Shown: one piece after another, positions 1 to 51,165 of the stretch | How the letters are laid out: each line of letters starts with the position of its first letter | Position numbering within the stretch: position 1 is the stretch's first letter | Program-made: the position numbers and the translations under genes | Source of the DNA: a virus | Lineage: Duplodnaviria > Caudoviricetes | DNA length: 51,165 nt | IMG/VR virus record: IMGVR_UViG_3300042506_000517 | Span: 1-51,165 of that record | Direction: 5' to 3' (one strand) | Notes under the pieces: generated by a model | Databases searched by the model: none | Told to the model about the DNA's origin: nothing | The model's input: only the letters and a program-made list of their open reading frames with translations

Positions 1-164
1 AATACGGTAACTACGGTTTCCGTAGGTGTCTTTTCTATTGCTTTATACAATCTTTCAAATACTTGATTGTATTCATCGTGTCTCTTTGTAAGACGTAAAT
101 GAATATCCGCAATGTGAAATACATTCTTGAATTTTTCTATATCTGATTTAAGATATTTTGCCAT
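1..164 (-). CDS. 5' part of a calcineurin-like metallophosphoesterase (SbcD/Mre11/gp47-like nuclease), truncated by window edge
   Basis: Manual translation MAKYLKSDIEKFKNVFHIADIHLRLTKRHDEY...; HIADIH is motif I (DxH) of the family; lies directly downstream of primase. Confidence 0.75.
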   Translation of the reverse strand, partial: MAKYLKSDIEKFKNVFHIADIHLRLTKRHDEYNQVFERLYKAIEKTPTETVVTV

Positions 165-165
165 A

Positions 166-1119
166 TTATATTCTTAGTTTTAATTTAAACAACTTTTCAA
201 AGTCCATCGTATCACAACTGTCTATCAGTTGCCAAGTTTTTTCAAAACCTATTACACTTGGATCTTTACCGTCCAATATTATCAATTTAGATGGAATACT
301 ATTCTTGATTAGAAATTCACAGATTTTGACGGAATCTTTCATCGCATCATTGTCTAATAAAATATGTACCATCGGAACATCGTGTTCTAATAATTTTAAT
401 TTTAATTGTTTGCTTAATGTCTTTCCAAACAATGGTATACAATTATTTTTAACTGCAATAGCATCAAATGGTCCTTCAACCAATGTTATAGGTTGTTCAA
501 AATTAATGAATAATTCAAACCCAATAATATTCTTTGATGCGGAACAACTCACATATTTCAATCCTTTGGTATCAAAAAAACTTCTGGCAGTGTAGAAATT
601 CAATGTACCGTTACTATCATATGATGGTATTACCACTCTATTTTTTAAATCTCCTTCAGTACAATATCCAATATTATATCTTATAATATCATTCTTAGTT
701 ATATTTCTGGACTTGAGATACTTTAATGCGTGTTTATATTCCAGTTCATTTATCGGTTCACTAATAGGTTTATATTCTTTTGGTAGTTTTACCAGTTTTA
801 TTTCTTCTGGTTCATCTTCAAAAGAAATAGAAAATTCATCAATAGATTTTTTGTAAAACGATTTCTGACTTAATCCAATTGATGTATAATACTCCGCAGG
901 AGCATTTAATTTCTTAAATAGAGACTTGAAACTTGTTCCACTAAATCCACATACCCAACAATTATATTTGCCTGTGTGTAAATTAATCTCTAGTTTTCTT
1001 TTATAATGTTTGCAAGAAGGACAATGATAAACTGCATCAGTTCCTTTACGAATCTTAGGAACTTGATGTAACAGTTTATTTAAAACAGATATTATTGCCT
1101 CTTGATATAACAACATCAA
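166..1119 (-). CDS. DNA primase (Zn finger + TOPRIM)
   Basis: CPSC...CWVC Zn ribbon, YLKSRNI, RVVIP, LVEGPFDA, LDND, KDP motifs. Confidence 0.9.
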   Translation of the reverse strand: MMLLYQEAIISVLNKLLHQVPKIRKGTDAVYHCPSCKHYKRKLEINLHTGKYNCWVCGFSGTSFKSLFKKLNAPAEYYTSIGLSQKSFYKKSIDEFSISFEDEPEEIKLVKLPKEYKPISEPINELEYKHALKYLKSRNITKNDIIRYNIGYCTEGDLKNRVVIPSYDSNGTLNFYTARSFFDTKGLKYVSCSASKNIIGFELFINFEQPITLVEGPFDAIAVKNNCIPLFGKTLSKQLKLKLLEHDVPMVHILLDNDAMKDSVKICEFLIKNSIPSKLIILDGKDPSVIGFEKTWQLIDSCDTMDFEKLFKLKLRI

Positions 1120-1140
1120 TAATACTTTACAGTAAAAGTC

Positions 1141-1803
1141 TTATTCAATCAACTTTTTATTTGGATCATTTTTTACCCACGGTTTTTTATCCAACGCAAC
1201 CGCAATCTTCATCAACTTGATTGGATCAATTGGTTTTTCTTCTTGAACATCTTCGGAAAGATCTTCGGAATTTTCGTTTTCATCTGATGTTTTACTGTCA
1301 TTTCCTTCGGTTTTTTGTTCCGTTTCTTCTTCTTTAAGATCTTCGGATGGAGTGGGTGGGATATCTTGCTGAATATTTTCTTGAGTATATGTTTGATGTT
1401 TTGGAATATAACCTATTACATTTCTTGCAATTATTCCCTGCATTAAATATCTTTTATAATCATTGTACATGTCTCTATAATATTCAAATGCGTTATTAAT
1501 ATTTTCATATTCACATAATTTTATACGAATACAAATACAATTATTTTTTTCTTTCCACTTTAATCCGGGAACATCCATTATCATACAACAAATATTAATG
1601 AGCAATTCTCTCTCATTTTTATCGTTTATAACGATATAATAATCTTTGGATTCTTCTGATATAGATATTTCTTCTGGGGATATATTATATTTTTCACATA
1701 TCCGTTCTAACTTTTCTTTAGCCGCATTTCTTTCACCGCCTTTACCTTTTTCGGCTAATGCTTTTATCTTTTTTGCTAACTCTATTATTTTGTTGCGGTT
1801 CAT
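1141..1803 (-). CDS. hypothetical protein, DUF2786-like N-terminus
   Basis: KIKALAEKG..GERNAAKEKLERI N-terminal helix pair; acidic linker. Confidence 0.5.
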   Translation of the reverse strand: MNRNKIIELAKKIKALAEKGKGGERNAAKEKLERICEKYNISPEEISISEESKDYYIVINDKNERELLINICCMIMDVPGLKWKEKNNCICIRIKLCEYENINNAFEYYRDMYNDYKRYLMQGIIARNVIGYIPKHQTYTQENIQQDIPPTPSEDLKEEETEQKTEGNDSKTSDENENSEDLSEDVQEEKPIDPIKLMKIAVALDKKPWVKNDPNKKLIE

Positions 1804-2308
1804 CTTTGTATAACGAGCAAACTATACCATCATACATATCACCGTTTCTTTCATCCCAATTACCCTTTTTGTTAAGAACCGTAAATTTAATTACATCTGG
1901 ACAAAGTGATTCTAGTTCTGATTTTACAAATTGTTTTGATTTAATACCTTTAATTCTACACTTACCAAATAACTGTTTACGCATAGTGTTAACCGATAAC
2001 AGATTTACCTTGACTTTAAAGTGTTCTTCAATAATATATGAAAAAACGGCATTATGCCTAGCCAATGTAATTATAACTTGTTGTGATGTGAATCCACCAG
2101 CAAATCCACTAAGAGCAGCTTCTAAATTAATGGTGGTGACATCTTTAATTAATGGATTCTTTTCCAATTCAGATATAACAAAATAAGTTTTTTCTTTTGT
2201 TGTTTCAAACTTTTTGGTATCAATATAACCCGCATCCAAGACTTTGCCGTCTTTACTAAATGCCCAACCTGTAACTGATGTAGATGAATCCAAACCTAAT
2301 ATAACCAT
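1742..2308 (-). CDS. RuvC-like Holliday junction resolvase
   Basis: ILGLDSSTSVTGWA start, central E (INLE), C-terminal DMYDGI. Confidence 0.8.
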   Translation of the reverse strand: MVILGLDSSTSVTGWAFSKDGKVLDAGYIDTKKFETTKEKTYFVISELEKNPLIKDVTTINLEAALSGFAGGFTSQQVIITLARHNAVFSYIIEEHFKVKVNLLSVNTMRKQLFGKCRIKGIKSKQFVKSELESLCPDVIKFTVLNKKGNWDERNGDMYDGIVCSLYKDEPQQNNRVSKKDKSISRKR

Positions 2309-2320
2309 TTAAAATACATA

Positions 2321-2473
2321 TCAACCTTTTTTATTAGGTGCGTAATTTTTACCAGTAAAATTTTTTATATATTTAGTACTATACACTTTATATCTATCTT
2401 CTAATTTTAAATTTAAAGACGGTCTTTTATTATTAGGTAAAGAAGTTGGAAGCGGTGTAGGGTTAATCGCCAT
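2321..2473 (-). CDS. 50-aa hypothetical protein (not in ORF track)
   Basis: MAINPTPLPTSLPNNKRPSLNLKLEDRY...; fills the gap between genes; shares PTPL and SL..LE.RY with the neighbouring 99-aa ORF. Confidence 0.55.
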   Translation of the reverse strand: MAINPTPLPTSLPNNKRPSLNLKLEDRYKVYSTKYIKNFTGKNYAPNKKG

Positions 2474-2476
2474 AAC

Positions 2477-2776
2477 TTACTTATATCTTTTGGTATCAAG
2501 TCCTTTAGTGTAACTTGACAATTGTTTTGAAGTGGAATTTTTTCTATCAGGTACATCTGCTAAATCAGACAATCCAAGTGGTTGTTTTACTCTAAACCCA
2601 CCTTTTGTTATAGTATATTGTTGACCTTTAATTGAATTTGATCCGTCCGCAGACAATGTAATAGAATCTGGTTTGGTATTAATATCTTTAGCATTAAAAG
2701 CCCCCCCAATTTTTTGGGATTCATATCTTTGTTCTAGACTCTTGTTTAAAGATTCTCTATTCAATGGTGTTGGCAT
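2477..2776 (-). CDS. hypothetical protein
   Basis: 99-aa ORF in operon orientation, preceded by TATTTATA motif. Confidence 0.65.
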   Translation of the reverse strand: MPTPLNRESLNKSLEQRYESQKIGGAFNAKDINTKPDSITLSADGSNSIKGQQYTITKGGFRVKQPLGLSDLADVPDRKNSTSKQLSSYTKGLDTKRYK

Positions 2777-2804
2777 ATATTATACTTTCTTTTTATAAAT
2801 ATGT

Positions 2805-5057
2805 TTAGATATCCCATTTTACCAAAATATTTAGCGGTAATTCACCACTATTTTTAATTGGCATACCCAATTTAGCCACAGCAACCAAATCACCACCACT
2901 ATAAAGTCCTACAGTTGTTATATATGGTGCCAAATAAGAACCAGTTGGGTCAATTGAAGAACTATAATTAAATCCAAAGAATTCTTGTTTTATAGACTTA
3001 CCACCAAATTTACCCGTCTTTTGTTCAATATAACTTATAATTTGTTGTAAAGTTTTTCTGGAAGACTTTGGTTCTACATACTTGAATAATTCGGTTTGAT
3101 TCAAATTGTCATTAAAATACTTCCATAGTATGTACATATCATTCAAATTAACTTTATTATTACCATCAATATCAAAGTTTTTATAATTTGATATTAAATT
3201 TGAATTGTAATTGGATGTATAACTTGAAGAAATGTTATACTTTACAGAATAAAGATTAAATAATGATTGTTCATCATTTGTAAATGTCATATAATCCCAC
3301 CAATTATATGATGTATTGATTTGATAATTAATGTATTTCAGAATCAAATCTAAGTCAGTAAAATCAAAAGATTTATTATTATCAATGTCAAATTCAAATG
3401 TATTTGGAATTAATGATGTAGGATTTGTACTATAATTAAATTCTCCCGATTCAATTCTACATAATACTTGTTTTTCATATAGTTTAACATTGCTCTTATA
3501 TTCAATGTTATATTGAGATTGTAATGTGTTGGAACGATCTTTTAATAAATTATCAAAAATTGAACCACTATTTGATAAAATAATCTTACCGTCTCTATAA
3601 AATACATTTCCAATATGATAATTCGTTACAAGATCGTTGAAATTATAAATGTAAGCATATCCTTTTATATTATCATAAATGGAATTATCTAATAATGAAG
3701 ATGTAAGTTGTTCCGGATTATAAATGAATGTAGGAGATCCAATTATAGTTGTCGTGTTTTCTTTATCATAAATTGCACTACTATAACCAAAATTTGAATA
3801 TGGGTATCCATATTCTTTCTTTTTTGTAAATGTAGATTCAATTTGCCATGTCGATGATGTTAATTGATTGTAAATTACAAATTGTCCTAAAGTATCAATT
3901 ACAGAATCATTTGGATTACAATCGTATCGTTTAAATAATGTATTAAATATATAATTTGTACAATATGTTCGTATATCTCTAACACTAGTTGCAATAGCTT
4001 TATTATTATAAATCCCTACGGAAAATCCTAAATTATTTGATTCTAAAATATTTTCATTGCCAAATGATTTATCCAACAAAAACCAATCAGTTGCATCTGA
4101 ACATTTTTTCCAAAAATAAACAGATCCTCTATTTCTTAAAACTGTGGAACCACTCCATTCATAATAATACATATCATTAGGTGATCCAATTATAATCGTG
4201 TCGCCATATATGGATACTGAATTACCATAATTACTTCCACTAGGTTGACTTCCTAGAAAATATGGTTTTGTATTAATGAAATTTAATGATCCAGTAATAG
4301 TTCTATCTTGATCCAGTGTATCGTTAAGTCCCCATTGATATGTAGATGTATTTAACTCGTATACATAAACGGCACTTCCAGTTGATTTGTTGCCAACCAC
4401 TATTCTATTAGATCCACTAGGATCAATTTTTACAACACCACCGAAATAACCATTACTTACAAATCCATTCAATGTTTGATAATGTAAATAATTACCATTA
4501 AATGATTGTGTATAAATATATGTCGCACCAATATTTGAATTTACATTGCTAGATCCAACAACTAAAATTGATGTATTTAATAAACTGGAGTATACGATTG
4601 ATACTGATTCTCCAAATGTAGAATTTGTATATGTAGCATCAAATGAATTCGTAATACTGTACAATGGATATTTATTACTTGAACTATTATAAGTTTCCAA
4701 ATTGTAAATATCAACACTTGATCCAGTCAAAATCTCCGAATTATTAGTTAGTGAATAATAAAAAAATGGACATCCTACAACAACAATTGATGATGATAGT
4801 GCAACTGATACACCATAAGAATCACCATAATAATATAAATTATCGGTTAAATCTAATTCAAAATTCAAACCATTTACATTGGAAGATGTATCCGCATTTA
4901 ATATTATTGTATCTAAACTGGAACTGTCAATTAATAAGAAAGAATTGACATCAGACAAAGGTATATACTTTTTGATTGTAAATTGTGTTTCATATTCATC
5001 AGTAATAGATGAATATTTTGAAATATCAACAAATCCTCTTTGACAGTAATCGCTCAT
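2805..5057 (-). CDS. virion structural protein: FG-GAP-like beta-propeller repeats, paired Ca-binding loops, conserved tail-type C-terminus
   Basis: Repeats YG.SV....VG.P; DIDNNKSFDFTD and DIDGNNKVNLND loops; C-terminal YITTVGLY...LVAVAKL shared with 12055..13161. Confidence 0.7.
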   Translation of the reverse strand: MSDYCQRGFVDISKYSSITDEYETQFTIKKYIPLSDVNSFLLIDSSSLDTIILNADTSSNVNGLNFELDLTDNLYYYGDSYGVSVALSSSIVVVGCPFFYYSLTNNSEILTGSSVDIYNLETYNSSSNKYPLYSITNSFDATYTNSTFGESVSIVYSSLLNTSILVVGSSNVNSNIGATYIYTQSFNGNYLHYQTLNGFVSNGYFGGVVKIDPSGSNRIVVGNKSTGSAVYVYELNTSTYQWGLNDTLDQDRTITGSLNFINTKPYFLGSQPSGSNYGNSVSIYGDTIIIGSPNDMYYYEWSGSTVLRNRGSVYFWKKCSDATDWFLLDKSFGNENILESNNLGFSVGIYNNKAIATSVRDIRTYCTNYIFNTLFKRYDCNPNDSVIDTLGQFVIYNQLTSSTWQIESTFTKKKEYGYPYSNFGYSSAIYDKENTTTIIGSPTFIYNPEQLTSSLLDNSIYDNIKGYAYIYNFNDLVTNYHIGNVFYRDGKIILSNSGSIFDNLLKDRSNTLQSQYNIEYKSNVKLYEKQVLCRIESGEFNYSTNPTSLIPNTFEFDIDNNKSFDFTDLDLILKYINYQINTSYNWWDYMTFTNDEQSLFNLYSVKYNISSSYTSNYNSNLISNYKNFDIDGNNKVNLNDMYILWKYFNDNLNQTELFKYVEPKSSRKTLQQIISYIEQKTGKFGGKSIKQEFFGFNYSSSIDPTGSYLAPYITTVGLYSGGDLVAVAKLGMPIKNSGELPLNILVKWDI

Positions 5058-5113
5058 TCAATATAAATATTCGTTTTTATGATAATTAACACTTTTATTA
5101 ATCCAATAAATTA

Positions 5114-5929
5114 TTAGATGTTCCAAACAATACCTGCTTTATTCATTTCATGTAAATAATGTTCTTGTTTCCATTTGCCTACTAATGGTGAACTATTCAA
5201 ATGTAAAGCAGTTAAATTATGTGAACTAATAAATGATCCAAAATTAGGAACACAATATTCTGGATGAGGTAATCTTTTAAAAATAACTCCGTCTTGTATT
5301 AATTTGGTAATCATATAAGCAATGCAGTTTTGTTCTAAGAATGGATGAGTCGCACTCTTAGATCCGTGATTATATAATATTTCCAAACATTTTTCTATAT
5401 AATGTAAACTATAATGTTGTTTAGTCGGATAATAATTAAAACCAGCATTTATACATCTGTATATGGTTGTATCTTTATCTTCATCTCTAAAAGGAACGCA
5501 ATATGCACTCCATGTGTCTTTTAAATAAGCACCTTCTTTATTATTAATACATTCAATTAAAGATAGAGGGGTATTACATAATAATATATCCGCATCCATA
5601 TAAATTAAATTGTTTGATTTTGTATAATAAAATTGATCAAATAATTTTATTCTGAATATAGTATGATGTTCCGAAAGTCTAAAATGTGTACATAACTCAT
5701 AATCTTTTAAAAAAGATTTAATTTCTTCGTCTGCTTGCCGTCTGTTTATTACTACAACATTTGACAGACCATTTTGTAAATATTTAATATCATCTCGATT
5801 AAAACTACCATCTTCGTGGACAATAATATCAAAATCTAACTTAGAATGATATGAAAAAAGTTTAATTGTTGCAATAAACCAATTAATGTCTCTTTTACAT
5901 ATTAATGTATGTATTTCTAATCTTTCCAT
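5114..5929 (-). CDS. GT-A fold glycosyltransferase
   Basis: KLFD...YMDADIL (DxD), INAGF, FLEQ motifs; in GT cluster. Confidence 0.7.
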   Translation of the reverse strand: MERLEIHTLICKRDINWFIATIKLFSYHSKLDFDIIVHEDGSFNRDDIKYLQNGLSNVVVINRRQADEEIKSFLKDYELCTHFRLSEHHTIFRIKLFDQFYYTKSNNLIYMDADILLCNTPLSLIECINNKEGAYLKDTWSAYCVPFRDEDKDTTIYRCINAGFNYYPTKQHYSLHYIEKCLEILYNHGSKSATHPFLEQNCIAYMITKLIQDGVIFKRLPHPEYCVPNFGSFISSHNLTALHLNSSPLVGKWKQEHYLHEMNKAGIVWNI

Positions 5930-6930
5930 TTTTTATTTTTATAGTCTATTTTTGTATAATAATCATCTGATAATATAACTCGGTTCAATTCATCTACATA
6001 TTTAAAATTAGGATATTCTATTCTTAGATCTACACCTTTATGATTTGTATCGTCAAATGAAAATGGTCCATTTTTTGGTATTGGATAATATATAGATTCA
6101 GCATCTGACAAAAATGATAACCACCAAGAATAAGTACTTTGTGATATCGCAATATTATTAAATTTAGATCCAAATGCCATAGACTGTACTGGATCATAAC
6201 ATCTTACTATCGTAGGATTATATTGATAAAATTCTTTAATCCATTTATATTGGTCATTATGTCCTATAGATCCAGGATTTGTAATTATATAAATATCTTT
6301 CCATTTTCTACTTTCGAGTATAATTTTAAAATAATCATATGTCAATAACCGATCTAAATTTTGATCAGATGTATAATCTTCTAATCTCAAAGAAATTACT
6401 AAATCGTCTTTATGTATTTCTGTAAATTCCGTTCTTGCATAATAATTTTCTTTTCCTAAGTCAGAATGTATTTTAAAAAATTCAAATTTATTAAAATCGA
6501 TTTTTGGAAATGTAAACCAATTTTTAATTTTTTCTCTATATGGTAGATATTGTTCTCCTGTCTCAAAATTGCCTAAAGTAACTATCCATTTTTTTTCTAT
6601 ATTAGGAATTGATAAAACTTTTTGTATTGTAAGACAATCATTATATGACTGTAATTTTCCTCCTTGAAATTGTTTTTCAAGAAGCCATTTCATGTTATCG
6701 TTTTCATTTATACATGTTTTTGGATTGCTTATAAAATCTTTATAGATTGTATATTTTTGATCATGTTTTTCAACATCAATCGAATCTAATGCTATATTCG
6801 GAAATCCAGTTATTTCGGTTCCTTTAGGCAATTGACATTGTAGTTTTAGTTCATCTGCTATACATCTATTAAAAGCATAAGCAAACATACAATTACCTAT
6901 TCTACCACTATAAAACCATAATTCTACCAT
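5917..6930 (-). CDS. GT11-like (alpha-1,2-fucosyltransferase-like) glycosyltransferase
   Basis: GRIGNCMF, SLRLEDY, SQSTYSWW correspond to GT11 motifs GLGNQMF, HxRRGDY, NSTFSWW. Confidence 0.75.
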   Translation of the reverse strand: MVELWFYSGRIGNCMFAYAFNRCIADELKLQCQLPKGTEITGFPNIALDSIDVEKHDQKYTIYKDFISNPKTCINENDNMKWLLEKQFQGGKLQSYNDCLTIQKVLSIPNIEKKWIVTLGNFETGEQYLPYREKIKNWFTFPKIDFNKFEFFKIHSDLGKENYYARTEFTEIHKDDLVISLRLEDYTSDQNLDRLLTYDYFKIILESRKWKDIYIITNPGSIGHNDQYKWIKEFYQYNPTIVRCYDPVQSMAFGSKFNNIAISQSTYSWWLSFLSDAESIYYPIPKNGPFSFDDTNHKGVDLRIEYPNFKYVDELNRVILSDDYYTKIDYKNKKWKD

Positions 6931-6952
6931 AATATAATATTTATTTTACTTT

Positions 6953-8152
6953 TTATAAATTCGTTTCAATTTTATTTGTCCACTGTCCATTAACATCGAC
7001 AGGCCAATAAATCCATCTAGTTGGCTTTGTATATGATTTAAATTTAACTTTAATAGAAGAAACGCAGTCTGTTATATCATGACGATATAGTACTTTGCCT
7101 TCAGAATCTTCTATACCTATATAAATAAACCTAAAATTTTCAGTATAAGGTATATTCAGTTCATATTCATACTCACTTTCTTTTAACAAAAACCAATCAG
7201 AATCATCATTTATAGGTGGTTCAATTCCTTGTAAAGTTTTTGGATGTAACAATCTCCGTTTAAAATCTATACCCGCATATAATTCATAATCTCTATGTGA
7301 TCTTACAGTACCCAATCCATATTCGCCTAAATCAATATTGTTGTCTTCTTCTTGTAACATATGACGCAATCTTCTTTTGCTGTCATTGTCCATTTCCCAC
7401 CATTGTCTTTCAACTTTTTTAATTTTTACATTTTGTTCGTTAAAATCATCCCAATGCTTAACTCTACCCTGTCTAGTATATTCATGCCAAATCACAGTTT
7501 TATGCGGGTGGAATAAATCATAACCTAATGTAAATGATCGTATAGATAAACTTATCTCGTCTCCAGCAAAATAAATATTTGGATCATATTTATACTCTTC
7601 ACAATGTTTTCCTATAGTAAAGAAAAAATGACCACTAACAAACCGAGCAGGAATAGGTCTGGTTAAAGATTTGTAATTTTGAATAGTGTGTGGATAAAAC
7701 ATTATTGTTCCACCTGAAGTGAATTTTGTAGCAACCATCTTATATGGATCATCATTTAATAATGTGTCCTTTTTAGGGTCGTATGATCCGGCATATGAAC
7801 CAACAATTGGCTTTTCGCTACCAGTCAACTTCAACATTTCAATCAACTCAACGTCCCAATTTTCAATAAACCGATGATGTGAATCAAGCTGAAGTGTATA
7901 TTGTTCACCTTGCCATAACTTCTGTATCTTACTGCGTGCCCAACATAATCCTTTACTTTCATAATATGGAACATCTATTACCCTAAATCTAAGATCATTG
8001 GTAAATTCTTCCAATGACTCAGTTTCATCTCTTTGCCAACATATTCCAAATGTCAAATTTTCAGGATATTTGGCTTTTGCAATTAAATCTCTAATTGTAG
8101 GCACTAGTTCTGGATCTCTATAACTTGCAATTTGTACAAATATTTTAGACAT
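6953..8152 (-). CDS. GT60/Gnt1-like polypeptide or hydroxyproline alpha-GlcNAc transferase
   Basis: IFVQIASYRDPEL, GLCWAR, LQLDSHHRF, GDE...R.FT.GYD, WHEY motifs. Confidence 0.8.
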   Translation of the reverse strand: MSKIFVQIASYRDPELVPTIRDLIAKAKYPENLTFGICWQRDETESLEEFTNDLRFRVIDVPYYESKGLCWARSKIQKLWQGEQYTLQLDSHHRFIENWDVELIEMLKLTGSEKPIVGSYAGSYDPKKDTLLNDDPYKMVATKFTSGGTIMFYPHTIQNYKSLTRPIPARFVSGHFFFTIGKHCEEYKYDPNIYFAGDEISLSIRSFTLGYDLFHPHKTVIWHEYTRQGRVKHWDDFNEQNVKIKKVERQWWEMDNDSKRRLRHMLQEEDNNIDLGEYGLGTVRSHRDYELYAGIDFKRRLLHPKTLQGIEPPINDDSDWFLLKESEYEYELNIPYTENFRFIYIGIEDSEGKVLYRHDITDCVSSIKVKFKSYTKPTRWIYWPVDVNGQWTNKIETNL

Positions 8153-8193
8153 ATTTAATAGATATCAAATTATAACTTAATTAATTTTTTTAA

Positions 8194-9195
8194 TTATGCG
8201 GATATTATATAAGGATCTCCAATAGTGCCAGATCCTTGACTATTCAATATTGCATAATTTATTCTAGCAATTACATCATCATATGATGACCATGCACTAA
8301 CCACAGTTTCAGTTGTACAACAATCATTAATATCTAATTTAGGCGAAGTCTTCGTAATTCTTTCACAATTATTTGCATTTGAAGTTGTTAAAAATGCATC
8401 GTTATATCTAATAGTCGCAACTGTTTGTGGTGTTGCGGCGCCACAAACCATAGTTGTTGCCGTAGTACCATAAATTTCCATTATCCCCGCTCCTGTGTTG
8501 GTTTCATTAATCTCCATTACTACACTAATATATCCTGGAGGACATGTAGGTTGTGATCCTGTACCATCCCAACATGGATCACACAATGGAGCGTCATCAC
8601 ATAGTGATTGACCCGAACAAGATCCTGGAGATCTTAATTCAACATAATAAAATACTTCAGGTGTCGGCGTTGGAGTAGGTGTAGGTGTCGGCTCAGGTGT
8701 TGGTGTAGGTGTCGGTGTAGGTGTCGGCTCAGGTGTTGGTGTAGGTGTTGGTGTTGGTGTCGGCGGTGGCGTTGGTGTAGGTGTAGGTGTCGGCTCAGGT
8801 GTAGGTGTTGGTGTCGGCGGTGGCGTTGGTGTAGGGGTCGGTGTAGGTGTAGGTGTCGGCTCAGGTGTAGGTGTTGGTGTAGGTGTTGGTGTTGGTGTCG
8901 GCGGTGGCGTTGGTGTAGGGGTCGGTGTAGGTGTAGGGGTCGGTGTAGGTGTAGGTGTTGGTGTTGGTGTAGGTGTAGGTGTAGGTGTTGGTGTTGGTGT
9001 TGGTGTTGGTGTTGGTGTTGGTGTTGGTGTTGGTGTAGGTGTAGGTGTAGGTGTAGGTGTAGTACCGGGCGGTGAATCTACGTCAATACATGCAATATTA
9101 TCATTGGTGAATGTTGCATACGCATAATTACCAACAGCAGCATAAACATTGTTTATGTCAACTGAATATCCATAAAGTACATTTTTATTAAACAT
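8194..9195 (-). CDS. Pro-Thr repeat protein with Cys-rich C-terminal domain
   Basis: Long (PT)n linker followed by Cys-rich region; N-terminus looks like part of a propeller repeat. Confidence 0.7.
8659..9063. repeat. hexanucleotide tandem repeat (GGTGTN on + strand) encoding (PT)n, tract 1
   Basis: Directly visible. Confidence 0.95.
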
Positions 9196-10021
9196 ATGTA
9201 TTAAATCCTGATAAATCTGCTTGCGTCAAAGAATAACTAGTACCAGCTAATGTGGTCATTGCGCTATTAATTGCAGAAATATGTGCGCATATATAAGATG
9301 AAAATCCAATTTGATTGCCCGCCGCTTTAATTCCTGGAGATCCTGTATACCACGTACCTAATAATACAATCTCCCCATTTAAAGGAACAAAAATTATATT
9401 TCCAGAATCTCCGCCGATAATTAACTCAGAATTATTATATCTTTCAGTATCAGTGGAAAATACCAAACTCAATTTTGGACTCGTAGGATCAGGGAGACTA
9501 GTACAAAGATCCAAATATTGGATACCATCACAATCTCCACATAAAAACTTTTTTTCTTGATCCATATAAAACAAAGGTAAATGTGGATTTAAAAATTGAA
9601 AAGTTGAAACCGTGGCACCTAATTGTAAATAATCTAAAAAATTTGATGGAAAGACTTTATAATATGTTAACGATGCATCTACGGTAGCACTTAAATAACC
9701 GATTGCTATATCAGTATAACCAGCGCAAGACGCTGCTCCAATCGTTTGTAAAGATGTGATTGTATATGTAAATCTTGTATTTGACGCATTTAAAAAAGAT
9801 ACGGAAGATCCAGCCGTTGTTCCGGGAGTCGTGTGCTTAGCTAATAAAACGTGTCTATTACTAATCAAAGTTGCGCCAATACCACCAGCACCAACTATAT
9901 CTGTAGATATTCCTGTAGTATCATATCCACTAACAGAACTCACAATACAAGTAGCATTTCGAGTAATAGGTAGATAAGTCGGAGGCGGACCATATGTTAC
10001 CATTAAATTTGTTGAACTCAT
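9188..10021 (-). CDS. trypsin-like serine protease
   Basis: [13 protein letters not shown] (His), DIAIG (Asp), GGDSG (Ser). Confidence 0.75.
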
Positions 10022-12042
10022 AATGTAGAAATTAAATTATCAATGGTTGTACCGACATAAGATAACAAATCCACTAATGGAGTAGGTGTCGGTGTAGGTG
10101 TAGGTGTTGGTGTTGGTGTTGGTGTTGGTGTTGGTGTTGGTGTTGGTGTTGGTGTTGGTGTTGGTGTTGGTGTCGGCTCAGGTGTAGGGGTCGGTGTTGG
10201 TGTCGGCGGTGGCGTTGGTGTAGGGGTCGGTGTAGGTGTAGGTGTCGGCTCAGGTGTAGGTGTCGGTGTTGGTGTCGGCTCAGGTGTAGGTGTCGGTGTT
10301 GGTGTCGGCGTTGGAGTAGGTGTTGGTGTTGGTGTAGGTGTTGTATCATTGAATGTTATTGTACCTGTTGAAGATGAATTATCACCGGCAGTTGATATAT
10401 ATTTAATCATTTTATAACCACCTGATGTGATGGGAGTAGTAGTATAATCCGTAGTACCATTTATTGTTGGATCAGAATAAGAACTAGAGAATCTAATTAT
10501 TACACATCCTGATGCACCTTTACCACCAAGTGCAATTTGTGTATCATTATCTCTACCAGATGCACCACCGCCGCCGCCACCGCCAGATCCAGAATTTGCA
10601 TTATAACCATCCATCTTAGTGTCTGTATTTAAAACAACTAACCCGCCATTACCACCAGTATCTCCAGATCCGGCCAATCCGGGCCCGACAGTAGATAAAC
10701 CTCCGCCGCCACCACCCGCAAAACCTTCATTATATGCGGATGCAACCCATGATGGTAATGGTGGACTGTAAAAATAAGCATTTCCACCGTCGCCACCGGA
10801 CTCTCCCGCATTACCACCAGTTGTTAACCCGAGGCCACCACCACCAGACCTTTTACCAATATCGTAATAACCAGTACCACCAAATGTACTTGCCGTTCCA
10901 ACTTCATTATCATCGGCTCCTGCGCCGCCAGCATTAAGGCCATTATTAATACCCGGTGGAAATACTGTGCCATAATAGGAATAACCGCCAAAACTTCCAC
11001 CTGTTTTGGTTAATGTGTCAAATATAGAAGTCTGACCATTTTCATTATTACTTGATCGACCAGCTAGTTGTAAAGTATAAGGTGTACCAGTTGTAGCAGA
11101 AAAACTACCATATCCAACAGTACCACCGCTGCCACCACCGCCGGCGCCTCTAGTAGCTGATCCACCTGTACCACCGCCACCAACTACGAAGTATTCAACT
11201 GTATAAGTTATTGGTGTTGGTGTAGGTGTAGGTGTCGGTGTAGGTGTTGGTGTTGGTGTTGGTGTTGGTGTCGGTGTCGGTGTTGGCGTTGGTGTCGGTG
11301 TTGGCGTTGGTGTTGGCGTTGGTGTAGGTGTAGGTGTAGGTGTAGGTGTAGGTGTAGGTGTAGGTGTAGGAGTTGGTGTTGGACTTGGTGTTGGACTTGG
11401 TGTTGGAACTGTAGCGTCACATTCTTCATTTGAATATTTTTCTTGATAATTAGAAAAATAACTTCCGCTAAGTATTAAATTTTCATTTCCGTCATCTACT
11501 ATTAGATAACTAGAATCGTATTGATTGTCTATTATTGTTACACTATATGGCGAAATTTTTTCTCCGAAATTAATTCGGGGAATTGTGAATACATCCATTA
11601 CATCTGTCAAAAGTCTGTATGTAGTGTCTAAATTGAAATTTTCTACACCCCATAATTGAGTTGGATTATTATATGTGTTATAAAATAATTGTTTATTTGT
11701 ACTATATACCAATCGCATATAAGTACCATCCGTATTAGTTGGATTAGATGTTGAATTATAATATTGATTACCAACAGGAAAAAATGTGCCTGTAATGTTT
11801 AAACCACGATGATATTGAACAAAATCATCACTTTGTTGTTGTAGTGCTAAATCACAATAACTGTTTGTTATAAATAAACTTGTACCGTCGCCGTAATCAA
11901 TATAAATATGAGATATCGATCCACTTAATGATCCAGACATCCATAATATTAAATCCGTAGCTTCAATATTTGTAGGATTCCAGATTTTATTAGCAACAAA
12001 TGGTGTAACTTGAACATCATCTCTGTTTAGACTTTTAATCAT
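10018..12042 (-). CDS. virion protein with two PT tracts flanking a glycine-rich domain
   Basis: N-terminal domain similar in style to 12055..13161; [10 protein letters not shown]...[10 protein letters not shown] glycine-rich domain typical of tail fibres. Confidence 0.75.
10078..10343. repeat. (PT)n hexanucleotide repeat, tract 2
   Basis: Directly visible. Confidence 0.95.
11212..11406. repeat. (PT/PS)n hexanucleotide repeat, tract 3
   Basis: Directly visible. Confidence 0.95.
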
Positions 12043-12054
12043 GTATCCATTAGT

Positions 12055-13161
12055 TTAAAAATCAAGTTTTACTCTAATCAACAATTCACTATCAAAAGTT
12101 TTTTGTGTTGGTTGACTTAATTTAGCAACAGCTACAAGTTCATTATCACTATCATATAAACCAACTGTAGTAATATATGTGGTAGGATTATTTACGAAAT
12201 CACCAATCTTAATAGCACCTCTTGATAATACAGTACCATTTAAACTATCAGTAGTACCATTTGCAATGAATGTTGGATTGTTTGTGTAGTTAAAGTCTTG
12301 ATTCTTTACTCTTACGAAATATTGGGCAGAAGGTAAATATTCAGACTTTCTTACTTTAAATGTCTTGGTTGTACATTTAGTAATTGCTTGGAACATAGTT
12401 CTTTGATTCAATACGTATGTATTTGCTTGATCTGCAACACTCGCAAATGATCCCGTCAAAGATACTCCAACCGAAGAACTAATTGCACCTGCGTTTAATA
12501 CAACTGTACCTGTTTTTGGATAAAATAATCCAACAGAATTGTATGTAATAATTCCACCGTTTGAATATGCAGATGGAACACCATCATTGACACTTCCACT
12601 AATAATGTTATAAACATCCAATTGTTTTTTAACTACAGAAGAATCATCTATGAATGTAAATTGTCCGTTGGAACCACTAATACTAAATTCAATTTGTCCT
12701 TCATCCACACGATCTTTGTATTTATCTGCGGATAAATTCAATACTACTATACCAGATGCGGTAACAGATGTAGTTGAATCTGTAGCAGTAGATACTGTAT
12801 AATTGCCAGATTTAAAATTGAAAAATGTATCATCTGGTGTCAATAATACATTCTTATATTGATTGTAAATTGCTTGTGTAGGACGAATATATAATGTAGT
12901 TGAATCTGTAATAGAAGATCCGGAACCATAATAATCACCATATGTTATTGAAAAATGTGGTTGGTTTTGGTAATAAACATTGTAATAATACAATCCGTTT
13001 TGAACATCATATTGGTTTGATCCCGTCAATACTACTTGAGTTGACGATGTTGTAAAAGTTGATTGTGTTACTGCATAATTGCCGTCAACCCAAAATCCAG
13101 AAGAAACCTTATTGATTCTTCCGGCTACGATATCTGTAGATTCAAAGTTTTTAAAAATCAT
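12055..13161 (-). CDS. virion structural (tail/baseplate-associated) protein
   Basis: FNYTNNPTF...YITTVGLYD...LVAVAKLS C-terminus, paralogous to 2805..5057. Confidence 0.65.
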   Translation of the reverse strand: MIFKNFESTDIVAGRINKVSSGFWVDGNYAVTQSTFTTSSTQVVLTGSNQYDVQNGLYYYNVYYQNQPHFSITYGDYYGSGSSITDSTTLYIRPTQAIYNQYKNVLLTPDDTFFNFKSGNYTVSTATDSTTSVTASGIVVLNLSADKYKDRVDEGQIEFSISGSNGQFTFIDDSSVVKKQLDVYNIISGSVNDGVPSAYSNGGIITYNSVGLFYPKTGTVVLNAGAISSSVGVSLTGSFASVADQANTYVLNQRTMFQAITKCTTKTFKVRKSEYLPSAQYFVRVKNQDFNYTNNPTFIANGTTDSLNGTVLSRGAIKIGDFVNNPTTYITTVGLYDSDNELVAVAKLSQPTQKTFDSELLIRVKLDF

Positions 13162-13167
13162 ATTTTA

Positions 13168-13812
13168 TTAAGCGTTTGTAGTTGGAACTGTTATGGTAAC
13201 TGTAATTGTTAAACTACCACCGCTTTCATTTCCAATGATAGTCAATGTTGTAGTTATGGTAGATATCAAAGCGTTGTTTGGTACAAACTTAAACTTATTA
13301 CCAACTACTACTTGAGAAGCAGCAGTTACGGCATCACCAGCAAAACTCGGAATAGTTGCACTAGTAGAATTAATACTATTTGTTTCAGTAACTAACAATG
13401 TTCCGGCATTCTTATTACCCAATATGGCAGTATATCCTAGTGTTGTATTGTATGTTGGATTGGTACTTGGAGAAATTATAAATTCGCTTGTATTCAATCT
13501 ATCGGTTGTAATACTTGTTTGTGCGATAGAAATTACTGGAATTGCTGTAACACCAGATGGTAAAGTTACCAACTTATACTTCATTACTTGTGTTTCATCG
13601 CTAAATGGTTCCAATACTGGAATATTTCTTATAGCGATATCATAAAAAGCACTACCAAGTGGATGTGTTGAATTGTATAGATTATAATCAATTTCGTCAT
13701 CCGCAAGCGCAAATGATGAAATGTTCAAAGATCCGTTCTTTGCTAACAATTGTCTACCTTTTTGTGTTAAAATCGCATCAACTGTTATAGTTTTGTTGTC
13801 TAGATATGCCAT
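13168..13812 (-). CDS. virion structural protein
   Basis: DAILT.KGRQLLA...FALADDEIDY, a pattern seen at the N-terminus of phage tail proteins; structural gene context. Confidence 0.6.
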   Translation of the reverse strand: MAYLDNKTITVDAILTQKGRQLLAKNGSLNISSFALADDEIDYNLYNSTHPLGSAFYDIAIRNIPVLEPFSDETQVMKYKLVTLPSGVTAIPVISIAQTSITTDRLNTSEFIISPSTNPTYNTTLGYTAILGNKNAGTLLVTETNSINSTSATIPSFAGDAVTAASQVVVGNKFKFVPNNALISTITTTLTIIGNESGGSLTITVTITVPTTNA

Positions 13813-13858
13813 ATAGTATAAGTATATTTATCAATAAATATTATTCATTAAATCTTTT

Positions 13859-16800
13859 TTATGAACTAATCAATGAATTTTGAGAAACTTGTAGATTTAT
13901 TTGTGTTCTTTCAATTGGTGATGAATTATCACTGTTTCCTTTATCATCAACTGTTGTATATCTAGTTTGACTAGATTTTTTAAAAAATGAACCAGTCGGT
14001 GAATTAACGAAATATTGATTGGTTGAAAATCTTGAAATTCTTCTTTTCAATGAATAATGTCCTACAGGATACGAATCTGTATCAAAAATTGAAGAATTAT
14101 TATCATATGTAGTAAATAAAGATGATGAATTGACATTTACATAAGAATATGTATTTATAAATTTACTGCTAGAATTTTCTAAACTAGTATTTGGATTTGT
14201 ACCAAACAAATATACTTTTTTATTGTTTCCGTAAATATAGTTACTTTCAAATTTATCAAAAAATGATCCGCTAATAGAAAATACACTTAATCTTTTATCA
14301 TAGTTCAAACTAGAGAACTGGAATGATGTATAATTATTAGATGTATATGATGCGGGATGCATTGATGATGTCAATGAACCGTATGTAGAAGATGTTAACG
14401 GATAATCTAATCCATTTTTACTTAATTTTACTTGACTTGTACTTCTATAATTTCTTTCAAACGAACCAGAAAAATTTCTAAGTGGTTGATATGAACTACT
14501 TAAATCATAAGCAATAGCACTGTCTATTGGACGATTTTGATATTTATTTCTTTCCAATAAACTTGGTTCAATTAATATACCATCAATTACTTTACTTCTT
14601 GCGGGAAGCAATTGTCTTACTGTTTCAAAAAAAGATCCGTCAAAATAATTCTTATACAGAGTCATAAACTCTTGATACAAGACTTGTTCTGATAAATTAT
14701 ATTTATTATAATTGTCTCTTAATGTTTGTAAACTTTCATAATTGTCGGAAAAAATATTTGATGGATCACCAATCAAATCCATCATATCATATTCGCCCAA
14801 GAAATTCAATATATCATCATCTCTTACTTTAAATGGTGAAATGTATACTGCCAATAAATTTGAATCTGTAGTGATTAAATTATTTACTGCACTTGTTTCA
14901 TTAGGCATCAATCTAGATTCAACTGTTTGTGTTGCTTTATTGATTTTTACATTTTTAAACTTATTAGGACCATATTGTCCCAATTTGATGTTTTGATTAA
15001 TTTCAATTTCATCAAATTGATATGGATAAAGTGATGCAGATACAGTTAAACAATTTGATTGTGTAGTTGTATTTTGTGCAAAGTTATATGCAGATGCACT
15101 ATATTGTGAATATAACTTATTTGCATTTCTTACAACAAATAAAGCAGGTACGGAACCAGTGTACATATTAACCGGATAATCATAACTGTATCTGAAATAC
15201 AAGTTGTCATAAGTTGTACTGTCATTATTTGTTTTATATGAATCAAAATTCTTACAATGTTCTATAAAAGATTCATCATCCAATTCGTGTTTCCATAGAT
15301 TTATTTTGTCAATATTTCCTTGGAATAAATTACCTCCACCTGTATAGTTTCCTACATAAAGATTTACAAAACCATTAAATGCTTCATTAATTCCAGCAGT
15401 TCCACAAATAATTGATTTATTATCATCAAATACAATTTCATCATTGTCAACAGATGTTACTCTTAATGAATATTGATATGGTAATTGACCACCAGATCCA
15501 GTATCATAACTTGCAGATAAATTAATCTGTTTAATTAATACATTGAATACATTTCCATTAAACAATGGCAATGAATCCGTTTCAATATAGTCCGTTGGCA
15601 ATCCAGCTAGAGATAAATCAAATTTTAATTTTCCGAAAGTATCTTTAACTTCCTTTTTGATTGATACATCCCAAAAACTAGTTTTTAATAAATAAACCTT
15701 GGTATTTTGTGGGTAAATATAATCTGAATCAATTCTAAATTTGAATTCAATTGAATTGACATAATTTGCCGAACCAGATATTGGTATTATTATCGCATCA
15801 CCATTCCTGGTATATTTTGTAAAATAATACTTATTTTGATATGTGTAGGATGAATTATCTTCATCCGATATCTTGTTTCCGCCGTATTCTTTAACATTTA
15901 ATAAACTACGAGGAATTCCATAGATATTAGATACCACTCTAATACATTCTTCTGTTCCTTTAGTCTTATAAATCAACGGCAGTGTCTTTAAAATTCTGTT
16001 CCAAATAATCTTTAACTTATCATAATCGGAATAAGCATTTGAACCCGTCAAGTAATTGGATTCAATAGATGAATTGTCAAATGAACTGATTGGATTCCAA
16101 CCAAATTGTTTTAATAAAGTATTTGCTACTGTACTTACATAACTTGACGATAAGTTGTTTTCAACATATTGTTGTGTTGGGAAATTCTTAATATACAAGT
16201 AAATGTTATCAAAATGATGTCCAATCATTGATAAGAATATCAAATAATCCGTATTATTATCATCTAATAGAATATATTCTGGTGTATTATTTACAAGACT
16301 ATCTCTATTATTCTTATCAAATTCAATTGCATTTTCGATATAGTCTGGATAATTATAGTTTTGTATATAAGCACCATTAACAAATGATGTTGTACTACCA
16401 CTTACTAAAGTAATATTTTTATACAAATATGTATCATATCCGTCAAATGAATTGAAAACTGTATTTAATTGTGATTGATAATCATTTACTTCAGTTGCAT
16501 ATGACGCACTAATAAATGAATATGAAGTTAATAATGTATATGATGACGCACTATTCGCTGCAGATGCGGATAATGTAGTCAATATAGAATTGATTGACTT
16601 ATTAAGTTGATTAACAGATGTAACTTTATTTAAAAACAGTTTGGTTCTCAATTCCGCAGAACCAAATACAATGAAATCGGAAAAATTAGAATAATCAACA
16701 TTAAGATTATTTAATTTCTTATAAAATTCTACATCGTTTTTTGTAGTATTATCTAACTTTAAATCATTAGAACTTTGATAATTTACAGGTGAACTATTAT

Positions 16801-18094
16801 AAGAATCAATTGGTATTTTGAAATTTGGACCTGATATCTTAAAGTTTTTCTTAATTATCGGAATATTAATGACAAACTTTTGAATTACAGGTACAAGTGA
16901 TATGTTTGATATCCAACACTTATCTCTTAATGAAACATCCAATGGTAATTCATTGAATAATTTTACAATTATGTTTGTATTACCGTCTTCTTCTACGAAT
17001 GTATAATTTAATATTGTATAAAATGTATCGTTACCAAAATTCAATGCATTCTTCAAATATGCATACAATTTATTATCATGATATGTTTGAACTGTATCAA
17101 CTACATTTGATATAAAATTTGTGAAAAGTAAATCAATGATGAAGTTTTCAACTTGTGTTGTCAGTTCAATATTACTTGTATAATATGAATTAATTTGATT
17201 CAATCTAATTGATATAGACTTTTGAACTATATACTTAAATTGAGTTTTAATCTGTTCAAATGAATAAATTGATTTGTAATATGTATACAACCAATCTTTA
17301 ATATAATTTTTAGCACCTTCAAAACTATTTTGAATCAATTGTCCGTTTTGAGAATTGATGAAAGGACGATTGAATCCACCGTATGTGTCATCTAAAAATG
17401 CAAGTATATCCGCATCTGATTTGAATCCAAAATTAGTTCTTAGTAATGCAAAAATTGTTTTATTATTTTTAATTAATGAATCACTATTTTTGTAAATCTG
17501 ATATGAATCCAAAAAGTAATTGAATAAAGGAATTGTATCTCTAACCAATACTGCTTTTCTGGCAAATGCTTGATATTGAAGATTTACAAGTATATTTTCT
17601 TCTTTTGTTAAATCTAATTTAAATGACGGGGTTAATTTAATTTCTCTTCTACTAGGAGAAATGTCTTTGATATAAAGTTGATAATCAGGATTACCCGCCG
17701 TATTTCTAATGAAATTATAACTCGCAACATGGTTACCTGAATTAATATTTGAACCGGAAAAATCTTGAAGTGTATTTAATAATATATTTTTATTAAATGC
17801 AATCGTATAACTACTATTGTATTGTTTATAACTGTAATTTAAAGTGTTGTTATCAACATCTTTATATGTTTTATTTAATACTGTATATGTTGTTGAAACT
17901 GGTAAATATTGCCATATATTAATGTTACCTTCAATATCATATACACTAAATTCAACTATGTCTTGTTCCGAATTTCCAAAATAATATTCTTGAAATGGTA
18001 CATCAACAAATGTATCCAAATCATTTTGTAAAAAGTAAGAACCGCTATTAAGCGATCCACTGTTAGATGATATTGTTGGAAATGGAAATGCCAT
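13859..18094 (-). CDS. large baseplate wedge-like structural protein
   Basis: 1411 aa; MIGHHFD...LPLIYKTKGT motif resembling gp7/P2 gpI-type wedge proteins; near gp6- and gp25-like genes. Confidence 0.6.
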   Translation of the reverse strand: MAFPFPTISSNSGSLNSGSYFLQNDLDTFVDVPFQEYYFGNSEQDIVEFSVYDIEGNINIWQYLPVSTTYTVLNKTYKDVDNNTLNYSYKQYNSSYTIAFNKNILLNTLQDFSGSNINSGNHVASYNFIRNTAGNPDYQLYIKDISPSRREIKLTPSFKLDLTKEENILVNLQYQAFARKAVLVRDTIPLFNYFLDSYQIYKNSDSLIKNNKTIFALLRTNFGFKSDADILAFLDDTYGGFNRPFINSQNGQLIQNSFEGAKNYIKDWLYTYYKSIYSFEQIKTQFKYIVQKSISIRLNQINSYYTSNIELTTQVENFIIDLLFTNFISNVVDTVQTYHDNKLYAYLKNALNFGNDTFYTILNYTFVEEDGNTNIIVKLFNELPLDVSLRDKCWISNISLVPVIQKFVINIPIIKKNFKISGPNFKIPIDSYNSSPVNYQSSNDLKLDNTTKNDVEFYKKLNNLNVDYSNFSDFIVFGSAELRTKLFLNKVTSVNQLNKSINSILTTLSASAANSASSYTLLTSYSFISASYATEVNDYQSQLNTVFNSFDGYDTYLYKNITLVSGSTTSFVNGAYIQNYNYPDYIENAIEFDKNNRDSLVNNTPEYILLDDNNTDYLIFLSMIGHHFDNIYLYIKNFPTQQYVENNLSSSYVSTVANTLLKQFGWNPISSFDNSSIESNYLTGSNAYSDYDKLKIIWNRILKTLPLIYKTKGTEECIRVVSNIYGIPRSLLNVKEYGGNKISDEDNSSYTYQNKYYFTKYTRNGDAIIIPISGSANYVNSIEFKFRIDSDYIYPQNTKVYLLKTSFWDVSIKKEVKDTFGKLKFDLSLAGLPTDYIETDSLPLFNGNVFNVLIKQINLSASYDTGSGGQLPYQYSLRVTSVDNDEIVFDDNKSIICGTAGINEAFNGFVNLYVGNYTGGGNLFQGNIDKINLWKHELDDESFIEHCKNFDSYKTNNDSTTYDNLYFRYSYDYPVNMYTGSVPALFVVRNANKLYSQYSASAYNFAQNTTTQSNCLTVSASLYPYQFDEIEINQNIKLGQYGPNKFKNVKINKATQTVESRLMPNETSAVNNLITTDSNLLAVYISPFKVRDDDILNFLGEYDMMDLIGDPSNIFSDNYESLQTLRDNYNKYNLSEQVLYQEFMTLYKNYFDGSFFETVRQLLPARSKVIDGILIEPSLLERNKYQNRPIDSAIAYDLSSSYQPLRNFSGSFERNYRSTSQVKLSKNGLDYPLTSSTYGSLTSSMHPASYTSNNYTSFQFSSLNYDKRLSVFSISGSFFDKFESNYIYGNNKKVYLFGTNPNTSLENSSSKFINTYSYVNVNSSSLFTTYDNNSSIFDTDSYPVGHYSLKRRISRFSTNQYFVNSPTGSFFKKSSQTRYTTVDDKGNSDNSSPIERTQINLQVSQNSLISS

Positions 18095-18097
18095 AAA

Positions 18098-18550
18098 TTA
18101 TTCGTTTTCAGATTTTAAATTAAATGGAAATTCATTGGAAAAATCTTCTAGTTTATTTCCTTGTTTTAATTTAATTCTCAATTGTACTATTAAATCTCTT
18201 GCCGCACTTAATTGTGATTTTGATGAATCGGATTGTACTTCGTCAACCAATTGATTTAACTTTTCTTTCAAATCTTGATTTTCATACAATACTTTATTGT
18301 ATTCAGTTAAGAATGATTGATCAAATACTTGTTTTTGAATCTTAGGTTCTGTTTGTATTTCAGTAATACCTACATCATATAAATTTTCAATTTCATCCTT
18401 CTTATAATTAAAATTTATTAAAGGAAATGCAATGTATTGTTCATTTGCGTCACTTGAACTAATATATAAATTTATATTGCCAAATTCATCAATGTTATTA
18501 GTGAATTGGCCTGTTAATAAAAAGTCATTGATTTGCGATTTTATACTCAT
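18098..18550 (-). CDS. hypothetical protein with coiled coil
   Basis: 150-aa ORF, operonic. Confidence 0.65.
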   Translation of the reverse strand: MSIKSQINDFLLTGQFTNNIDEFGNINLYISSSDANEQYIAFPLINFNYKKDEIENLYDVGITEIQTEPKIQKQVFDQSFLTEYNKVLYENQDLKEKLNQLVDEVQSDSSKSQLSAARDLIVQLRIKLKQGNKLEDFSNEFPFNLKSENE

Positions 18551-20172
18551 CTTGATACTTTAAATATGTTTCCATTATCAAATATTACGATTTCACCGTT
18601 TATTTCTGTTTTTATTAAAATTCTATAATATCTTTCGACAGGTAAACCAGTTGTATCCAATCTAAAATAATGAATTACACCATCACAACTTAATTTTGTA
18701 TAATCATCAAAATCAATTACAAAGTTTTCACTTTCATTATCTTTAATAGCATAATAAGAATCGGTGGGTAATAAACTTGAACTTAAATATTGACTTTGTT
18801 GATATCCTTTAACAAAGTTCTTTAACGGTGCCTTTTCTCTCGCAAATATGTTTATACGAGGTACACTTCCAAACTTATATTCTCTACCCACATTCTTTAC
18901 AACTACTGTATATGGATTAAATCCTGTTAAAGACACCAAACTGCCTGTGGAATATACACTATCATCCCATTTAACATCCAAATATGGTTGATAAATAGTA
19001 TTTGTTTCTTTACTGAAAAATCTAATAGATGAATTTATATTATTAGATTGAACCAATTCAAGTGAACTAACTAAAATAAATCCATTATTAGGAACACATC
19101 CACATATCCAACTTTTAACTATTGATGTGACATCCATATAAATGTCAGATGTACTATAAGAATACGATTGTGAACATATTAATGAACTACCACTCAATGA
19201 AGATGAACAGAATGATGATATGTACTTTGATCCACTATAAATATTATAAAATGATGAAGATGTACTAGATGTAGGTTGTAAATATGTAGATGGAACATTA
19301 TAAATCCATGTAGCACCACCATTTTGGAATGATGCAGATCCTAAACTTGATGTTAAAAGATAATCACTGAAATTATAAGTTACGGTAGATGCCGTAGGCG
19401 AATACCACAAACTAGCGGTATTTTGCGTAGTATTGTAATACCAACTAGCACCAAAACTACCAATTCCGTCAGTATCATATCTTCCTATACCCATATCCCA
19501 ACTTTTGCTAACTGGATATGTATAAATTTTATAATCTAACGGTACTTCACTTGTAGAAGAAGCCTTTAATTTTAAGAAAAATTTAGATCCATTATTTATA
19601 TCTCCAGTTAAAAGAGAACTTGAAATATCGGTCAAATCAAACTTAATTAAAATTCTACTAAATTCAGGATCATTAGTGAATGTTGTAGTTGGATTGTAAA
19701 CACTCTGTGTTCCTTGTAAAGTTCCATTAATACACCCATTAAAATTAGTTAAAGATCCACTTGCAAAGAAAATTGAACCTGTAAAAGATCCTACTATACT
19801 TCCACTTATACTACCAGTAACTGAACCATTATAATTAGTTAAACTTGATGTAATTGGAATTCCACCACCATAAGTTCCAGATACATATCCATTGTAATTA
19901 GTTGATGTAAATTGTGAAGATCCACTGACATATATGTTTGATGATTCTGCTGCGCCTGATATATAACTTCCAGAAACACTTCCAATATAATTTAATACAT
20001 CGAACGTCGAATAACTGCCAGAAAGACTGGCTGAAGTATAAAATGCAACGTTACTTATTAATTGATTTTGTGCTTTTAATTCTAAAATTTCATCAATTCC
20101 AAAATTTTTATCGGCATAACCCGTCTCGTTAGTTATGAATGTGTCTTGTTTTGGAAATATAAATGTGTGCAT
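18547..20172 (-). CDS. structural protein, DNRLRE-like domain with Ser/Gly-rich insert
   Basis: DTFI...NFG.DEILE, SRILIKFD, NNGFIL, FFSKET...PYL. Confidence 0.55.
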   Translation of the reverse strand: MHTFIFPKQDTFITNETGYADKNFGIDEILELKAQNQLISNVAFYTSASLSGSYSTFDVLNYIGSVSGSYISGAAESSNIYVSGSSQFTSTNYNGYVSGTYGGGIPITSSLTNYNGSVTGSISGSIVGSFTGSIFFASGSLTNFNGCINGTLQGTQSVYNPTTTFTNDPEFSRILIKFDLTDISSSLLTGDINNGSKFFLKLKASSTSEVPLDYKIYTYPVSKSWDMGIGRYDTDGIGSFGASWYYNTTQNTASLWYSPTASTVTYNFSDYLLTSSLGSASFQNGGATWIYNVPSTYLQPTSSTSSSFYNIYSGSKYISSFCSSSLSGSSLICSQSYSYSTSDIYMDVTSIVKSWICGCVPNNGFILVSSLELVQSNNINSSIRFFSKETNTIYQPYLDVKWDDSVYSTGSLVSLTGFNPYTVVVKNVGREYKFGSVPRINIFAREKAPLKNFVKGYQQSQYLSSSLLPTDSYYAIKDNESENFVIDFDDYTKLSCDGVIHYFRLDTTGLPVERYYRILIKTEINGEIVIFDNGNIFKVSR

Positions 20173-20227
20173 ACTCTATTATATAAATATAAGTATGAAA
20201 TTTATAAGACTTTTAATGATAAATTTA

Positions 20228-22210
20228 TTAAATTACAGCACCTCTAATATCATTATCTGGAAATTTAACTTCAAATACTGATGGATCTAAAGATGGATAT
20301 ATAATCTTATTATGTGTTGCTTCGGATAAATTATATTCATGTGGTGAATAATTTCCATCATTTTGATTAAGATTTTTAAATACTACTTCAGATATAGACT
20401 GTACCCCTTCAACTTTCGCCAATTCTAATTCTAATTGATTAATATTAATCGGTTGATTAAAATACCATTTATCAACATTAAAGAAATCTTTTGCTTTTTG
20501 CAGACATTGATCTAAAACTTCTTTTTTATTAAAATTATTATATACTAATATTTTAAAATCTACTCCTATATTGATAATATAACCGTCAATAATATTGATA
20601 CTATCAGATATAATCTTATATTTTTGTAAATAATGTCTGATGTTATATACCAATGCGTCATTTGTTTGTGTCAAGTTTTTATTTGAATTATAACTCAAAA
20701 CATATAGATTTAAACTAAATGGATTAGAAACATCAAAATTTACTTTTCTAAAGTTATTTTCCAAACTATTATTAATCAATGTTGTTTGATTTTCATTGTT
20801 TACAAATCCATTTAATAGTGTTTGATTTGTAGAAATTGATAAATCGGAATTTGGTATCACCATTACTTTTGCAATGGAACCAAATCTTGGTGGTATAGAA
20901 TATATTCTGGAAATGTAATCATCTACTGTTACTGTTCTATTTTGTGAACCAAAATTAGCCAAAGCATTTTGTCTGATTTCTTCTACACTTTCTTCATTTT
21001 GTCCACCAACTGCGGGATTTGGATTGGATATTCTAAACGAATTTTTAACAGTAGTTAATAATGAATTTTGAGAAGGATTTAATCCTGATACATCATTTAA
21101 ATATGTAACAGATGATATATTCTTAATGGTATCAGATGGTGAATTTGATGTTAAACCACCACCAACTAAATATTGTACTGTTAATACTGTATTAGATGGT
21201 GATTGTCCAAATGTTTCAGAATTTAATAATTTACTAGTATCATAATTTAAATTTAAGTTACTAATATTTTTCAATCCGATACCAACTAATTCAGAATTTG
21301 GATATATTACTTCATCTGATGTTGCATCTGTACCCGCACCAAATTCAAGATATGTTGTATTATTTGCAGTAACATTTACAACAAACTTTCTTGATGTTTT
21401 AAAACTTTTAATTAACTTAGGAACTTCAGATGAATATTGAACATAACTATTATTAGTAAAACTAGTATTTTCTGTTTCTGTAAATATTAAATCTTGTGCC
21501 AAATAATCAACTTCATACCATTTATTGTTATCACTATCTTTTACATCAATAATATCAATTACATTATTTTCAGACAATGATATTTTATAAAATGGTACAG
21601 ATGCACCTACTGTAAATGATGATGTAGTAATCTTACCAGCAATAACTTTTGTTGATTTCTTTAATAAGAAAAATTGTGGTATTCCATAATTATCTCTTGA
21701 ATAAACAGTCACTTCTCTAGGAGAAAACTTACTATCAAGCGAAAAATCAACAGGATCAGTCGTTATAAAACTTACACCGCTTTCATTAGATACTTCCATA
21801 TACTCTCTTATCTTAAGAGCATAGTTGTTATCTGGAATATAGTTGTTATTAGAATCCTTAATAGAAGGAATTAATTGATATAAATCAATATTTGTAGTAG
21901 AAGATTTAGTAGGTTTTGTTTTGTAACCAAGATAATTTGCTAATGCAAGAACATTTTTTCTTTCTTCTGCATATGGCATTAAACTTTCTTTGAATTGATA
22001 ATCTGTATAATATGAAAGAACATCTCCTATATAAGATGCCATTTCAATAAACATCATACCTGGAGATGCATCACTAAAATCTTTATATGTTCGTGGAAAA
22101 TATGTTTTTGAATATTCAATTAAAGACGTTTTAAAAGAAGAAAAGTCTCTGTTAAGATACTTAATTTCTCTACGAGAACTATTAAAAGACTTTTGTATAA
22201 TGTCTGCCAT
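20228..22210 (-). CDS. baseplate wedge subunit (T4 gp6/baseplate J-like)
   Basis: YLNRDF, SYIGDVLSYY, GGQNEESVEEIR, QNRTVTVDDY. Confidence 0.85.
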   Translation of the reverse strand: MADIIQKSFNSSRREIKYLNRDFSSFKTSLIEYSKTYFPRTYKDFSDASPGMMFIEMASYIGDVLSYYTDYQFKESLMPYAEERKNVLALANYLGYKTKPTKSSTTNIDLYQLIPSIKDSNNNYIPDNNYALKIREYMEVSNESGVSFITTDPVDFSLDSKFSPREVTVYSRDNYGIPQFFLLKKSTKVIAGKITTSSFTVGASVPFYKISLSENNVIDIIDVKDSDNNKWYEVDYLAQDLIFTETENTSFTNNSYVQYSSEVPKLIKSFKTSRKFVVNVTANNTTYLEFGAGTDATSDEVIYPNSELVGIGLKNISNLNLNYDTSKLLNSETFGQSPSNTVLTVQYLVGGGLTSNSPSDTIKNISSVTYLNDVSGLNPSQNSLLTTVKNSFRISNPNPAVGGQNEESVEEIRQNALANFGSQNRTVTVDDYISRIYSIPPRFGSIAKVMVIPNSDLSISTNQTLLNGFVNNENQTTLINNSLENNFRKVNFDVSNPFSLNLYVLSYNSNKNLTQTNDALVYNIRHYLQKYKIISDSINIIDGYIINIGVDFKILVYNNFNKKEVLDQCLQKAKDFFNVDKWYFNQPININQLELELAKVEGVQSISEVVFKNLNQNDGNYSPHEYNLSEATHNKIIYPSLDPSVFEVKFPDNDIRGAVI

Positions 22211-22212
22211 AA

Positions 22213-22608
22213 TTAAATATTATTTTGATTAACTGTCAAATTAAGTGTATCCGTTTGATTATTAACCGTAAATTGTATTTTTATATATAATATATAACTA
22301 TCTGTAAGTTCATTTTTTTCTTGATTTGATATACCAATATCTATTTTATTTACAGTAACACCTGGTACATAATTGTTAATTTCATCTGTGATGATTTGTT
22401 TAACTATATCAGGAGAATCTTGTAAATTTTGTTCAAATAGATATTCTTGTAAACCAGAACCAAAATTAGGATTCATTCGTCTTTCACCTTTTTTGGTTCT
22501 CAACAAATTAGTAATATTGGCTTTTACTTGGGTTAAAGTATCATAACTTTGTTCAAAGTATCCATTTCTGCCAATTTGAAGTGGTAATGTTAGTCCTATA
22601 GGATTCAT
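22213..22608 (-). CDS. baseplate wedge subunit gp25-like
   Basis: NLLRTKKGERRMNPNFGSGL..YLFE. Confidence 0.9.
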   Translation of the reverse strand: MNPIGLTLPLQIGRNGYFEQSYDTLTQVKANITNLLRTKKGERRMNPNFGSGLQEYLFEQNLQDSPDIVKQIITDEINNYVPGVTVNKIDIGISNQEKNELTDSYILYIKIQFTVNNQTDTLNLTVNQNNI

Positions 22609-22609
22609 A

Positions 22610-23092
22610 TTATTCCATTGATACCATACCGGAACTTATAGATCCAGTTTGTTTCTTTTTATCAACGGCTTTCATTAAACTTCTAAAATCTCTGTTAATC
22701 ACATTCATCACTTTACCTTGTTCTTCTGTTACAGGAGCAACTGGTTGTGATGTTTCTATAGATTCATTCATCTGCATACCAGCAAATGCTTGTGATTTAA
22801 ATACAGAATCTAGACCAACCATTGAACTTTCACTTGGTATTTTTACAACAGTTTGATTCAAAATTTCATTCAAAATAGGATTACTTGAATACTTTTTAAT
22901 TTCTTTTGGTTTTTGAACCGATTCTTTTACTACAGTTTTGGTTGCAACAATAGATTCATTAGATTGAATCGTACTTGATTGTTTTCCAGACAATACTTCA
23001 GACAATATTTTTGGAATCAAAGAAGGTAATGTTTTGTCCAATTCTTCTCTAATTATACTTCTAATTATTTCTTTTAATTCATTACTTTTCAT
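22610..23092 (-). CDS. hypothetical protein
   Basis: LKEIIRSIIREE and LNEILNQT; structural operon. Confidence 0.65.
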   Translation of the reverse strand: MKSNELKEIIRSIIREELDKTLPSLIPKILSEVLSGKQSSTIQSNESIVATKTVVKESVQKPKEIKKYSSNPILNEILNQTVVKIPSESSMVGLDSVFKSQAFAGMQMNESIETSQPVAPVTEEQGKVMNVINRDFRSLMKAVDKKKQTGSISSGMVSME

Positions 23093-23109
23093 ACGCTATA
23101 TAATTATCA

Positions 23110-23907
23110 TTAAACTTTCGGGATTATATTATTTATTTTGTTATTTATTTGTTCTGTAGTAGGTGGTTTAGGTATTTTTATAGTCTTTATTCGTTTACCA
23201 ATGCCAGATTTAATCTTTTTAGCCAGTGCAACTCCGCCAATTGCACCTACCGCTCCTCCAATACCAGCACCTATTCCCCCACCAAGTTTACTGCCAATAC
23301 CAGCACCCAATCCTCCACCTACGCCACCACCAATTGCGCCAGTAACACCACCGGAAACAGCTCCACCTATTGTACCACCAATAGCTCCTCCAGTAGCTCC
23401 ACTTAAAGATCCGCCGACTCCGCCTCCAATCGCAGAAGATGCACTTTTTACAACACCTGTTACCGCAGAAGTCGCACTTTTTGCAACACCACTAACAGCA
23501 GAAGATGCACTTTTTGCTAAACCTGTCAATCGATCAACAGTCTTACCTGCAATTTTACCAGGACTAAAATGTTGTGGATTGAAATTTGGGGCAGACATTT
23601 TAGGTATTCCTATAGACGGAACAGACGGAACATTTGGTAAAGGCGGAACACTTGGTATACTTATACCTGATAAATTAGGTAAACTTGGAGTTGATACACT
23701 AGGAATAGAAGGTACACTTGGCAAATTTGGAATTGATGGTATTGCCGGTTTTGGTATATTAGGAATTTTAGGAATAGAAGGTTTTGGTATACTGGATGCG
23801 ATATCTGCTTTTTTTGCGATTGCAAATTTTAATCCATTTGAAGCTTCTGTAGGCGCTCCTGGTAATGCTGGATCAATATCTGTAAATGATTTGAGTTTAT
23901 TTATCAT
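23110..23907 (-). CDS. low-complexity protein (PSI/PxI triplets, glycine-zipper segment)
   Basis: Same strand as neighbours, 4-nt overlap with upstream gene; GxxxG runs. Confidence 0.65.
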   Translation of the reverse strand: MINKLKSFTDIDPALPGAPTEASNGLKFAIAKKADIASSIPKPSIPKIPNIPKPAIPSIPNLPSVPSIPSVSTPSLPNLSGISIPSVPPLPNVPSVPSIGIPKMSAPNFNPQHFSPGKIAGKTVDRLTGLAKSASSAVSGVAKSATSAVTGVVKSASSAIGGGVGGSLSGATGGAIGGTIGGAVSGGVTGAIGGGVGGGLGAGIGSKLGGGIGAGIGGAVGAIGGVALAKKIKSGIGKRIKTIKIPKPPTTEQINNKINNIIPKV

Positions 23908-25565
23908 ACTTGTTCAAATTGTACTTCAACTGGACCTTCTCTTCTTAATTTTCCTTTAAATTCACCAGGCAATCCTTCACCTGAAACTACGTTTACAGAT
24001 ACTGGTTCTGTAGCGTTCTTAAATCCCTCCGGAGTAACTCCATCTACTCCTGGAGCATAACCACCACCTGTAACAAATACTCTTCTACTCATTAATTTAT
24101 CAAGATTATCTCTTAAAAACTTTAATTGTGTATTTTGAACGGAATCTTGAGTTTTATCTGGATTTGGTCCTGCAGATCTATCATGGACATGTTGATACCA
24201 ATGAACATGATCTAATAACCAATTACATAAATCATACATCCAATCTACTGTGGTTTGTCCCAATAGTACTGGTTCATTTGTTTGTCCATATTGACCTAAA
24301 TAAATAGCAGGACTATTAATTACTGTTTTATTATTGGTAGTCATTACAATTTGATCGTGAGCATCAACTGTATATTCACTATCAGTTACAATTCCATATC
24401 TTTCTTTTGAAAAATGTAATGTTTCTCCAAATCTACTACTTAAAATCAATCTATCCGTATTAATTACTATTTGATCCCCTTTTAAATTTTCTGTGTCAAA
24501 ATTATATGCAGTAGAACCGTTTGGGGAAAATAATGGTTGTTCTTCTTTTCCTTGTTGAAATATAGACTTATAACAAGTTGTTCTCCATTTTGATTTTGTT
24601 AATCCTGATGTAATGTAAATTGAACTTCCGTCATGATTTATGTCTTCTTCAATTAACCCACCAACATTTTTCTGTGAATCTGTAATCGCAGGAATTGCTG
24701 GGAGTTTAGGATGAACTAATATAGGTTTATCCAATGACAATTTTCTTTGTCTATTTCTAATTAAAACCATTGGATTTCCACATCCTTCATTGGACGCATT
24801 TACCGTAGGGTCACCTTTATAATCAGAATAAAAACCCTTGTCATTCTCTCTTATATTATCATATGCCGAAAAACGAATCGATTGTCCATGACGACTTTCA
24901 AAAACAGTATCTCCTTCATATCTTTTTAATTTTCTAATTTTTGAATTTGATAAGAAATATGAACCGAGTACTCCTTTTACTTGATTATTTGCAATCTTTT
25001 TATGTGCATTTAAAGATTTAGGTCCAACCACTGCTTCTGTTTTTATACCATCTCCAGATACTAAATCTTTATTTCCCGTATTGTTTCCATAAAAAGATTC
25101 TAATCTAAAATTAGATTCTTGATTTACAAATCCATTTAGATTTAATTTTCTAGTGTAAAATAACTTATCTAAATATTTTACAATAATTACAACTTCATTT
25201 AATAATGGATATTCAACTATTCCTGTGGACTCCATTGGAAATGCCCATGATAATTTTTCTTTTTCCAATCCTTGTTGCGAAAAACACAATCTTACTTTAC
25301 ACGCACCAATATAAGTATAATCTATATCTTTATTTGTAGGTTCATCACCTTTATAGTTTTGAGGAATATTTCTGGAATCTACTAAATGTCTTTTATTTAC
25401 TATTTCAGGATGAGTTTCATCCAAAATTACATCCAATACAATTGCCGGTTCCAATTCATAAAATTCATTTGATGGAGCTGCAGATGATTGTCCACCAACA
25501 GATAATCCAATATTGTTTAACTGTCCATAACTAACAGGAGAAGATTTTATATTAAAATATGACAT
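23904..25565 (-). CDS. baseplate hub/central spike protein (gp5/VgrG-like)
   Basis: OB-fold-like N-terminus (PLLNEVV), EGDTVFESRHGQSIRF, beta-rich C-half, HVH..HVH metal-binding tip motif. Confidence 0.7.
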   Translation of the reverse strand: MSYFNIKSSPVSYGQLNNIGLSVGGQSSAAPSNEFYELEPAIVLDVILDETHPEIVNKRHLVDSRNIPQNYKGDEPTNKDIDYTYIGACKVRLCFSQQGLEKEKLSWAFPMESTGIVEYPLLNEVVIIVKYLDKLFYTRKLNLNGFVNQESNFRLESFYGNNTGNKDLVSGDGIKTEAVVGPKSLNAHKKIANNQVKGVLGSYFLSNSKIRKLKRYEGDTVFESRHGQSIRFSAYDNIRENDKGFYSDYKGDPTVNASNEGCGNPMVLIRNRQRKLSLDKPILVHPKLPAIPAITDSQKNVGGLIEEDINHDGSSIYITSGLTKSKWRTTCYKSIFQQGKEEQPLFSPNGSTAYNFDTENLKGDQIVINTDRLILSSRFGETLHFSKERYGIVTDSEYTVDAHDQIVMTTNNKTVINSPAIYLGQYGQTNEPVLLGQTTVDWMYDLCNWLLDHVHWYQHVHDRSAGPNPDKTQDSVQNTQLKFLRDNLDKLMSRRVFVTGGGYAPGVDGVTPEGFKNATEPVSVNVVSGEGLPGEFKGKLRREGPVEVQFEQV

Positions 25566-25566
25566 A

Positions 25567-25929
25567 TTATTTCTTTATTTCAATTGGAATGTTCATTGTA
25601 TCTGTAATCTTCCCCACTTCAGCCATTAGTTGTTGTCTTTCTTCTTCGGATAATCCACCAACCTCTTCTGTACCTTTATTATCACTGCTAATTAATCTTT
25701 GTACTATAGCAGCTAATTTAACTAGTTGTTCATCGTTCCTCACACTTACATCTAAGTAGTCTTTTATAAGAGGAACGATGACAATAGCATCGTTCGGTGT
25801 TTTAATCATACTTCTTAAATCAGATACCAAAATATCAATTTGATCTTTTTTCTGTTCAGAATTGATTACAACGTCTTTAAGTAAGTTTGAATATTTCTTA
25901 CCTTTATACAATTCAAAATCTAAATCCAT
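25567..25929 (-). CDS. hypothetical helical protein
   Basis: 120-aa ORF preceded by TATTTATA. Confidence 0.65.
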   Translation of the reverse strand: MDLDFELYKGKKYSNLLKDVVINSEQKKDQIDILVSDLRSMIKTPNDAIVIVPLIKDYLDVSVRNDEQLVKLAAIVQRLISSDNKGTEEVGGLSEEERQQLMAEVGKITDTMNIPIEIKK

Positions 25930-25965
25930 ACCTATAAATAGATATAGATTTGAATAATTATACTA

Positions 25966-26883
25966 TCAATTTAATTTACCTCTGTCTAAATAAGACTGAG
26001 CAATTACCCTTTGATAACTTTTCATCTTATTTATTACTTTAGTAATTTGTTGTGTCTTACAAGATGATATTTCTCTAATGTACAGATACAACGCTTTTTT
26101 ATTAAACGCATCAATTCTATTGCAATTTCTGAATAATTCTATCACTGCATTCGCAATATTTAGATCTCTTTGTTTTGTAAATATACGACCAACATTTCTC
26201 TCCCAGTAATCTACCATTAATTTAAGAAATTCATCTGTTTCTACATCTTTATAATGTGCATCGACAGTTTGTAAACATACGGATGATTCACCTGGAGTAT
26301 CCGCAATGTTTACATGTTGATTATATTTTTTGTAATTACCGTTGTTATGAAAAATAAGATAATTTTTGGCAACTATACTAAAATAACTAAATGCTTTACC
26401 TTTACCTTCTTCAAATTTATTCATATTAGAAACCAAATGTGCTACAGTTTCTTTTTGAATTTCAATTGGACTATTGTCAAAATATGTAAATTTAAATGTA
26501 TTAAAAACATTTTCTACCAACTTATCAAATGCGTGTTTAATATAAGTTTCATAAAGATGATTTCTAATGTCTTGATTGTCTTCTTTGTTATATTTAATAA
26601 TATACATTTCTGTATCTTTAGTAAAATACATCTTTTCTGCGGATTTCTTTTTTTGTTCGGATTCTACTGAGGATTCTTCAACTATAATTTTAGGTATTGT
26701 TTTCCTAATATTTTTTTCTTGTACCAATGGTACATCTTTTTTCTTTTTATCGACTTTGTTTATAACCATTTTATTTTTTTGTTTAGTTGATTTTGTGGAT
26801 ACTTCTTTACCGAGATGTTTTACAACTTTTTTATCAACATCTATTTTTTTTAAAACTTTTATTTTTTTCTTGGAATTTTTCAT
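25966..26883 (-). CDS. probable phage late sigma factor (T4 gp55-like)
   Basis: Region-2-like segment ETVAHLVSNMNKFEEGKGKAFSYFSIVAKN; Lys-rich disordered N-terminus. Confidence 0.55.
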   Translation of the reverse strand: MKNSKKKIKVLKKIDVDKKVVKHLGKEVSTKSTKQKNKMVINKVDKKKKDVPLVQEKNIRKTIPKIIVEESSVESEQKKKSAEKMYFTKDTEMYIIKYNKEDNQDIRNHLYETYIKHAFDKLVENVFNTFKFTYFDNSPIEIQKETVAHLVSNMNKFEEGKGKAFSYFSIVAKNYLIFHNNGNYKKYNQHVNIADTPGESSVCLQTVDAHYKDVETDEFLKLMVDYWERNVGRIFTKQRDLNIANAVIELFRNCNRIDAFNKKALYLYIREISSCKTQQITKVINKMKSYQRVIAQSYLDRGKLN

Positions 26884-27146
26884 TTGGATTTTTCCTTGAT
26901 AAGTTCAATTAATTTCACGATTTCAGAAAAAACAAAACCAACATCATCGTCTTTTTCAAAAATGTTTTTATCGTCAATTTCTTTTAATTTACGATATGTG
27001 TTTTCGGCCAAAGTTTTATATTGAATAGACCAATTTTGCATTGTTTCTATTACATCCAATAAATCATTTATTTTAATAAAAAAATAAAAGTTTGCGCATA
27101 CTGAAACCGTCAATACTACTGTGAGTATTATTATTAGTGTTAACAT
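26880..27146 (-). CDS. small membrane-anchored protein
   Basis: N-terminal hydrophobic helix; FEKDDDVGFVF. Confidence 0.65.
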   Translation of the reverse strand: MLTLIIILTVVLTVSVCANFYFFIKINDLLDVIETMQNWSIQYKTLAENTYRKLKEIDDKNIFEKDDDVGFVFSEIVKLIELIKEKSK

Positions 27147-27149
27147 AAA

Positions 27150-27287
27150 TCAATCATAATCTGATACATCTCCATTATCAAGATATTCTTCCATAAATGA
27201 TATTGCTTCATTTACCAACTCCCAATCTTGCGTCTTTTCTGATTCTTTGAGAATATCCAACACTTCTTTTATATCAAATTCGTCCAT
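27150..27287 (-). CDS. 45-aa acidic hypothetical protein (not in ORF track)
   Basis: MDEFDIKEVLDILKESEKTQDWELVNEAISFMEEYL...; ends 3 nt before the next start. Confidence 0.55.
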   Translation of the reverse strand: MDEFDIKEVLDILKESEKTQDWELVNEAISFMEEYLDNGDVSDYD

Positions 27288-27371
27288 AATATTTTAATAG
27301 TAAACTGATAATTAAATATATCATAAAAATTTGTAAAACCAAACAATTATTACTATTATAGTAATTTTAAT

Positions 27372-28397
27372 TTAAAAACTAAAGTGATTAGGCTTATAAC
27401 TGTTATCAACCATTACTTCTTTTATTACTTCTTTGTCAACAAACACTTCTCTAATCACTTCTTTTTCTACAGGCACTTCTCTAATAATTTCTTTTATTAT
27501 TTGTTCATCTTTAACTTCTTGTATAGCTTCTTCTTTTGCTTGTTCAACTATGTCTTCTACAGTTGGTTCTTTTTCTGGAGTTTCTTCTGTTTTAACAATA
27601 GGTTTTACATAAATTACATCTCCTAATGTTGTATTATAAGCTAATAATAAACAAATTGCAAGTGGATCAAATACTGATATAAGACAAATGATAAACCATT
27701 TTACTACTTTATTAATATCTACACCAAATTCATCTGCGACAAATTTAAATGTTTGTAAATCTTTTTGACCACCACTTTTTATTTTGATGTCCGATATTTG
27801 TTTGTCTAATTTTTGTATTTCGTCAACAGTAGATTGAATTTTATTATTTTCTACATCCATATCTTTTTCACTCTTATCAATAAATTCTTTTGTGGATTGT
27901 TGTATTTGTGATAATTGAATTGGATTACGACTAATAATAACATTTGTTATACTTTCATTTAATCTATTTTCTTGACTTGTTCTTAATTTAGTAATGTTTT
28001 CTATTCTCTTTTTTGCATCATTTATCTTATCAACATACATTTTTTTCTGATCTTGTATGTAAACAATTTTTTCTTCACTTAATTTATTTTCAATTGAAGA
28101 CTGTTGATATGCAGATGTTAAATAACCAAAAATACCAAGAGATGTAATAAACATTAATGATACAACTGCTAAAATAAGATAGGTTTTCAATAACAATTGT
28201 GATTTTTTCCAGTATCTATATAAAAATGTAGTGGCTACTAATTTACCAATTTCAAGTGAACTAGCCATAATCATAGATGCTATAGCAGATCCACTAAACA
28301 ACATACCAATACCAATTATACTAAAAAAAGCAGCACAACTCGCTATAAATAACGATGATAATCCTACTATTCTTTCAAATGTAAATTGAGTTTTCAT
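27372..28397 (-). CDS. multi-pass membrane protein with coiled coil
   Basis: Three N-terminal hydrophobic helices, GIFGYL, VFDPLAI, KEVIREV repeats. Confidence 0.7.
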   Translation of the reverse strand: MKTQFTFERIVGLSSLFIASCAAFFSIIGIGMLFSGSAIASMIMASSLEIGKLVATTFLYRYWKKSQLLLKTYLILAVVSLMFITSLGIFGYLTSAYQQSSIENKLSEEKIVYIQDQKKMYVDKINDAKKRIENITKLRTSQENRLNESITNVIISRNPIQLSQIQQSTKEFIDKSEKDMDVENNKIQSTVDEIQKLDKQISDIKIKSGGQKDLQTFKFVADEFGVDINKVVKWFIICLISVFDPLAICLLLAYNTTLGDVIYVKPIVKTEETPEKEPTVEDIVEQAKEEAIQEVKDEQIIKEIIREVPVEKEVIREVFVDKEVIKEVMVDNSYKPNHFSF

Positions 28398-28411
28398 ACA
28401 GTATATATAGT

Positions 28412-28454
28412 CAAAAAAGAAGAAACCCTCTACTGTTTATAACAATAGAGGGTA
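28412..28454 (-). terminator. intrinsic terminator after Hsp20
   Basis: ACCCTCTA...TAGAGGGT inverted repeat followed by T-rich run on minus strand. Confidence 0.7.
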
Positions 28455-28474
28455 TATAATAAATATATAACTAA

Positions 28475-28957
28475 TTACTTAATCGTTACTTTTCTTACGT
28501 CTGGGACTGCATGTTTTACCTTATTTAAAGTAATTAAAAGAATACCGTTTTCAAATGTAGCAGATACAGTATCTTTTTCAATATTATCTCCTAAAGTAAA
28601 TGATCTACGGAAACTAGAACGTTTTAATTCTCTTCTGATATATTTTCCATTTTGGGTATCTGTTACATTTTTACTTTTACCGCCACTTACAGTAAGTACA
28701 TTTTGTTCTACTTCAACATTTACATCTTGTTTACTTAAACCTGGAACTTCAGCTTCTATAACTACTGTATCATTGTAATCAATAACATCTACTCTTGGAT
28801 ATGAACCTTTTTCAAAAAAGTCTACACCAAATTCTTGGCTAAAATTAGGGGAATTTGCTCTGAAAAATTCATCAAAAATTTGATCAAATGGAGTTAAAAA
28901 CTCATCACGATGAATTGTACGAAATAACGGATTATTTTGATATTTTACTACTGACAT
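28475..28957 (-). CDS. small heat shock protein (Hsp20/alpha-crystallin)
   Basis: PRVDV, AEVPG, RRE...SFRRSFTL, ATFENGILLITL. Confidence 0.95.
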   Translation of the reverse strand: MSVVKYQNNPLFRTIHRDEFLTPFDQIFDEFFRANSPNFSQEFGVDFFEKGSYPRVDVIDYNDTVVIEAEVPGLSKQDVNVEVEQNVLTVSGGKSKNVTDTQNGKYIRRELKRSSFRRSFTLGDNIEKDTVSATFENGILLITLNKVKHAVPDVRKVTIK

Positions 28958-29083
28958 ATATATTTTCCTTTCTTAAATAGTCTATTTAGACCCATTTTCA
29001 TGCATTCTTTTTGGGACATGCAAGGATAATCGTTTTGATTATCTAATGTATATATATCAATTAATTAAGAAAAATTCAAAAAT

Positions 29084-30016
29084 TTATTCAATTGGATTAG
29101 GCGGAAATAAATTATTTTGTGTATATTCACTTATATAACGATCATTAAATCTAATACCAGCATACATTTCGTAATCTTCAATTGTTCTAACATCACCGAA
29201 ATTATAAACTGAATCTATCAATTTTTCAAATCCGTCCATACCAAATAATTTTTTGTGTCTATTTGTAGAATCATTGTCCAATTTACTCCAATCACTTCCT
29301 TCTATAATATGATCATCCCAATGTTTTGGCCTTTTTTCTCTTGTATAATAATGCCATGCAACAATTTTATTTGGATGGTATAAATCATATCCATAGGTGT
29401 ATGCTCTTACACCAATATTAGTTTCTTCACCGTAAAAATAATAACTTGGATCGTGTTGTACCAATTTACTAAATTCACCATCTGTAAAAGCAAAATGTCC
29501 GCTATAAAATCTTGACGGTATTGGATTATCATATGTTTCAGTTAATGGTTCCGGAATAAAAAACATTGGACCATCTTCCATAAACTTTTCCAGATTCATT
29601 TTCCAAACTTCTTGTAAAAATTCTTCTTTATCCGGATCATAATGAGGCAAATAACCCGTAATCAATGGCTTTTCACTTCCCATTTCTTTACATTGATTAT
29701 ACATTTCAATCAATTCTTCATCCCAATTTTGTACAAATCTATGATGCGAATCCAATTGAAGTGTATATTCTTCACCATTATATTTTTGTTGAATTAAATT
29801 TCTAGCCCAACATACACCTTTACTTTCAACATATGGAATATCCATATATTCAATTAAATGTTTGATAGGTTCCAATGTTTCATTGTCATCGTGTTGCCAC
29901 GCAACTACAATTCTTAATGATTCTGGATTTTTAGCTTTATCAACCAAATCCAAAACTGTAGGAATTAATTCAGGATCTCTATAACTAGCAATTTGAACAA
30001 ATATCATATAACTCAT
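29084..30016 (-). CDS. second GT60/Gnt1-like GlcNAc transferase
   Basis: IFVQIASYRDPEL, GVCWAR, LQLDSHHRF, GEE, WHYY; clear paralog of 6953..8152. Confidence 0.8.
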   Translation of the reverse strand: MSYMIFVQIASYRDPELIPTVLDLVDKAKNPESLRIVVAWQHDDNETLEPIKHLIEYMDIPYVESKGVCWARNLIQQKYNGEEYTLQLDSHHRFVQNWDEELIEMYNQCKEMGSEKPLITGYLPHYDPDKEEFLQEVWKMNLEKFMEDGPMFFIPEPLTETYDNPIPSRFYSGHFAFTDGEFSKLVQHDPSYYFYGEETNIGVRAYTYGYDLYHPNKIVAWHYYTREKRPKHWDDHIIEGSDWSKLDNDSTNRHKKLFGMDGFEKLIDSVYNFGDVRTIEDYEMYAGIRFNDRYISEYTQNNLFPPNPIE

Positions 30017-30056
30017 ATAATTTACATATATCGATTAATTAAGAAAAATTAAAAAA

Positions 30057-30623
30057 TTATTCAATTGAATTCGACTGTAATAAATTATTAATTATTCTAA
30101 ATCCTATACTAATTCGAGTAGTATTTGAATAAACACAATGCCAGAAATATTTATTAGGATCATTATATACATCAAAATATCTAATTGACCACCCAATATT
30201 ATCTTGTGTTGTGTACGTCTTATTCTGTTCCATATCATAATATTTAAAATAAGAATCGCCGTTTTCGGAATAATTTATATAACATCTTAATCCAGTAGAA
30301 TTTGAATTCGTATGCCATCCCATACATCCATTTTTTGGATATAAAAAGTGACCTGACTGTTCCACTTTTTTATCAGTATGTTTTAAACTTAAAAAATCAT
30401 TGATGTTTTTAACTTTTTCAGATAATGTTTTGTTAAATATTAAGTTTAAATATTTCTTATTTCCTCTTATTTTGTCAATCTTGATGATATCATGTAGATA
30501 TTCATCTGAACAATACTTTTCATTTTTTCCTTCAAGGATTTTATTTGAAAAATTTTGATTCTTGAATTCACATAAATAATCATCTAATATTGGTAAATTT
30601 TCTAATTTTTCAAAAATAAACAT
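30057..30623 (-). CDS. 2OG-Fe(II) oxygenase-like protein
   Basis: Y....MGWHTN...WHCV...RISI pattern (HxN variant of the HxD/E..H triad plus 2OG-binding Arg). Confidence 0.65.
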   Translation of the reverse strand: MFIFEKLENLPILDDYLCEFKNQNFSNKILEGKNEKYCSDEYLHDIIKIDKIRGNKKYLNLIFNKTLSEKVKNINDFLSLKHTDKKVEQSGHFLYPKNGCMGWHTNSNSTGLRCYINYSENGDSYFKYYDMEQNKTYTTQDNIGWSIRYFDVYNDPNKYFWHCVYSNTTRISIGFRIINNLLQSNSIE

Positions 30624-32107
30624 TACATGTAATATATTTTTATTTTAAATTTGGCTGCGGCTGTCGCATCGAACAGGGTTATGTTTCCAGTTTTGTTAAA
30701 TACGTACCGATTCGCCAGGCCGCTGTAGGGCGACATAAATGTTACGCCTATGTAGGTAGAATTTGACCACTCCCCCATCATATCTGATGCAATAGTACCA
30801 TCACTGAAATCCTGTATAAAAAAGGATTCAGCTGATACTTCATCACCTATTATGTATCCTGTTGCAGAAGAATCATTCGTAATACATGCAAGTTTTACGT
30901 TAGTTAAATATGGTGTTCTACCTAAACCATGACTCGCAGTGTAATAACTATCACTATAATAGTTATTGACGGTCAACGTCGATGTATGTGACTGTACACT
31001 TGCCCCATTATTAGAACTTAAAGCATAACTTGCAGTAACTGCATTGGAAGAACTTAAAGCATAACTTGCACTTCCGTAGAAAGAAACTGCATTAAAATTG
31101 CTTCCACTGTATCCAGTTGCAATAACTTGTCCACTACTACTTACACAAAAAGTAGTGTTTAAACTTGAACTGCCATATCTAACTTCAATTGCTTTACTTA
31201 AATGATATGTTTGTGGATTTGATGCACTGCTGCCACTAAATACTTCAATTGTTAATCGTGAACTGGTATTAATTGTAGATGGGGATACACCTATATTAAA
31301 TGTACCATCTCTAGATAAAGATTGTGCTCCTTTTTCAGGCCAAAAATATAATCCGTTTGATCTTGATTTCATCACATAAGATACAGGCGTAGCTTCACCA
31401 GTAACTTGTTTTGATACAAATTGTGAAGATCCACTATAACTAACTAAATCAATTGTTCCCCTAATATCATATGGAGTTCCTGGTGCAGAATTAGCACCAT
31501 CTGCATTTACAATTAATGCCCAAGAATCTCCAGATGCAGACTGAGCACTTTGTAACATTAAACTACTATTATAGGTACATCTTACTGCTACATATCCTAA
31601 ATCAGAACCAGTAACAAATAAAGCAGGATTTGCTTTTTGTATTTTTAAATCTTGGGTAGATGTAAAATAATTTGGACTTGTTTCAACATAAAATGCATTC
31701 GTTGATCCTAATGTCGTGGAGTTCGTCCAAATAGGTATATAATTAGCTATTCCTGTACCAAACACTGTGCCTGCACTAGAATTTAATGCATAACTAGCAG
31801 TTGTTGCTCTGGAAGAACTTAATGCGTAACTGCTACTATTGGAAAAATCGGAATATGATGAACTAATAGATCTACTTGAACTAATTGCCCAACTACTTGT
31901 GCCTACAAATTGAGGTGATGTACCTATTCCTAAAATTGATCCTGTAAATGATCCCGTAAAACTTCCTGTTGAAAATAGATTTTGTAATTGTGTCAAACTA
32001 GCTCTATAAGTCTTTATAGAACTGCTTTGATCAATTGGAAAAAAATCACTGCCTGTTAAACTGGCAATAGGATCTAATTGACTGATTTTTATACTTGTTG
32101 TTGGCAT
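30623..32107 (-). CDS. tail fibre-like protein
   Basis: KISQL start, GSFTGSF and ASYA repeats, HGLG..P C-terminal domain. Confidence 0.65.
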   Translation of the reverse strand: MPTTSIKISQLDPIASLTGSDFFPIDQSSSIKTYRASLTQLQNLFSTGSFTGSFTGSILGIGTSPQFVGTSSWAISSSRSISSSYSDFSNSSSYALSSSRATTASYALNSSAGTVFGTGIANYIPIWTNSTTLGSTNAFYVETSPNYFTSTQDLKIQKANPALFVTGSDLGYVAVRCTYNSSLMLQSAQSASGDSWALIVNADGANSAPGTPYDIRGTIDLVSYSGSSQFVSKQVTGEATPVSYVMKSRSNGLYFWPEKGAQSLSRDGTFNIGVSPSTINTSSRLTIEVFSGSSASNPQTYHLSKAIEVRYGSSSLNTTFCVSSSGQVIATGYSGSNFNAVSFYGSASYALSSSNAVTASYALSSNNGASVQSHTSTLTVNNYYSDSYYTASHGLGRTPYLTNVKLACITNDSSATGYIIGDEVSAESFFIQDFSDGTIASDMMGEWSNSTYIGVTFMSPYSGLANRYVFNKTGNITLFDATAAAKFKIKIYYM

Positions 32108-32110
32108 ATT

Positions 32111-33220
32111 TTATTTCCAAGTTCTAATTTTAATATTCCATTTTGTGGGGTCTATAGATATACGACCACCTGTTTTGTTATGCGCATATACACCTGATGG
32201 ACTAGCCCAGGATACAGCCGCAGCAGTTGAATTTGACCAAATCGTTGAAATTGGACGTTCATCATCAGAGCCGCCTGTGTCATCATGTATTTGTTCAACA
32301 CTAATTTCATCATTTGCTATATATAATGAATCTGGAATTTGACATATTAATGTCACTCTAACTAAAGAAGGCGAAGAACCAAAACCATGATTAATAAAAT
32401 AGTAACTATTTAAATACGAATTTAGTGTTGAAGGACTCACTGATGATTGAAAAATGCTAGAATCTAAACCAGCAAAACCAGAACCACCAAGAGTACCTGC
32501 TGCTGTTGCAGCATATGTTGCATGACTAGATGACAACGAATAACTTGCGGATAAAGAATAACTGGCCGATCTTGCATTGGAAGATGAAACAGAAAAACTT
32601 GCGGTGCCAAAATATCCAACATCATTTGTTATGCTAGAACTAAATGTTGTAGAAGATACATTTCCAACTACTGTTAATTTATTATTATTGGTTGTATCCC
32701 ACGAAAGATTTGAATTTCCTCCAAATGTTCCTGCGAAGGAATTAAATTGTACATTTCCAGTTGCACCACCAGGAGATGTTGTAGTACTTAAAGCAGAAAT
32801 TAACAATACATTATTATCAGATGAATCGGTGATGATTTGTATATTTGTTCCCTGTCCAAGTTTTTTAAACCGTAAATCTACTCCTACTTTATTTGATACC
32901 AATCCATATCCATATGAACCAGTATCTGATGCAGTATTGGCTTCTCCTGTTCCACCTGTCACTGAATCTGCAACTAAAGCATTAATTGCCCAACTGCTTG
33001 TTCCCAATAAACTGCCAGTAAATGAACCTGTAAAACTGCCAGTATAATTACCATTAAAAATAGATGCGGACTTTGCATTAAATGCATAGTCCGCAATATC
33101 TATTGCAGTAATTTTTTTAGTTTCTTGCGCAGCAATATCTGTAATAAACAACAAGTCATTTGATTGAACTTGTGAATCAGTATAAGCAGCTAAATCAGTA
33201 ATTTTCTTACTATTGGACAT
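32111..33220 (-). CDS. tail fibre-like protein, paralog of 30623..32107
   Basis: KITDL start, GSFTGSF, SASY repeats, HGFG..P..V...L.C domain. Confidence 0.65.
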   Translation of the reverse strand: MSNSKKITDLAAYTDSQVQSNDLLFITDIAAQETKKITAIDIADYAFNAKSASIFNGNYTGSFTGSFTGSLLGTSSWAINALVADSVTGGTGEANTASDTGSYGYGLVSNKVGVDLRFKKLGQGTNIQIITDSSDNNVLLISALSTTTSPGGATGNVQFNSFAGTFGGNSNLSWDTTNNNKLTVVGNVSSTTFSSSITNDVGYFGTASFSVSSSNARSASYSLSASYSLSSSHATYAATAAGTLGGSGFAGLDSSIFQSSVSPSTLNSYLNSYYFINHGFGSSPSLVRVTLICQIPDSLYIANDEISVEQIHDDTGGSDDERPISTIWSNSTAAAVSWASPSGVYAHNKTGGRISIDPTKWNIKIRTWK

Positions 33221-33242
33221 ATATCTTTAATAGATATATATA

Positions 33243-34034
33243 TCATTGTGGTTTAACATTTTTTAATTTTTTAACGATATATTTTACTAAACCACTTCTA
33301 ACAATGTCTTCTTCAGTAAATTTAAATGTATAAATACCATTTTCTTTACTTTCCACATCATCAAAAGCATTCATTATCTTCATAAAACCACTTTTACCGT
33401 TAATATCACTTTGATCTGGATCACCCAATATAAACACTTTGCTGAATTCACCTACTCTTGTAATCAATGTAGTTATTTCTTTTACAGTCATATTTTGTGC
33501 TTCATCAGCAACAATACATTTAGCATTCCAGTTCAATCCTCTTAAAAATCCAAGGGGAATACTATCCAAACGATTTTCTTTTTGTAAAGTTTCAATATCT
33601 CTATTTGGTAGTAATTCTGCTAATTTTTCCAATAATGGTTGAATATAAGGTGCCATCTTTTCATCCGCTTCACCAGGTAAAAACCCAATTTTACTATCCG
33701 CACTTTCAACTGCACTTCTAATGTAAAGCAAATCACTTACCTTCTTTTGATTCAATAATTTTAAAGCACTATATATGGTAATATAAGTTTTACTTGTACC
33801 CGCTGGACCACTAACAAATACCATTTTGGTATCTTTATTTAAAGCTATATTTACAAATTCTTTTTGTTTTTCTGTCAATTCTCTTTCAAATATTGACAAT
33901 TCATGTTTTAATTTTGATTTTTGATATACAATCGGACTAGTATCTTGTTTGGGTTCATTACTATGATATTCAATATTATTTTTAATGTTTGAATTATCAC
34001 TTTTGCTTTTTTGAAGGTTTTTCTTTTTTTTCAT
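33243..34034 (-). CDS. phoH: PhoH-family ATPase
   Basis: GPAGTSKT, IGFLPG, FLRG, DEAQN, TRVGE, GDPDQSD, DIVRS. Confidence 0.95.
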   Translation of the reverse strand: MKKKKNLQKSKSDNSNIKNNIEYHSNEPKQDTSPIVYQKSKLKHELSIFERELTEKQKEFVNIALNKDTKMVFVSGPAGTSKTYITIYSALKLLNQKKVSDLLYIRSAVESADSKIGFLPGEADEKMAPYIQPLLEKLAELLPNRDIETLQKENRLDSIPLGFLRGLNWNAKCIVADEAQNMTVKEITTLITRVGEFSKVFILGDPDQSDINGKSGFMKIMNAFDDVESKENGIYTFKFTEEDIVRSGLVKYIVKKLKNVKPQ

Positions 34035-34353
34035 GAGTAATTTTATCTAAGATTGAATTCAATTTACTTTCAACAGATTTAACCCGTATACATAACTCAT
34101 ATTGTTCCTTTTCAATATAGTAACTGTAAACATTATCCAAATTTTCTTTAAATTGATTGGTTGGTAATGTTACAACAAAGTCAGAATTCTTAAAACTAAA
34201 TATTTCAACAAAACTTAACTTTTTATCAATTGCGTATTCAATTGACGCAACTATGTGTTCCATCAATTGAATTTTATTGACTTCAATAAACTTATTCATT
34301 TCATTGAAATTCGAAGGTAACGTATATAATTTATGTTTGGATGCTTTTGGCAT
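33997..34353 (-). CDS. hypothetical protein
   Basis: 118 aa; EQYELC (UVR-like) motif. Confidence 0.6.
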   Translation of the reverse strand: MPKASKHKLYTLPSNFNEMNKFIEVNKIQLMEHIVASIEYAIDKKLSFVEIFSFKNSDFVVTLPTNQFKENLDNVYSYYIEKEQYELCIRVKSVESKLNSILDKITHEKKEKPSKKQK

Positions 34354-34389
34354 ACAGATATAAATATCAAAAAGATTGTTACAAAAAAC

Positions 34390-34422
34390 AAAAAACGCTA
34401 TTAAATTTATTTTAATAGCGTT
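34390..34422 (-). terminator. intrinsic terminator
   Basis: AACGCTATTAAA...TTTAATAGCGTT inverted repeat, T run on minus strand. Confidence 0.7.
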
Positions 34423-34446
34423 ACATCAATTTACTATTTTAGTGTT

Positions 34447-34677
34447 TTACAATACTTTATGTCTTGTTTCGTTATACTCAACTAACTCAATTCTAGTACC
34501 ATCAGGCCACTTTTTGATAATGCCATTCCAATGATCAAATTCAGTCTTTGCATCATTTTTATTAACATACACCAACTCACTAACTCGCAGCCCATTTCGT
34601 GTAATTACATAAAACTTTTCTTCTGTAATTACAAGACTATCCACACTATTTTCTTTTTTATCAGTCTTTTTAGACAT
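34447..34677 (-). CDS. hypothetical protein
   Basis: 76-aa ORF in consistent orientation. Confidence 0.55.
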   Translation of the reverse strand: MSKKTDKKENSVDSLVITEEKFYVITRNGLRVSELVYVNKNDAKTEFDHWNGIIKKWPDGTRIELVEYNETRHKVL

Positions 34678-34748
34678 ATTAACTATATAGTTTAATTGTT
34701 ATTATTTGGTTTTATTTACAAATTTATGATAACCAATCATAAATTAAA

Positions 34749-34946
34749 TCACTCGTCATCACCTTCAATGTCTTTGGATGACGCTAACGGAATCGTACTT
34801 GTTTCTTCAACAATCGCTTTAATTTCACTTTCAATTTCCCTCATCTTATCCTTATAACCCGCAGCTACATCCTTAAAATCTTTCTTTACAAAGATTAACT
34901 TTTCCGTCAACTCATACACTTTCTTTTCTGCTTCTTGTTTTGTCAT
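34749..34946 (-). CDS. hypothetical coiled-coil protein
   Basis: 65-aa ORF. Confidence 0.55.
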   Translation of the reverse strand: MTKQEAEKKVYELTEKLIFVKKDFKDVAAGYKDKMREIESEIKAIVEETSTIPLASSKDIEGDDE

Positions 34947-34986
34947 ATACTATTTTTTACTATTTGTTTTTGTTTATCACCTAAAT

Positions 34987-35368
34987 TGGTGGACATAAAG
35001 GGAGTCGAACCCTTGTCTTTAAGACCTTATCATAATTAGACTACGTGTGTATACATTTTTTAGTTGTTAAAAACAATTATATTAAATATAAAAACTAATT
35101 GTTCTAAAGATTTACAAAATACTCAATCAACAACGCAAATCAAATTGTTGATATAGCCTGATATTTTACACCCAATATAATTATCAGACATCATTATATT
35201 GAATGCGCAACCTTAAGCTGCCAATGCTACTGCTTCACGGGAGGTGAAGTTATAGCTAATTACATTATCTTCTGCAGTTAATGTTTTGATAGAAATTTTA
35301 AGAGGCCAACTATCATCCTCTACACGCCTAACTAATCAATTATCTTAAATCGATACCAGTATATGCCC
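34987..35368 (-). ncRNA. ssrA: tmRNA; tag reading frame AEDNVISYNFTSREAVALAA* at 35213..35275
   Basis: 5' GGGCATA pairs with 3' TATGTCC-ACCA with G3.U; T arm GGGTTCGACTCCC; GCA resume codon after TAACT; tag ends in LAA. Confidence 0.92.
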
Positions 35369-35376
35369 ATAAATTC

Positions 35377-35628
35377 TCAAAGATCAAAAAATTCTTTATA
35401 AGATATTGTTTCATCCAACCCAAGTTCTCGTCTCATATTAGCAAATAACTCTTTGCCTCTTTCAACTGAAACCGGCTGTTTTAACTCTTCTCTTTTAATA
35501 TCTTTAATAGTATTCTGTATTTCACCACGAATTCTATTAGATTCGTGTGGATTATTACTATCATCCGCTTTATCTAAAGCATCTTGTAATTCTTTTAACT
35601 TATTTTTTAAATCTTGCAATTTCTTCAT
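35377..35628 (-). CDS. hypothetical protein
   Basis: 83 aa, TATTTATA 3 nt upstream. Confidence 0.6.
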   Translation of the reverse strand: MKKLQDLKNKLKELQDALDKADDSNNPHESNRIRGEIQNTIKDIKREELKQPVSVERGKELFANMRRELGLDETISYKEFFDL

Positions 35629-35659
35629 TCTTATAAATATATAAGAAATATTCTAAAAG

Positions 35660-35733
35660 TGGAGCGGGTAGAGGGAATCGAACCCTCACATCAACCTTGG
35701 CAAGGTCGAAGGCTACCACTACATCATACCCGC
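35660..35733 (-). tRNA. tRNA-Gly(GCC)
   Basis: Cloverleaf, loop TTGCCAA, encoded CCA. Confidence 0.92.
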
Positions 35734-35740
35734 TTTAAAA

Positions 35741-35815
35741 TGGTGGACCGTAAGAGAATCGAACTCTTCCCTAAAGCTTGCAAAGCTCCCGTGCTACCAC
35801 TATCACTAACAGCCC
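35741..35815 (-). tRNA. tRNA-Ala(TGC)
   Basis: Loop TTTGCAA, G3.U70, CCA. Confidence 0.9.
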
Positions 35816-35823
35816 ATTTAAAA

Positions 35824-35852
35824 ATCTTACACCAATATATAGTGTTTGTCAA
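35824..35852 (-). promoter_or_regulatory. sigma70-type promoter
   Basis: TTGACA-17-TAAGAT just upstream of tRNA-Ala. Confidence 0.65.
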
Positions 35853-35861
35853 ATCAAAAAA

Positions 35862-35947
35862 CGGCGCAAACTACGGGAATCGAACCCATCACCGCTGATA
35901 ACTTAAGTTCAATCCTAAGCCAACGTTCTCACCAGATTGCAGCTAGC
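35862..35947 (-). ncRNA. tRNA-like RNA with extended anticodon arm, ending in CCG
   Basis: T arm GGGTTCGATTCCC, imperfect acceptor stem, CGTTG/CAGCG stem enclosing 23 nt. Confidence 0.55.
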
Positions 35948-35955
35948 ATATAAAA

Positions 35956-36031
35956 TGGTCGGGATGGAGAATTTTGCAATCTCAACCTCCTGTCTCCAAA
36001 ACAGGCCGTCTACTTTTGACATTACATCCCG
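35956..36031 (-). tRNA. tRNA-Pro(TGG), atypical T loop
   Basis: C1:G72, A73, loop TTTGGAG, CCA. Confidence 0.85.
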
Positions 36032-36038
36032 ATTAAAA

Positions 36039-36112
36039 TGGTTGGGGATGATGGAATCGAACCACCACAAGCAGATTCAAAGTCTGCCGCACTACCATTA
36101 TGCAAATCCCCA
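36039..36112 (-). tRNA. tRNA-Gln(TTG)
   Basis: Loop CTTTGAA, U1:A72, CCA. Confidence 0.92.
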
Positions 36113-36123
36113 GTTACTAAAAA

Positions 36124-36199
36124 TGGAGCGTGTGGTGAGGTTTGAACTCACGACATCAAGTTTGGAAAACTCGTACTCTACCAACTGAGTTACACACGC
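36124..36199 (-). tRNA. tRNA-Gly(TCC)
   Basis: Loop TTTCCAA, CCA. Confidence 0.92.
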
Positions 36200-36205
36200 A
36201 AAAAA

Positions 36206-36297
36206 TGGCGGTGAGGGAGGGATTCGAACCCTCGGTGGCTTTTAAGGACCACAACAGTTTAGCAAACTATCTCTTTAGACCGCTCAGACACCTCACC
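36206..36297 (-). tRNA. tRNA-Ser(GCT)
   Basis: Loop TTGCTAA, long variable arm, G73, CCA. Confidence 0.92.
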
Positions 36298-36380
36298 GTA
36301 AAATTTTGACAATCTCTGATTTCTTCATGGGACGATATTATCAGTCCTCAGTTCCAATGTCAAGTGGAGTTGTATTAAAA

Positions 36381-36467
36381 TGGCGGAAGCAACAGGAATC
36401 GAACCTGTGAGGGTTTATGGCCCCAGCTGTTTTCAAGACAGTTTCCTCGACCTACCGGACTACTTCC
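36381..36467 (-). tRNA. tRNA-Ser(TGA)
   Basis: Loop CTTGAAA, long variable arm, G73, CCA. Confidence 0.9.
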
Positions 36468-36482
36468 ATATAAATTAAAAAT

Positions 36483-36567
36483 TGGTGGGCATAGAGGGAC
36501 TTGAACCCCCACGGATTGCTCCCCGAGCTTCTAAGACTCGTGCGGCTGCCAATTACGCCATATGCCC
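36483..36567 (-). tRNA. tRNA-Leu(TAG)
   Basis: Loop CTTAGAA, variable arm, CCA. Confidence 0.92.
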
Positions 36568-36574
36568 AATAAAA

Positions 36575-36648
36575 TGGTCGGCCACGTCAGAATTGAACTG
36601 ACTCCACATGAACCCAAATCATGTATGCTACCGTAACACTTGTGACCG
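36575..36648 (-). tRNA. tRNA-Pro(TGG)
   Basis: C1:G72, loop TTTGGGT, CCA. Confidence 0.88.
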
Positions 36649-36655
36649 ATTAAAA

Positions 36656-36731
36656 TGGTAGGTGGTATAGGATTTAAACCTATGACATTTTGCGTGTAAA
36701 GCAAATGCTCTATCAACTGAGCTAACCACCC
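36656..36731 (-). tRNA. tRNA-Val(TAC)
   Basis: Loop TTTACAC, CCA. Confidence 0.88.
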
Positions 36732-36752
36732 ATTTAAAAATTGTTATATACT

Positions 36753-36859
36753 TTATGTCATTATCGCCAGATGGGTTCTGTATTTCAGCATAACACCCAG
36801 TGACCGATCAAATGTTTTAACTTATGTTGGGGACATCAGATAGAGTTTCAACCCCGTTC
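36753..36859 (-). ncRNA. unidentified structured RNA, copy 1 (head of tRNA array A)
   Basis: Homologous to 46556..46681 with 26-nt and 16-nt identical blocks and covarying stems. Confidence 0.7.
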
Positions 36860-36907
36860 GTTATATTTCTAATTTACCATACTTCGTCAAATTGTCAACC
36901 ACTAAAA

Positions 36908-36943
36908 TCAAAAACCCATCATTCTTTTTAAGAGTGACGGGTT
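36908..36943 (-). terminator. intrinsic terminator of attenuator A
   Basis: AACCCGTCA-CTCTT-AAA-AAGAA-TGATGGGTT followed by T-rich run. Confidence 0.75.
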
Positions 36944-36970
36944 GTATATTTTTAGCAAACAACCTCGTAC

Positions 36971-37024
36971 TCAACTTCCTGATGGGAGTTGACTGGCTTG
37001 ACTAGGTTGTGAAATTAAATTCAT
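36971..37024 (-). CDS. putative leader peptide A, MNLISQPSQASQLPSGS
   Basis: 17-codon ORF directly upstream of overlapping hairpins and terminator; residues match tRNA array A. Confidence 0.7.
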   Translation of the reverse strand: MNLISQPSQASQLPSGS

Positions 37025-37067
37025 ATTCTTACTAATATATAGTGTTTGAAATTGAAAATCAATAAAA

Positions 37068-38435
37068 TTATTTACATTTGAATAGATTTTTAATTTTTTC
37101 AGTTACCGTTTTTTGTTTAACTACTGGTTCGGGTTTATATGCGTTAGTGTTGTTGAGTAATTTAATTTCATTAATTACTGGCTCATTAGGTACTGGTCCA
37201 TATGGAACTGAATTGCCATAAGTGTTACTCATTGGCCACCATCCGCCTAAATTTTTCAATAAATTATCGGGTGATACATTAATATTATTTTCTTCTATAA
37301 CAATATTTTTAAATATAGATGATAGGTCAGGTAAATCTCTATCCATACTATATGCTAAAAACACTCCATCCCAAGCAGCATATTTTCCTGGTTTCCACTT
37401 CCATGTTCCTTTACCAGTTGTTACTACATTATTATTCAATACAACTAAATTGTGATGATATGCATAATTTACCGCCCACCATTCATTGCCATATTGTCTC
37501 ACATAATTCTGCGCACTTAATCTAATAAAACATGGAACATTAATTGCACTGTTTTGTTCTACGATAGTATCAATATTTTTTCCTGTATCAACATAATAAC
37601 ACATTCCTTCAAATCCATCAAAATTATTATGTCTTATCAAAGCTCCTTTTGTATTAGCAACACTAATACCAGCCAACCCTGAAAATTGAGTTTTACCTGC
37701 GTCACCCCTAAATGTACATTGTTCAACCGTACAACCAGTTGCAAATATTTTACCGGCTAAATTTCCACCTACTTGAACATGTACAATTTGTTCAGTATCA
37801 TATTCTGGATATCTATTGTTTCTGCCCGGTGAATGAAAATCACATCTTCTTACAGATGTTCCTTTTGAACCATCCTTAGAATTCTTTGATAACAATGATA
37901 TAATAATAAATGATGTAGCATTGTCTTTACCCACATTGAATCCTTTAAATTCACAATCTTCATATAGTGTATTACTACCAAATGTGGTACAACCTGCAGT
38001 TGTCAATTCATTGCCTTTAGCTTCATTTATTTCATCATAGTTACCGTCAAACGTTATACCTTTAAATACAATATCCTTACAATCAACACGACCATCACCA
38101 CCAGGACCAACGGCTTGAACCATTATTAATTGATTGCCATTAACTGCCAAATCTTTTCTACCACTCAAATGTTTGGATAATTTTAAAATTGTTTTACCTT
38201 TACCTTTTCCAATTATTGTAACACCACTTTCATTTTGTTTTGGATTAAACCCCCACAAAATACCACTTTTTAATACCTTTTCTGGATCTGTTTCACCGAT
38301 TCCTTCTCCTCCAATATAATATGTACCTTCATCAAGTTCACATTTATTGTTTTCCATTATACACTTATTGATTGCATATGCGGAGTTTACTTTTATATCA
38401 TTTGATTTTGCACCGTATTGTTCTGGTTTACTCAT
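37068..38435 (-). CDS. right-handed beta-helix (pectate lyase-like) protein; start likely MSKPEQ
   Basis: YGAK...N..AI...GTY, TIIGKG...TIL, ITFDGN, repeated xCxF turns; AAGGA SD-like sequence upstream of this ATG. Confidence 0.7.
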   Translation of the reverse strand: MSKPEQYGAKSNDIKVNSAYAINKCIMENNKCELDEGTYYIGGEGIGETDPEKVLKSGILWGFNPKQNESGVTIIGKGKGKTILKLSKHLSGRKDLAVNGNQLIMVQAVGPGGDGRVDCKDIVFKGITFDGNYDEINEAKGNELTTAGCTTFGSNTLYEDCEFKGFNVGKDNATSFIIISLLSKNSKDGSKGTSVRRCDFHSPGRNNRYPEYDTEQIVHVQVGGNLAGKIFATGCTVEQCTFRGDAGKTQFSGLAGISVANTKGALIRHNNFDGFEGMCYYVDTGKNIDTIVEQNSAINVPCFIRLSAQNYVRQYGNEWWAVNYAYHHNLVVLNNNVVTTGKGTWKWKPGKYAAWDGVFLAYSMDRDLPDLSSIFKNIVIEENNINVSPDNLLKNLGGWWPMSNTYGNSVPYGPVPNEPVINEIKLLNNTNAYKPEPVVKQKTVTEKIKNLFKCK

Positions 38436-38507
38436 ATATTTTTCCTTTTGTATAAACGAAAAACCTGTCATTTGATGACAGGTTTACAATTAATATTTTT
38501 CTTTTTA

Positions 38508-38648
38508 TTATTTACTACCACTTGGTCTCGGAGTCCCAGTTGGCTTTGGTGTGCCTGTTGGCTTTGGTGTGCCTGTTGGTTTTGGTGTGCCTGTTGGTTT
38601 TGGAGTTGAATTAGGAGTCCCAGTTGGTTTAGGTGTTGGTGTTGGCAT
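38508..38648 (-). CDS. 46-aa (TPKPTG)n repeat peptide (frame differs from ORF track)
   Basis: MPTPTPKPTGTPNSTPKPTGTPKPTGTPKPTGTPKPTGTPRPSGSK; repeat variation is synonymous in this frame. Confidence 0.7.
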   Translation of the reverse strand: MPTPTPKPTGTPNSTPKPTGTPKPTGTPKPTGTPKPTGTPRPSGSK

Positions 38649-38692
38649 AAATTATATATTTCTTTCTTCAAATATACATATATTGTACAAAT

Positions 38693-38724
38693 AAAAAACC
38701 GTTAACTTTTTACAGTTAACGGTT
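38693..38724 (-). terminator. intrinsic terminator after outer-membrane protein gene
   Basis: AACCGTTAACT...AGTTAACGGTT plus T run. Confidence 0.8.
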
Positions 38725-38749
38725 GTAATACTTTATTTTAATTTAAGAA

Positions 38750-39436
38750 TCAGAATGTATACTTAACACCTGCGGAATATAGAACTTCAGCAGTCAATTC
38801 TTCAGTAGCAAAACGGTATTTAGCAGTACTAAAGTTGTTGTCAATTACACCAACTTCAAGATATGGTACAAAATTGCCAATTGGACGAGATACATTCAAC
38901 TTGGCAGTAACAGCATCATAACGTTCAAACTTAACGAGTTCTGCAGCTGGAGTTGCATTAAACCCAAATGGTAGTGCAAATGTACGATACACACCAACAC
39001 CAGCACCAGCTTGTTCTAGGTTAATATCATAAGCACCACGAACATATGGTGTTACCCATTTATTCTGTGCTTCCAACTTTACACCAAATTCTGTGGAATT
39101 CTTAATGCCAAATCCACCTGCTTGATGACGAGTTGCAGTCGCATCCAATCGCAATGTCAACCATTCAAAGGTCTTAATACCCTTACCTGTACCAACTGTC
39201 CAATGTGATTGATCTACACCGTCCTTTGGCAACAACACACCACTAACATATACATCAGCATACTTTAGTGACTTTACTGCGGCAAAACCTGCATAAGCAG
39301 TACCTTCTGCACGACTTACACCGTTAACGATGTATTGGTTATTATAACCTGCATCAAATGTCAATGATGATGCGTCTTCTGCGGTTGCGGATGATGCTGC
39401 AAAAAGAGCAGCCAATACTAATACTAGTTTCTTCAT
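38750..39436 (-). CDS. outer-membrane beta-barrel protein
   Basis: Sec signal peptide (ATA-E), alternating amphipathic strands, C-terminal AGVKYTF beta-signal. Confidence 0.8.
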   Translation of the reverse strand: MKKLVLVLAALFAASSATAEDASSLTFDAGYNNQYIVNGVSRAEGTAYAGFAAVKSLKYADVYVSGVLLPKDGVDQSHWTVGTGKGIKTFEWLTLRLDATATRHQAGGFGIKNSTEFGVKLEAQNKWVTPYVRGAYDINLEQAGAGVGVYRTFALPFGFNATPAAELVKFERYDAVTAKLNVSRPIGNFVPYLEVGVIDNNFSTAKYRFATEELTAEVLYSAGVKYTF

Positions 39437-39646
39437 ATTTATTTTATTTTAACTTTCTTGTTTCTGTTTAACCGATAAACTTCACTCAAAGTTTATTCAC
39501 TCAACTTATTCATCATACATCGATCTTCAAAAATATCAACTTATTATATAATGTCAGTCTAAAAATAAATATTGAATTCATTTTATAAAAATTAATAATA
39601 ATTTCTACACAATATATATCTATATATAAAAAACTATTTTACGCTT

Positions 39647-40447
39647 ATGAATACTAATATTACAGCAAATGCCACAGTTACAAAAAAATTAGACGTTACA
39701 AAATTAATTACGTACTTAGCAGTTCCAATTATTTTTTTAGGTCTAATTGTCTATTTTGTATTCTTAAATAACAGTTATAAAAACTTGACGGATAAATTTA
39801 CAAAACAAGTTGAAATTGTAAATAGTCAAAATTTAATCATAACAAACATATCACTGAAAAATTCAGAACTATCCACGTTAATTAAAAATTATGATCAAAA
39901 ATTTAGCTTCCTACAAACAAATGTAACACACCTAAAACAACTTACAGACAATCTAAAAAAATCATCTGATGATAAAGACATAAAAATTAAATCGCTTGAA
40001 CAAGAAAAAGGATCACTAGAATTAGATGTCAAGTCACTACGCAATACTATAGTACAAATGACAGCAGAAATCGTAGAATATAGCGACGAATTGAAAAAAG
40101 CAAAAACTGAACCCGAACAAAATGATTTGATTAAAAAGATCGTTACACTCACTTCAGAAAGAAATTTCTTGCAAGATCAAGTCAAACAATATGAAAAAAT
40201 TATTGCTGAATTAAGAAAAGAAAATACCAATTTAACCGCTAAATTAAGAGAAAATCTCAAAAAAGAAGGATACGAATTCAACCATCAAATTGGTGAACAT
40301 CCAAAAGGAGCAGAATTATTAATGAAAATTTCCAGAGAAAATTTAAATAAAAAATTGGACGAACTAAATAAATCAAAAGAAAAAGAAGAACCAAAAATTG
40401 AAGAAAAACCCAAAAAACAAGGGTTTTTTAAGAATCTTTTCAAATAA
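39647..40447 (+). CDS. membrane-anchored coiled-coil protein
   Basis: One TM helix then long heptad region. Confidence 0.7.
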   Translation: MNTNITANATVTKKLDVTKLITYLAVPIIFLGLIVYFVFLNNSYKNLTDKFTKQVEIVNSQNLIITNISLKNSELSTLIKNYDQKFSFLQTNVTHLKQLTDNLKKSSDDKDIKIKSLEQEKGSLELDVKSLRNTIVQMTAEIVEYSDELKKAKTEPEQNDLIKKIVTLTSERNFLQDQVKQYEKIIAELRKENTNLTAKLRENLKKEGYEFNHQIGEHPKGAELLMKISRENLNKKLDELNKSKEKEEPKIEEKPKKQGFFKNLFK

Positions 40448-40459
40448 AATTATACAATT

Positions 40460-40933
40460 ATGCCATACGAATACCACGCAAAAGTTACAGAAGTTATAGA
40501 CGGTGACACAGTTGTTATTGATATTGACCTCGGATTTGATGTTGTCTTTATAAACCAAAAAGTACGACTTTTAGGAATTGATACCCCAGAAAGCCGTACT
40601 TCAGACAAAACAGAAAAAGCGTTTGGCGTAGCAAGCAAAGAATACGCAAAGAAATTTGTTGAAGCTTGCAAAGACAAAAATGTAGTCATTAGAACCCATA
40701 TCAGTGATGATGTAGATTCCAATGGCAGAGAGAAATTTGGTCGTCTTTTAGGTGAAATCATCAATCCAGTCACCAAAAAGGTTCTAAATGATGAACTAAT
40801 TACTAATGGTTATGCCGTCCGTTATATGGGCGAAAATAAAGATAAAGTAAAAGATCAACACCTAAAAAATAGAAAACGCCTCATTGACGAAGGCGTTGTG
40901 AAAATGTCTTATAAAGACGCTGGTATACTATAA
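40460..40933 (+). CDS. thermonuclease (SNase) family nuclease
   Basis: VIDGDT, VRLLGIDTPE, KFGRLL, LITNGYA. Confidence 0.92.
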   Translation: MPYEYHAKVTEVIDGDTVVIDIDLGFDVVFINQKVRLLGIDTPESRTSDKTEKAFGVASKEYAKKFVEACKDKNVVIRTHISDDVDSNGREKFGRLLGEIINPVTKKVLNDELITNGYAVRYMGENKDKVKDQHLKNRKRLIDEGVVKMSYKDAGIL

Positions 40934-40948
40934 AAATAGTATTCTATA

Positions 40949-42475
40949 TTATCTAAGTACTGTAAATTTCAAGCTCTTAATATTGAGCTTGAAATTTTTA
41001 TTTTGCACTTTGCTCAATACTAATTTAATTGACTTTGGATATCCAGATAAAGATGTATTCAAATTATTTGTCAATGATTGTTGACCAATACCAATTGTCA
41101 TTGGAAATTCATGTGCAGCATTTAAATTTGTATCTGGTACTCTACCATCCAATACATTAATACGTCCAATATAATTAGTCTGATTTACATATACACTAAT
41201 ATTAAACTTGCCCGCATATGAAATTGGACCTGTTTCAACCGTAAATACTGACAACTTAGAATCTACATTCAACAAATCTTTTAATTGTTGATTTTCAGAT
41301 ATATCCAATACAAGTCCATCTTTTGTCAATTCACCACTTACAGGAATTGTTACTGACTTTGGTATAGTTTTAACAACCGTAGAAGTCAATTTAATAGGTT
41401 CATCAGACGGTGGTTGATATGTAATATTAGTAAGTTTAGTGACTATATCCTTAACAGTTACCTTTAAGGGACTACCATCTATGTCTGTATATGTATATTC
41501 TTGTTGTCCCCAAGGACCATTTGGATCAGGCATTTCATTCTTATACAATGACCAAATACGATCAATATTACCATGATGCATAAAGAATATAGGATCATTC
41601 GCAGCATATCTCAATGTTCCCATATTTCTATTATTACCAAAACGTGTGCCTACCCAATCATGTCCATTATTATGTGGTCCTTGTTCCAATAACCCTTGTC
41701 CACTTGGTGTAGTTGGATTTTCTACCGCTTTACCACCAAAAAGTTCAAATGGAGCTTGTAAAATCGCATTTATATAATCACGACTCATATACCACTTTGT
41801 TTCCGTAATGTGTTGCTTAGAATCAGCACTTACTTCATTACTAGGGTCCATTGTTGGTTGTAAAATAGATGGCTTTCTATTACCGTCATATAAAGCCAAA
41901 TTATCAAAACCAAGACTGTCCGCCTGTACCATATCTTCTTGCGTCAAATCATATCCAAATAATGGACTCGCCAATCCAGAATCTTTACGAAGCTTTGTGT
42001 TTGGTATCTCTTGATGATTACTCCAATCCCAATATGGATACGCAAATGCATCCCCATTCCATCCAAAATTAGTCTTTAATATATTATCCAATATACGTTC
42101 CAAGAAGTAAACATATCCACGATGCCATGGCAAAAAATGCCAACTCCAATGCACTTGTACCATTGATACTCCTGAATTTGTACAATGATACGCATGTAAC
42201 TTAGCATAATTCTCCCACTGCAATGTACTGTTCAACGCTATATCCTTACGCATATATCCAACTGCACGACACAAATTCTTTACTTCATCATCACTCAAAT
42301 CATAAAAACTCTTACGAATTCGTGGCGGTTCATTTTTAAAATTAAACCTCTTGCCACCAGTCGCTGGTCCACACGTTGGATCATTAATCGGTTGTTTAGA
42401 TGTTGCATTTAAATTTAATCCAAGTGTACCCGTAAGTAACCCAGACTTTAAAAAAGTTCTTCTTGTTGTATCCAT
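40949..42475 (-). CDS. Tat-exported tyrosinase/polyphenol oxidase
   Basis: TRRTFLK Tat motif; CuA HAYHC...VHWSWHFLPWHR; CuB HNNGH...DPIFFMHHGNIDRIW. Confidence 0.9.
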   Translation of the reverse strand: MDTTRRTFLKSGLLTGTLGLNLNATSKQPINDPTCGPATGGKRFNFKNEPPRIRKSFYDLSDDEVKNLCRAVGYMRKDIALNSTLQWENYAKLHAYHCTNSGVSMVQVHWSWHFLPWHRGYVYFLERILDNILKTNFGWNGDAFAYPYWDWSNHQEIPNTKLRKDSGLASPLFGYDLTQEDMVQADSLGFDNLALYDGNRKPSILQPTMDPSNEVSADSKQHITETKWYMSRDYINAILQAPFELFGGKAVENPTTPSGQGLLEQGPHNNGHDWVGTRFGNNRNMGTLRYAANDPIFFMHHGNIDRIWSLYKNEMPDPNGPWGQQEYTYTDIDGSPLKVTVKDIVTKLTNITYQPPSDEPIKLTSTVVKTIPKSVTIPVSGELTKDGLVLDISENQQLKDLLNVDSKLSVFTVETGPISYAGKFNISVYVNQTNYIGRINVLDGRVPDTNLNAAHEFPMTIGIGQQSLTNNLNTSLSGYPKSIKLVLSKVQNKNFKLNIKSLKFTVLR

Positions 42476-42478
42476 ATT

Positions 42479-42646
42479 TTATTTTGTTTTATTTGTTACC
42501 CAACCAATTCGATGTTTATACATCCAATCAGTCAATGCCTTTTCAAATCCTATATCATTACCTTGCTTTTCACTTTCAATCCATTTATGCTTTTCTATCT
42601 CATTCTTTAATTCCATAAACTTTTGATATAGATTATCTTTTTGCAT
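42479..42646 (-). CDS. 55-aa DUF4032-like protein (not in ORF track)
   Basis: MQKDNLYQKFMELKNEIEKHKWIESEKQGNDIGFEKALTDW...; HKW..SE..G.D.G...A..DW signature. Confidence 0.7.
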   Translation of the reverse strand: MQKDNLYQKFMELKNEIEKHKWIESEKQGNDIGFEKALTDWMYKHRIGWVTNKTK

Positions 42647-42701
42647 ACAAAAATAAATACAAATTTCAAACGCAAATGTAACATTTTTGTTTATTTAAAA
42701 A

Positions 42702-42779
42702 TGGAGTCCCGTGTTGGATTTGCACCAACGATTTTAGAGTTTTGCAGACTCTCGCTTTTGTCTACTCAGCCAACGGGAC
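42702..42779 (-). tRNA. tRNA-Cys(GCA)
   Basis: Loop CTGCAAA, U73, CCA. Confidence 0.9.
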
Positions 42780-42799
42780 ATAAAAATATAATATCAAAG

Positions 42800-43714
42800 T
42801 TACCAAGCCCTACATGACCAATACCTGGCTTTAGTACGTGGACCAGGATTATCACAATTATGTCTTGCTCTAAAGTTTTTTCTACGTGCTGGATTATTCT
42901 TTTTTATGGTCATTCTTTTACCTTTAGCTGAAGATCCACCAAATCCAAAATTTACCTTAACCACTTTTCCTTTAGGATTTTTAACGTATACTTTAAATTT
43001 CTTGACATCACCTTGCATTCGTTTACCAAGGCTCACTTTACGACCACGATATTCCGCTTCACATAATGGTTGTTTATATTCTCGCATGAATTGAACAAAT
43101 TCTTTTATATCTTGTTCACTTTCAACATCATATTCTTCTATATTGTCGTCATCTTCTAAACCAGGTGTAAGTTTTTTTGAAGTACGAGATACAATTCCTA
43201 ACTTTTTAAAAATAAAAGATATAGCTTGACGTGTTACTCCTAGTTTTTTTGCAATCTCATCATGCGTCATTCCACTATTATACAAATCTTTAATTTGTTT
43301 CAAATCTTCAGGTTTTACTTTTAACCGATGTAATGGTTGTTGATTTTTTGGTTTTATTCCTGCTTTTTTTAAAGCAGCATATACACTGTGCGGACTGACA
43401 TTAAGTTTTTTTAAAATTTCTGAAAATGACACTCCGCTTTGATATAAATCAACAATTTGTTTATGAATTGGTTTAATAGCATGTTGATTTTTTGGTTTTA
43501 TTCCTGCTTTTTTTAAAGTAGCGTACACACCGTATGCACTAACATTAAGTTTTTTTAAAATTTCTGACAATGCCACTCCGCTTTGATATAAATCAACAAT
43601 TTGTTTCTGAATTTCAAGTGGTAGTTTCATACCAATTTCATTTAAAAACAATTCTTCTTTTAAAGATTGTAATTCTATATCATCAAAAAAATTTCTGTAT
43701 GTAAAAGGAATCAT
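42800..43714 (-). CDS. tandem HTH repeats fused to a basic C-terminal phage domain
   Basis: Two 48-aa repeats plus a third HTH; KKFKVYV...VNFG...RRKNFRARH.C...ARYWSC. Confidence 0.7.
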   Translation of the reverse strand: MIPFTYRNFFDDIELQSLKEELFLNEIGMKLPLEIQKQIVDLYQSGVALSEILKKLNVSAYGVYATLKKAGIKPKNQHAIKPIHKQIVDLYQSGVSFSEILKKLNVSPHSVYAALKKAGIKPKNQQPLHRLKVKPEDLKQIKDLYNSGMTHDEIAKKLGVTRQAISFIFKKLGIVSRTSKKLTPGLEDDDNIEEYDVESEQDIKEFVQFMREYKQPLCEAEYRGRKVSLGKRMQGDVKKFKVYVKNPKGKVVKVNFGFGGSSAKGKRMTIKKNNPARRKNFRARHNCDNPGPRTKARYWSCRAW

Positions 43715-43761
43715 AATTCATTATAAATATAATACACTTTAAATTAAAGTGTATTTTAAAA

Positions 43762-43837
43762 TGGAGCCTCCAGTAGGTACCGCCTCCGTTGGTTTCATCA
43801 TTACCAATGATATGTAATACTTTTATAATATGAAGAC
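43762..43837 (-). tRNA. tRNA-Thr(GGT), T stem degenerate (possible pseudogene)
   Basis: Loop TTGGTAA, acceptor GTCTTCA/TGGAGGC, CCA; T stem mismatched. Confidence 0.6.
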
Positions 43838-43888
43838 AAATAAAACTTTAAATTCTATCTTGTATCTACTCCAACATATATATCAAAT

Positions 43889-44671
43889 ATGTCTACACAA
43901 ACAAATACATCCACTCAAATAAACAATTCCGCTACCGCAACATCTGATAAAAATTCAGCAAGTGTTTCTTATACAAATACCGCAGAAGCTTCTGCAGGCG
44001 CAAGTGTAGGAAATAAAAACGCATCAATAGGTGTTGAAACATCAGTTAAAACTGGTACAGAAGCATCCGCTGCCGGTGGACTTGATGGTAACAACGTCTA
44101 CGCAAACGCAAGTTATAGTAGCGGTACAGAAGCTCACATTGTTGTAGATGGTAAAGTACAAAGTAATGGTGTAGGTGTTGCAGGTACTGCAGACGCTTAC
44201 GCAGTCAGTGGTACAAAAGCATCCGCAAATGTTCAAGCTGGTGACAAAGGTGTCGCAGTTGGTGCAGAAGGTTCTATTGGTACTGCTGTAGGTGTTGACG
44301 CTTCAGGTACAGCAAATGTAAGAGGCGCATCAGTTACCGCAGGTTCAGGAGTTAGTGTAGGTGAACAAGTTGGTGGTGGTGGTTCCGCTCAAGCCACTAT
44401 GGATAAAGGTAAAGTTACCGTTGGTGTAAGTGGTGACGTTGCAGTATTAGTTGGTGTAAAAGTAGATGTAAGTACTACAATTGATACAAATAAAGTTGTA
44501 CAAGATGCTAATACAGTCGCAAAAGCAACTCAACCAGTAGTTCAACAAACTACCAATGTAGCAAATACCGCCGTCAAAGAAACAACAAATGTTGTAAATA
44601 ATGCAGGTAATGCAATTAATGATGGTGCCAAAAAAGCAGGCAACTCAATCAAAAAAGCATTCAGATTCTAA
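43889..44671 (+). CDS. Gly/Ala/Ser/Val-rich repetitive beta-strand protein
   Basis: 260-aa ORF with strong codon bias, convergent with tRNA array B. Confidence 0.8.
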   Translation: MSTQTNTSTQINNSATATSDKNSASVSYTNTAEASAGASVGNKNASIGVETSVKTGTEASAAGGLDGNNVYANASYSSGTEAHIVVDGKVQSNGVGVAGTADAYAVSGTKASANVQAGDKGVAVGAEGSIGTAVGVDASGTANVRGASVTAGSGVSVGEQVGGGGSAQATMDKGKVTVGVSGDVAVLVGVKVDVSTTIDTNKVVQDANTVAKATQPVVQQTTNVANTAVKETTNVVNNAGNAINDGAKKAGNSIKKAFRF

Positions 44672-44673
44672 AA

Positions 44674-44750
44674 TGGTACACCCGGCAGGACTTGAACCTG
44701 CAACCTTCTCGGTAGAAACGAGTTGCTCTATCCAATTGAGCTACGAGTGC
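44674..44750 (-). tRNA. tRNA-Arg(TCT)
   Basis: Loop TTTCTAC, CCA. Confidence 0.88.
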
Positions 44751-44756
44751 ATTGAA

Positions 44757-44826
44757 TTTGTTAGTAGTTATGTTCTCACCAGTGATCACTGAGTAAAGGG
44801 AATTGAACCCAACATTTACTAACAAA
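44757..44826 (-). ncRNA. permuted tRNA-like RNA (T arm precedes D-like element) closed by a long terminal stem
   Basis: TTTGTTAGTA/TACTAACAAA stem, ATGTT/AACAT, GGGTTCAATTCCC, CTGGTGAGAAC. Confidence 0.5.
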
Positions 44827-44828
44827 AA

Positions 44829-44902
44829 TGGTTGGCTATCACGGTACCGCCCCGTGTTCTTTCGATTATCAGTCGAATGCTCTACTATTGAGCTAATAGC
44901 CA
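44829..44902 (-). tRNA. tRNA-Ile(GAT)
   Basis: Loop CTGATAA, T loop GGCGGTA, CCA. Confidence 0.88.
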
Positions 44903-44909
44903 ATTGAAA

Positions 44910-44985
44910 TGGCGAGGTATATGGGTGCTGCCCCCACTATCTTTTCCGTGACAGGGAAATGAGTCTGCTGTTCCTCTTATACCCC
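44910..44985 (-). tRNA. tRNA-Asp(GTC)
   Basis: Loop CTGTCAC, G73, T loop GGCAGCA. Confidence 0.88.
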
Positions 44986-44991
44986 AAAAAA

Positions 44992-45066
44992 TGGTAGGGC
45001 TCTACGGTAACGATCCGTATTCTACTGGTTAAAAGCCAGTTGCTTCACCGTTAAAGCTTGAACCCC
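44992..45066 (-). tRNA. tRNA-Lys(TTT)
   Basis: Loop CTTTTAA, T loop ATCGTTA, CCA. Confidence 0.88.
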
Positions 45067-45074
45067 ATTGAAAT

Positions 45075-45153
45075 TGGTGCAAGTGGTGGATACTGCCTCC
45101 ACACGAATATTCTGATTAAGAGTCAGATGCCCGTCTATTGTAGCTTCACTTGC
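45075..45153 (-). tRNA. tRNA-Lys(CTT)
   Basis: Loop CTCTTAA, T loop GGCAGTA, CCA. Confidence 0.85.
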
Positions 45154-45239
45154 ATTAAAAAATTGTATCTACTATTGTCAACGAACTATAATCATCTTAC
45201 CACACTTTATCCGCCCGTCAACAATCTTATTAAAAAATA

Positions 45240-45377
45240 TTCTGAACAAATCAACTTTATATGAGTGGTAGCTGCACCCACTCTCCGTATTCCCAAATTA
45301 ACCGTCTGGCCACATTCAAGGGCTTTCACTTGGATAGTTGATACCGGAGTATAGCGTTGCCTTCGCCTAGTTCAGAA
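45240..45377 (-). ncRNA. unidentified structured RNA inside array B
   Basis: Terminal TTCTGAAC/GTTCAGAA stem plus several internal complementary pairs. Confidence 0.5.
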
Positions 45378-45382
45378 AAAAA

Positions 45383-45457
45383 TGGTGGCTCAGGTCAGAC
45401 TTGAACTGACAACACGAAGTTCTTCAGACTTCTGCTCTACATTGGAGCTACTGAGCC
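45383..45457 (-). tRNA. tRNA-Phe(GAA)
   Basis: Loop CTGAAGA, CCA. Confidence 0.9.
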
Positions 45458-45467
45458 ATTAAAGTAA

Positions 45468-45548
45468 TTGACAAGTCAAAGGAATTGAACCTTTTCGGAA
45501 CAGAGTCGCCTGCTCCTTTACCACGCCCTGCGCACTAGCACCTGTCAA
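45468..45548 (-). ncRNA. tRNA-like RNA without CCA
   Basis: TTGACAGGT/ACTTGTCAA stem, GGAGCAG/CTGTTCC arm, T arm AAAGGTTCAATTCCTTT. Confidence 0.5.
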
Positions 45549-45552
45549 AATC

Positions 45553-45695
45553 AAGATGTATGGTTGGATTCGAACCAACGGCTACTTTTACAACCGTAAC
45601 ATGACGGATTGTTTTTTACAACCTAACATAAGATTTTTACGGGCTTACCCCATAGTTAGGTACTCTGCTCTGCCAACTGAGCTACATACAATCTT
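45553..45695 (-). ncRNA. tRNA-like RNA with a large structured insert replacing the anticodon arm
   Basis: Canonical D arm TAGCTCAGTTGGCAGAGC, T arm GTTGGTTCGAATCCAAC, TGTATG/CATACA stem, no CCA. Confidence 0.6.
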
Positions 45696-45700
45696 TAAAA

Positions 45701-45786
45701 TGGTGGGGTATGTAGGTAATGCGCCTACCGAGCCTTTCAGCGCCAGATTTACAGTCTGGACCATCTCTTTAATGGTATAATACCCC
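45701..45786 (-). tRNA. tRNA-Tyr(GTA)
   Basis: Loop CTGTAAA, long variable arm, CCA. Confidence 0.88.
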
Positions 45787-45807
45787 GAAAAATTATTTAC
45801 GGAAAAA

Positions 45808-45882
45808 TGGCTCTGGGAGAATGAATTGAACACTCATAAGGCACATTAACAGTGTGCTGCATTACCATTATGCTATCCCAGA
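45808..45882 (-). tRNA. tRNA-Asn(GTT)
   Basis: Loop CTGTTAA, G73, CCA. Confidence 0.9.
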
Positions 45883-45890
45883 ATTGAAAT

Positions 45891-45968
45891 TGGCTCCAGC
45901 CCTTGGCTCCGCCCCAAGCTCGACACGGTTTAACAGACCGCCGGTTACACTAAGTTTCCTTGACTGGA
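45891..45968 (-). tRNA. tRNA-Asn(GTT), second divergent copy
   Basis: Loop CTGTTAA, T loop GGCGGAG, CCA. Confidence 0.85.
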
Positions 45969-46029
45969 GTTAAAAAAATGTTTACTGGATTTCAACGAAC
46001 GTTCCATCTACTACTTATAACCTCGTCAG

Positions 46030-46059
46030 ATTATAACATTCAATGTCTATCAGTGTCAA
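46030..46059 (-). promoter_or_regulatory. consensus sigma70 promoter inside array B
   Basis: TTGACA-18-TATAAT with extended -10 TG. Confidence 0.7.
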
Positions 46060-46169
46060 TACATTACTTACTACTTCAACTATTGATTCAGATTCGAACT
46101 GAATTACTTCTGCTCATATGCAGTTGTTTTACCAATTAAACTACGTTCGCTGCCTTCACCTAATGTATT
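46058..46169 (-). ncRNA. tRNA-like RNA or pseudo-tRNA lacking a normal acceptor end
   Basis: D arm TAGTTTAATTGGTAAAAC, CTGC/GCAG with 6-nt loop, T arm TTCAGTTCGAATCTGAA, distal AATACATTA/TAATGTATT stem. Confidence 0.5.
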
Positions 46170-46177
46170 TGAAAAAA

Positions 46178-46252
46178 TGGCAAAGTGGGTGGGTAACGCT
46201 CCCACATAAAGCAGTTTTGGAGACTGCTGCATTTCTTGTCTGCCACCACCTT
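46178..46252 (-). tRNA. tRNA-Trp(CCA)
   Basis: Loop CTCCAAA, G73, CCA. Confidence 0.88.
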
Positions 46253-46259
46253 ACTAAAT

Positions 46260-46337
46260 TGGTGCTTCAATGAGGATTCGAACCCCAAACTCAATGTCCG
46301 TAGCATTGCGTGATATATCCATTTTCACCACCGAAGC
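46260..46337 (-). tRNA. tRNA-Arg(ACG)
   Basis: Loop CTACGGA, CCA. Confidence 0.9.
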
Positions 46338-46343
46338 ATAAAT

Positions 46344-46419
46344 TGGGGTGATATACGAGTGCTGCCCTCGTTCCGTGAGTTTCACAAACTCAAATGCTAA
46401 CTGTTACACCAATATCACC
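46344..46419 (-). tRNA. tRNA-His(GTG)
   Basis: Loop TTGTGAA, G-1:C73, CCA. Confidence 0.9.
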
Positions 46420-46431
46420 ATTACTATAAAT

Positions 46432-46513
46432 TGGAGCCGTTGACAGGATTCGAACCTGCGATGATTTTCCAGTTTACAAAACTGGTGTTTTCAACCACTC
46501 AACTCACAACGGC
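46432..46513 (-). tRNA. tRNA-Thr(TGT)
   Basis: Loop TTTGTAA, CCA. Confidence 0.9.
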
Positions 46514-46555
46514 GTTAAAATTACTTATACACATACCAAATAACAATAACCTCAG

Positions 46556-46681
46556 TTATGTCATTATCGCCCTATAGGTTCTGTATTTCAGCATAACACC
46601 CACGGACCAATCAATTGATTTTCCCAGTCTTTACCTTTGGTTACTGGCGGTGGCTCAACAGATGGAGTTTCAAGCCTGTCC
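46556..46681 (-). ncRNA. unidentified structured RNA, copy 2 (head of tRNA array B)
   Basis: Homologous to 36753..36859 with a longer variable hairpin; preceded by TTGACG-16-TACACT. Confidence 0.7.
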
Positions 46682-46814
46682 TTATCTTCTATAAGTGTAT
46701 CAGAAATTATTGCTTCGTCAACACCTTTTTAAAATTTCACTTTCATTGCCCAATGAACCGCTTACGCCGCTCACTGTTTAACTACTCTACCACACTCTCA
46801 AAGAACTTCAACAC

Positions 46815-46852
46815 AAAAAACAAAAAAACCGTCACTTATTCAGTTGACGGTT
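46815..46852 (-). terminator. intrinsic terminator of attenuator B
   Basis: AACCGTC-A-ACT-GAATA-AGT-GACGGTT followed by TTTTTGTTTTTT. Confidence 0.85.
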
Positions 46853-46880
46853 GACATTGTTTCACTTTATCCACTTCACC

Positions 46881-46958
46881 CTACACAATATCACCGCCAA
46901 CACATTCACAATCCGTAAATGTATTCCAACGCTTAATATGTGTATAATTAACTCTCAT
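46881..46958 (-). CDS. putative leader peptide B, MRVNYTHIKRWNTFTDCECVGGDIV
   Basis: 25-codon ORF whose last codons are complementary to the terminator 5' arm; residues match tRNA array B. Confidence 0.75.
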   Translation of the reverse strand: MRVNYTHIKRWNTFTDCECVGGDIV

Positions 46959-46997
46959 TACTACAATATATATAACCAAAAATAAAAAACAACAATA

Positions 46998-47765
46998 TTA
47001 TTTAACTTTTATGTTTTTTATTATATCAATAAAATGTTTCACCAACCATTGATAATATTCCTCATTACTATGATTTGGATGACTTTTAATAGTATCAACC
47101 AATGTGTTTAATACAGTAGCGGCAACTATCTCTCCATATGATTTACCATTCATATCAACTCCATGCGTATGACTTCTATCACTTATCTTTATATTATTGT
47201 CACTTACCCATTTTTTAACTATTGATTCTATATCATTTTTAAAAGAACTATCATAGTAATACACCTTTAAACTATCATTGTGCGTCAAAAACATACGCAA
47301 AATCGCATGCGTCTTGTACGATATCGCAACTCCTCTTTTATCCGCAAATTGCTGCAATCGATAACTCAAACCATCACCCTTTATCTTATTTAAAAATAAC
47401 ATCACATTGTTTTTATCATTACGATCTATAGTAATATAATAATTATAACTCTTGCCATCCACTTTTACTTTTTTATCGGGATTTATATTTCGCTGACTCC
47501 AACCACCACCAGTATTCCATAACGACGATTTGTCAAAAAATTCTTTCCACCTTTTAGAATCATCTTCAGTATAACCCATCCGATTTAATATATCCGTATC
47601 TCCAAACAACCGCATATTTGTTATTATCTCATACATTGTGCTGTGGTCACCAGAAAATAATTTTCCACCACTTCGTATCCTATCTATTGTACGAATTATT
47701 TGATTCTTATGTCTTCCAATATCAAATGTCTGTGACTCAATAAGTAAATCTTTTAACTTTATCAT
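46998..47765 (-). CDS. hypothetical protein, possible internal virion protein
   Basis: MIKLKDLLIE N-terminus of a type recurrent in large-phage proteins (function inferred). Confidence 0.6.
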   Translation of the reverse strand: MIKLKDLLIESQTFDIGRHKNQIIRTIDRIRSGGKLFSGDHSTMYEIITNMRLFGDTDILNRMGYTEDDSKRWKEFFDKSSLWNTGGGWSQRNINPDKKVKVDGKSYNYYITIDRNDKNNVMLFLNKIKGDGLSYRLQQFADKRGVAISYKTHAILRMFLTHNDSLKVYYYDSSFKNDIESIVKKWVSDNNIKISDRSHTHGVDMNGKSYGEIVAATVLNTLVDTIKSHPNHSNEEYYQWLVKHFIDIIKNIKVK

Positions 47766-49198
47766 ATAATTTCAATTTTTCCATTTTTAACCACAAACGT
47801 GTGTTCACGACCATCCTTCAACTTGTTCATATTCTCAGGTGTGGCAAATATGGCACCAATGCTAGAACCAAACTGCGTTAACTTGTTGGTCAACCCAGTC
47901 AAAAAGTTTTGTGCAGCATTCTTGGCATTTGTCACAAACTTCTTCACAGCTGCAACACCACGCTGCAACATACCCTCTTCATTGATGATTCCAGCCAACA
48001 CCATCATACGTTTGTAAGATTCATTTTTCTGTCTCGGCCAAAGATCAACGTTGGTCTTGCCGTAATTACTAAACTTCTTCATTCCGTTCATAAGTTGATC
48101 AACCGTATCATTATCAACTCCACTCGTCAATTGACGCACCCGTGTATGAATATCAGATGTTACTCCAGTCAATTGGGTTTTAGTAATGCTATACCCATCC
48201 GCACCCTCGCCAACTCTATAATAAACTTGTTTCATTTTGGAAATCGTTACACCATTATGTTTCATTTCAAAATCACTTACCATCAAGTTATTAGACGAAT
48301 CCAACTTCACTTTACCCACCACTTCACCATCTGTTCCAAGTACATCCGTAATGTTACGTATGTCACTTGTTTTATACACGACACGAGCGTCAACATTCAT
48401 TCCTTTAAAGTGTTGTTCATCCAATACTCTATCCAACTTAGCCAAATTAATCAACCGTCGAACCGTATCATCCCCCTTCTCCATACGAATCTTTTCAATC
48501 GCAGCTTGATAATCAGCATAAGCAGGATCATTCATCAAATCAGTAGGAGCAAGTTCATCTCCACCAGTCTTACCACCCTTTTGAAAAAATAATTGATCAT
48601 CTGGCTTATTAACATCAATTCCCATATCAGCAACAGCTTGATTCAAATTTTTACCAAGTTCTTCATCGTTCATTTTGGTAAGATGATCCAATTTGTCCAT
48701 TTGATCTGCCAAATCATCAGCATCACCCACACTGCTAGCATCCATGTCAATTCCTAACTTTTCAAAAATACCATCAAACGCATCCGTATTGTTTGATGCT
48801 TCATATCCAGCAATCGCACTTCCAATCATCGTCAATACCGTCAATCCAACACGAACACTAGCAAAAGCTAACTTGGGATTCTTAACAAAAAAAGAAATAA
48901 TCTTGCTAACAACCGTAAACATTAACCCACGCTTTTTATCCTTTTCATTGGCCTTTATCTTGGCAATACTAGACTGTAACTTGTTTGTTGCTGCAACATA
49001 AATCTTCAAAGCGTTATCATTGACAGCATTTCCTGTCTTCTTTACCGCAAATGTAATCAAATCATTTGCCTTCTTTGCTGCATCCTTAATATTAAACTCG
49101 TTTAATTGCCGTCCCTCATTCAACAAATAAGAATAATCATAAAACTCATTGATTGCATCTTGTACATCTTCAGTCAAAATAAAGCGGGTATCTATCAT
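47762..49198 (-). CDS. hypothetical protein with hydrophobic segment and LxE motifs; start probably MIDTRF
   Basis: Long ORF; TATTTATA at 49205..49212 favours the downstream ATG and removes the overlap with the GNAT gene. Confidence 0.65.
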   Translation of the reverse strand: MIDTRFILTEDVQDAINEFYDYSYLLNEGRQLNEFNIKDAAKKANDLITFAVKKTGNAVNDNALKIYVAATNKLQSSIAKIKANEKDKKRGLMFTVVSKIISFFVKNPKLAFASVRVGLTVLTMIGSAIAGYEASNNTDAFDGIFEKLGIDMDASSVGDADDLADQMDKLDHLTKMNDEELGKNLNQAVADMGIDVNKPDDQLFFQKGGKTGGDELAPTDLMNDPAYADYQAAIEKIRMEKGDDTVRRLINLAKLDRVLDEQHFKGMNVDARVVYKTSDIRNITDVLGTDGEVVGKVKLDSSNNLMVSDFEMKHNGVTISKMKQVYYRVGEGADGYSITKTQLTGVTSDIHTRVRQLTSGVDNDTVDQLMNGMKKFSNYGKTNVDLWPRQKNESYKRMMVLAGIINEEGMLQRGVAAVKKFVTNAKNAAQNFLTGLTNKLTQFGSSIGAIFATPENMNKLKDGREHTFVVKNGKIEII

Positions 49199-49220
49199 AT
49201 ACATTATAAATATATCACCA

Positions 49221-49589
49221 TTACCTTTTACCACCACTTTTTCTCACCATCTCCACCACACATCCTCCATACTCCCGCAACACCACAAACCCATGACGCC
49301 CATAAAACCGCAACAACCGCTCATCTCCTCCTCCATCATCATCACTACTAGGTATACACCGTATATCCAACCCATTTGTATCCGCAAACTTACACAACCG
49401 CCCCATCACCTCACCACCAACGCCCTGCCCACGATACTTATCTTTCACATACATATCACTCAAATATATATACCCATTGTTATCCACATACACTCCAAAC
49501 CTATCAATCTGTATATACTCATTGATTATACTCCTTTCAAAATGTTCCACCATGTACTTCGTACTCTCTGTACTCTCTATGTTATCCAT
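49221..49589 (-). CDS. GNAT-family acetyltransferase
   Basis: MYV...YRGQGVG motif A; L.RFY..HGF motif B. Confidence 0.75.
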   Translation of the reverse strand: MDNIESTESTKYMVEHFERSIINEYIQIDRFGVYVDNNGYIYLSDMYVKDKYRGQGVGGEVMGRLCKFADTNGLDIRCIPSSDDDGGGDERLLRFYGRHGFVVLREYGGCVVEMVRKSGGKR

Positions 49590-49957
49590 ATATCAATATA
49601 TACCTTTTTCCCAGAAATAAATTTTACCCCAGGATTTTTTTAATTTCAATAGGAAAATTCAAAAAAATAGGGTACCAAAACAATGTTTAAAACAATTATA
49701 CATATGCTAAATTACCCAAAGAAAAATTGACTCCGTATCTAAAACAAGCATCGGTGGGCTGGGGGGGCTGCTGCGCTCTATGTCAAGCAGTAGGAGATGC
49801 TGGGTGGGTAGGGCCGTCAAGTTATTATAAAGTGTAGCCTACCCTACCGGCATGGGGTTGTCAAGTATATGTTGTGGATGGGGTGGCTGGGTGGTGGGGA
49901 GTGTAGGGTTTTGTGATATGGGGTAACCCCGAACCAGTGTATAGTGTGTACAGTGTA

Positions 49958-50461
49958 TTAAGCCCACTCAGAGAAGTTCATGGGTGTATTGTCATAGGGC
50001 CAAGCTGTTGCGTAGCTTGCGACTTTGAAGGATGGTTTATTGTTGTAGATGTTGATGCGTTTGGTCATAATGTTGGTACCTTTGGTGTTGAGGTTAGGCA
50101 CACAAGTACCTTGCATAGAACCAGTGTAAGTGCGGTCAGAGCCGAGTGATACTACTTTGACACTGGATTTGGTGATATCAACTACCATGTAGAAGTCGAT
50201 GTTGGTTTGGTCGTAACCCCAGCTGGTATAAAATATATCATTTACTTTGACGGGGTTGGATTGAACTACCTCTGTCAGATTATCTTTGGTGGTGACGATA
50301 GTGGCGTAGCGGTATTGTGCAGACTGACAGTAGATGTGTCCCTTGCGGTTAACCTTCTTAACGGTGAGGGTTGAACCTGCGGCGATGGTGATGGGTTGAT
50401 AACCATCCATACCATTGATGGAGACTGTGTTGGTGACGGTGGAGAAGCGTTTGATGGACAT
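49958..50461 (-). CDS. hypothetical protein (probable early gene)
   Basis: 167 aa, SWGYDQTNIDFY; TTGACA-17-TACCTT upstream near 50508..50535. Confidence 0.7.
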   Translation of the reverse strand: MSIKRFSTVTNTVSINGMDGYQPITIAAGSTLTVKKVNRKGHIYCQSAQYRYATIVTTKDNLTEVVQSNPVKVNDIFYTSWGYDQTNIDFYMVVDITKSSVKVVSLGSDRTYTGSMQGTCVPNLNTKGTNIMTKRINIYNNKPSFKVASYATAWPYDNTPMNFSEWA

Positions 50462-50616
50462 ATTTTTTAGAGTGTTGACGGGGGTTGATTTTCTTACCGT
50501 GATAATAAGGTACAGATGTTTGCTGCGGCTGTCAAAAAGAATCTAGCACTTTTTTTAAAGAGGGTGAAGAGGGTTTTTGGCTGGTCGGGTTACCCACAAC
50601 CGTGTACAATGAAGGT

Positions 50617-51165
50617 TTAGGCCACCGTGTACTCAGTGGACGGCTTGCCACGTCCACTCTCTGGCTTGACAACACCTGAAATGGTGATTGCGCCACTTTC
50701 CAACCACTCATTAACTGCTTTGCGAATATATACGATGTTTACACCAGTATAGGTAGTCAACATGTTAATAGTGAATTTACTATCCTTCTTAAGGGTCATC
50801 TTAACATTCATCTTGACACTAGCCTTACGGCCACGCTTAACAGGTACACCAGTCTTGATGGATTCTTCCTTTGCGTCATTACTACACTTAACCTTCTTAA
50901 CTAGTTCATCAAACCGTTCTTCTGCACTAACAATGGTCTTACAATCATATGCGGTCTTACCAAAAGCAGCACATCCTGGATATTGTTCATAGGTTTCTTG
51001 AACACTATTACCACCAGGTAGAGCAGTACCCTTTTCAATTACCTTAACAACAAACACTTCATAACTACGAAAACTACCGTCCATGTTTTGACGTTCATAA
51101 ATAGCCACACCGTTTTCCTTCTTAAGTTGGATAAACTTAGTGTTACCTACACGGTCAAAGTTACC
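50617..51165 (-). CDS. hypothetical protein with C-terminal wHTH-like motif, 5' end outside the window
   Basis: Frame is open to the window edge; C-terminal GRGKP...Y. Confidence 0.65.
   Translation of the reverse strand, partial: GNFDRVGNTKFIQLKKENGVAIYERQNMDGSFRSYEVFVVKVIEKGTALPGGNSVQETYEQYPGCAAFGKTAYDCKTIVSAEERFDELVKKVKCSNDAKEESIKTGVPVKRGRKASVKMNVKMTLKKDSKFTINMLTTYTGVNIVYIRKAVNEWLESGAITISGVVKPESGRGKPSTEYTVA

Follow-up and report, generated by a model that had tools for sequence, protein, structure and literature searches.

Codon-matched leader ORFs suggest ribosome-driven attenuation of tRNA arrays in a lake phage and its relatives

The attenuators of enterobacterial amino-acid operons, i.e., ilvGMEDA (Ile/Leu/Val), thr (Thr/Ile), trp, his, leu and pheA, include multivalent ones. 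In these systems, a short ORF carries control codons cognate to the downstream product, the 1:2, 2:3 and 3:4 hairpins exclude one another and include an intrinsic terminator, and segment 2 is masked once a ribosome has reached the stop codon. In trp, his, thr and ilv, the control codons typically stand in tandem runs that cover one to three amino acids, although such runs are not strictly required. The pheM leader of E. coli pheST also responds to charged-tRNA supply and regulates a component of the translation apparatus, but for one amino acid and with a synthetase, rather than a tRNA, as the product. T-box riboswitches answer the state of tRNA by antitermination as well; however, a T-box recognizes a single uncharged tRNA by direct contact with its specifier loop. 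In E. coli, the toiL uORF of topAI-yjhQP likewise signals stalls at several codons, but its inducers are antibiotics, its output runs through translational control and Rho-dependent termination, and its codons are unmatched to its product (PMC12121999). A spare tRNA set induced by impaired translation, the trn long tRNA array of Anabaena PCC 7120, has been described, with a hypothetical DNA-binding repressor that acts on promoter repeats proposed as its regulator; neither "attenuat" nor "leader" is found in that text (PMC8421152). Phage tRNAs are also reported to replace host tRNAs destroyed by defence nucleases, but through supply from a strong promoter or through a cleavage-resistant tRNA, with no sensing step described and no occurrence of "attenuat" in either text (PMC11555353, PMC10264068). 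Literature searches gave no published account of leader-peptide attenuation of tRNA genes.

The window, i.e., the whole analysed stretch of 51,165 nt of lake-phage DNA, holds 18 tRNAs and a tmRNA according to ARAGORN and Rfam (Table 1). Array A covers 7 amino acids and array B covers 11, with no overlap, and the tRNA calls and a check of the degenerate tRNAs agree on this point, which an earlier note on this DNA had claimed. The degenerate tRNAs listed in that note, i.e., Pro(TGG) at 35957-36031, His, Asn, Tyr, Lys(CTT), Asp and Thr(GGT), each have a 7-nt anticodon loop and a 5-bp stem, and several such degenerate tRNA-like elements lie inside array B. The last Thr and Cys tRNAs of array B sit past inserted protein genes; in some relatives, e.g., L128 and L208, tRNA-Cys comes straight after the array-B Thr genes.

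Table 1. Features of the two tRNA loci in the window.
Feature	Position	Strand	Remark
TATATATT motif before leader A	37034..37041	(-)	Candidate phage late promoter; promoter function inferred
Leader A ORF	36971..37024	(-)	17 codons; 14/16 residues in array-A set
Switch A segment 2	36958..36973	(-)	Predicted; stop codon and next 13 nt
Switch A segment 3	36931..36946	(-)	Predicted; overlaps terminator 5' arm
Terminator hairpin A	36913..36943	(-)	Predicted intrinsic terminator; -14.1 kcal/mol, then T-rich tract
Sigma70-like site, downstream of terminator A	36871..36898	(-)	10/12; extended -10
Shared structured RNA, copy A	36758..36856	(-)	No Rfam family
tRNA array A	35660..36731	(-)	Val, Pro, Leu, Ser, Ser, Gly, Gln, Pro (degenerate), Ala, Gly
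tmRNA gene, end of array A	34987..35368	(-)	ARAGORN and Rfam
TATATATT motif before leader B	46965..46972	(-)	Candidate phage late promoter
Leader B ORF	46881..46958	(-)	25 codons; 18/24 residues in array-B set
Switch B segment 2	46884..46902	(-)	Predicted; codons 20-25, antiterminator 5' strand
Switch B segment 3	46842..46861	(-)	Predicted; overlaps terminator 5' arm
Terminator hairpin B	46827..46852	(-)	Predicted intrinsic terminator; -11.3 kcal/mol, then long T tract
Sigma70-like site, downstream of terminator B	46694..46721	(-)	9/12; extended -10
Shared structured RNA, copy B	46561..46678	(-)	
tRNA array B	44674..46513	(-)	Thr, His, Arg, Trp, Asn, Asn, Tyr, Phe, Lys, Lys, Asp, Ile, Arg
tRNA-Thr(GGT)	43757..43832	(-)	Degenerate; past inserted opposite-strand gene
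tRNA-Cys(GCA)	42702..42779	(-)	

The motifs, short ORFs, competing hairpins and ncRNA core are all found upstream of both arrays in the same order, as had been described, with 5-10 nt from motif to ATG and 55-59 nt from stop codon to T tract. We note several differences from the amino-acid-operon attenuators. First, the phage leaders precede tRNA genes (and a tmRNA), rather than biosynthetic enzymes. Second, they sample 5 to 20 amino acids, mostly through single dispersed codons, rather than through runs for one to three; in the window, the dispersed codons cover 6 (A) and 11 (B) array amino acids, and neither leader has tandem runs of the kind typical of those operons. Third, they occur in phages and in long mobile-type arrays, where downstream promoters probably give basal expression.

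Leader A encodes Ser (five), Gln (three), Pro (two), Leu (two), Ala and Gly, together with Asn and Ile, which belong to array B, and it lacks Val, although Val is the first tRNA of array A. Leader B encodes all 11 array-B amino acids, along with Val (three) and Gly (two), which belong to array A, and Glu, for which an intact tRNA was not found in the window; within its codons 2-18, 15 of 17 residues fall in the array-B set. The absence of R/Y/T/H/K/W/F/D/C/E/V from leader A and of S/Q/P/A/L from leader B, both reported before, holds. Random assignment of amino acids to the two arrays gave P = 0.0011 by types and 0.0026 by residues, and nucleotide shuffles gave P = 0.0002 (A) and 0.013 (B) for the match by residue.

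We put the probability at roughly 0.8 that these arrays lie behind ribosome-driven transcription attenuators, which add tRNA transcripts when their own codons are decoded slowly. In the proposed mechanism, a phage promoter would yield a transcript that is nearly leaderless. Once at the stop codon, a ribosome would cover segment 2, so that the terminator forms; with the ribosome absent, the 1:2 protector would form and lead to termination too. A ribosome stalled mid-leader would leave segment 2 free to capture the terminator 5' arm, letting RNA polymerase enter the array. The 1:2 hairpin could also serve to pause RNA polymerase and so keep transcription in step with translation. Segment 2 of switch A is predicted to pair with either the ORF (protector) or segment 3 (antiterminator). 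The predicted antiterminator duplexes reach -16.1 kcal/mol (A, z = -3.8 against shuffles) and -24.2 kcal/mol (B, z = -5.6), and the predicted protector, antiterminator and terminator folds, at -17.5/-14.3/-14.1 kcal/mol (A) and -22.1/-21.8/-11.3 kcal/mol (B), are mutually exclusive. Both terminators have bulged stems and were missed by a generic terminator scan. No T-box riboswitch was matched in Rfam at the gathering score or at E<=5.

When folding was modelled with a ribosome on the leader, the terminator stood at 0.9 with the ribosome at the stop codon or absent and below 0.2 for a mid-leader stall, and the ribosome position decided the modelled fold in both window leaders at three footprint sizes. 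At equilibrium, only stalls at codons ~5-9 (A) and 8-15 (B) open the terminator in the model, and a kinetically trapped antiterminator would extend this range to about codon 14 (A) and 16 (B), so that sensing of tRNA supply is predicted for a portion of each leader only. The idea that each leader samples 6-11 tRNA species and that any stall throws the switch is too broad: the model opens for mid-leader stalls only, Val goes unsampled by leader A, and the last six codons of leader B form the antiterminator strand. Many distant leaders, e.g., L024, L197, L309, L340 and that of S-PM2, keep the terminator at equilibrium in the model and would have to rely on kinetic trapping to switch.

A survey by rule then covered phage loci picked without regard to leaders; the thresholds had been tuned on related loci, and this leader-blind set had already been inspected when the statistics were computed. 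A short leader ORF lies at 16 of 25 array-proximal terminators, compared with 24 of 235 control terminators, and an unusually complete amino-acid alphabet occurs in 6 of those 16 ORFs and in 0 of the 24 control ORFs. An antiterminator with z<=-2 is found in 19 of 25 families versus 7 of 89 controls. Checked by permutation, leader composition tracks array content across 20 merged families (agreement 278 vs. 219±11, P<=1e-5), as it does in the 13 families from leader-blind loci (189 vs. 162±8, P = 0.0015); families L088, L185, L193, L318 and L340 show no significant match.

Other genomes divide the amino acids among their arrays differently, and the leaders follow. The leaders of G014 match 12/12 and 6/6 array types, those of the bacterial long-array locus L506 match 5/5 and 11/11, and those of the cultured phage RsoM2USA match their own arrays at 21/23 and 33/35 residues. 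The cultured cyanophage S-PM2 shares this layout but matches less closely (23/31, P = 0.08), which alone is not significant. By the rule, a leader was not found in 11 of the 13 cultured phages whose tRNA stretches were examined, i.e., the T5-like IrisVonRoten, phiSUSP1, MD18, TSW001, SH-Ab 15599, XacN1, DLP_6, RTH11, Paride, Thalassa (whose array start lies outside the examined stretch) and OspM_OC (which has a short ORF without an antiterminator), as well as at the second S-PM2 array and the third RsoM2USA group. The central claim of the earlier note, i.e., putative leader-peptide attenuators whose codons match the array, withstands the comparisons by permutation, reading frame, control terminators and other partitions, all made on sequence.

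The motif, ORF and terminator are kept in all 36 A-type loci, i.e., related loci with enough upstream DNA, when conservation of the leader ORFs is checked. The leader A peptide drifts, with 10 synonymous and 37 non-synonymous variants, 25 of the latter going into the array set, and selection appears to act on codon class, not on the peptide. The antiterminator duplex is present in 27 of 27 aligned rows, and the L024 and L199/L217 branches form it through different sequences. Within the B family, fine-scale tracking is uneven: leader and array of L194 both include Leu, but the arrays of L215 and L260 carry Leu, Gln or Pro tRNAs whose codons are missing from their leaders. A leader was not found for the 56-tRNA relative G002. 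The record nearest to the window carries no tRNA, and no close cultured-phage relative was found, the leader region giving two chance 25-nt matches and PhoH less than 60% identity. Contigs assembled from RNA libraries cover the loci, which indicates presence and not the ends or levels of RNA. Dips in their cover over neighbouring genes (37272-37805; above 46884) were set aside as evidence, as was the fall-off above 37074, where the contigs continue with other letters.

Among the alternatives, it is unlikely that these are real attenuators sensing a general translation slow-down (antibiotics, ribosome damage, energy loss), like toiL, with the codon match of minor importance in vivo. In the folding model, the terminator would open for a stall anywhere in mid-leader, and the leaders of complete arrays tend to hold nearly all 20 amino acids, which would make them general sensors in effect; the Anabaena long array likewise answers general translation stress (PMC8421152). 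However, an array-specific alphabet would be superfluous in such a sensor, and yet leaders match their partial arrays under several partitions, leader replacements mostly stay inside the array set, and swapped leader-array pairs fail to match (5/23 and 5/35 residues when the RsoM2USA leaders are exchanged).

It is less probable still that the leaders mainly sense amino-acid starvation through uncharged tRNA, with arrays sorted by amino-acid supply. The leader-array match is at the level of amino acids, and a ribosome cannot distinguish a missing from an uncharged tRNA, as is established for classical attenuators (PMC12121999). However, extra tRNA would supply no amino acid, the partitions vary between genomes and do not follow biosynthetic families, and both Ser and both Arg codon boxes occur in leader and array. 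A response to nuclease defence or starvation had been proposed; starvation would be the weaker purpose because added tRNA leaves a lack of amino acid uncured. The signal is most likely a loss of usable tRNA, through host anticodon nucleases, tRNA decay or heavy late demand, and replacing nuclease-destroyed host tRNAs is, by analogy with phage counter-defence, the likely purpose of the switches. We consider it slightly better than an even bet that the leaders assay the tRNA pool, such that nuclease attack on any sampled tRNA would switch on the amino-acid-sorted block holding its replacement. Such pool sensing would cover many large phages and some bacterial long arrays, extend to all 20 amino acids where the array is complete, and amount to an inducible, target-matched counter-defence present in the cultured S-PM2 and RsoM2USA. 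Attenuation by tRNA supply would extend a mechanism of amino-acid synthesis to tRNA genes, with sensors for up to 20 amino acids, and bears on the long-open question of what purpose tRNA genes serve in phages and whether phages regulate them. The leader-array match would explain the sorting of arrays by amino acid, a leader that spells the monitored tRNAs would show directly which of them the phage expects to become scarce, and the idea of compensation for defence becomes open to simple reporter tests.

There is little probability that the ORFs are untranslated by-products of conserved RNA structure before constitutive terminators, with arrays served by their own sigma70-like promoters and a match that is chance or reader-selected. 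The leaders show no synonymous excess as a coding signal, the leader in L019/L021 is fused to a 66-codon ORF, and promoter-like sites lie inside array A (36363, 35852) and array B (46059, at 12/12, and 45221). However, the match is frame-specific: other frames score 0.43/0.36 against 0.88 for leader A and 0.43/0.61 against 0.75 for leader B, with one reverse-strand frame of leader B (0.83) as the exception, and the ORF frame is the best-matching one in 11 of 16 partial families (P = 0.004). The match also survives rule-based picking and permutation, leader B ORF indels among ten close relatives are multiples of 3, preserving the frame, and an ORF and an antiterminator are both mostly missing at control terminators and in ordinary bacterial tRNA clusters. 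Small peptides acting in trans, with terminators merely ending their transcripts, are highly improbable: trans roles of leader peptides are reported (peTrpL), but the sequence is not conserved (14 peptides among the 36 A-type loci) and such a peptide would not need to mirror the tRNA set or overlap the antiterminator.

The shared structured RNA, whose copies have a common 66-nt core that is 88% alike, belongs to the layout of both arrays, as had been noted, but was rejected as a part of the switch, because relatives L137/L194/L227 (G005) lack it and keep both leaders; it is also absent from every distant leader locus searched (24 matches in 83 sources). The sigma70-like promoters that had been placed downstream of both terminators were found by a promoter scan, and the TTGACA of the array-A site is kept in relatives; the region holds 58 such sites versus 50.8±7.4 expected, i.e., no over-representation. 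With such promoter-like sites beyond the terminators, the switch likely adjusts a supplementary tRNA supply, probably a late one, above a basal one.

The looser form of the TATATATT motif has 69 matches in the window, and 15 ORFs of at least 50 aa start within 25 nt of one. No gp55 homolog is shown in the window, and a 305-aa ORF (25966-26883), suspected to be a late sigma factor, was given no family by PHROGs. The T4-type late promoter consensus is TATAAATA at -13 to -6 (PMC1524935). The window has TATATATT instead, and the exact TATAAATA precedes one RsoM2USA leader and the S-PM2 leader, an unannotated candidate that makes the switch testable in a cultured system.

The leader-array feature is real. 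Its leaders, terminators, tRNA arrays and associated parts all lie on the minus strand of the window, which is part of a large uncultured myophage: its baseplate wedge, primase and PhoH have matches among phage families, contigs up to 296 kb carry close relatives, and the stretch is present in lake metatranscriptomes, while sequence comparison found no close cultured relative. ARAGORN reports 18 tRNAs and the tmRNA, and seven further degenerate tRNAs have clean anticodon arms. These together bear out both lists of the earlier note, in which array A (Val, Pro, Leu, Ser, Gly, Gln and Ala tRNAs plus tmRNA) and array B (Thr, His, Arg, Trp, Asn, Tyr, Phe, Lys, Asp, Ile and Cys tRNAs) have no amino acid in common. 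That the codons of each leader match its own array, as also claimed there, is supported by three controls. Leader A leaves its set only at codons 2 and 4 and has no Val codon; leader B covers all 11 array-B amino acids, with 15 of the 17 residues over codons 2-18 in the set, and also includes Val, Gly and Glu from outside it. Random assignment of the amino acids to two arrays gives P=0.0011 for types and 0.0026 for residues. The match is frame-specific (0.88 for leader A vs 0.43 and 0.36 in its other two frames; 0.75 for leader B vs 0.43 and 0.61), and nucleotide shuffling gives P=0.0002 (A) and 0.013 (B).

Features of the leader-array loci, with switch elements as predicted by folding
Feature	Coordinates	Strand	Remarks
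Leader A ORF	37024-36971	-	14/16 residues in array-A set
Segment 2 of switch A	36973-36958	-	overlaps stop codon; pairs with ORF or segment 3
Segment 3 of switch A	36946-36931	-	5' arm of terminator
Terminator A	36943-36913	-	predicted
Leader B ORF	46958-46881	-	18/24 residues in array-B set
Segment 2 of switch B	46902-46884	-	codons 20-25 of leader B
Segment 3 of switch B	46861-46842	-	predicted
Terminator B	46852-46827	-	predicted
Shared RNA, copies A and B	36758-36856 and 46561-46678	-	before first tRNA of each array; relative copy L186 3962-4086
RsoM2USA leader 1	MG752970.1 87361-87248		33/35 residues in own array
RsoM2USA leader 2	MG752970.1 112124-112047		all 9 types, 21/23 residues of own array
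S-PM2 candidate leader	NC_006820.1 118368-118472		unannotated ORF behind TATAAATA

For a wider survey, 122 viral loci were selected by a tandem tRNA T-arm pattern, blind to leaders, 80 of them with full flanks. In this set, which was inspected before the statistics were computed, a short ATG ORF ending 40-70 nt before the T tract accompanies 16/25 array-proximal terminators vs 24/235 controls (Fisher P=4e-9). The alphabet is more complete than chance (P<0.01) in six of the 16 array-proximal ORFs vs none of the 24 control ORFs, and five of those six leaders hold all 20 residues within 33-42 codons. Applied over all loci, the search rule, with thresholds tuned on related loci, yielded 25 leader families, including probable false positives; two were excluded from the permutation for having fewer than five tRNAs, leaving 23, and merging of likely homologs left 20. 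Leader composition tracks array content across these families, a relation that the earlier note proposed testing: leader-array agreement is 321 vs 245±13 on permuting arrays for the 23 families and 278 vs 219±11 for the 20 merged families (both P≤1e-5), and, among the 13 families picked blind to leaders, 189 vs 162±8 (P=0.0015), in tree-free statistics with array contents incomplete where tRNAs are degenerate or the locus ends. For partial arrays, 220/336 leader residues match vs 162 expected, and in 11/16 families the annotated frame matches better than either other frame (P=0.004). Complementarity to the terminator arm is likewise conserved, with z≤-2 in 19/25 leader families vs 7/89 ORF-bearing control terminators.

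The most persuasive evidence is that the amino acids are divided differently in other genomes and that the leaders there track each division. The first leader of G014, one of the genomes compared, contains 12/12 types of its own array and the second 6/6 types of the next. In the cultured phage RsoM2USA, leader 1 has no Ser, Tyr, Trp, Cys or His codons, and tRNAs for these five belong to another array; leader 2, which stands at that array, was identified by eye, its broken T tract having caused the rule to miss it. Swapping the two leaders between arrays leaves matches at 5/35 and 5/23 residues. The same T-arm pattern drew 121 bacterial loci with 19 array-proximal terminators, at which three short ORFs were found. 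One of these resembles an ordinary small gene, and the other two come from an Acidobacteriota assembly (L506, CAWILL010000004.1), where each stands at the start of a sub-array within a 27-tRNA array; they contain 5/5 and 11/11 array types, the second with only a weak antiterminator score. The L506 array is flanked by ORFs that, by eye, we take to resemble Ro60/TROVE and RtcB, which suggests a possible connection with RNA repair. The candidate leader of cyanophage S-PM2 has a predicted antiterminator duplex of -23.9 kcal/mol and covers 10/12 array types, a match not significant on its own (P=0.08). An annotated S-PM2 gene, p162 (NC_006820.1 118191-118547, L420), runs antisense to tRNA-Arg, candidate leader and terminator and is possibly a shadow ORF. 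Leaders of this kind are not universal: none was found in the tRNA stretches scanned in 11/13 cultured phages, nor in the 56-tRNA relative G002. We also note CUA-anticodon tRNAs, labelled Pyl by ARAGORN and possibly amber suppressors, in seven loci (L185, L189, L196, L199, L403, L405, L412); large phages carrying them include XacN1, RsoM2USA and DLP_6.

Closer to the window, 41 loci were retrieved by the shared RNA motif, and upstream motif, ORF and terminator are present in all 36 with enough upstream DNA (17 distinct ORFs, 14 peptides). Eleven 17-codon ORFs show 10 synonymous vs 37 replacement variants, 25 of the latter remaining in the array set (background share ~0.43). A peptide drifting within a constant amino-acid alphabet is what would be expected of a codon sensor; given such drift, these variants carry no synonymous signal for translation. 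Indels in B-type ORFs are multiples of three in ten close rows, and those in the spacer are of any length. The antiterminator duplex is found in 27/27 aligned rows, and is formed by different sequences on the L024/L137/L153 and L199/L217 branches. In L019 and L021 (= L442, L447) a 66-codon ORF containing a repeated segment carries leader A fused to its end, and neither terminator nor array differs. In array B of L005, L028, L192 and L215, the His and Arg tRNAs flank a recurring tRNA whose anticodon loop is 8 nt long; ARAGORN gives it as '???(ctct)', and it may bear a four-base anticodon.

We infer that the leaders are translated and that ribosome position switches the RNA fold. With a modelled ribosome, terminator probability is <0.2 when stalling occurs at codons 5-9 of leader A, narrowing to codons 8-9 with a slightly different stem, and at codons 8-15 of leader B; for both, the folding model gives ~0.9 with the ribosome at the stop codon and also without a ribosome. 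Until the terminator 3' arm is made, the antiterminator would still be able to form up to about codon 14 (A) and codon 16 (B). The earlier proposal that any tRNA of the array is sensed is too wide, since the restricted stall range leaves only some amino acids well supported: in the model, the best-supported sensed codons are Ser, Gln and Pro (A) and Ile, Lys, Arg, Trp, Asn, Thr and Phe (B). Because segment 2 of switch B coincides with the last codons of the leader, two of its three Val codons and both Gly codons need not be sensory.

Sigma70-like sites, which had been raised as a caveat, are present just downstream of both terminators (36898, 46721), with further sites inside both arrays (36363, 35852, 46059, 45221); they probably also give array transcripts that lack the leaders. 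The leader switch would then set a top-up tRNA supply beyond this transcription. The motif upstream of the leaders resembles the T4 late promoter as described in PMC1524935 and also precedes many other window genes; we infer late timing for it. Several lake studies supplied RNA-library contigs over array A, some including leader A and its terminator (one, from run X5, spans 36662-37014); three others extend to 36898-36915, which lies upstream of where a transcript from the predicted sigma70 site would start. These contigs speak for presence only, since they show neither strand, ends nor level.

The shared RNA consists of two hairpins with invariant loops and covarying stems. The structure is real: in an alignment fitted to the structure model, 98% of cells are paired and six pairs show changes on both sides (0/500 shuffles). 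No Rfam family was found for it. Its reported position upstream of both arrays holds in the window, but it is missing from some relatives that keep the leaders, and it is confined to the window's clade plus a weak match in G002.

Classical multivalent attenuators are known from ilv and thr. The phage leaders appear similar in working, and the sequence-level features of that family are found in them, whereas the typical codon runs are missing from the window leaders. New here are tRNA genes as the regulated product, sampling of so many amino acids, and arrays sorted to match. No report of leader-peptide attenuation of tRNA arrays was found in full-text literature that mostly excludes subscription journals; the nearest case is the long tRNA array of Anabaena, whose control is ascribed to a repressor (PMC8421152). 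As the inducing signal, loss of usable tRNA is likelier than amino-acid starvation, since an extra tRNA would be useful only for the former. Phage tRNAs reportedly take the place of tRNAs that defence nucleases have cut (PMC11555353, PMC10264068).

Several other elements of the window deserve mention. Within array B, a tRNA-like element at 45553-45692 (-) has intact D and T arms with ~60 extra nucleotides replacing the anticodon arm, and a 145-nt RNA with an 8-bp terminal stem lies between the Phe and Lys tRNAs (45236-45380, -); its z for folding is just -1.2, and Rfam gave no match. More degenerate tRNA-like elements with no clear anticodon lie at 35863-35947, 45469-45546, 46087-46143 and 44758-44826 (all -), the last with a T-arm-like hairpin close to its 5' end. 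On the opposite strand within array B, a 260-aa Gly/Ala/Val/Ser-rich ORF (43889-44671, +) sits between the Arg and Thr tRNAs. Elsewhere, tail-region proteins with long Pro-Thr repeat linkers are encoded at 8194-12042 (-), and a 46-codon Pro/Thr/Gly/Lys repeat ORF (38508-38648, -) is followed by a terminator. Two ORFs with no PHROGs match could be pointers to the host: a 508-aa ORF that starts with a twin-arginine-like sequence and is tyrosinase-like by eye (40949-42475, -), and a 228-aa ORF, outer-membrane-barrel-like by eye (38750-39436, -).

Follow-up and report, generated by a model that had tools for sequence, protein, structure and literature searches.

The window, by which we mean the whole 51,165-nucleotide stretch of phage DNA analyzed, carries two tRNA blocks on its minus strand. 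Each block is preceded by a predicted leader ORF, a terminator hairpin, a sigma70-like promoter, and one copy of a structured RNA that we refer to as the RNA element. The features are listed here for block 2 and then for block 1, each from upstream to downstream:

46881..46958, minus strand: predicted 25-codon leader ORF; 19 of the 24 residues following Met correspond to no block-1 tRNA
46821..46852, minus strand: terminator hairpin and U-tract, upstream of the second promoter
46694..46721, minus strand: sigma70-like promoter before copy 2 (16-nt spacer, TG extension)
46565..46677, minus strand: core of RNA element copy 2 (type 2)
46539..46565, minus strand: weak hairpin P4 after copy 2 (fold -5.7 kcal/mol)
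42702..46513, minus strand: tRNA block 2, Thr to Cys, with ORFs interspersed
36971..37024, minus strand: predicted 17-codon leader ORF; 14 of the 16 residues after Met are block-1 tRNA amino acids
36909..36943, minus strand: terminator hairpin and U-tract of block 1; a competing antiterminator (-14.3 kcal/mol) begins at the leader stop codon
36871..36898, minus strand: sigma70-like promoter before copy 1 (16-nt spacer, TG extension)
36762..36855, minus strand: core of RNA element copy 1 (type 1)
34987..36731, minus strand: tRNA block 1 (Val, Pro, Leu, Ser, Ser, Gly, Gln, Ala, Gly) and a tmRNA

One RNA at the heads of two tRNA blocks

A previous sequence-only reading proposed that the same conserved, covarying RNA heads both tRNA blocks, and comparison with homologues bears this out. 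The two copies share an exact 26-nt string (36774-36799 and 46577-46602, minus strand) and an exact 16-nt string (36753-36768 and 46556-46571, minus strand), as that reading reported; the 16-nt string is intact in only 12 of 81 contexts. In a self-BLAST the copies align over 66 nt with 88% identity (E 1.1e-16), and we likewise see the reported covariation of the 5' stem and a middle hairpin that differs in length between them. Copies 1 and 2 score 108.5 and 130.8 bits against our covariance model R1, which was built from the element's own family, so these are within-family scores. An Rfam search of both copies returned no family at cut-off (best matches E 2.9 or worse), in agreement with the earlier failure to recognize one. 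Both copies are real members of an RNA family without an Rfam match. Elsewhere in the lineage of one carrier, G007, we observed an RF00010-like RNA (E 1.4e-12, below cut-off) that is separate from the element.

The earlier description of a promoter immediately before each copy and a first tRNA immediately after it holds in the window, where tRNA-Val starts 21 nt past the copy end then placed at 36753 and tRNA-Thr 42 nt past the one at 46556. It fails as a general rule, since in several phages ORFs separate the element from its neighbors on one side or the other, and a promoter is present in only 1 of 11 contexts of the distant type 3. By itself, our scan for sigma70-like sites is not enriched (71 sites versus 69.2 in shuffles). 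The promoter at the element head is kept in 25 of 29 type-1 and 34 of 34 type-2 contexts, and the element lies 10-21 nt downstream of the -10 box in both types. Type-3 contexts carry a terminator at most 130 nt upstream in 9 of 11 cases, at 15-32 nt in eight of them. Both leader ORFs are conserved in relatives, and the element typically comes first after a leader-peptide attenuator, whether or not a promoter intervenes. Contigs assembled from the RNA run lack cover upstream of 37074, as do those of the comparison run, and the gap is uninformative.

Predicted fold and distribution of the RNA family

Single-sequence folding energies of the element are no better than those of shuffles (z +0.2 to +1.1), so the structure rests on comparative evidence. 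Comparison of homologues shows a predicted fold in two parts. In the first, the loop of the 5' hairpin base-pairs with a strand farther downstream to give an H-type pseudoknot (370 of 370 cells paired, 8 haplotypes); the second is P3, a long irregular hairpin. The parts are placed as follows:

36829..36855, minus strand: copy 1 stem P1 (36852-36855 with 36829-36832), enclosing loop L1 and the 5' pseudoknot strand
36838-36851, minus strand: copy 1 loop L1, which starts with U-U-N-R-A and contains ACUC
36833-36837, minus strand: copy 1 5' pseudoknot strand
36811..36828, minus strand: copy 1 short optional hairpin, A-tract, and 3' pseudoknot strand (36811-36815)
36762..36808, minus strand: copy 1 irregular hairpin P3, with bulged G 36804, internal loop G(U/A)UA/GA, and variable tip 36782-36787
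46674-46677 with 46651-46654, minus strand: copy 2 stem P1; loop L1 at 46660-46673
46655-46659 with 46614-46618, minus strand: copy 2 pseudoknot; P2 insert at 46623-46650 and P3 at 46565-46611

Natural variants exist at every pseudoknot pair, and in the homologue alignment many unpaired bases are nearly invariant. The fold proposed earlier differed from this one; that reading missed both the pseudoknot and the upstream attenuators. Most type-2 copies are followed, by eye, by a hairpin resembling P4, usually with a UGAG loop.

The sequence-only reading had also noted a T-loop-like UGAAA in both conserved loops, and one of the two stands. The pentamer in the 5' loop keeps a U-U-N-R-A register in 74 of 74 sequences, 63 of them with exact UGAAA, and 10 of the 11 distant copies were retrieved without any 5' constraint. 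The second UGAAA lies at a hairpin tip that varies, and 16 of 74 sequences retain it.

Several additional pairings were considered and dropped. A kissing pair between UCUG in loop 1 and CAGA in P3 looks perfect in types 1 and 2, but UCUG occurs in 63 of 74 sequences and in no type-3 copy. An extension of P1 to seven pairs was rejected because the pseudoknot displaces it. A UAU/RUR register for the P3 tip fits types 1 and 2 (94.6%), while type 3 favors UG-N/N-CA; only 30 of 74 sequences keep the third tip pair, which makes pairing at the tip uncertain.

The family comprises 74 distinct sequences of three types plus one outlier (L344) that lacks U-U-N-R-A, all of them phage-type. Elements are typically about 95 bases long (86-145 nt across homologues), and the carriers among the records found here are large uncultured phages, mainly from freshwater samples. 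A blastn search of cultured phages gave no match to the element, and 26 of 37 virus records searched, mostly small fragments, lacked one. Most sequence-pattern matches were chance hits in coding DNA, which we removed by demanding the complete motif, and we dropped the weak model matches L590 (E 0.91), Mel-JY01 (E 0.011), and LR756508 (E 0.24), which lie in open frames or lack the core. Two matches fall in cellular assemblies, a Phycisphaerales MAG and a Woesearchaeota MAG. Their core is identical to that of a phage copy; we take them for phage contigs binned in error, and no host follows from them. A host search through a porin-like phage protein yielded no organism.

Copy number, block architecture, and candidate functions

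Copy number of the element tracks the number of attenuated tRNA blocks. The window and relatives G002, G003, and G015 have two leaders and two copies, while G007, G012, G013, and G014 have one copy and one leader, in which nearly all amino acids are used. No copy accompanies the promoter-only tRNA blocks of G007 and G012 or the internal promoters of the window, and none was found mid-run among tRNAs, away from a block head, in the contexts examined. Placement at the predicted block entrance and the match between copies and putatively attenuated blocks are thus both shown by comparison across genomes. Spacing is loose: the next tRNA lies 16 to over 700 nt away and is Val, Thr, Trp, Gly, Lys, or Pro, there is no fixed distance to promoter or tRNA, and ORF insertions are tolerated both upstream (4 of 29 type-1 contexts; G007) and downstream (L228, L358, L359, L375, L275, L278, L346). 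The element is dispensable in some relatives; the block-1 head of G009 has the leader and promoter without it. In two relatives, G008 and G009, a different, unrelated structured RNA fills the same head slot, and the one in G009 also seems, by eye, to start with a pseudoknot.

We tentatively favor, at somewhat less than even odds, a role as a cis-acting antiterminator, either put-like or factor-loading, for these long and mostly untranslated blocks of 1-16 kb; antitermination was one of several functions guessed earlier. Ribosome stalling in the leader would let polymerase pass the terminator, or the local promoter would fire instead. The element would then be transcribed first, fold, and modify the elongation complex. 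It might contact polymerase itself, as HK022 put RNA does, or recruit host or phage factors to it. Polymerase so modified could survive Rho along the block, and RNase P maturation of the next tRNA might later cut the element off. Untranslated rrn operons need such protection from Rho (PMC12360218). The 11 blocks we measured span 1.1-16 kb with 0-62% sense ORF. Among their internal terminator-like hairpins a single one, in G002, is stronger than -12 kcal/mol, the others being weak. Against an antiterminator, some relatives do without the element, its sequence and fold are not those of put, the same blocks hold 0-6 internal promoters each, which lessens the need for processivity, and ancestry could explain the place at the block head. 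Further, a put-like activity that also overrode intrinsic terminators would, from copy 2, disable the block-1 attenuator about 9.6 kb farther downstream; it would therefore need to be Rho-selective or short-lived.

A bolder form of the antiterminator reading, which we consider unlikely, is that phages evolved a second RNA-only antiterminator independently. A T-loop-bearing pseudoknot would grip host RNA polymerase without a protein helper and, with the tRNA-sensing leader attenuator, make a two-part circuit: tRNA shortage would open the gate, and the RNA would carry polymerase through up to 16 kb. The unrelated RNA in the same slot would then be a third such fold.

The many nearly invariant unpaired bases and the loose spacing would also suit a free small RNA, released by RNase P and acting in trans as a protein decoy or as an inhibitor of a nuclease or stress response; with a copy in each attenuated block, any tRNA shortage would induce it. 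The 3' hairpin of type 2 and the presence of other RNA cargo in the arrays (tmRNA; the RNase P-like RNA in G007's lineage) fit this possibility. We nevertheless hold it to be rather doubtful, as no helix joins the element's ends, no terminator of its own follows, it never appears mid-run, and an unrelated RNA uses its slot in two phages.

Two further possibilities are each improbable. First, the element could be a roadblock that stops 5'-to-3' decay from the leader and shields the tRNA precursor. It has a pseudoknot at the extreme 5' end of the precursor, as may the same-slot RNA of G009, and viral xrRNAs, which carry at least one pseudoknot at the 5' end of the protected stretch, require it and also stop bacterial RNase J1 (PMC8374639). 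Unlike xrRNAs, the element belongs to bacterial DNA phages and has an additional conserved hairpin domain. The ring that in xrRNAs encircles the 5' end and halts a 5'-3' exoribonuclease is, like any nuclease resistance, putative for the element. Second, it could be a new self-cleaving ribozyme that cuts the leader or 5' end from the precursor: the pseudoknot is compact, with invariant unpaired bases and a bulged G, different folds exchange within one slot, and theta (HDV-like) ribozymes are pseudoknotted phage RNAs adjoining tRNA genes (PMC10879173). Those lie in the 3' trailer, however, whereas the element lies 5' of the tRNA at variable distance, lacks the nested double pseudoknot (J4/2 cytosine), and matches no Rfam ribozyme; tRNA 5' ends are, moreover, already made by RNase P.

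H-type pseudoknots with invariant loops are a frequent aptamer architecture, but a ligand-sensing aptamer is very improbable here, with no terminator or ribosome-binding site downstream in most contexts and the switchable terminator upstream. Least probable of all is the tRNA-elbow binder of two interdigitated T-loops proposed by the sequence-only reading: one pentamer is universal among the 74, yet the motif requires two T-loops (PMC4810234), the second pentamer sits in a variable tip, even the first is missing from L344, and the distance to the next tRNA varies widely, so we find this proposal unsupported.

To our knowledge, the put family of lambdoid phages supplies essentially all known RNA antiterminators that work without protein. 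In our searches we found no published explanation of the way phages keep Rho from stopping transcription across many kilobases of untranslated tRNA genes. The RNA described here is compact and well supported, each of its pseudoknot pairs has natural variants, and it allows this question to be tested directly, being small enough for immediate assay. Should it prove to be a free RNA, nuclease block, or ribozyme, it would still be a new family of structured RNA coupled to a tRNA-sensing switch.

Comparison with known systems

T-box stem I, RNase P, and the L1 stalk (PMC4810234) share with the element one T-loop-like pentamer whose first base is U and whose fifth is A, predicted from sequence in the element; the element lacks their second conserved T-loop and has no Rfam match. 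It further differs from T-box riboswitches in having no terminator downstream and no fixed first tRNA, and from bacterial RNase P RNA in giving no RF00010 or RF00011 match.

Like rrn boxA and lambda nut (PMC12360218), the element stands at the head of a long transcript that is not translated. It is a large folded RNA rather than a short single strand, and a site matching a boxA-like pattern occurs in 0 of 87 contexts inside the element or within 100 nt downstream; upstream, 6 of 87 have one, all among the 43 type-2 contexts.

The closest parallel in layout is HK022 putL/putR. The put RNAs occur as two copies, one right after its promoter and the other ~270 nt downstream, and have two abutting irregular domains that need no tether (PMC9378689). 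HK022 put RNA contacts the beta' zinc-binding domain and relieves pausing and termination with no help from protein factors. They form two stem-loops of about 70 nt, and the available text of that source never uses the word pseudoknot. The element differs in length (86-145 nt), in its H-type pseudoknot as first domain, and in having no sequence or fold identity to put; type 3 is mostly without a local promoter and has one copy. Whereas put heads early protein operons, the element heads tRNA blocks behind attenuators, and its put-like activity is putative. Types 1 and 2 nonetheless resemble put in heading two phage operons downstream of a phage promoter. As with put, the element occurs in one layout close to the promoter and in another a few hundred bases downstream, and its two structured domains abut, with conserved unpaired bases in the irregular hairpin that forms the second.

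Fold and novelty of the element

Two copies of the element head tRNA blocks on the minus strand (copy 1 at 36762..36855, block 1; copy 2 at 46565..46677, block 2). Both copies, their common strings of 26 and 16 nt, the promoter-like sites and the adjoining tRNAs lie where the sequence-only reading had put them, and self-comparison of the window recovers the two-copy repeat with E = 1.1e-16. That reading had found no known family for the RNA, and Rfam bore this out: no family reached the cut-off (best on the two copies, E = 2.9), and the element had no significant match in eight homologue loci.

We found that the 3' part of the 5' loop forms five base pairs with a strand after the A-tract, giving a well-supported H-type pseudoknot on the 4-bp 5' stem, P1. 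This pairing holds in 370 of 370 alignment cells (mean 296, maximum 317 in 2000 shuffles), and across eight haplotypes each of the five pairs is changed on at least one side. Because the anchoring expression behind this count restricted the possible letters, we recounted on plain MAFFT alignments. Pairing was again 100%, with two of five pairs changed on both sides in types 1 and 2 (n = 25) and four of five in type 3 (n = 11); slid controls gave 30-48%. In the outlying locus L344, as judged by eye, the whole helix is exchanged with pairing kept. The irregular 3' hairpin, P3, starts one or two bases after the pseudoknot. Its stems covary; it carries a bulged G and a G(U/A)UA/GA internal loop, its tip is variable, and the invariance of the hairpin is in part imposed by the search patterns. 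Between P1 and the A-tract lies an insert of 2 to more than 40 nt, and type 3 has an additional covarying hairpin on the 3' side of P3. Folding energies of single sequences were no better than those of shuffles.

Both UGAAA loops had been proposed as T-loop-like. In a T-loop, a U1-A5 pair closes a pentamer, and elbow binders need two such loops (accessible text of PMC4810234). UGAAA occurs in loop 1, within P1, in 63 of 74 sequences and at the P3 tip in 16. With the reading shifted one base in the 5' direction, loop 1 opens with U-U-N-R-A in all 74, with the exact tRNA T-loop letters once; among 11 distant copies listed with no 5' constraint, 10 also have the motif. L344 lacks it. Because the P3-tip pentamer is found in so few sequences while loop 1 always keeps U-U-N-R-A, the element probably has one T-loop rather than two, and the proposal stands for loop 1 only. 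The most constant part of loop 1 is ACUC, for which a search for a pairing partner found none.

Homologues and expression

Homologues came from pattern scans of viral contigs, 80 PhoH-linked loci and searches of entire virus records with models; chance matches were removed by demanding the whole motif. The metagenome scan covered 20 of 64 parts and yielded at least 120 stretches of an estimated 410. Among 185,579 prokaryote genomes, 95 matches included only two real elements, with cores identical to a phage copy and in unrelated MAGs, which we read as mis-binned phage DNA. The collection holds 74 full-length distinct sequences: 22 of type 1 (copy-1-like), 41 of type 2 (copy-2-like) and 11 of type 3 (more distant phages), with L344 beyond them. 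A 71-column tree separates the types, with strong support for type 3 and less for types 1 and 2. Because every search pattern derived from the element's own family, remoter forms can have been missed.

The element is a real, new RNA family, and its position is telling. It is not described in the mostly open-access literature we searched, which included the accessible parts of PMC10690425 and bioRxiv 10.64898/2026.09.22.753630. The 8,495 candidates from DNA viruses in PMC10690425 may include an unnamed entry for it.

The window belongs to a large tailed phage (relatives reach 296-365 kb) encoding a primase, a baseplate wedge, a tape-measure-like protein, PhoH and Hsp20, with 18 tRNAs and a tmRNA on its minus strand. 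The copy-1 region is present in 22 listed runs, 18 of them RNA runs, every one sampled from fresh, lake or river water. RNA-run contigs span the element joined to tRNA-Val and the leader region, and single contigs cover it at 36450-37014 (run X4) and 36630-37014 (run X5). Because these assembled contigs have no readable strand, ends or level and the libraries may contain DNA, they only hint at transcription of the element with leader and tRNA-Val.

Other features of the window were seen in passing.

46338-46431, 45883-46177, 45634-45807, 45067-45382 and 44903-44991: further tRNA-like genes seen by eye that neither ARAGORN nor Rfam picked up; the T-loop of several is unusual (GGCAG- replacing UUCG-)
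38750-39436, minus: 228-aa protein with TorF/Gcw_chp porin-like features, common in the phage group (77 relatives), its gene covered by contigs in four of four RNA runs
40949-42475, minus: protein with a tyrosinase domain (Pfam PF00264, E = 7e-36), encoded between tRNA blocks 1 and 2
8650-9060, 10080-10345 and 11210-11405: short-period internal repeats in three tail-region genes, probably collagen-like or similar

Position behind attenuators and before tRNAs

Upstream of both window copies lie a short leader ORF and a terminator.

36909-37024, minus: leader-peptide attenuator 1, codons matching the downstream tRNA block
46821-46958, minus: leader-peptide attenuator 2, codons matching the downstream tRNA block

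In leader 1, 14 of 16 residues fall within the block-1 tRNA set; in leader 2, 19 of 24 fall outside it. Fold prediction places an antiterminator (-14.3 kcal/mol) from the leader-1 stop codon, competing with the terminator. Two leaders go with two copies (the window and the related genomes G002, G003 and G015), and in distant relatives a single leader that draws on nearly every amino acid goes with one copy (G007, G012, G013 and G014).

We surveyed 74 distinct contexts (29, 34 and 11 of types 1, 2 and 3). In type 1, 25 of 29 copies follow both a terminator and a promoter, and the other four follow a tRNA and small ORF. All 34 type-2 contexts have a promoter, with the terminator lying further upstream. 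Of the 11 type-3 contexts, nine have a terminator no more than 130 nt away and one has a promoter. Downstream, 67 of the 74 contexts have a tRNA; of the remaining seven, six have less than 240 nt of flank, and the last, L228, has two methyltransferase-like ORFs first. Such ORFs were also seen directly after the element and within the tRNA block in G003 (about 96200-97520, locus L266) and in L269 (532-1161). Because spacing to the next tRNA ranges from 16 to more than 700 nt, the sequences indicate that the element does not act as a guide at a fixed distance from that tRNA. The element has no downstream switch.

Two relatives count against a strict requirement for the element: G009 lacks the RNA at its block-1 head, and in the element's slot a different RNA is shared by G008 and the block-2 head of G009. 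This second slot RNA sits behind an attenuator in both phages, neither of which carries the element, and is matched by neither the element models nor Rfam.

L602 (G008), about 620-760, reverse: second slot RNA, structured, two shared sequence blocks
L566 (G009), about 11110-11250, reverse: second slot RNA, structured, two shared sequence blocks

The arrays of relatives hold other RNAs. A divergent RNase P class A-like RNA lies in the array of L113/L114 (5250-5531; E = 1.4e-12, 44 bits, under the Rfam cut-off of 100, specificity domain largely unaligned), and similar stretches precede tRNA-Ala in L121 and L126. Other conserved, apparently structured non-coding tRNA spacers occur in L102, L107, L086, L095, L106, L113, L121, L126, L130 and L566, none at the Rfam cut-off.

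Possible function and known systems

Blocks headed by the element run for 1.1-16 kb, with 0-62% sense ORF and mostly weak internal terminator-like hairpins. Using a boxA-like pattern, we found no boxA-like site downstream of the element; the same pattern marks minus-strand sites at 35375-35385, just before the tmRNA, and 46796-46806, between terminator 2 and promoter 2. Untranslated operons require protection from Rho, supplied by boxA complexes or put RNA (accessible text of PMC12360218). The two put RNAs of phage HK022, one at the promoter and the other about 270 nt on, have two abutting irregular domains and need no tether to act over 10 kb (accessible text of PMC9378689). From the block-entrance position, the long and mostly untranslated blocks, the lack of boxA, the need for Rho protection and the put precedent, we tentatively choose a reading in which the element would act in cis at the block entrance as an antitermination module, and we infer every functional step of it. 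Against antitermination stand the promoters inside blocks, the fact that some relatives do without the element and the danger that the downstream attenuator would be overridden.

A free cargo RNA is a less likely identity for the element. Its action as a 5' nuclease block (compare the accessible text of PMC8374639) or as a ribozyme (compare that of PMC10879173) we consider improbable, each to the same degree. On the features tested, the element fails membership of the put RNAs, boxA/nut, T-boxes, RNase P and the HDV-like ribozymes.

Follow-up and report, generated by a model that had tools for sequence, protein, structure and literature searches.

The locus and its tRNA arrays

The window analyzed here is a stretch of 51,165 nucleotides, positions 1 to 51,165 of the IMG/VR virus record IMGVR_UViG_3300042506_000517, and it is a piece of a large phage genome. 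Eight of 16 proteins were matched, including a baseplate wedge protein, a primase, a resolvase, Hsp20 and PhoH. The genomes of relatives reach 296 kb (complete) and 304 kb, and the sequencing runs that contain the stretch were made from lake and river samples; the source is a giant (jumbo) freshwater phage. A search of 50,697 GenBank phage records returned no match.

The window encodes 18 tRNAs and one tmRNA, and its tRNA genes are grouped in two minus-strand arrays, A and B, with complementary amino-acid sets (all features given below by coordinates also lie on the minus strand). Array A supplies tRNAs for Val, Pro, Leu, Ser, Gly, Gln and Ala. Array B (44674..46513) holds genes for Thr-TGT, His-GTG, Arg-ACG, Trp-CCA, Asn-GTT (two copies), Tyr-GTA, Phe-GAA, Lys-CTT, Lys-TTT, Asp-GTC, Ile-GAT and Arg-TCT. 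A gene for tRNA-Cys-GCA (42702..42779) lies 1.9 kb beyond array B and is the terminal gene of the B array in several relatives. As had been noted from the sequence alone, no tRNA-Glu was found in the window. ARAGORN called only 8 genes in array B, covering 7 amino acids; tRNA-His was called by Rfam (37.3 bits), while Tyr, Asp, Lys-CTT and the second Asn were called by folding and alignment, Asp being the weakest.

The usual T-loop consensus is missing from many tRNAs of array B (His, Trp, Asn, Tyr, Asp, Ile and both Lys), whereas those of array A mostly have it. Array B also holds several odd tRNA-like elements. Elements of this kind were seen at 45469-45546, 45548-45695, 45238-45378, 44756-44826 and 35863-35947, and include a homolog of tRNA-Ile-GAT in which GAC occupies the anticodon position, two that carry long inserts, an apparently permuted one and one with a four-base loop call. 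At 45972-46170 lies a tRNA-like RNA of about 200 nt with a closed stem and a perfect sigma70 consensus inside at 46059; RNA-library contigs begin at 45972 in three runs, one of them with a depth of 689. The tmRNA (34987-35368), downstream of array A, has a tag of 20 residues and may help to name the host. Between the arrays (38550-38650) a small Pro/Thr/Lys/Gly repeat ORF is followed by a terminator, and the same was seen in relative L346.

A leader ORF and three predicted alternative helices

A short, conserved ORF of 25 codons (46881..46958) lies 5' of array B. A previous inspection of the DNA (the sequence-only reading) had proposed that it is the leader of an attenuator, and our translation of 46958..46881 agrees with the 25-residue peptide given there, with AGA and CGT as its two Arg codons. 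No Shine-Dalgarno sequence was seen before the ORF, and a promoter-like AT-rich box (46965..46974) ends 6 nt 5' of its ATG; the leader transcript is likely leaderless or nearly so.

Three helices in this region are predicted to be mutually exclusive. The 17-bp antiterminator proposed earlier holds up: its 5' strand (segment 2, 46885..46901) and its 3' strand (segment 3, 46843..46860, which contains the terminator 5' arm) have the sequences reported, and on folding they form 17 pairs, including two G-U pairs, with one bulged A (−21.8 kcal/mol, z −4.55, matched by 0 of 200 shuffles). The intrinsic terminator (46814..46852) consists of a hairpin at 46852-46827 and a T run to 46814; with its extension it reaches −16.6 kcal/mol (z −3.10, 1 of 200 shuffles as good), and it was not among the calls of a generic terminator scan of the window. 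The further hairpin that had been suggested as a pause or protector (46925..46899) also stands out from shuffles (z −3.52, 0 of 200), but it is only the tip of a longer one: this segment 1:2 hairpin (46882..46946), whose inner stem pairs 46925-46915 with 46909-46899, spans most of the leader ORF and buries the antiterminator 5' strand.

Effect of ribosome position on the predicted fold

We modeled a translating ribosome by masking all sequence through 12 nt beyond the A-site codon. The computed terminator probability for the window, 1.0 without a ribosome, fell to 0.6-0.9 with the A site at codons 2-7 and to 0.0 across codons 8-15, then rose to 0.7 at codon 16 and to 1.0 from codon 17 to the stop. 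When the footprint was varied from 6 to 18 nt, the open zone moved between codons 10-17 and 6-13 and was still present, and the three-state pattern was reproduced by 2 of 150 shuffles. Constrained energies, a comparison on which the proposed competition between the two states could have failed, support it, as the favored state swaps with ribosome position: without a ribosome the terminator is better by 3.9 kcal/mol (−34.5 vs. −30.6), and with a ribosome at codon 11 the antiterminator is better by 2.7 kcal/mol (−23.9 vs. −21.2). Thus the earlier claim that a ribosome at the stop codon masks the antiterminator strand, and that stalling before it favors read-through, is reproduced computationally, except that masking begins at about codon 16-18, well ahead of the stop. 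Under this model, only the first ~16 codons of the leader would be able to sense. Because masking starts at about codon 16-18, Cys17, Glu18, Cys19, Asp23 and the off-array Val, Gly and Gly residues, which the sequence-only reading had placed mostly in the pairing segment, would be set by the RNA structure or lie at the margin of the sensor.

The same calculations were applied to the 29 distinct leaders described below. With a ribosome at the stop, the terminator exceeded 0.9 in full-length folds of all 29, and the antiterminator stayed at or below 0.27 in all 29 when transcripts were cut before the last arm; this block at the stop is the most secure result of the modeling. At equilibrium, a stalled ribosome lowered the terminator to ≤0.2 in 15 of 29 leaders and to ≤0.5 in 20 of 29; L036, L064 and L093 hardly flipped. 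The state without a ribosome depends on the model, being the terminator in 29/29 full-length folds and the antiterminator in 20/29 transcripts cut before the last arm, the window leader among these 20. In such cut transcripts the antiterminator also holds with a ribosome at codon 2 to ~16 in 26 of 29. The cut-transcript folds therefore make the protector role of the 1:2 hairpin uncertain and the default state questionable, and the true sensing zone may extend from codon 2 on.

Conservation among related phages

Relatives were sought with a pattern that fixed the terminator arms alone and left the antiterminator and the leader free. Among viral sequences this gave 23 loci, 21 of them family members; among metagenomes it gave 121 loci from 7 of 64 collection parts, of which 13 belonged to the family, and one more member came from a separate search. 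Thirty-four loci with a whole leader, the window included, collapsed to 29 distinct regions after identical ones were merged. Left out of the 29 were two truncated loci (L011 and L043), a duplicate (L044) and L107, which was recognized late, among the controls. By eye the 29 fall into about five lineages, and since they are kin, counts among them are not independent.

The antiterminator duplex is present in all 29 members, with no more than 1 of 300 shuffles scoring better in each case. Unrelated control terminators with the same arms were scored against 100 shuffles (threshold ≤1/100) in a fixed 98-nt window. The duplex was found in 3 of 104 metagenome matches, a further match having been removed as it turned out to belong to the family, and in 2 of 48 from prokaryote genomes. 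The latter came from a search for a host version of the element, in which 48 of 50 prokaryote-genome matches to the terminator pattern were scored, and neither of the two antiterminator-like cases had a leader ORF. Rfam has no family for the leader, giving only a chance match of 23.5 bits.

Covariation across homologs, another test of the earlier proposal, is borne out in part. The antiterminator was 88.9% paired across the sequences and 4 of 17 pairs had changed on both sides, a score reached by 1 of 500 shuffles; for the 1:2 hairpin and terminator, 12 of 39 pairs showed two-sided changes and 0 of 500 shuffles reached the score. The number of two-sided pairs alone was not above shuffles (103/500 and 53/500, respectively). 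Both-sided changes in the distal antiterminator helix occur between lineages. The stop codon shifts among lineages from beyond the antiterminator strand to within it, and the masking geometry is preserved. The start, the frame and the three helices are kept across lineages that differ in leader order and length, the stop-terminator spacer is variable, and leader indels 5' of the antiterminator strand are multiples of three.

Correspondence between leader codons and tRNA genes

The control codons of leader B match amino acids of the downstream tRNA genes. The sequence-only reading had stated that every amino acid of array B occurs in the leader, and this holds for 10 of 10, but ARAGORN alone supports only 7 of these amino acids. 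Across the whole leader, 16 of 24 codons fall in the array B set, which is not significant alone (P = 0.06, dinucleotide shuffles); the presence of all 10 array amino-acid types gives P = 0.024, and jointly with the codon count P = 0.006. Codons 2-15, a sub-window picked after the folding scan, have 13 of 14 codons in the set and 9 types (0 of 12,532 proteome windows; P = 0.0024, dinucleotide shuffles). The B set amounts to 10-12 of the 20 amino acids and is favored by AT-rich DNA, in which 57-72% of residues would be expected to fall within it.

For the family, a 12-residue B set was used (the 10 array amino acids plus Glu and Cys), which was fixed after the data had been seen. At codons 6-16 of the 29 leaders, 310 of 319 residues lie within it. 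Six distinct amino-acid replacements occur in codons 5-15 and none of them leaves the set, whereas of 72 possible single-base changes only 35 would remain within it. Leaders of distant lineages have a changed residue order and keep the match (10-13 of 14, vs. 4-9 for off-frame readings). Ile is encoded by ATT in 26 of 27 cases and never by ATA, fitting tRNA-Ile-GAT. In a single case, L026, the array begins with Gln and Cys, and both residues are in the leader.

The Glu codon, at first considered unexplained, corresponds to a tRNA-Glu gene within 4 kb in 15 of 24 related B arrays. Covariation at the level of genes, with a codon lost where its tRNA is lost, was not seen, since Glu18 is kept in the window without tRNA-Glu. 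Val3 is variable among leaders and outside the core sensing zone; the Ile-like element at 45469-45546, whose anticodon position reads GAC, was considered as its partner and rejected, as it does not covary with leader Val in relatives. Tandem control codons are absent, with no identical adjacent residues in codons 2-20 of the window leader.

The array A leader and other arrays

A sister leader ORF of 17 codons (36971..37024) precedes array A, with its own terminator and a downstream promoter at 36898. Of its 16 residues, 14 are A-set amino acids (P = 0.0002) and 2 are B-set amino acids. Three divergent A leaders have 15/18, 21/22 and 21/25 residues in the A set (3, 0 and 0 of 5000 shuffles, respectively); two of the three show no flip in folding. 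This reciprocal leader-array match is the strongest control on the codon correspondence. In L017 and L018, an A leader 5' of array A is apparently joined in frame to a longer ORF upstream of it, which carries Val-Thr-Val-Ser/Pro-Glu/Gln repeat units.

Leader gating is not universal among arrays. A search anchored on PhoH covered 80 loci and yielded 13 arrays, of which 4 had a leader that was called automatically and 3 more had one found by eye; 5 arrays of distant relatives had no leader within 800 nt, and one array was the tail of a B array. For a third array in relative G007 (Arg-TCT, Lys-TTT, Glu-TTC, Met, Ile-TAT and Leu) a leader candidate was rejected because its terminator, which stands behind the end of an ordinary gene, shows no flip, and no leader was called for its equivalent in G008. 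A third tRNA group in L347, L351 and L352 (Lys-TTT, Glu-TTC, Met, Ile-TAT, Leu-CAA/TAA and Arg-TCT) has sigma70-type promoters, and no leader was found there.

Promoters and transcription

Of the 29 leaders, 26 have an AT-rich box no more than 32 nt from the start; the box also occurs at 10 of 39 ORF starts of the phage, often those of structural-region genes, and in 36 of 1764 background windows (2%). A canonical sigma70 pair upstream of the leader was found in only 1 of 29. No Sigma70_r2 match for a phage sigma factor that could serve the leader promoter was obtained in the three related records searched (3/3), a model that divergent late sigmas could escape. Downstream of the terminator, two sigma70-type promoters, absent from the sequence-only reading, occur before the first tRNA gene, one at 46784..46811 (a −35 element, 16 nt, TG and a −10 element) and one at 46694..46721, and at least one is present after the terminator in 28 of 29 relatives. 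The attenuator therefore cannot be the only gate of array B. We infer that host-type promoters give basal early transcription and that a phage promoter class, probably a late one, provides a gated second input.

Contigs from RNA libraries of four studies, which may include DNA, fall on array B. In four runs, bin 46586-46812 was reached in three, and 46813-47266 was uncovered in all four. This pattern is compatible with transcription from the downstream promoters, but also with a terminated RNA of 140 nt having been lost or with divergence between strains, and we therefore do not count it as evidence.

A conserved structured element (46560..46676) lies before the first array B tRNA and has a counterpart at array A (about 36755-36855). 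In both arrays it follows the downstream promoter and precedes the first tRNA, and it has no Rfam match. It contains two helices, with two-sided changes in 3 of 18 pairs (6 sequences), and its invariant loops might pair with each other. It could be a processing or antitermination signal.

Proposed mechanism and alternatives

A conserved leader ORF, a terminator with a U run, a mutually exclusive antiterminator and computed selection between them by ribosome position point to a multivalent leader-peptide transcription attenuator, its translation and regulation being predictions; we give this reading a probability of roughly 0.7. The ORF would be translated, likely from a leaderless transcript. 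With a ribosome slowed within about the first 16 codons, the antiterminator would be free to form, and RNA polymerase would read into array B; a ribosome past about codon 16 would mask the antiterminator strand, and the terminator would form. Extra tRNAs would then be made when ribosomes are slow on array-matched codons. One codon per tRNA type and no tandem runs suggest a broad sensor, one that trips on near loss of any one tRNA, by cleavage or decay, or on generally slow translation. Since sigma70-type promoters follow the terminator, the switch is likely a conditional second input that boosts the array. This input would probably come from the class of promoter also found before structural genes, and hence late in infection. 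A wider proposal, to which we give even odds, is that these phages sort their tRNAs into two complementary arrays, each with an attenuator that serves as a codon checklist, sensing lost host tRNAs and transcribing the matching replacements. If so, the leader would be a feedback sensor against tRNA-destroying defenses and a readable record of the tRNAs being monitored.

The switch could instead respond to translation speed or coupling in general. Read-through would then be the default, and termination would occur only if a ribosome kept pace past codon ~16. Ribosome damage, host shut-off, antibiotics or any other cause of slow translation would open the switch, and codon identity would be secondary. 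Such a sensor would suit the weakness of single codons as stall sites and the cut transcripts, which form the antiterminator in 20 of 29 leaders when no ribosome is present and in 26 of 29 with one at codon 2 to ~16, and a precedent is the Anabaena trn array, induced by general translational stress (PMC8421152). However, it leaves the reciprocal A/B match and the within-set substitutions unexplained, and we consider it unlikely. Speed sensing as an added input is compatible with the attenuator reading.

It is also improbable, in our view, that the element is a relic or of minor importance, a former attenuator mostly bypassed by the downstream sigma70-type promoters. Their presence in 28 of 29 relatives, the Glu codon retained without tRNA-Glu and the weak flip of several members would agree with decay, but the start, frame and three helices have been kept while leader order and length diverged and the stop-terminator spacer varied freely. 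An untranslated element, in which a structured RNA or a protein-controlled terminator insulates the array from upstream genes and the ORF with its composition arises incidentally from an AT-rich hairpin, would explain why B-set residues are those common in AT-rich sequence and why pairing dictates the 3' half of the ORF. Against it, the in-frame match far exceeds that of off-frame readings and of shuffles, leader indels ahead of the antiterminator strand occur in steps of three, and leader A is enriched for the opposite set; we regard this possibility, too, as very unlikely.

Comparison with known systems

The reason for tRNA genes in phages has long been debated, and the favored explanation is that they replace depleted host tRNAs. 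Phage tRNAs are reported to counter depletion of host tRNAs by nucleases or decay (PMC10264068, PMC11464382, PMC13015707), which supplies a likely purpose for array B; the accessible parts of these studies describe no attenuation, leader or sensing mechanism, and those of PMC4810235 add nothing further on phage tRNAs against host tRNA loss. The trn L-array of Anabaena is likewise an accessory tRNA array and is controlled by the repressor TrcR, with translational stress switching it on (PMC8421152, PMC10272220). There, a protein repressor acts at direct repeats on the entire array together, and the accessible text mentions no leader or attenuator (PMC8421152). In the window phage, by contrast, the arrays are sorted by amino acid with a matching leader before each.

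The T-box riboswitch shares with the array B leader a choice between terminator and antiterminator that is linked to tRNA status, although it binds one uncharged tRNA directly and has no ORF. The Rfam T-box model gave no match in the leader region at the gathering score or at E ≤ 5. Control of this kind by a leader peptide is known for amino-acid genes; we did not find it described for tRNA genes in a literature search whose coverage excluded most subscription journals.

Leader-peptide attenuators include trpL, hisL, the multivalent thrL and ilvL, and pheM-pheST. E. coli pheL-pheA has the 1:2, 2:3 and 3:4 layout (PMC3082878). The array B leader shares with this type the short ORF, the layout of a 1:2 hairpin, a 2:3 antiterminator and a 3:4 terminator followed by a U run, the predicted release of segment 2 by a stall in segment 1, and control codons related to the downstream genes. 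It differs in that it precedes phage tRNA genes rather than biosynthetic or synthetase genes, covers 9-12 amino acids with about one codon each and no runs, which are typical of pheL, trpL and hisL, lacks a Shine-Dalgarno sequence and has conserved promoters 3' of the terminator. Because it has no tandem control codons, we treat it as a variant and not as a plain member of the class. The leaderless polycysteine sORF attenuators of mycobacteria (bioRxiv 10.1101/834739) resemble it in having a short ORF, likely at the 5' end of the transcript; they sense ribosome stalling, as leader B would. There, a tract of a single amino acid gates a ribosome-binding site, whereas the array B leader has mixed codons, an intrinsic terminator and non-coding genes downstream; with no homopolymeric codon tract controlling a ribosome-binding site, it does not belong with them. 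Leader codons that list the tRNAs of the array would be a direct sign of on-demand tRNA synthesis when decoding fails. If true, trp-style attenuation would extend from genes of amino-acid supply to tRNA genes, in the form of a sensor with 9-12 inputs.
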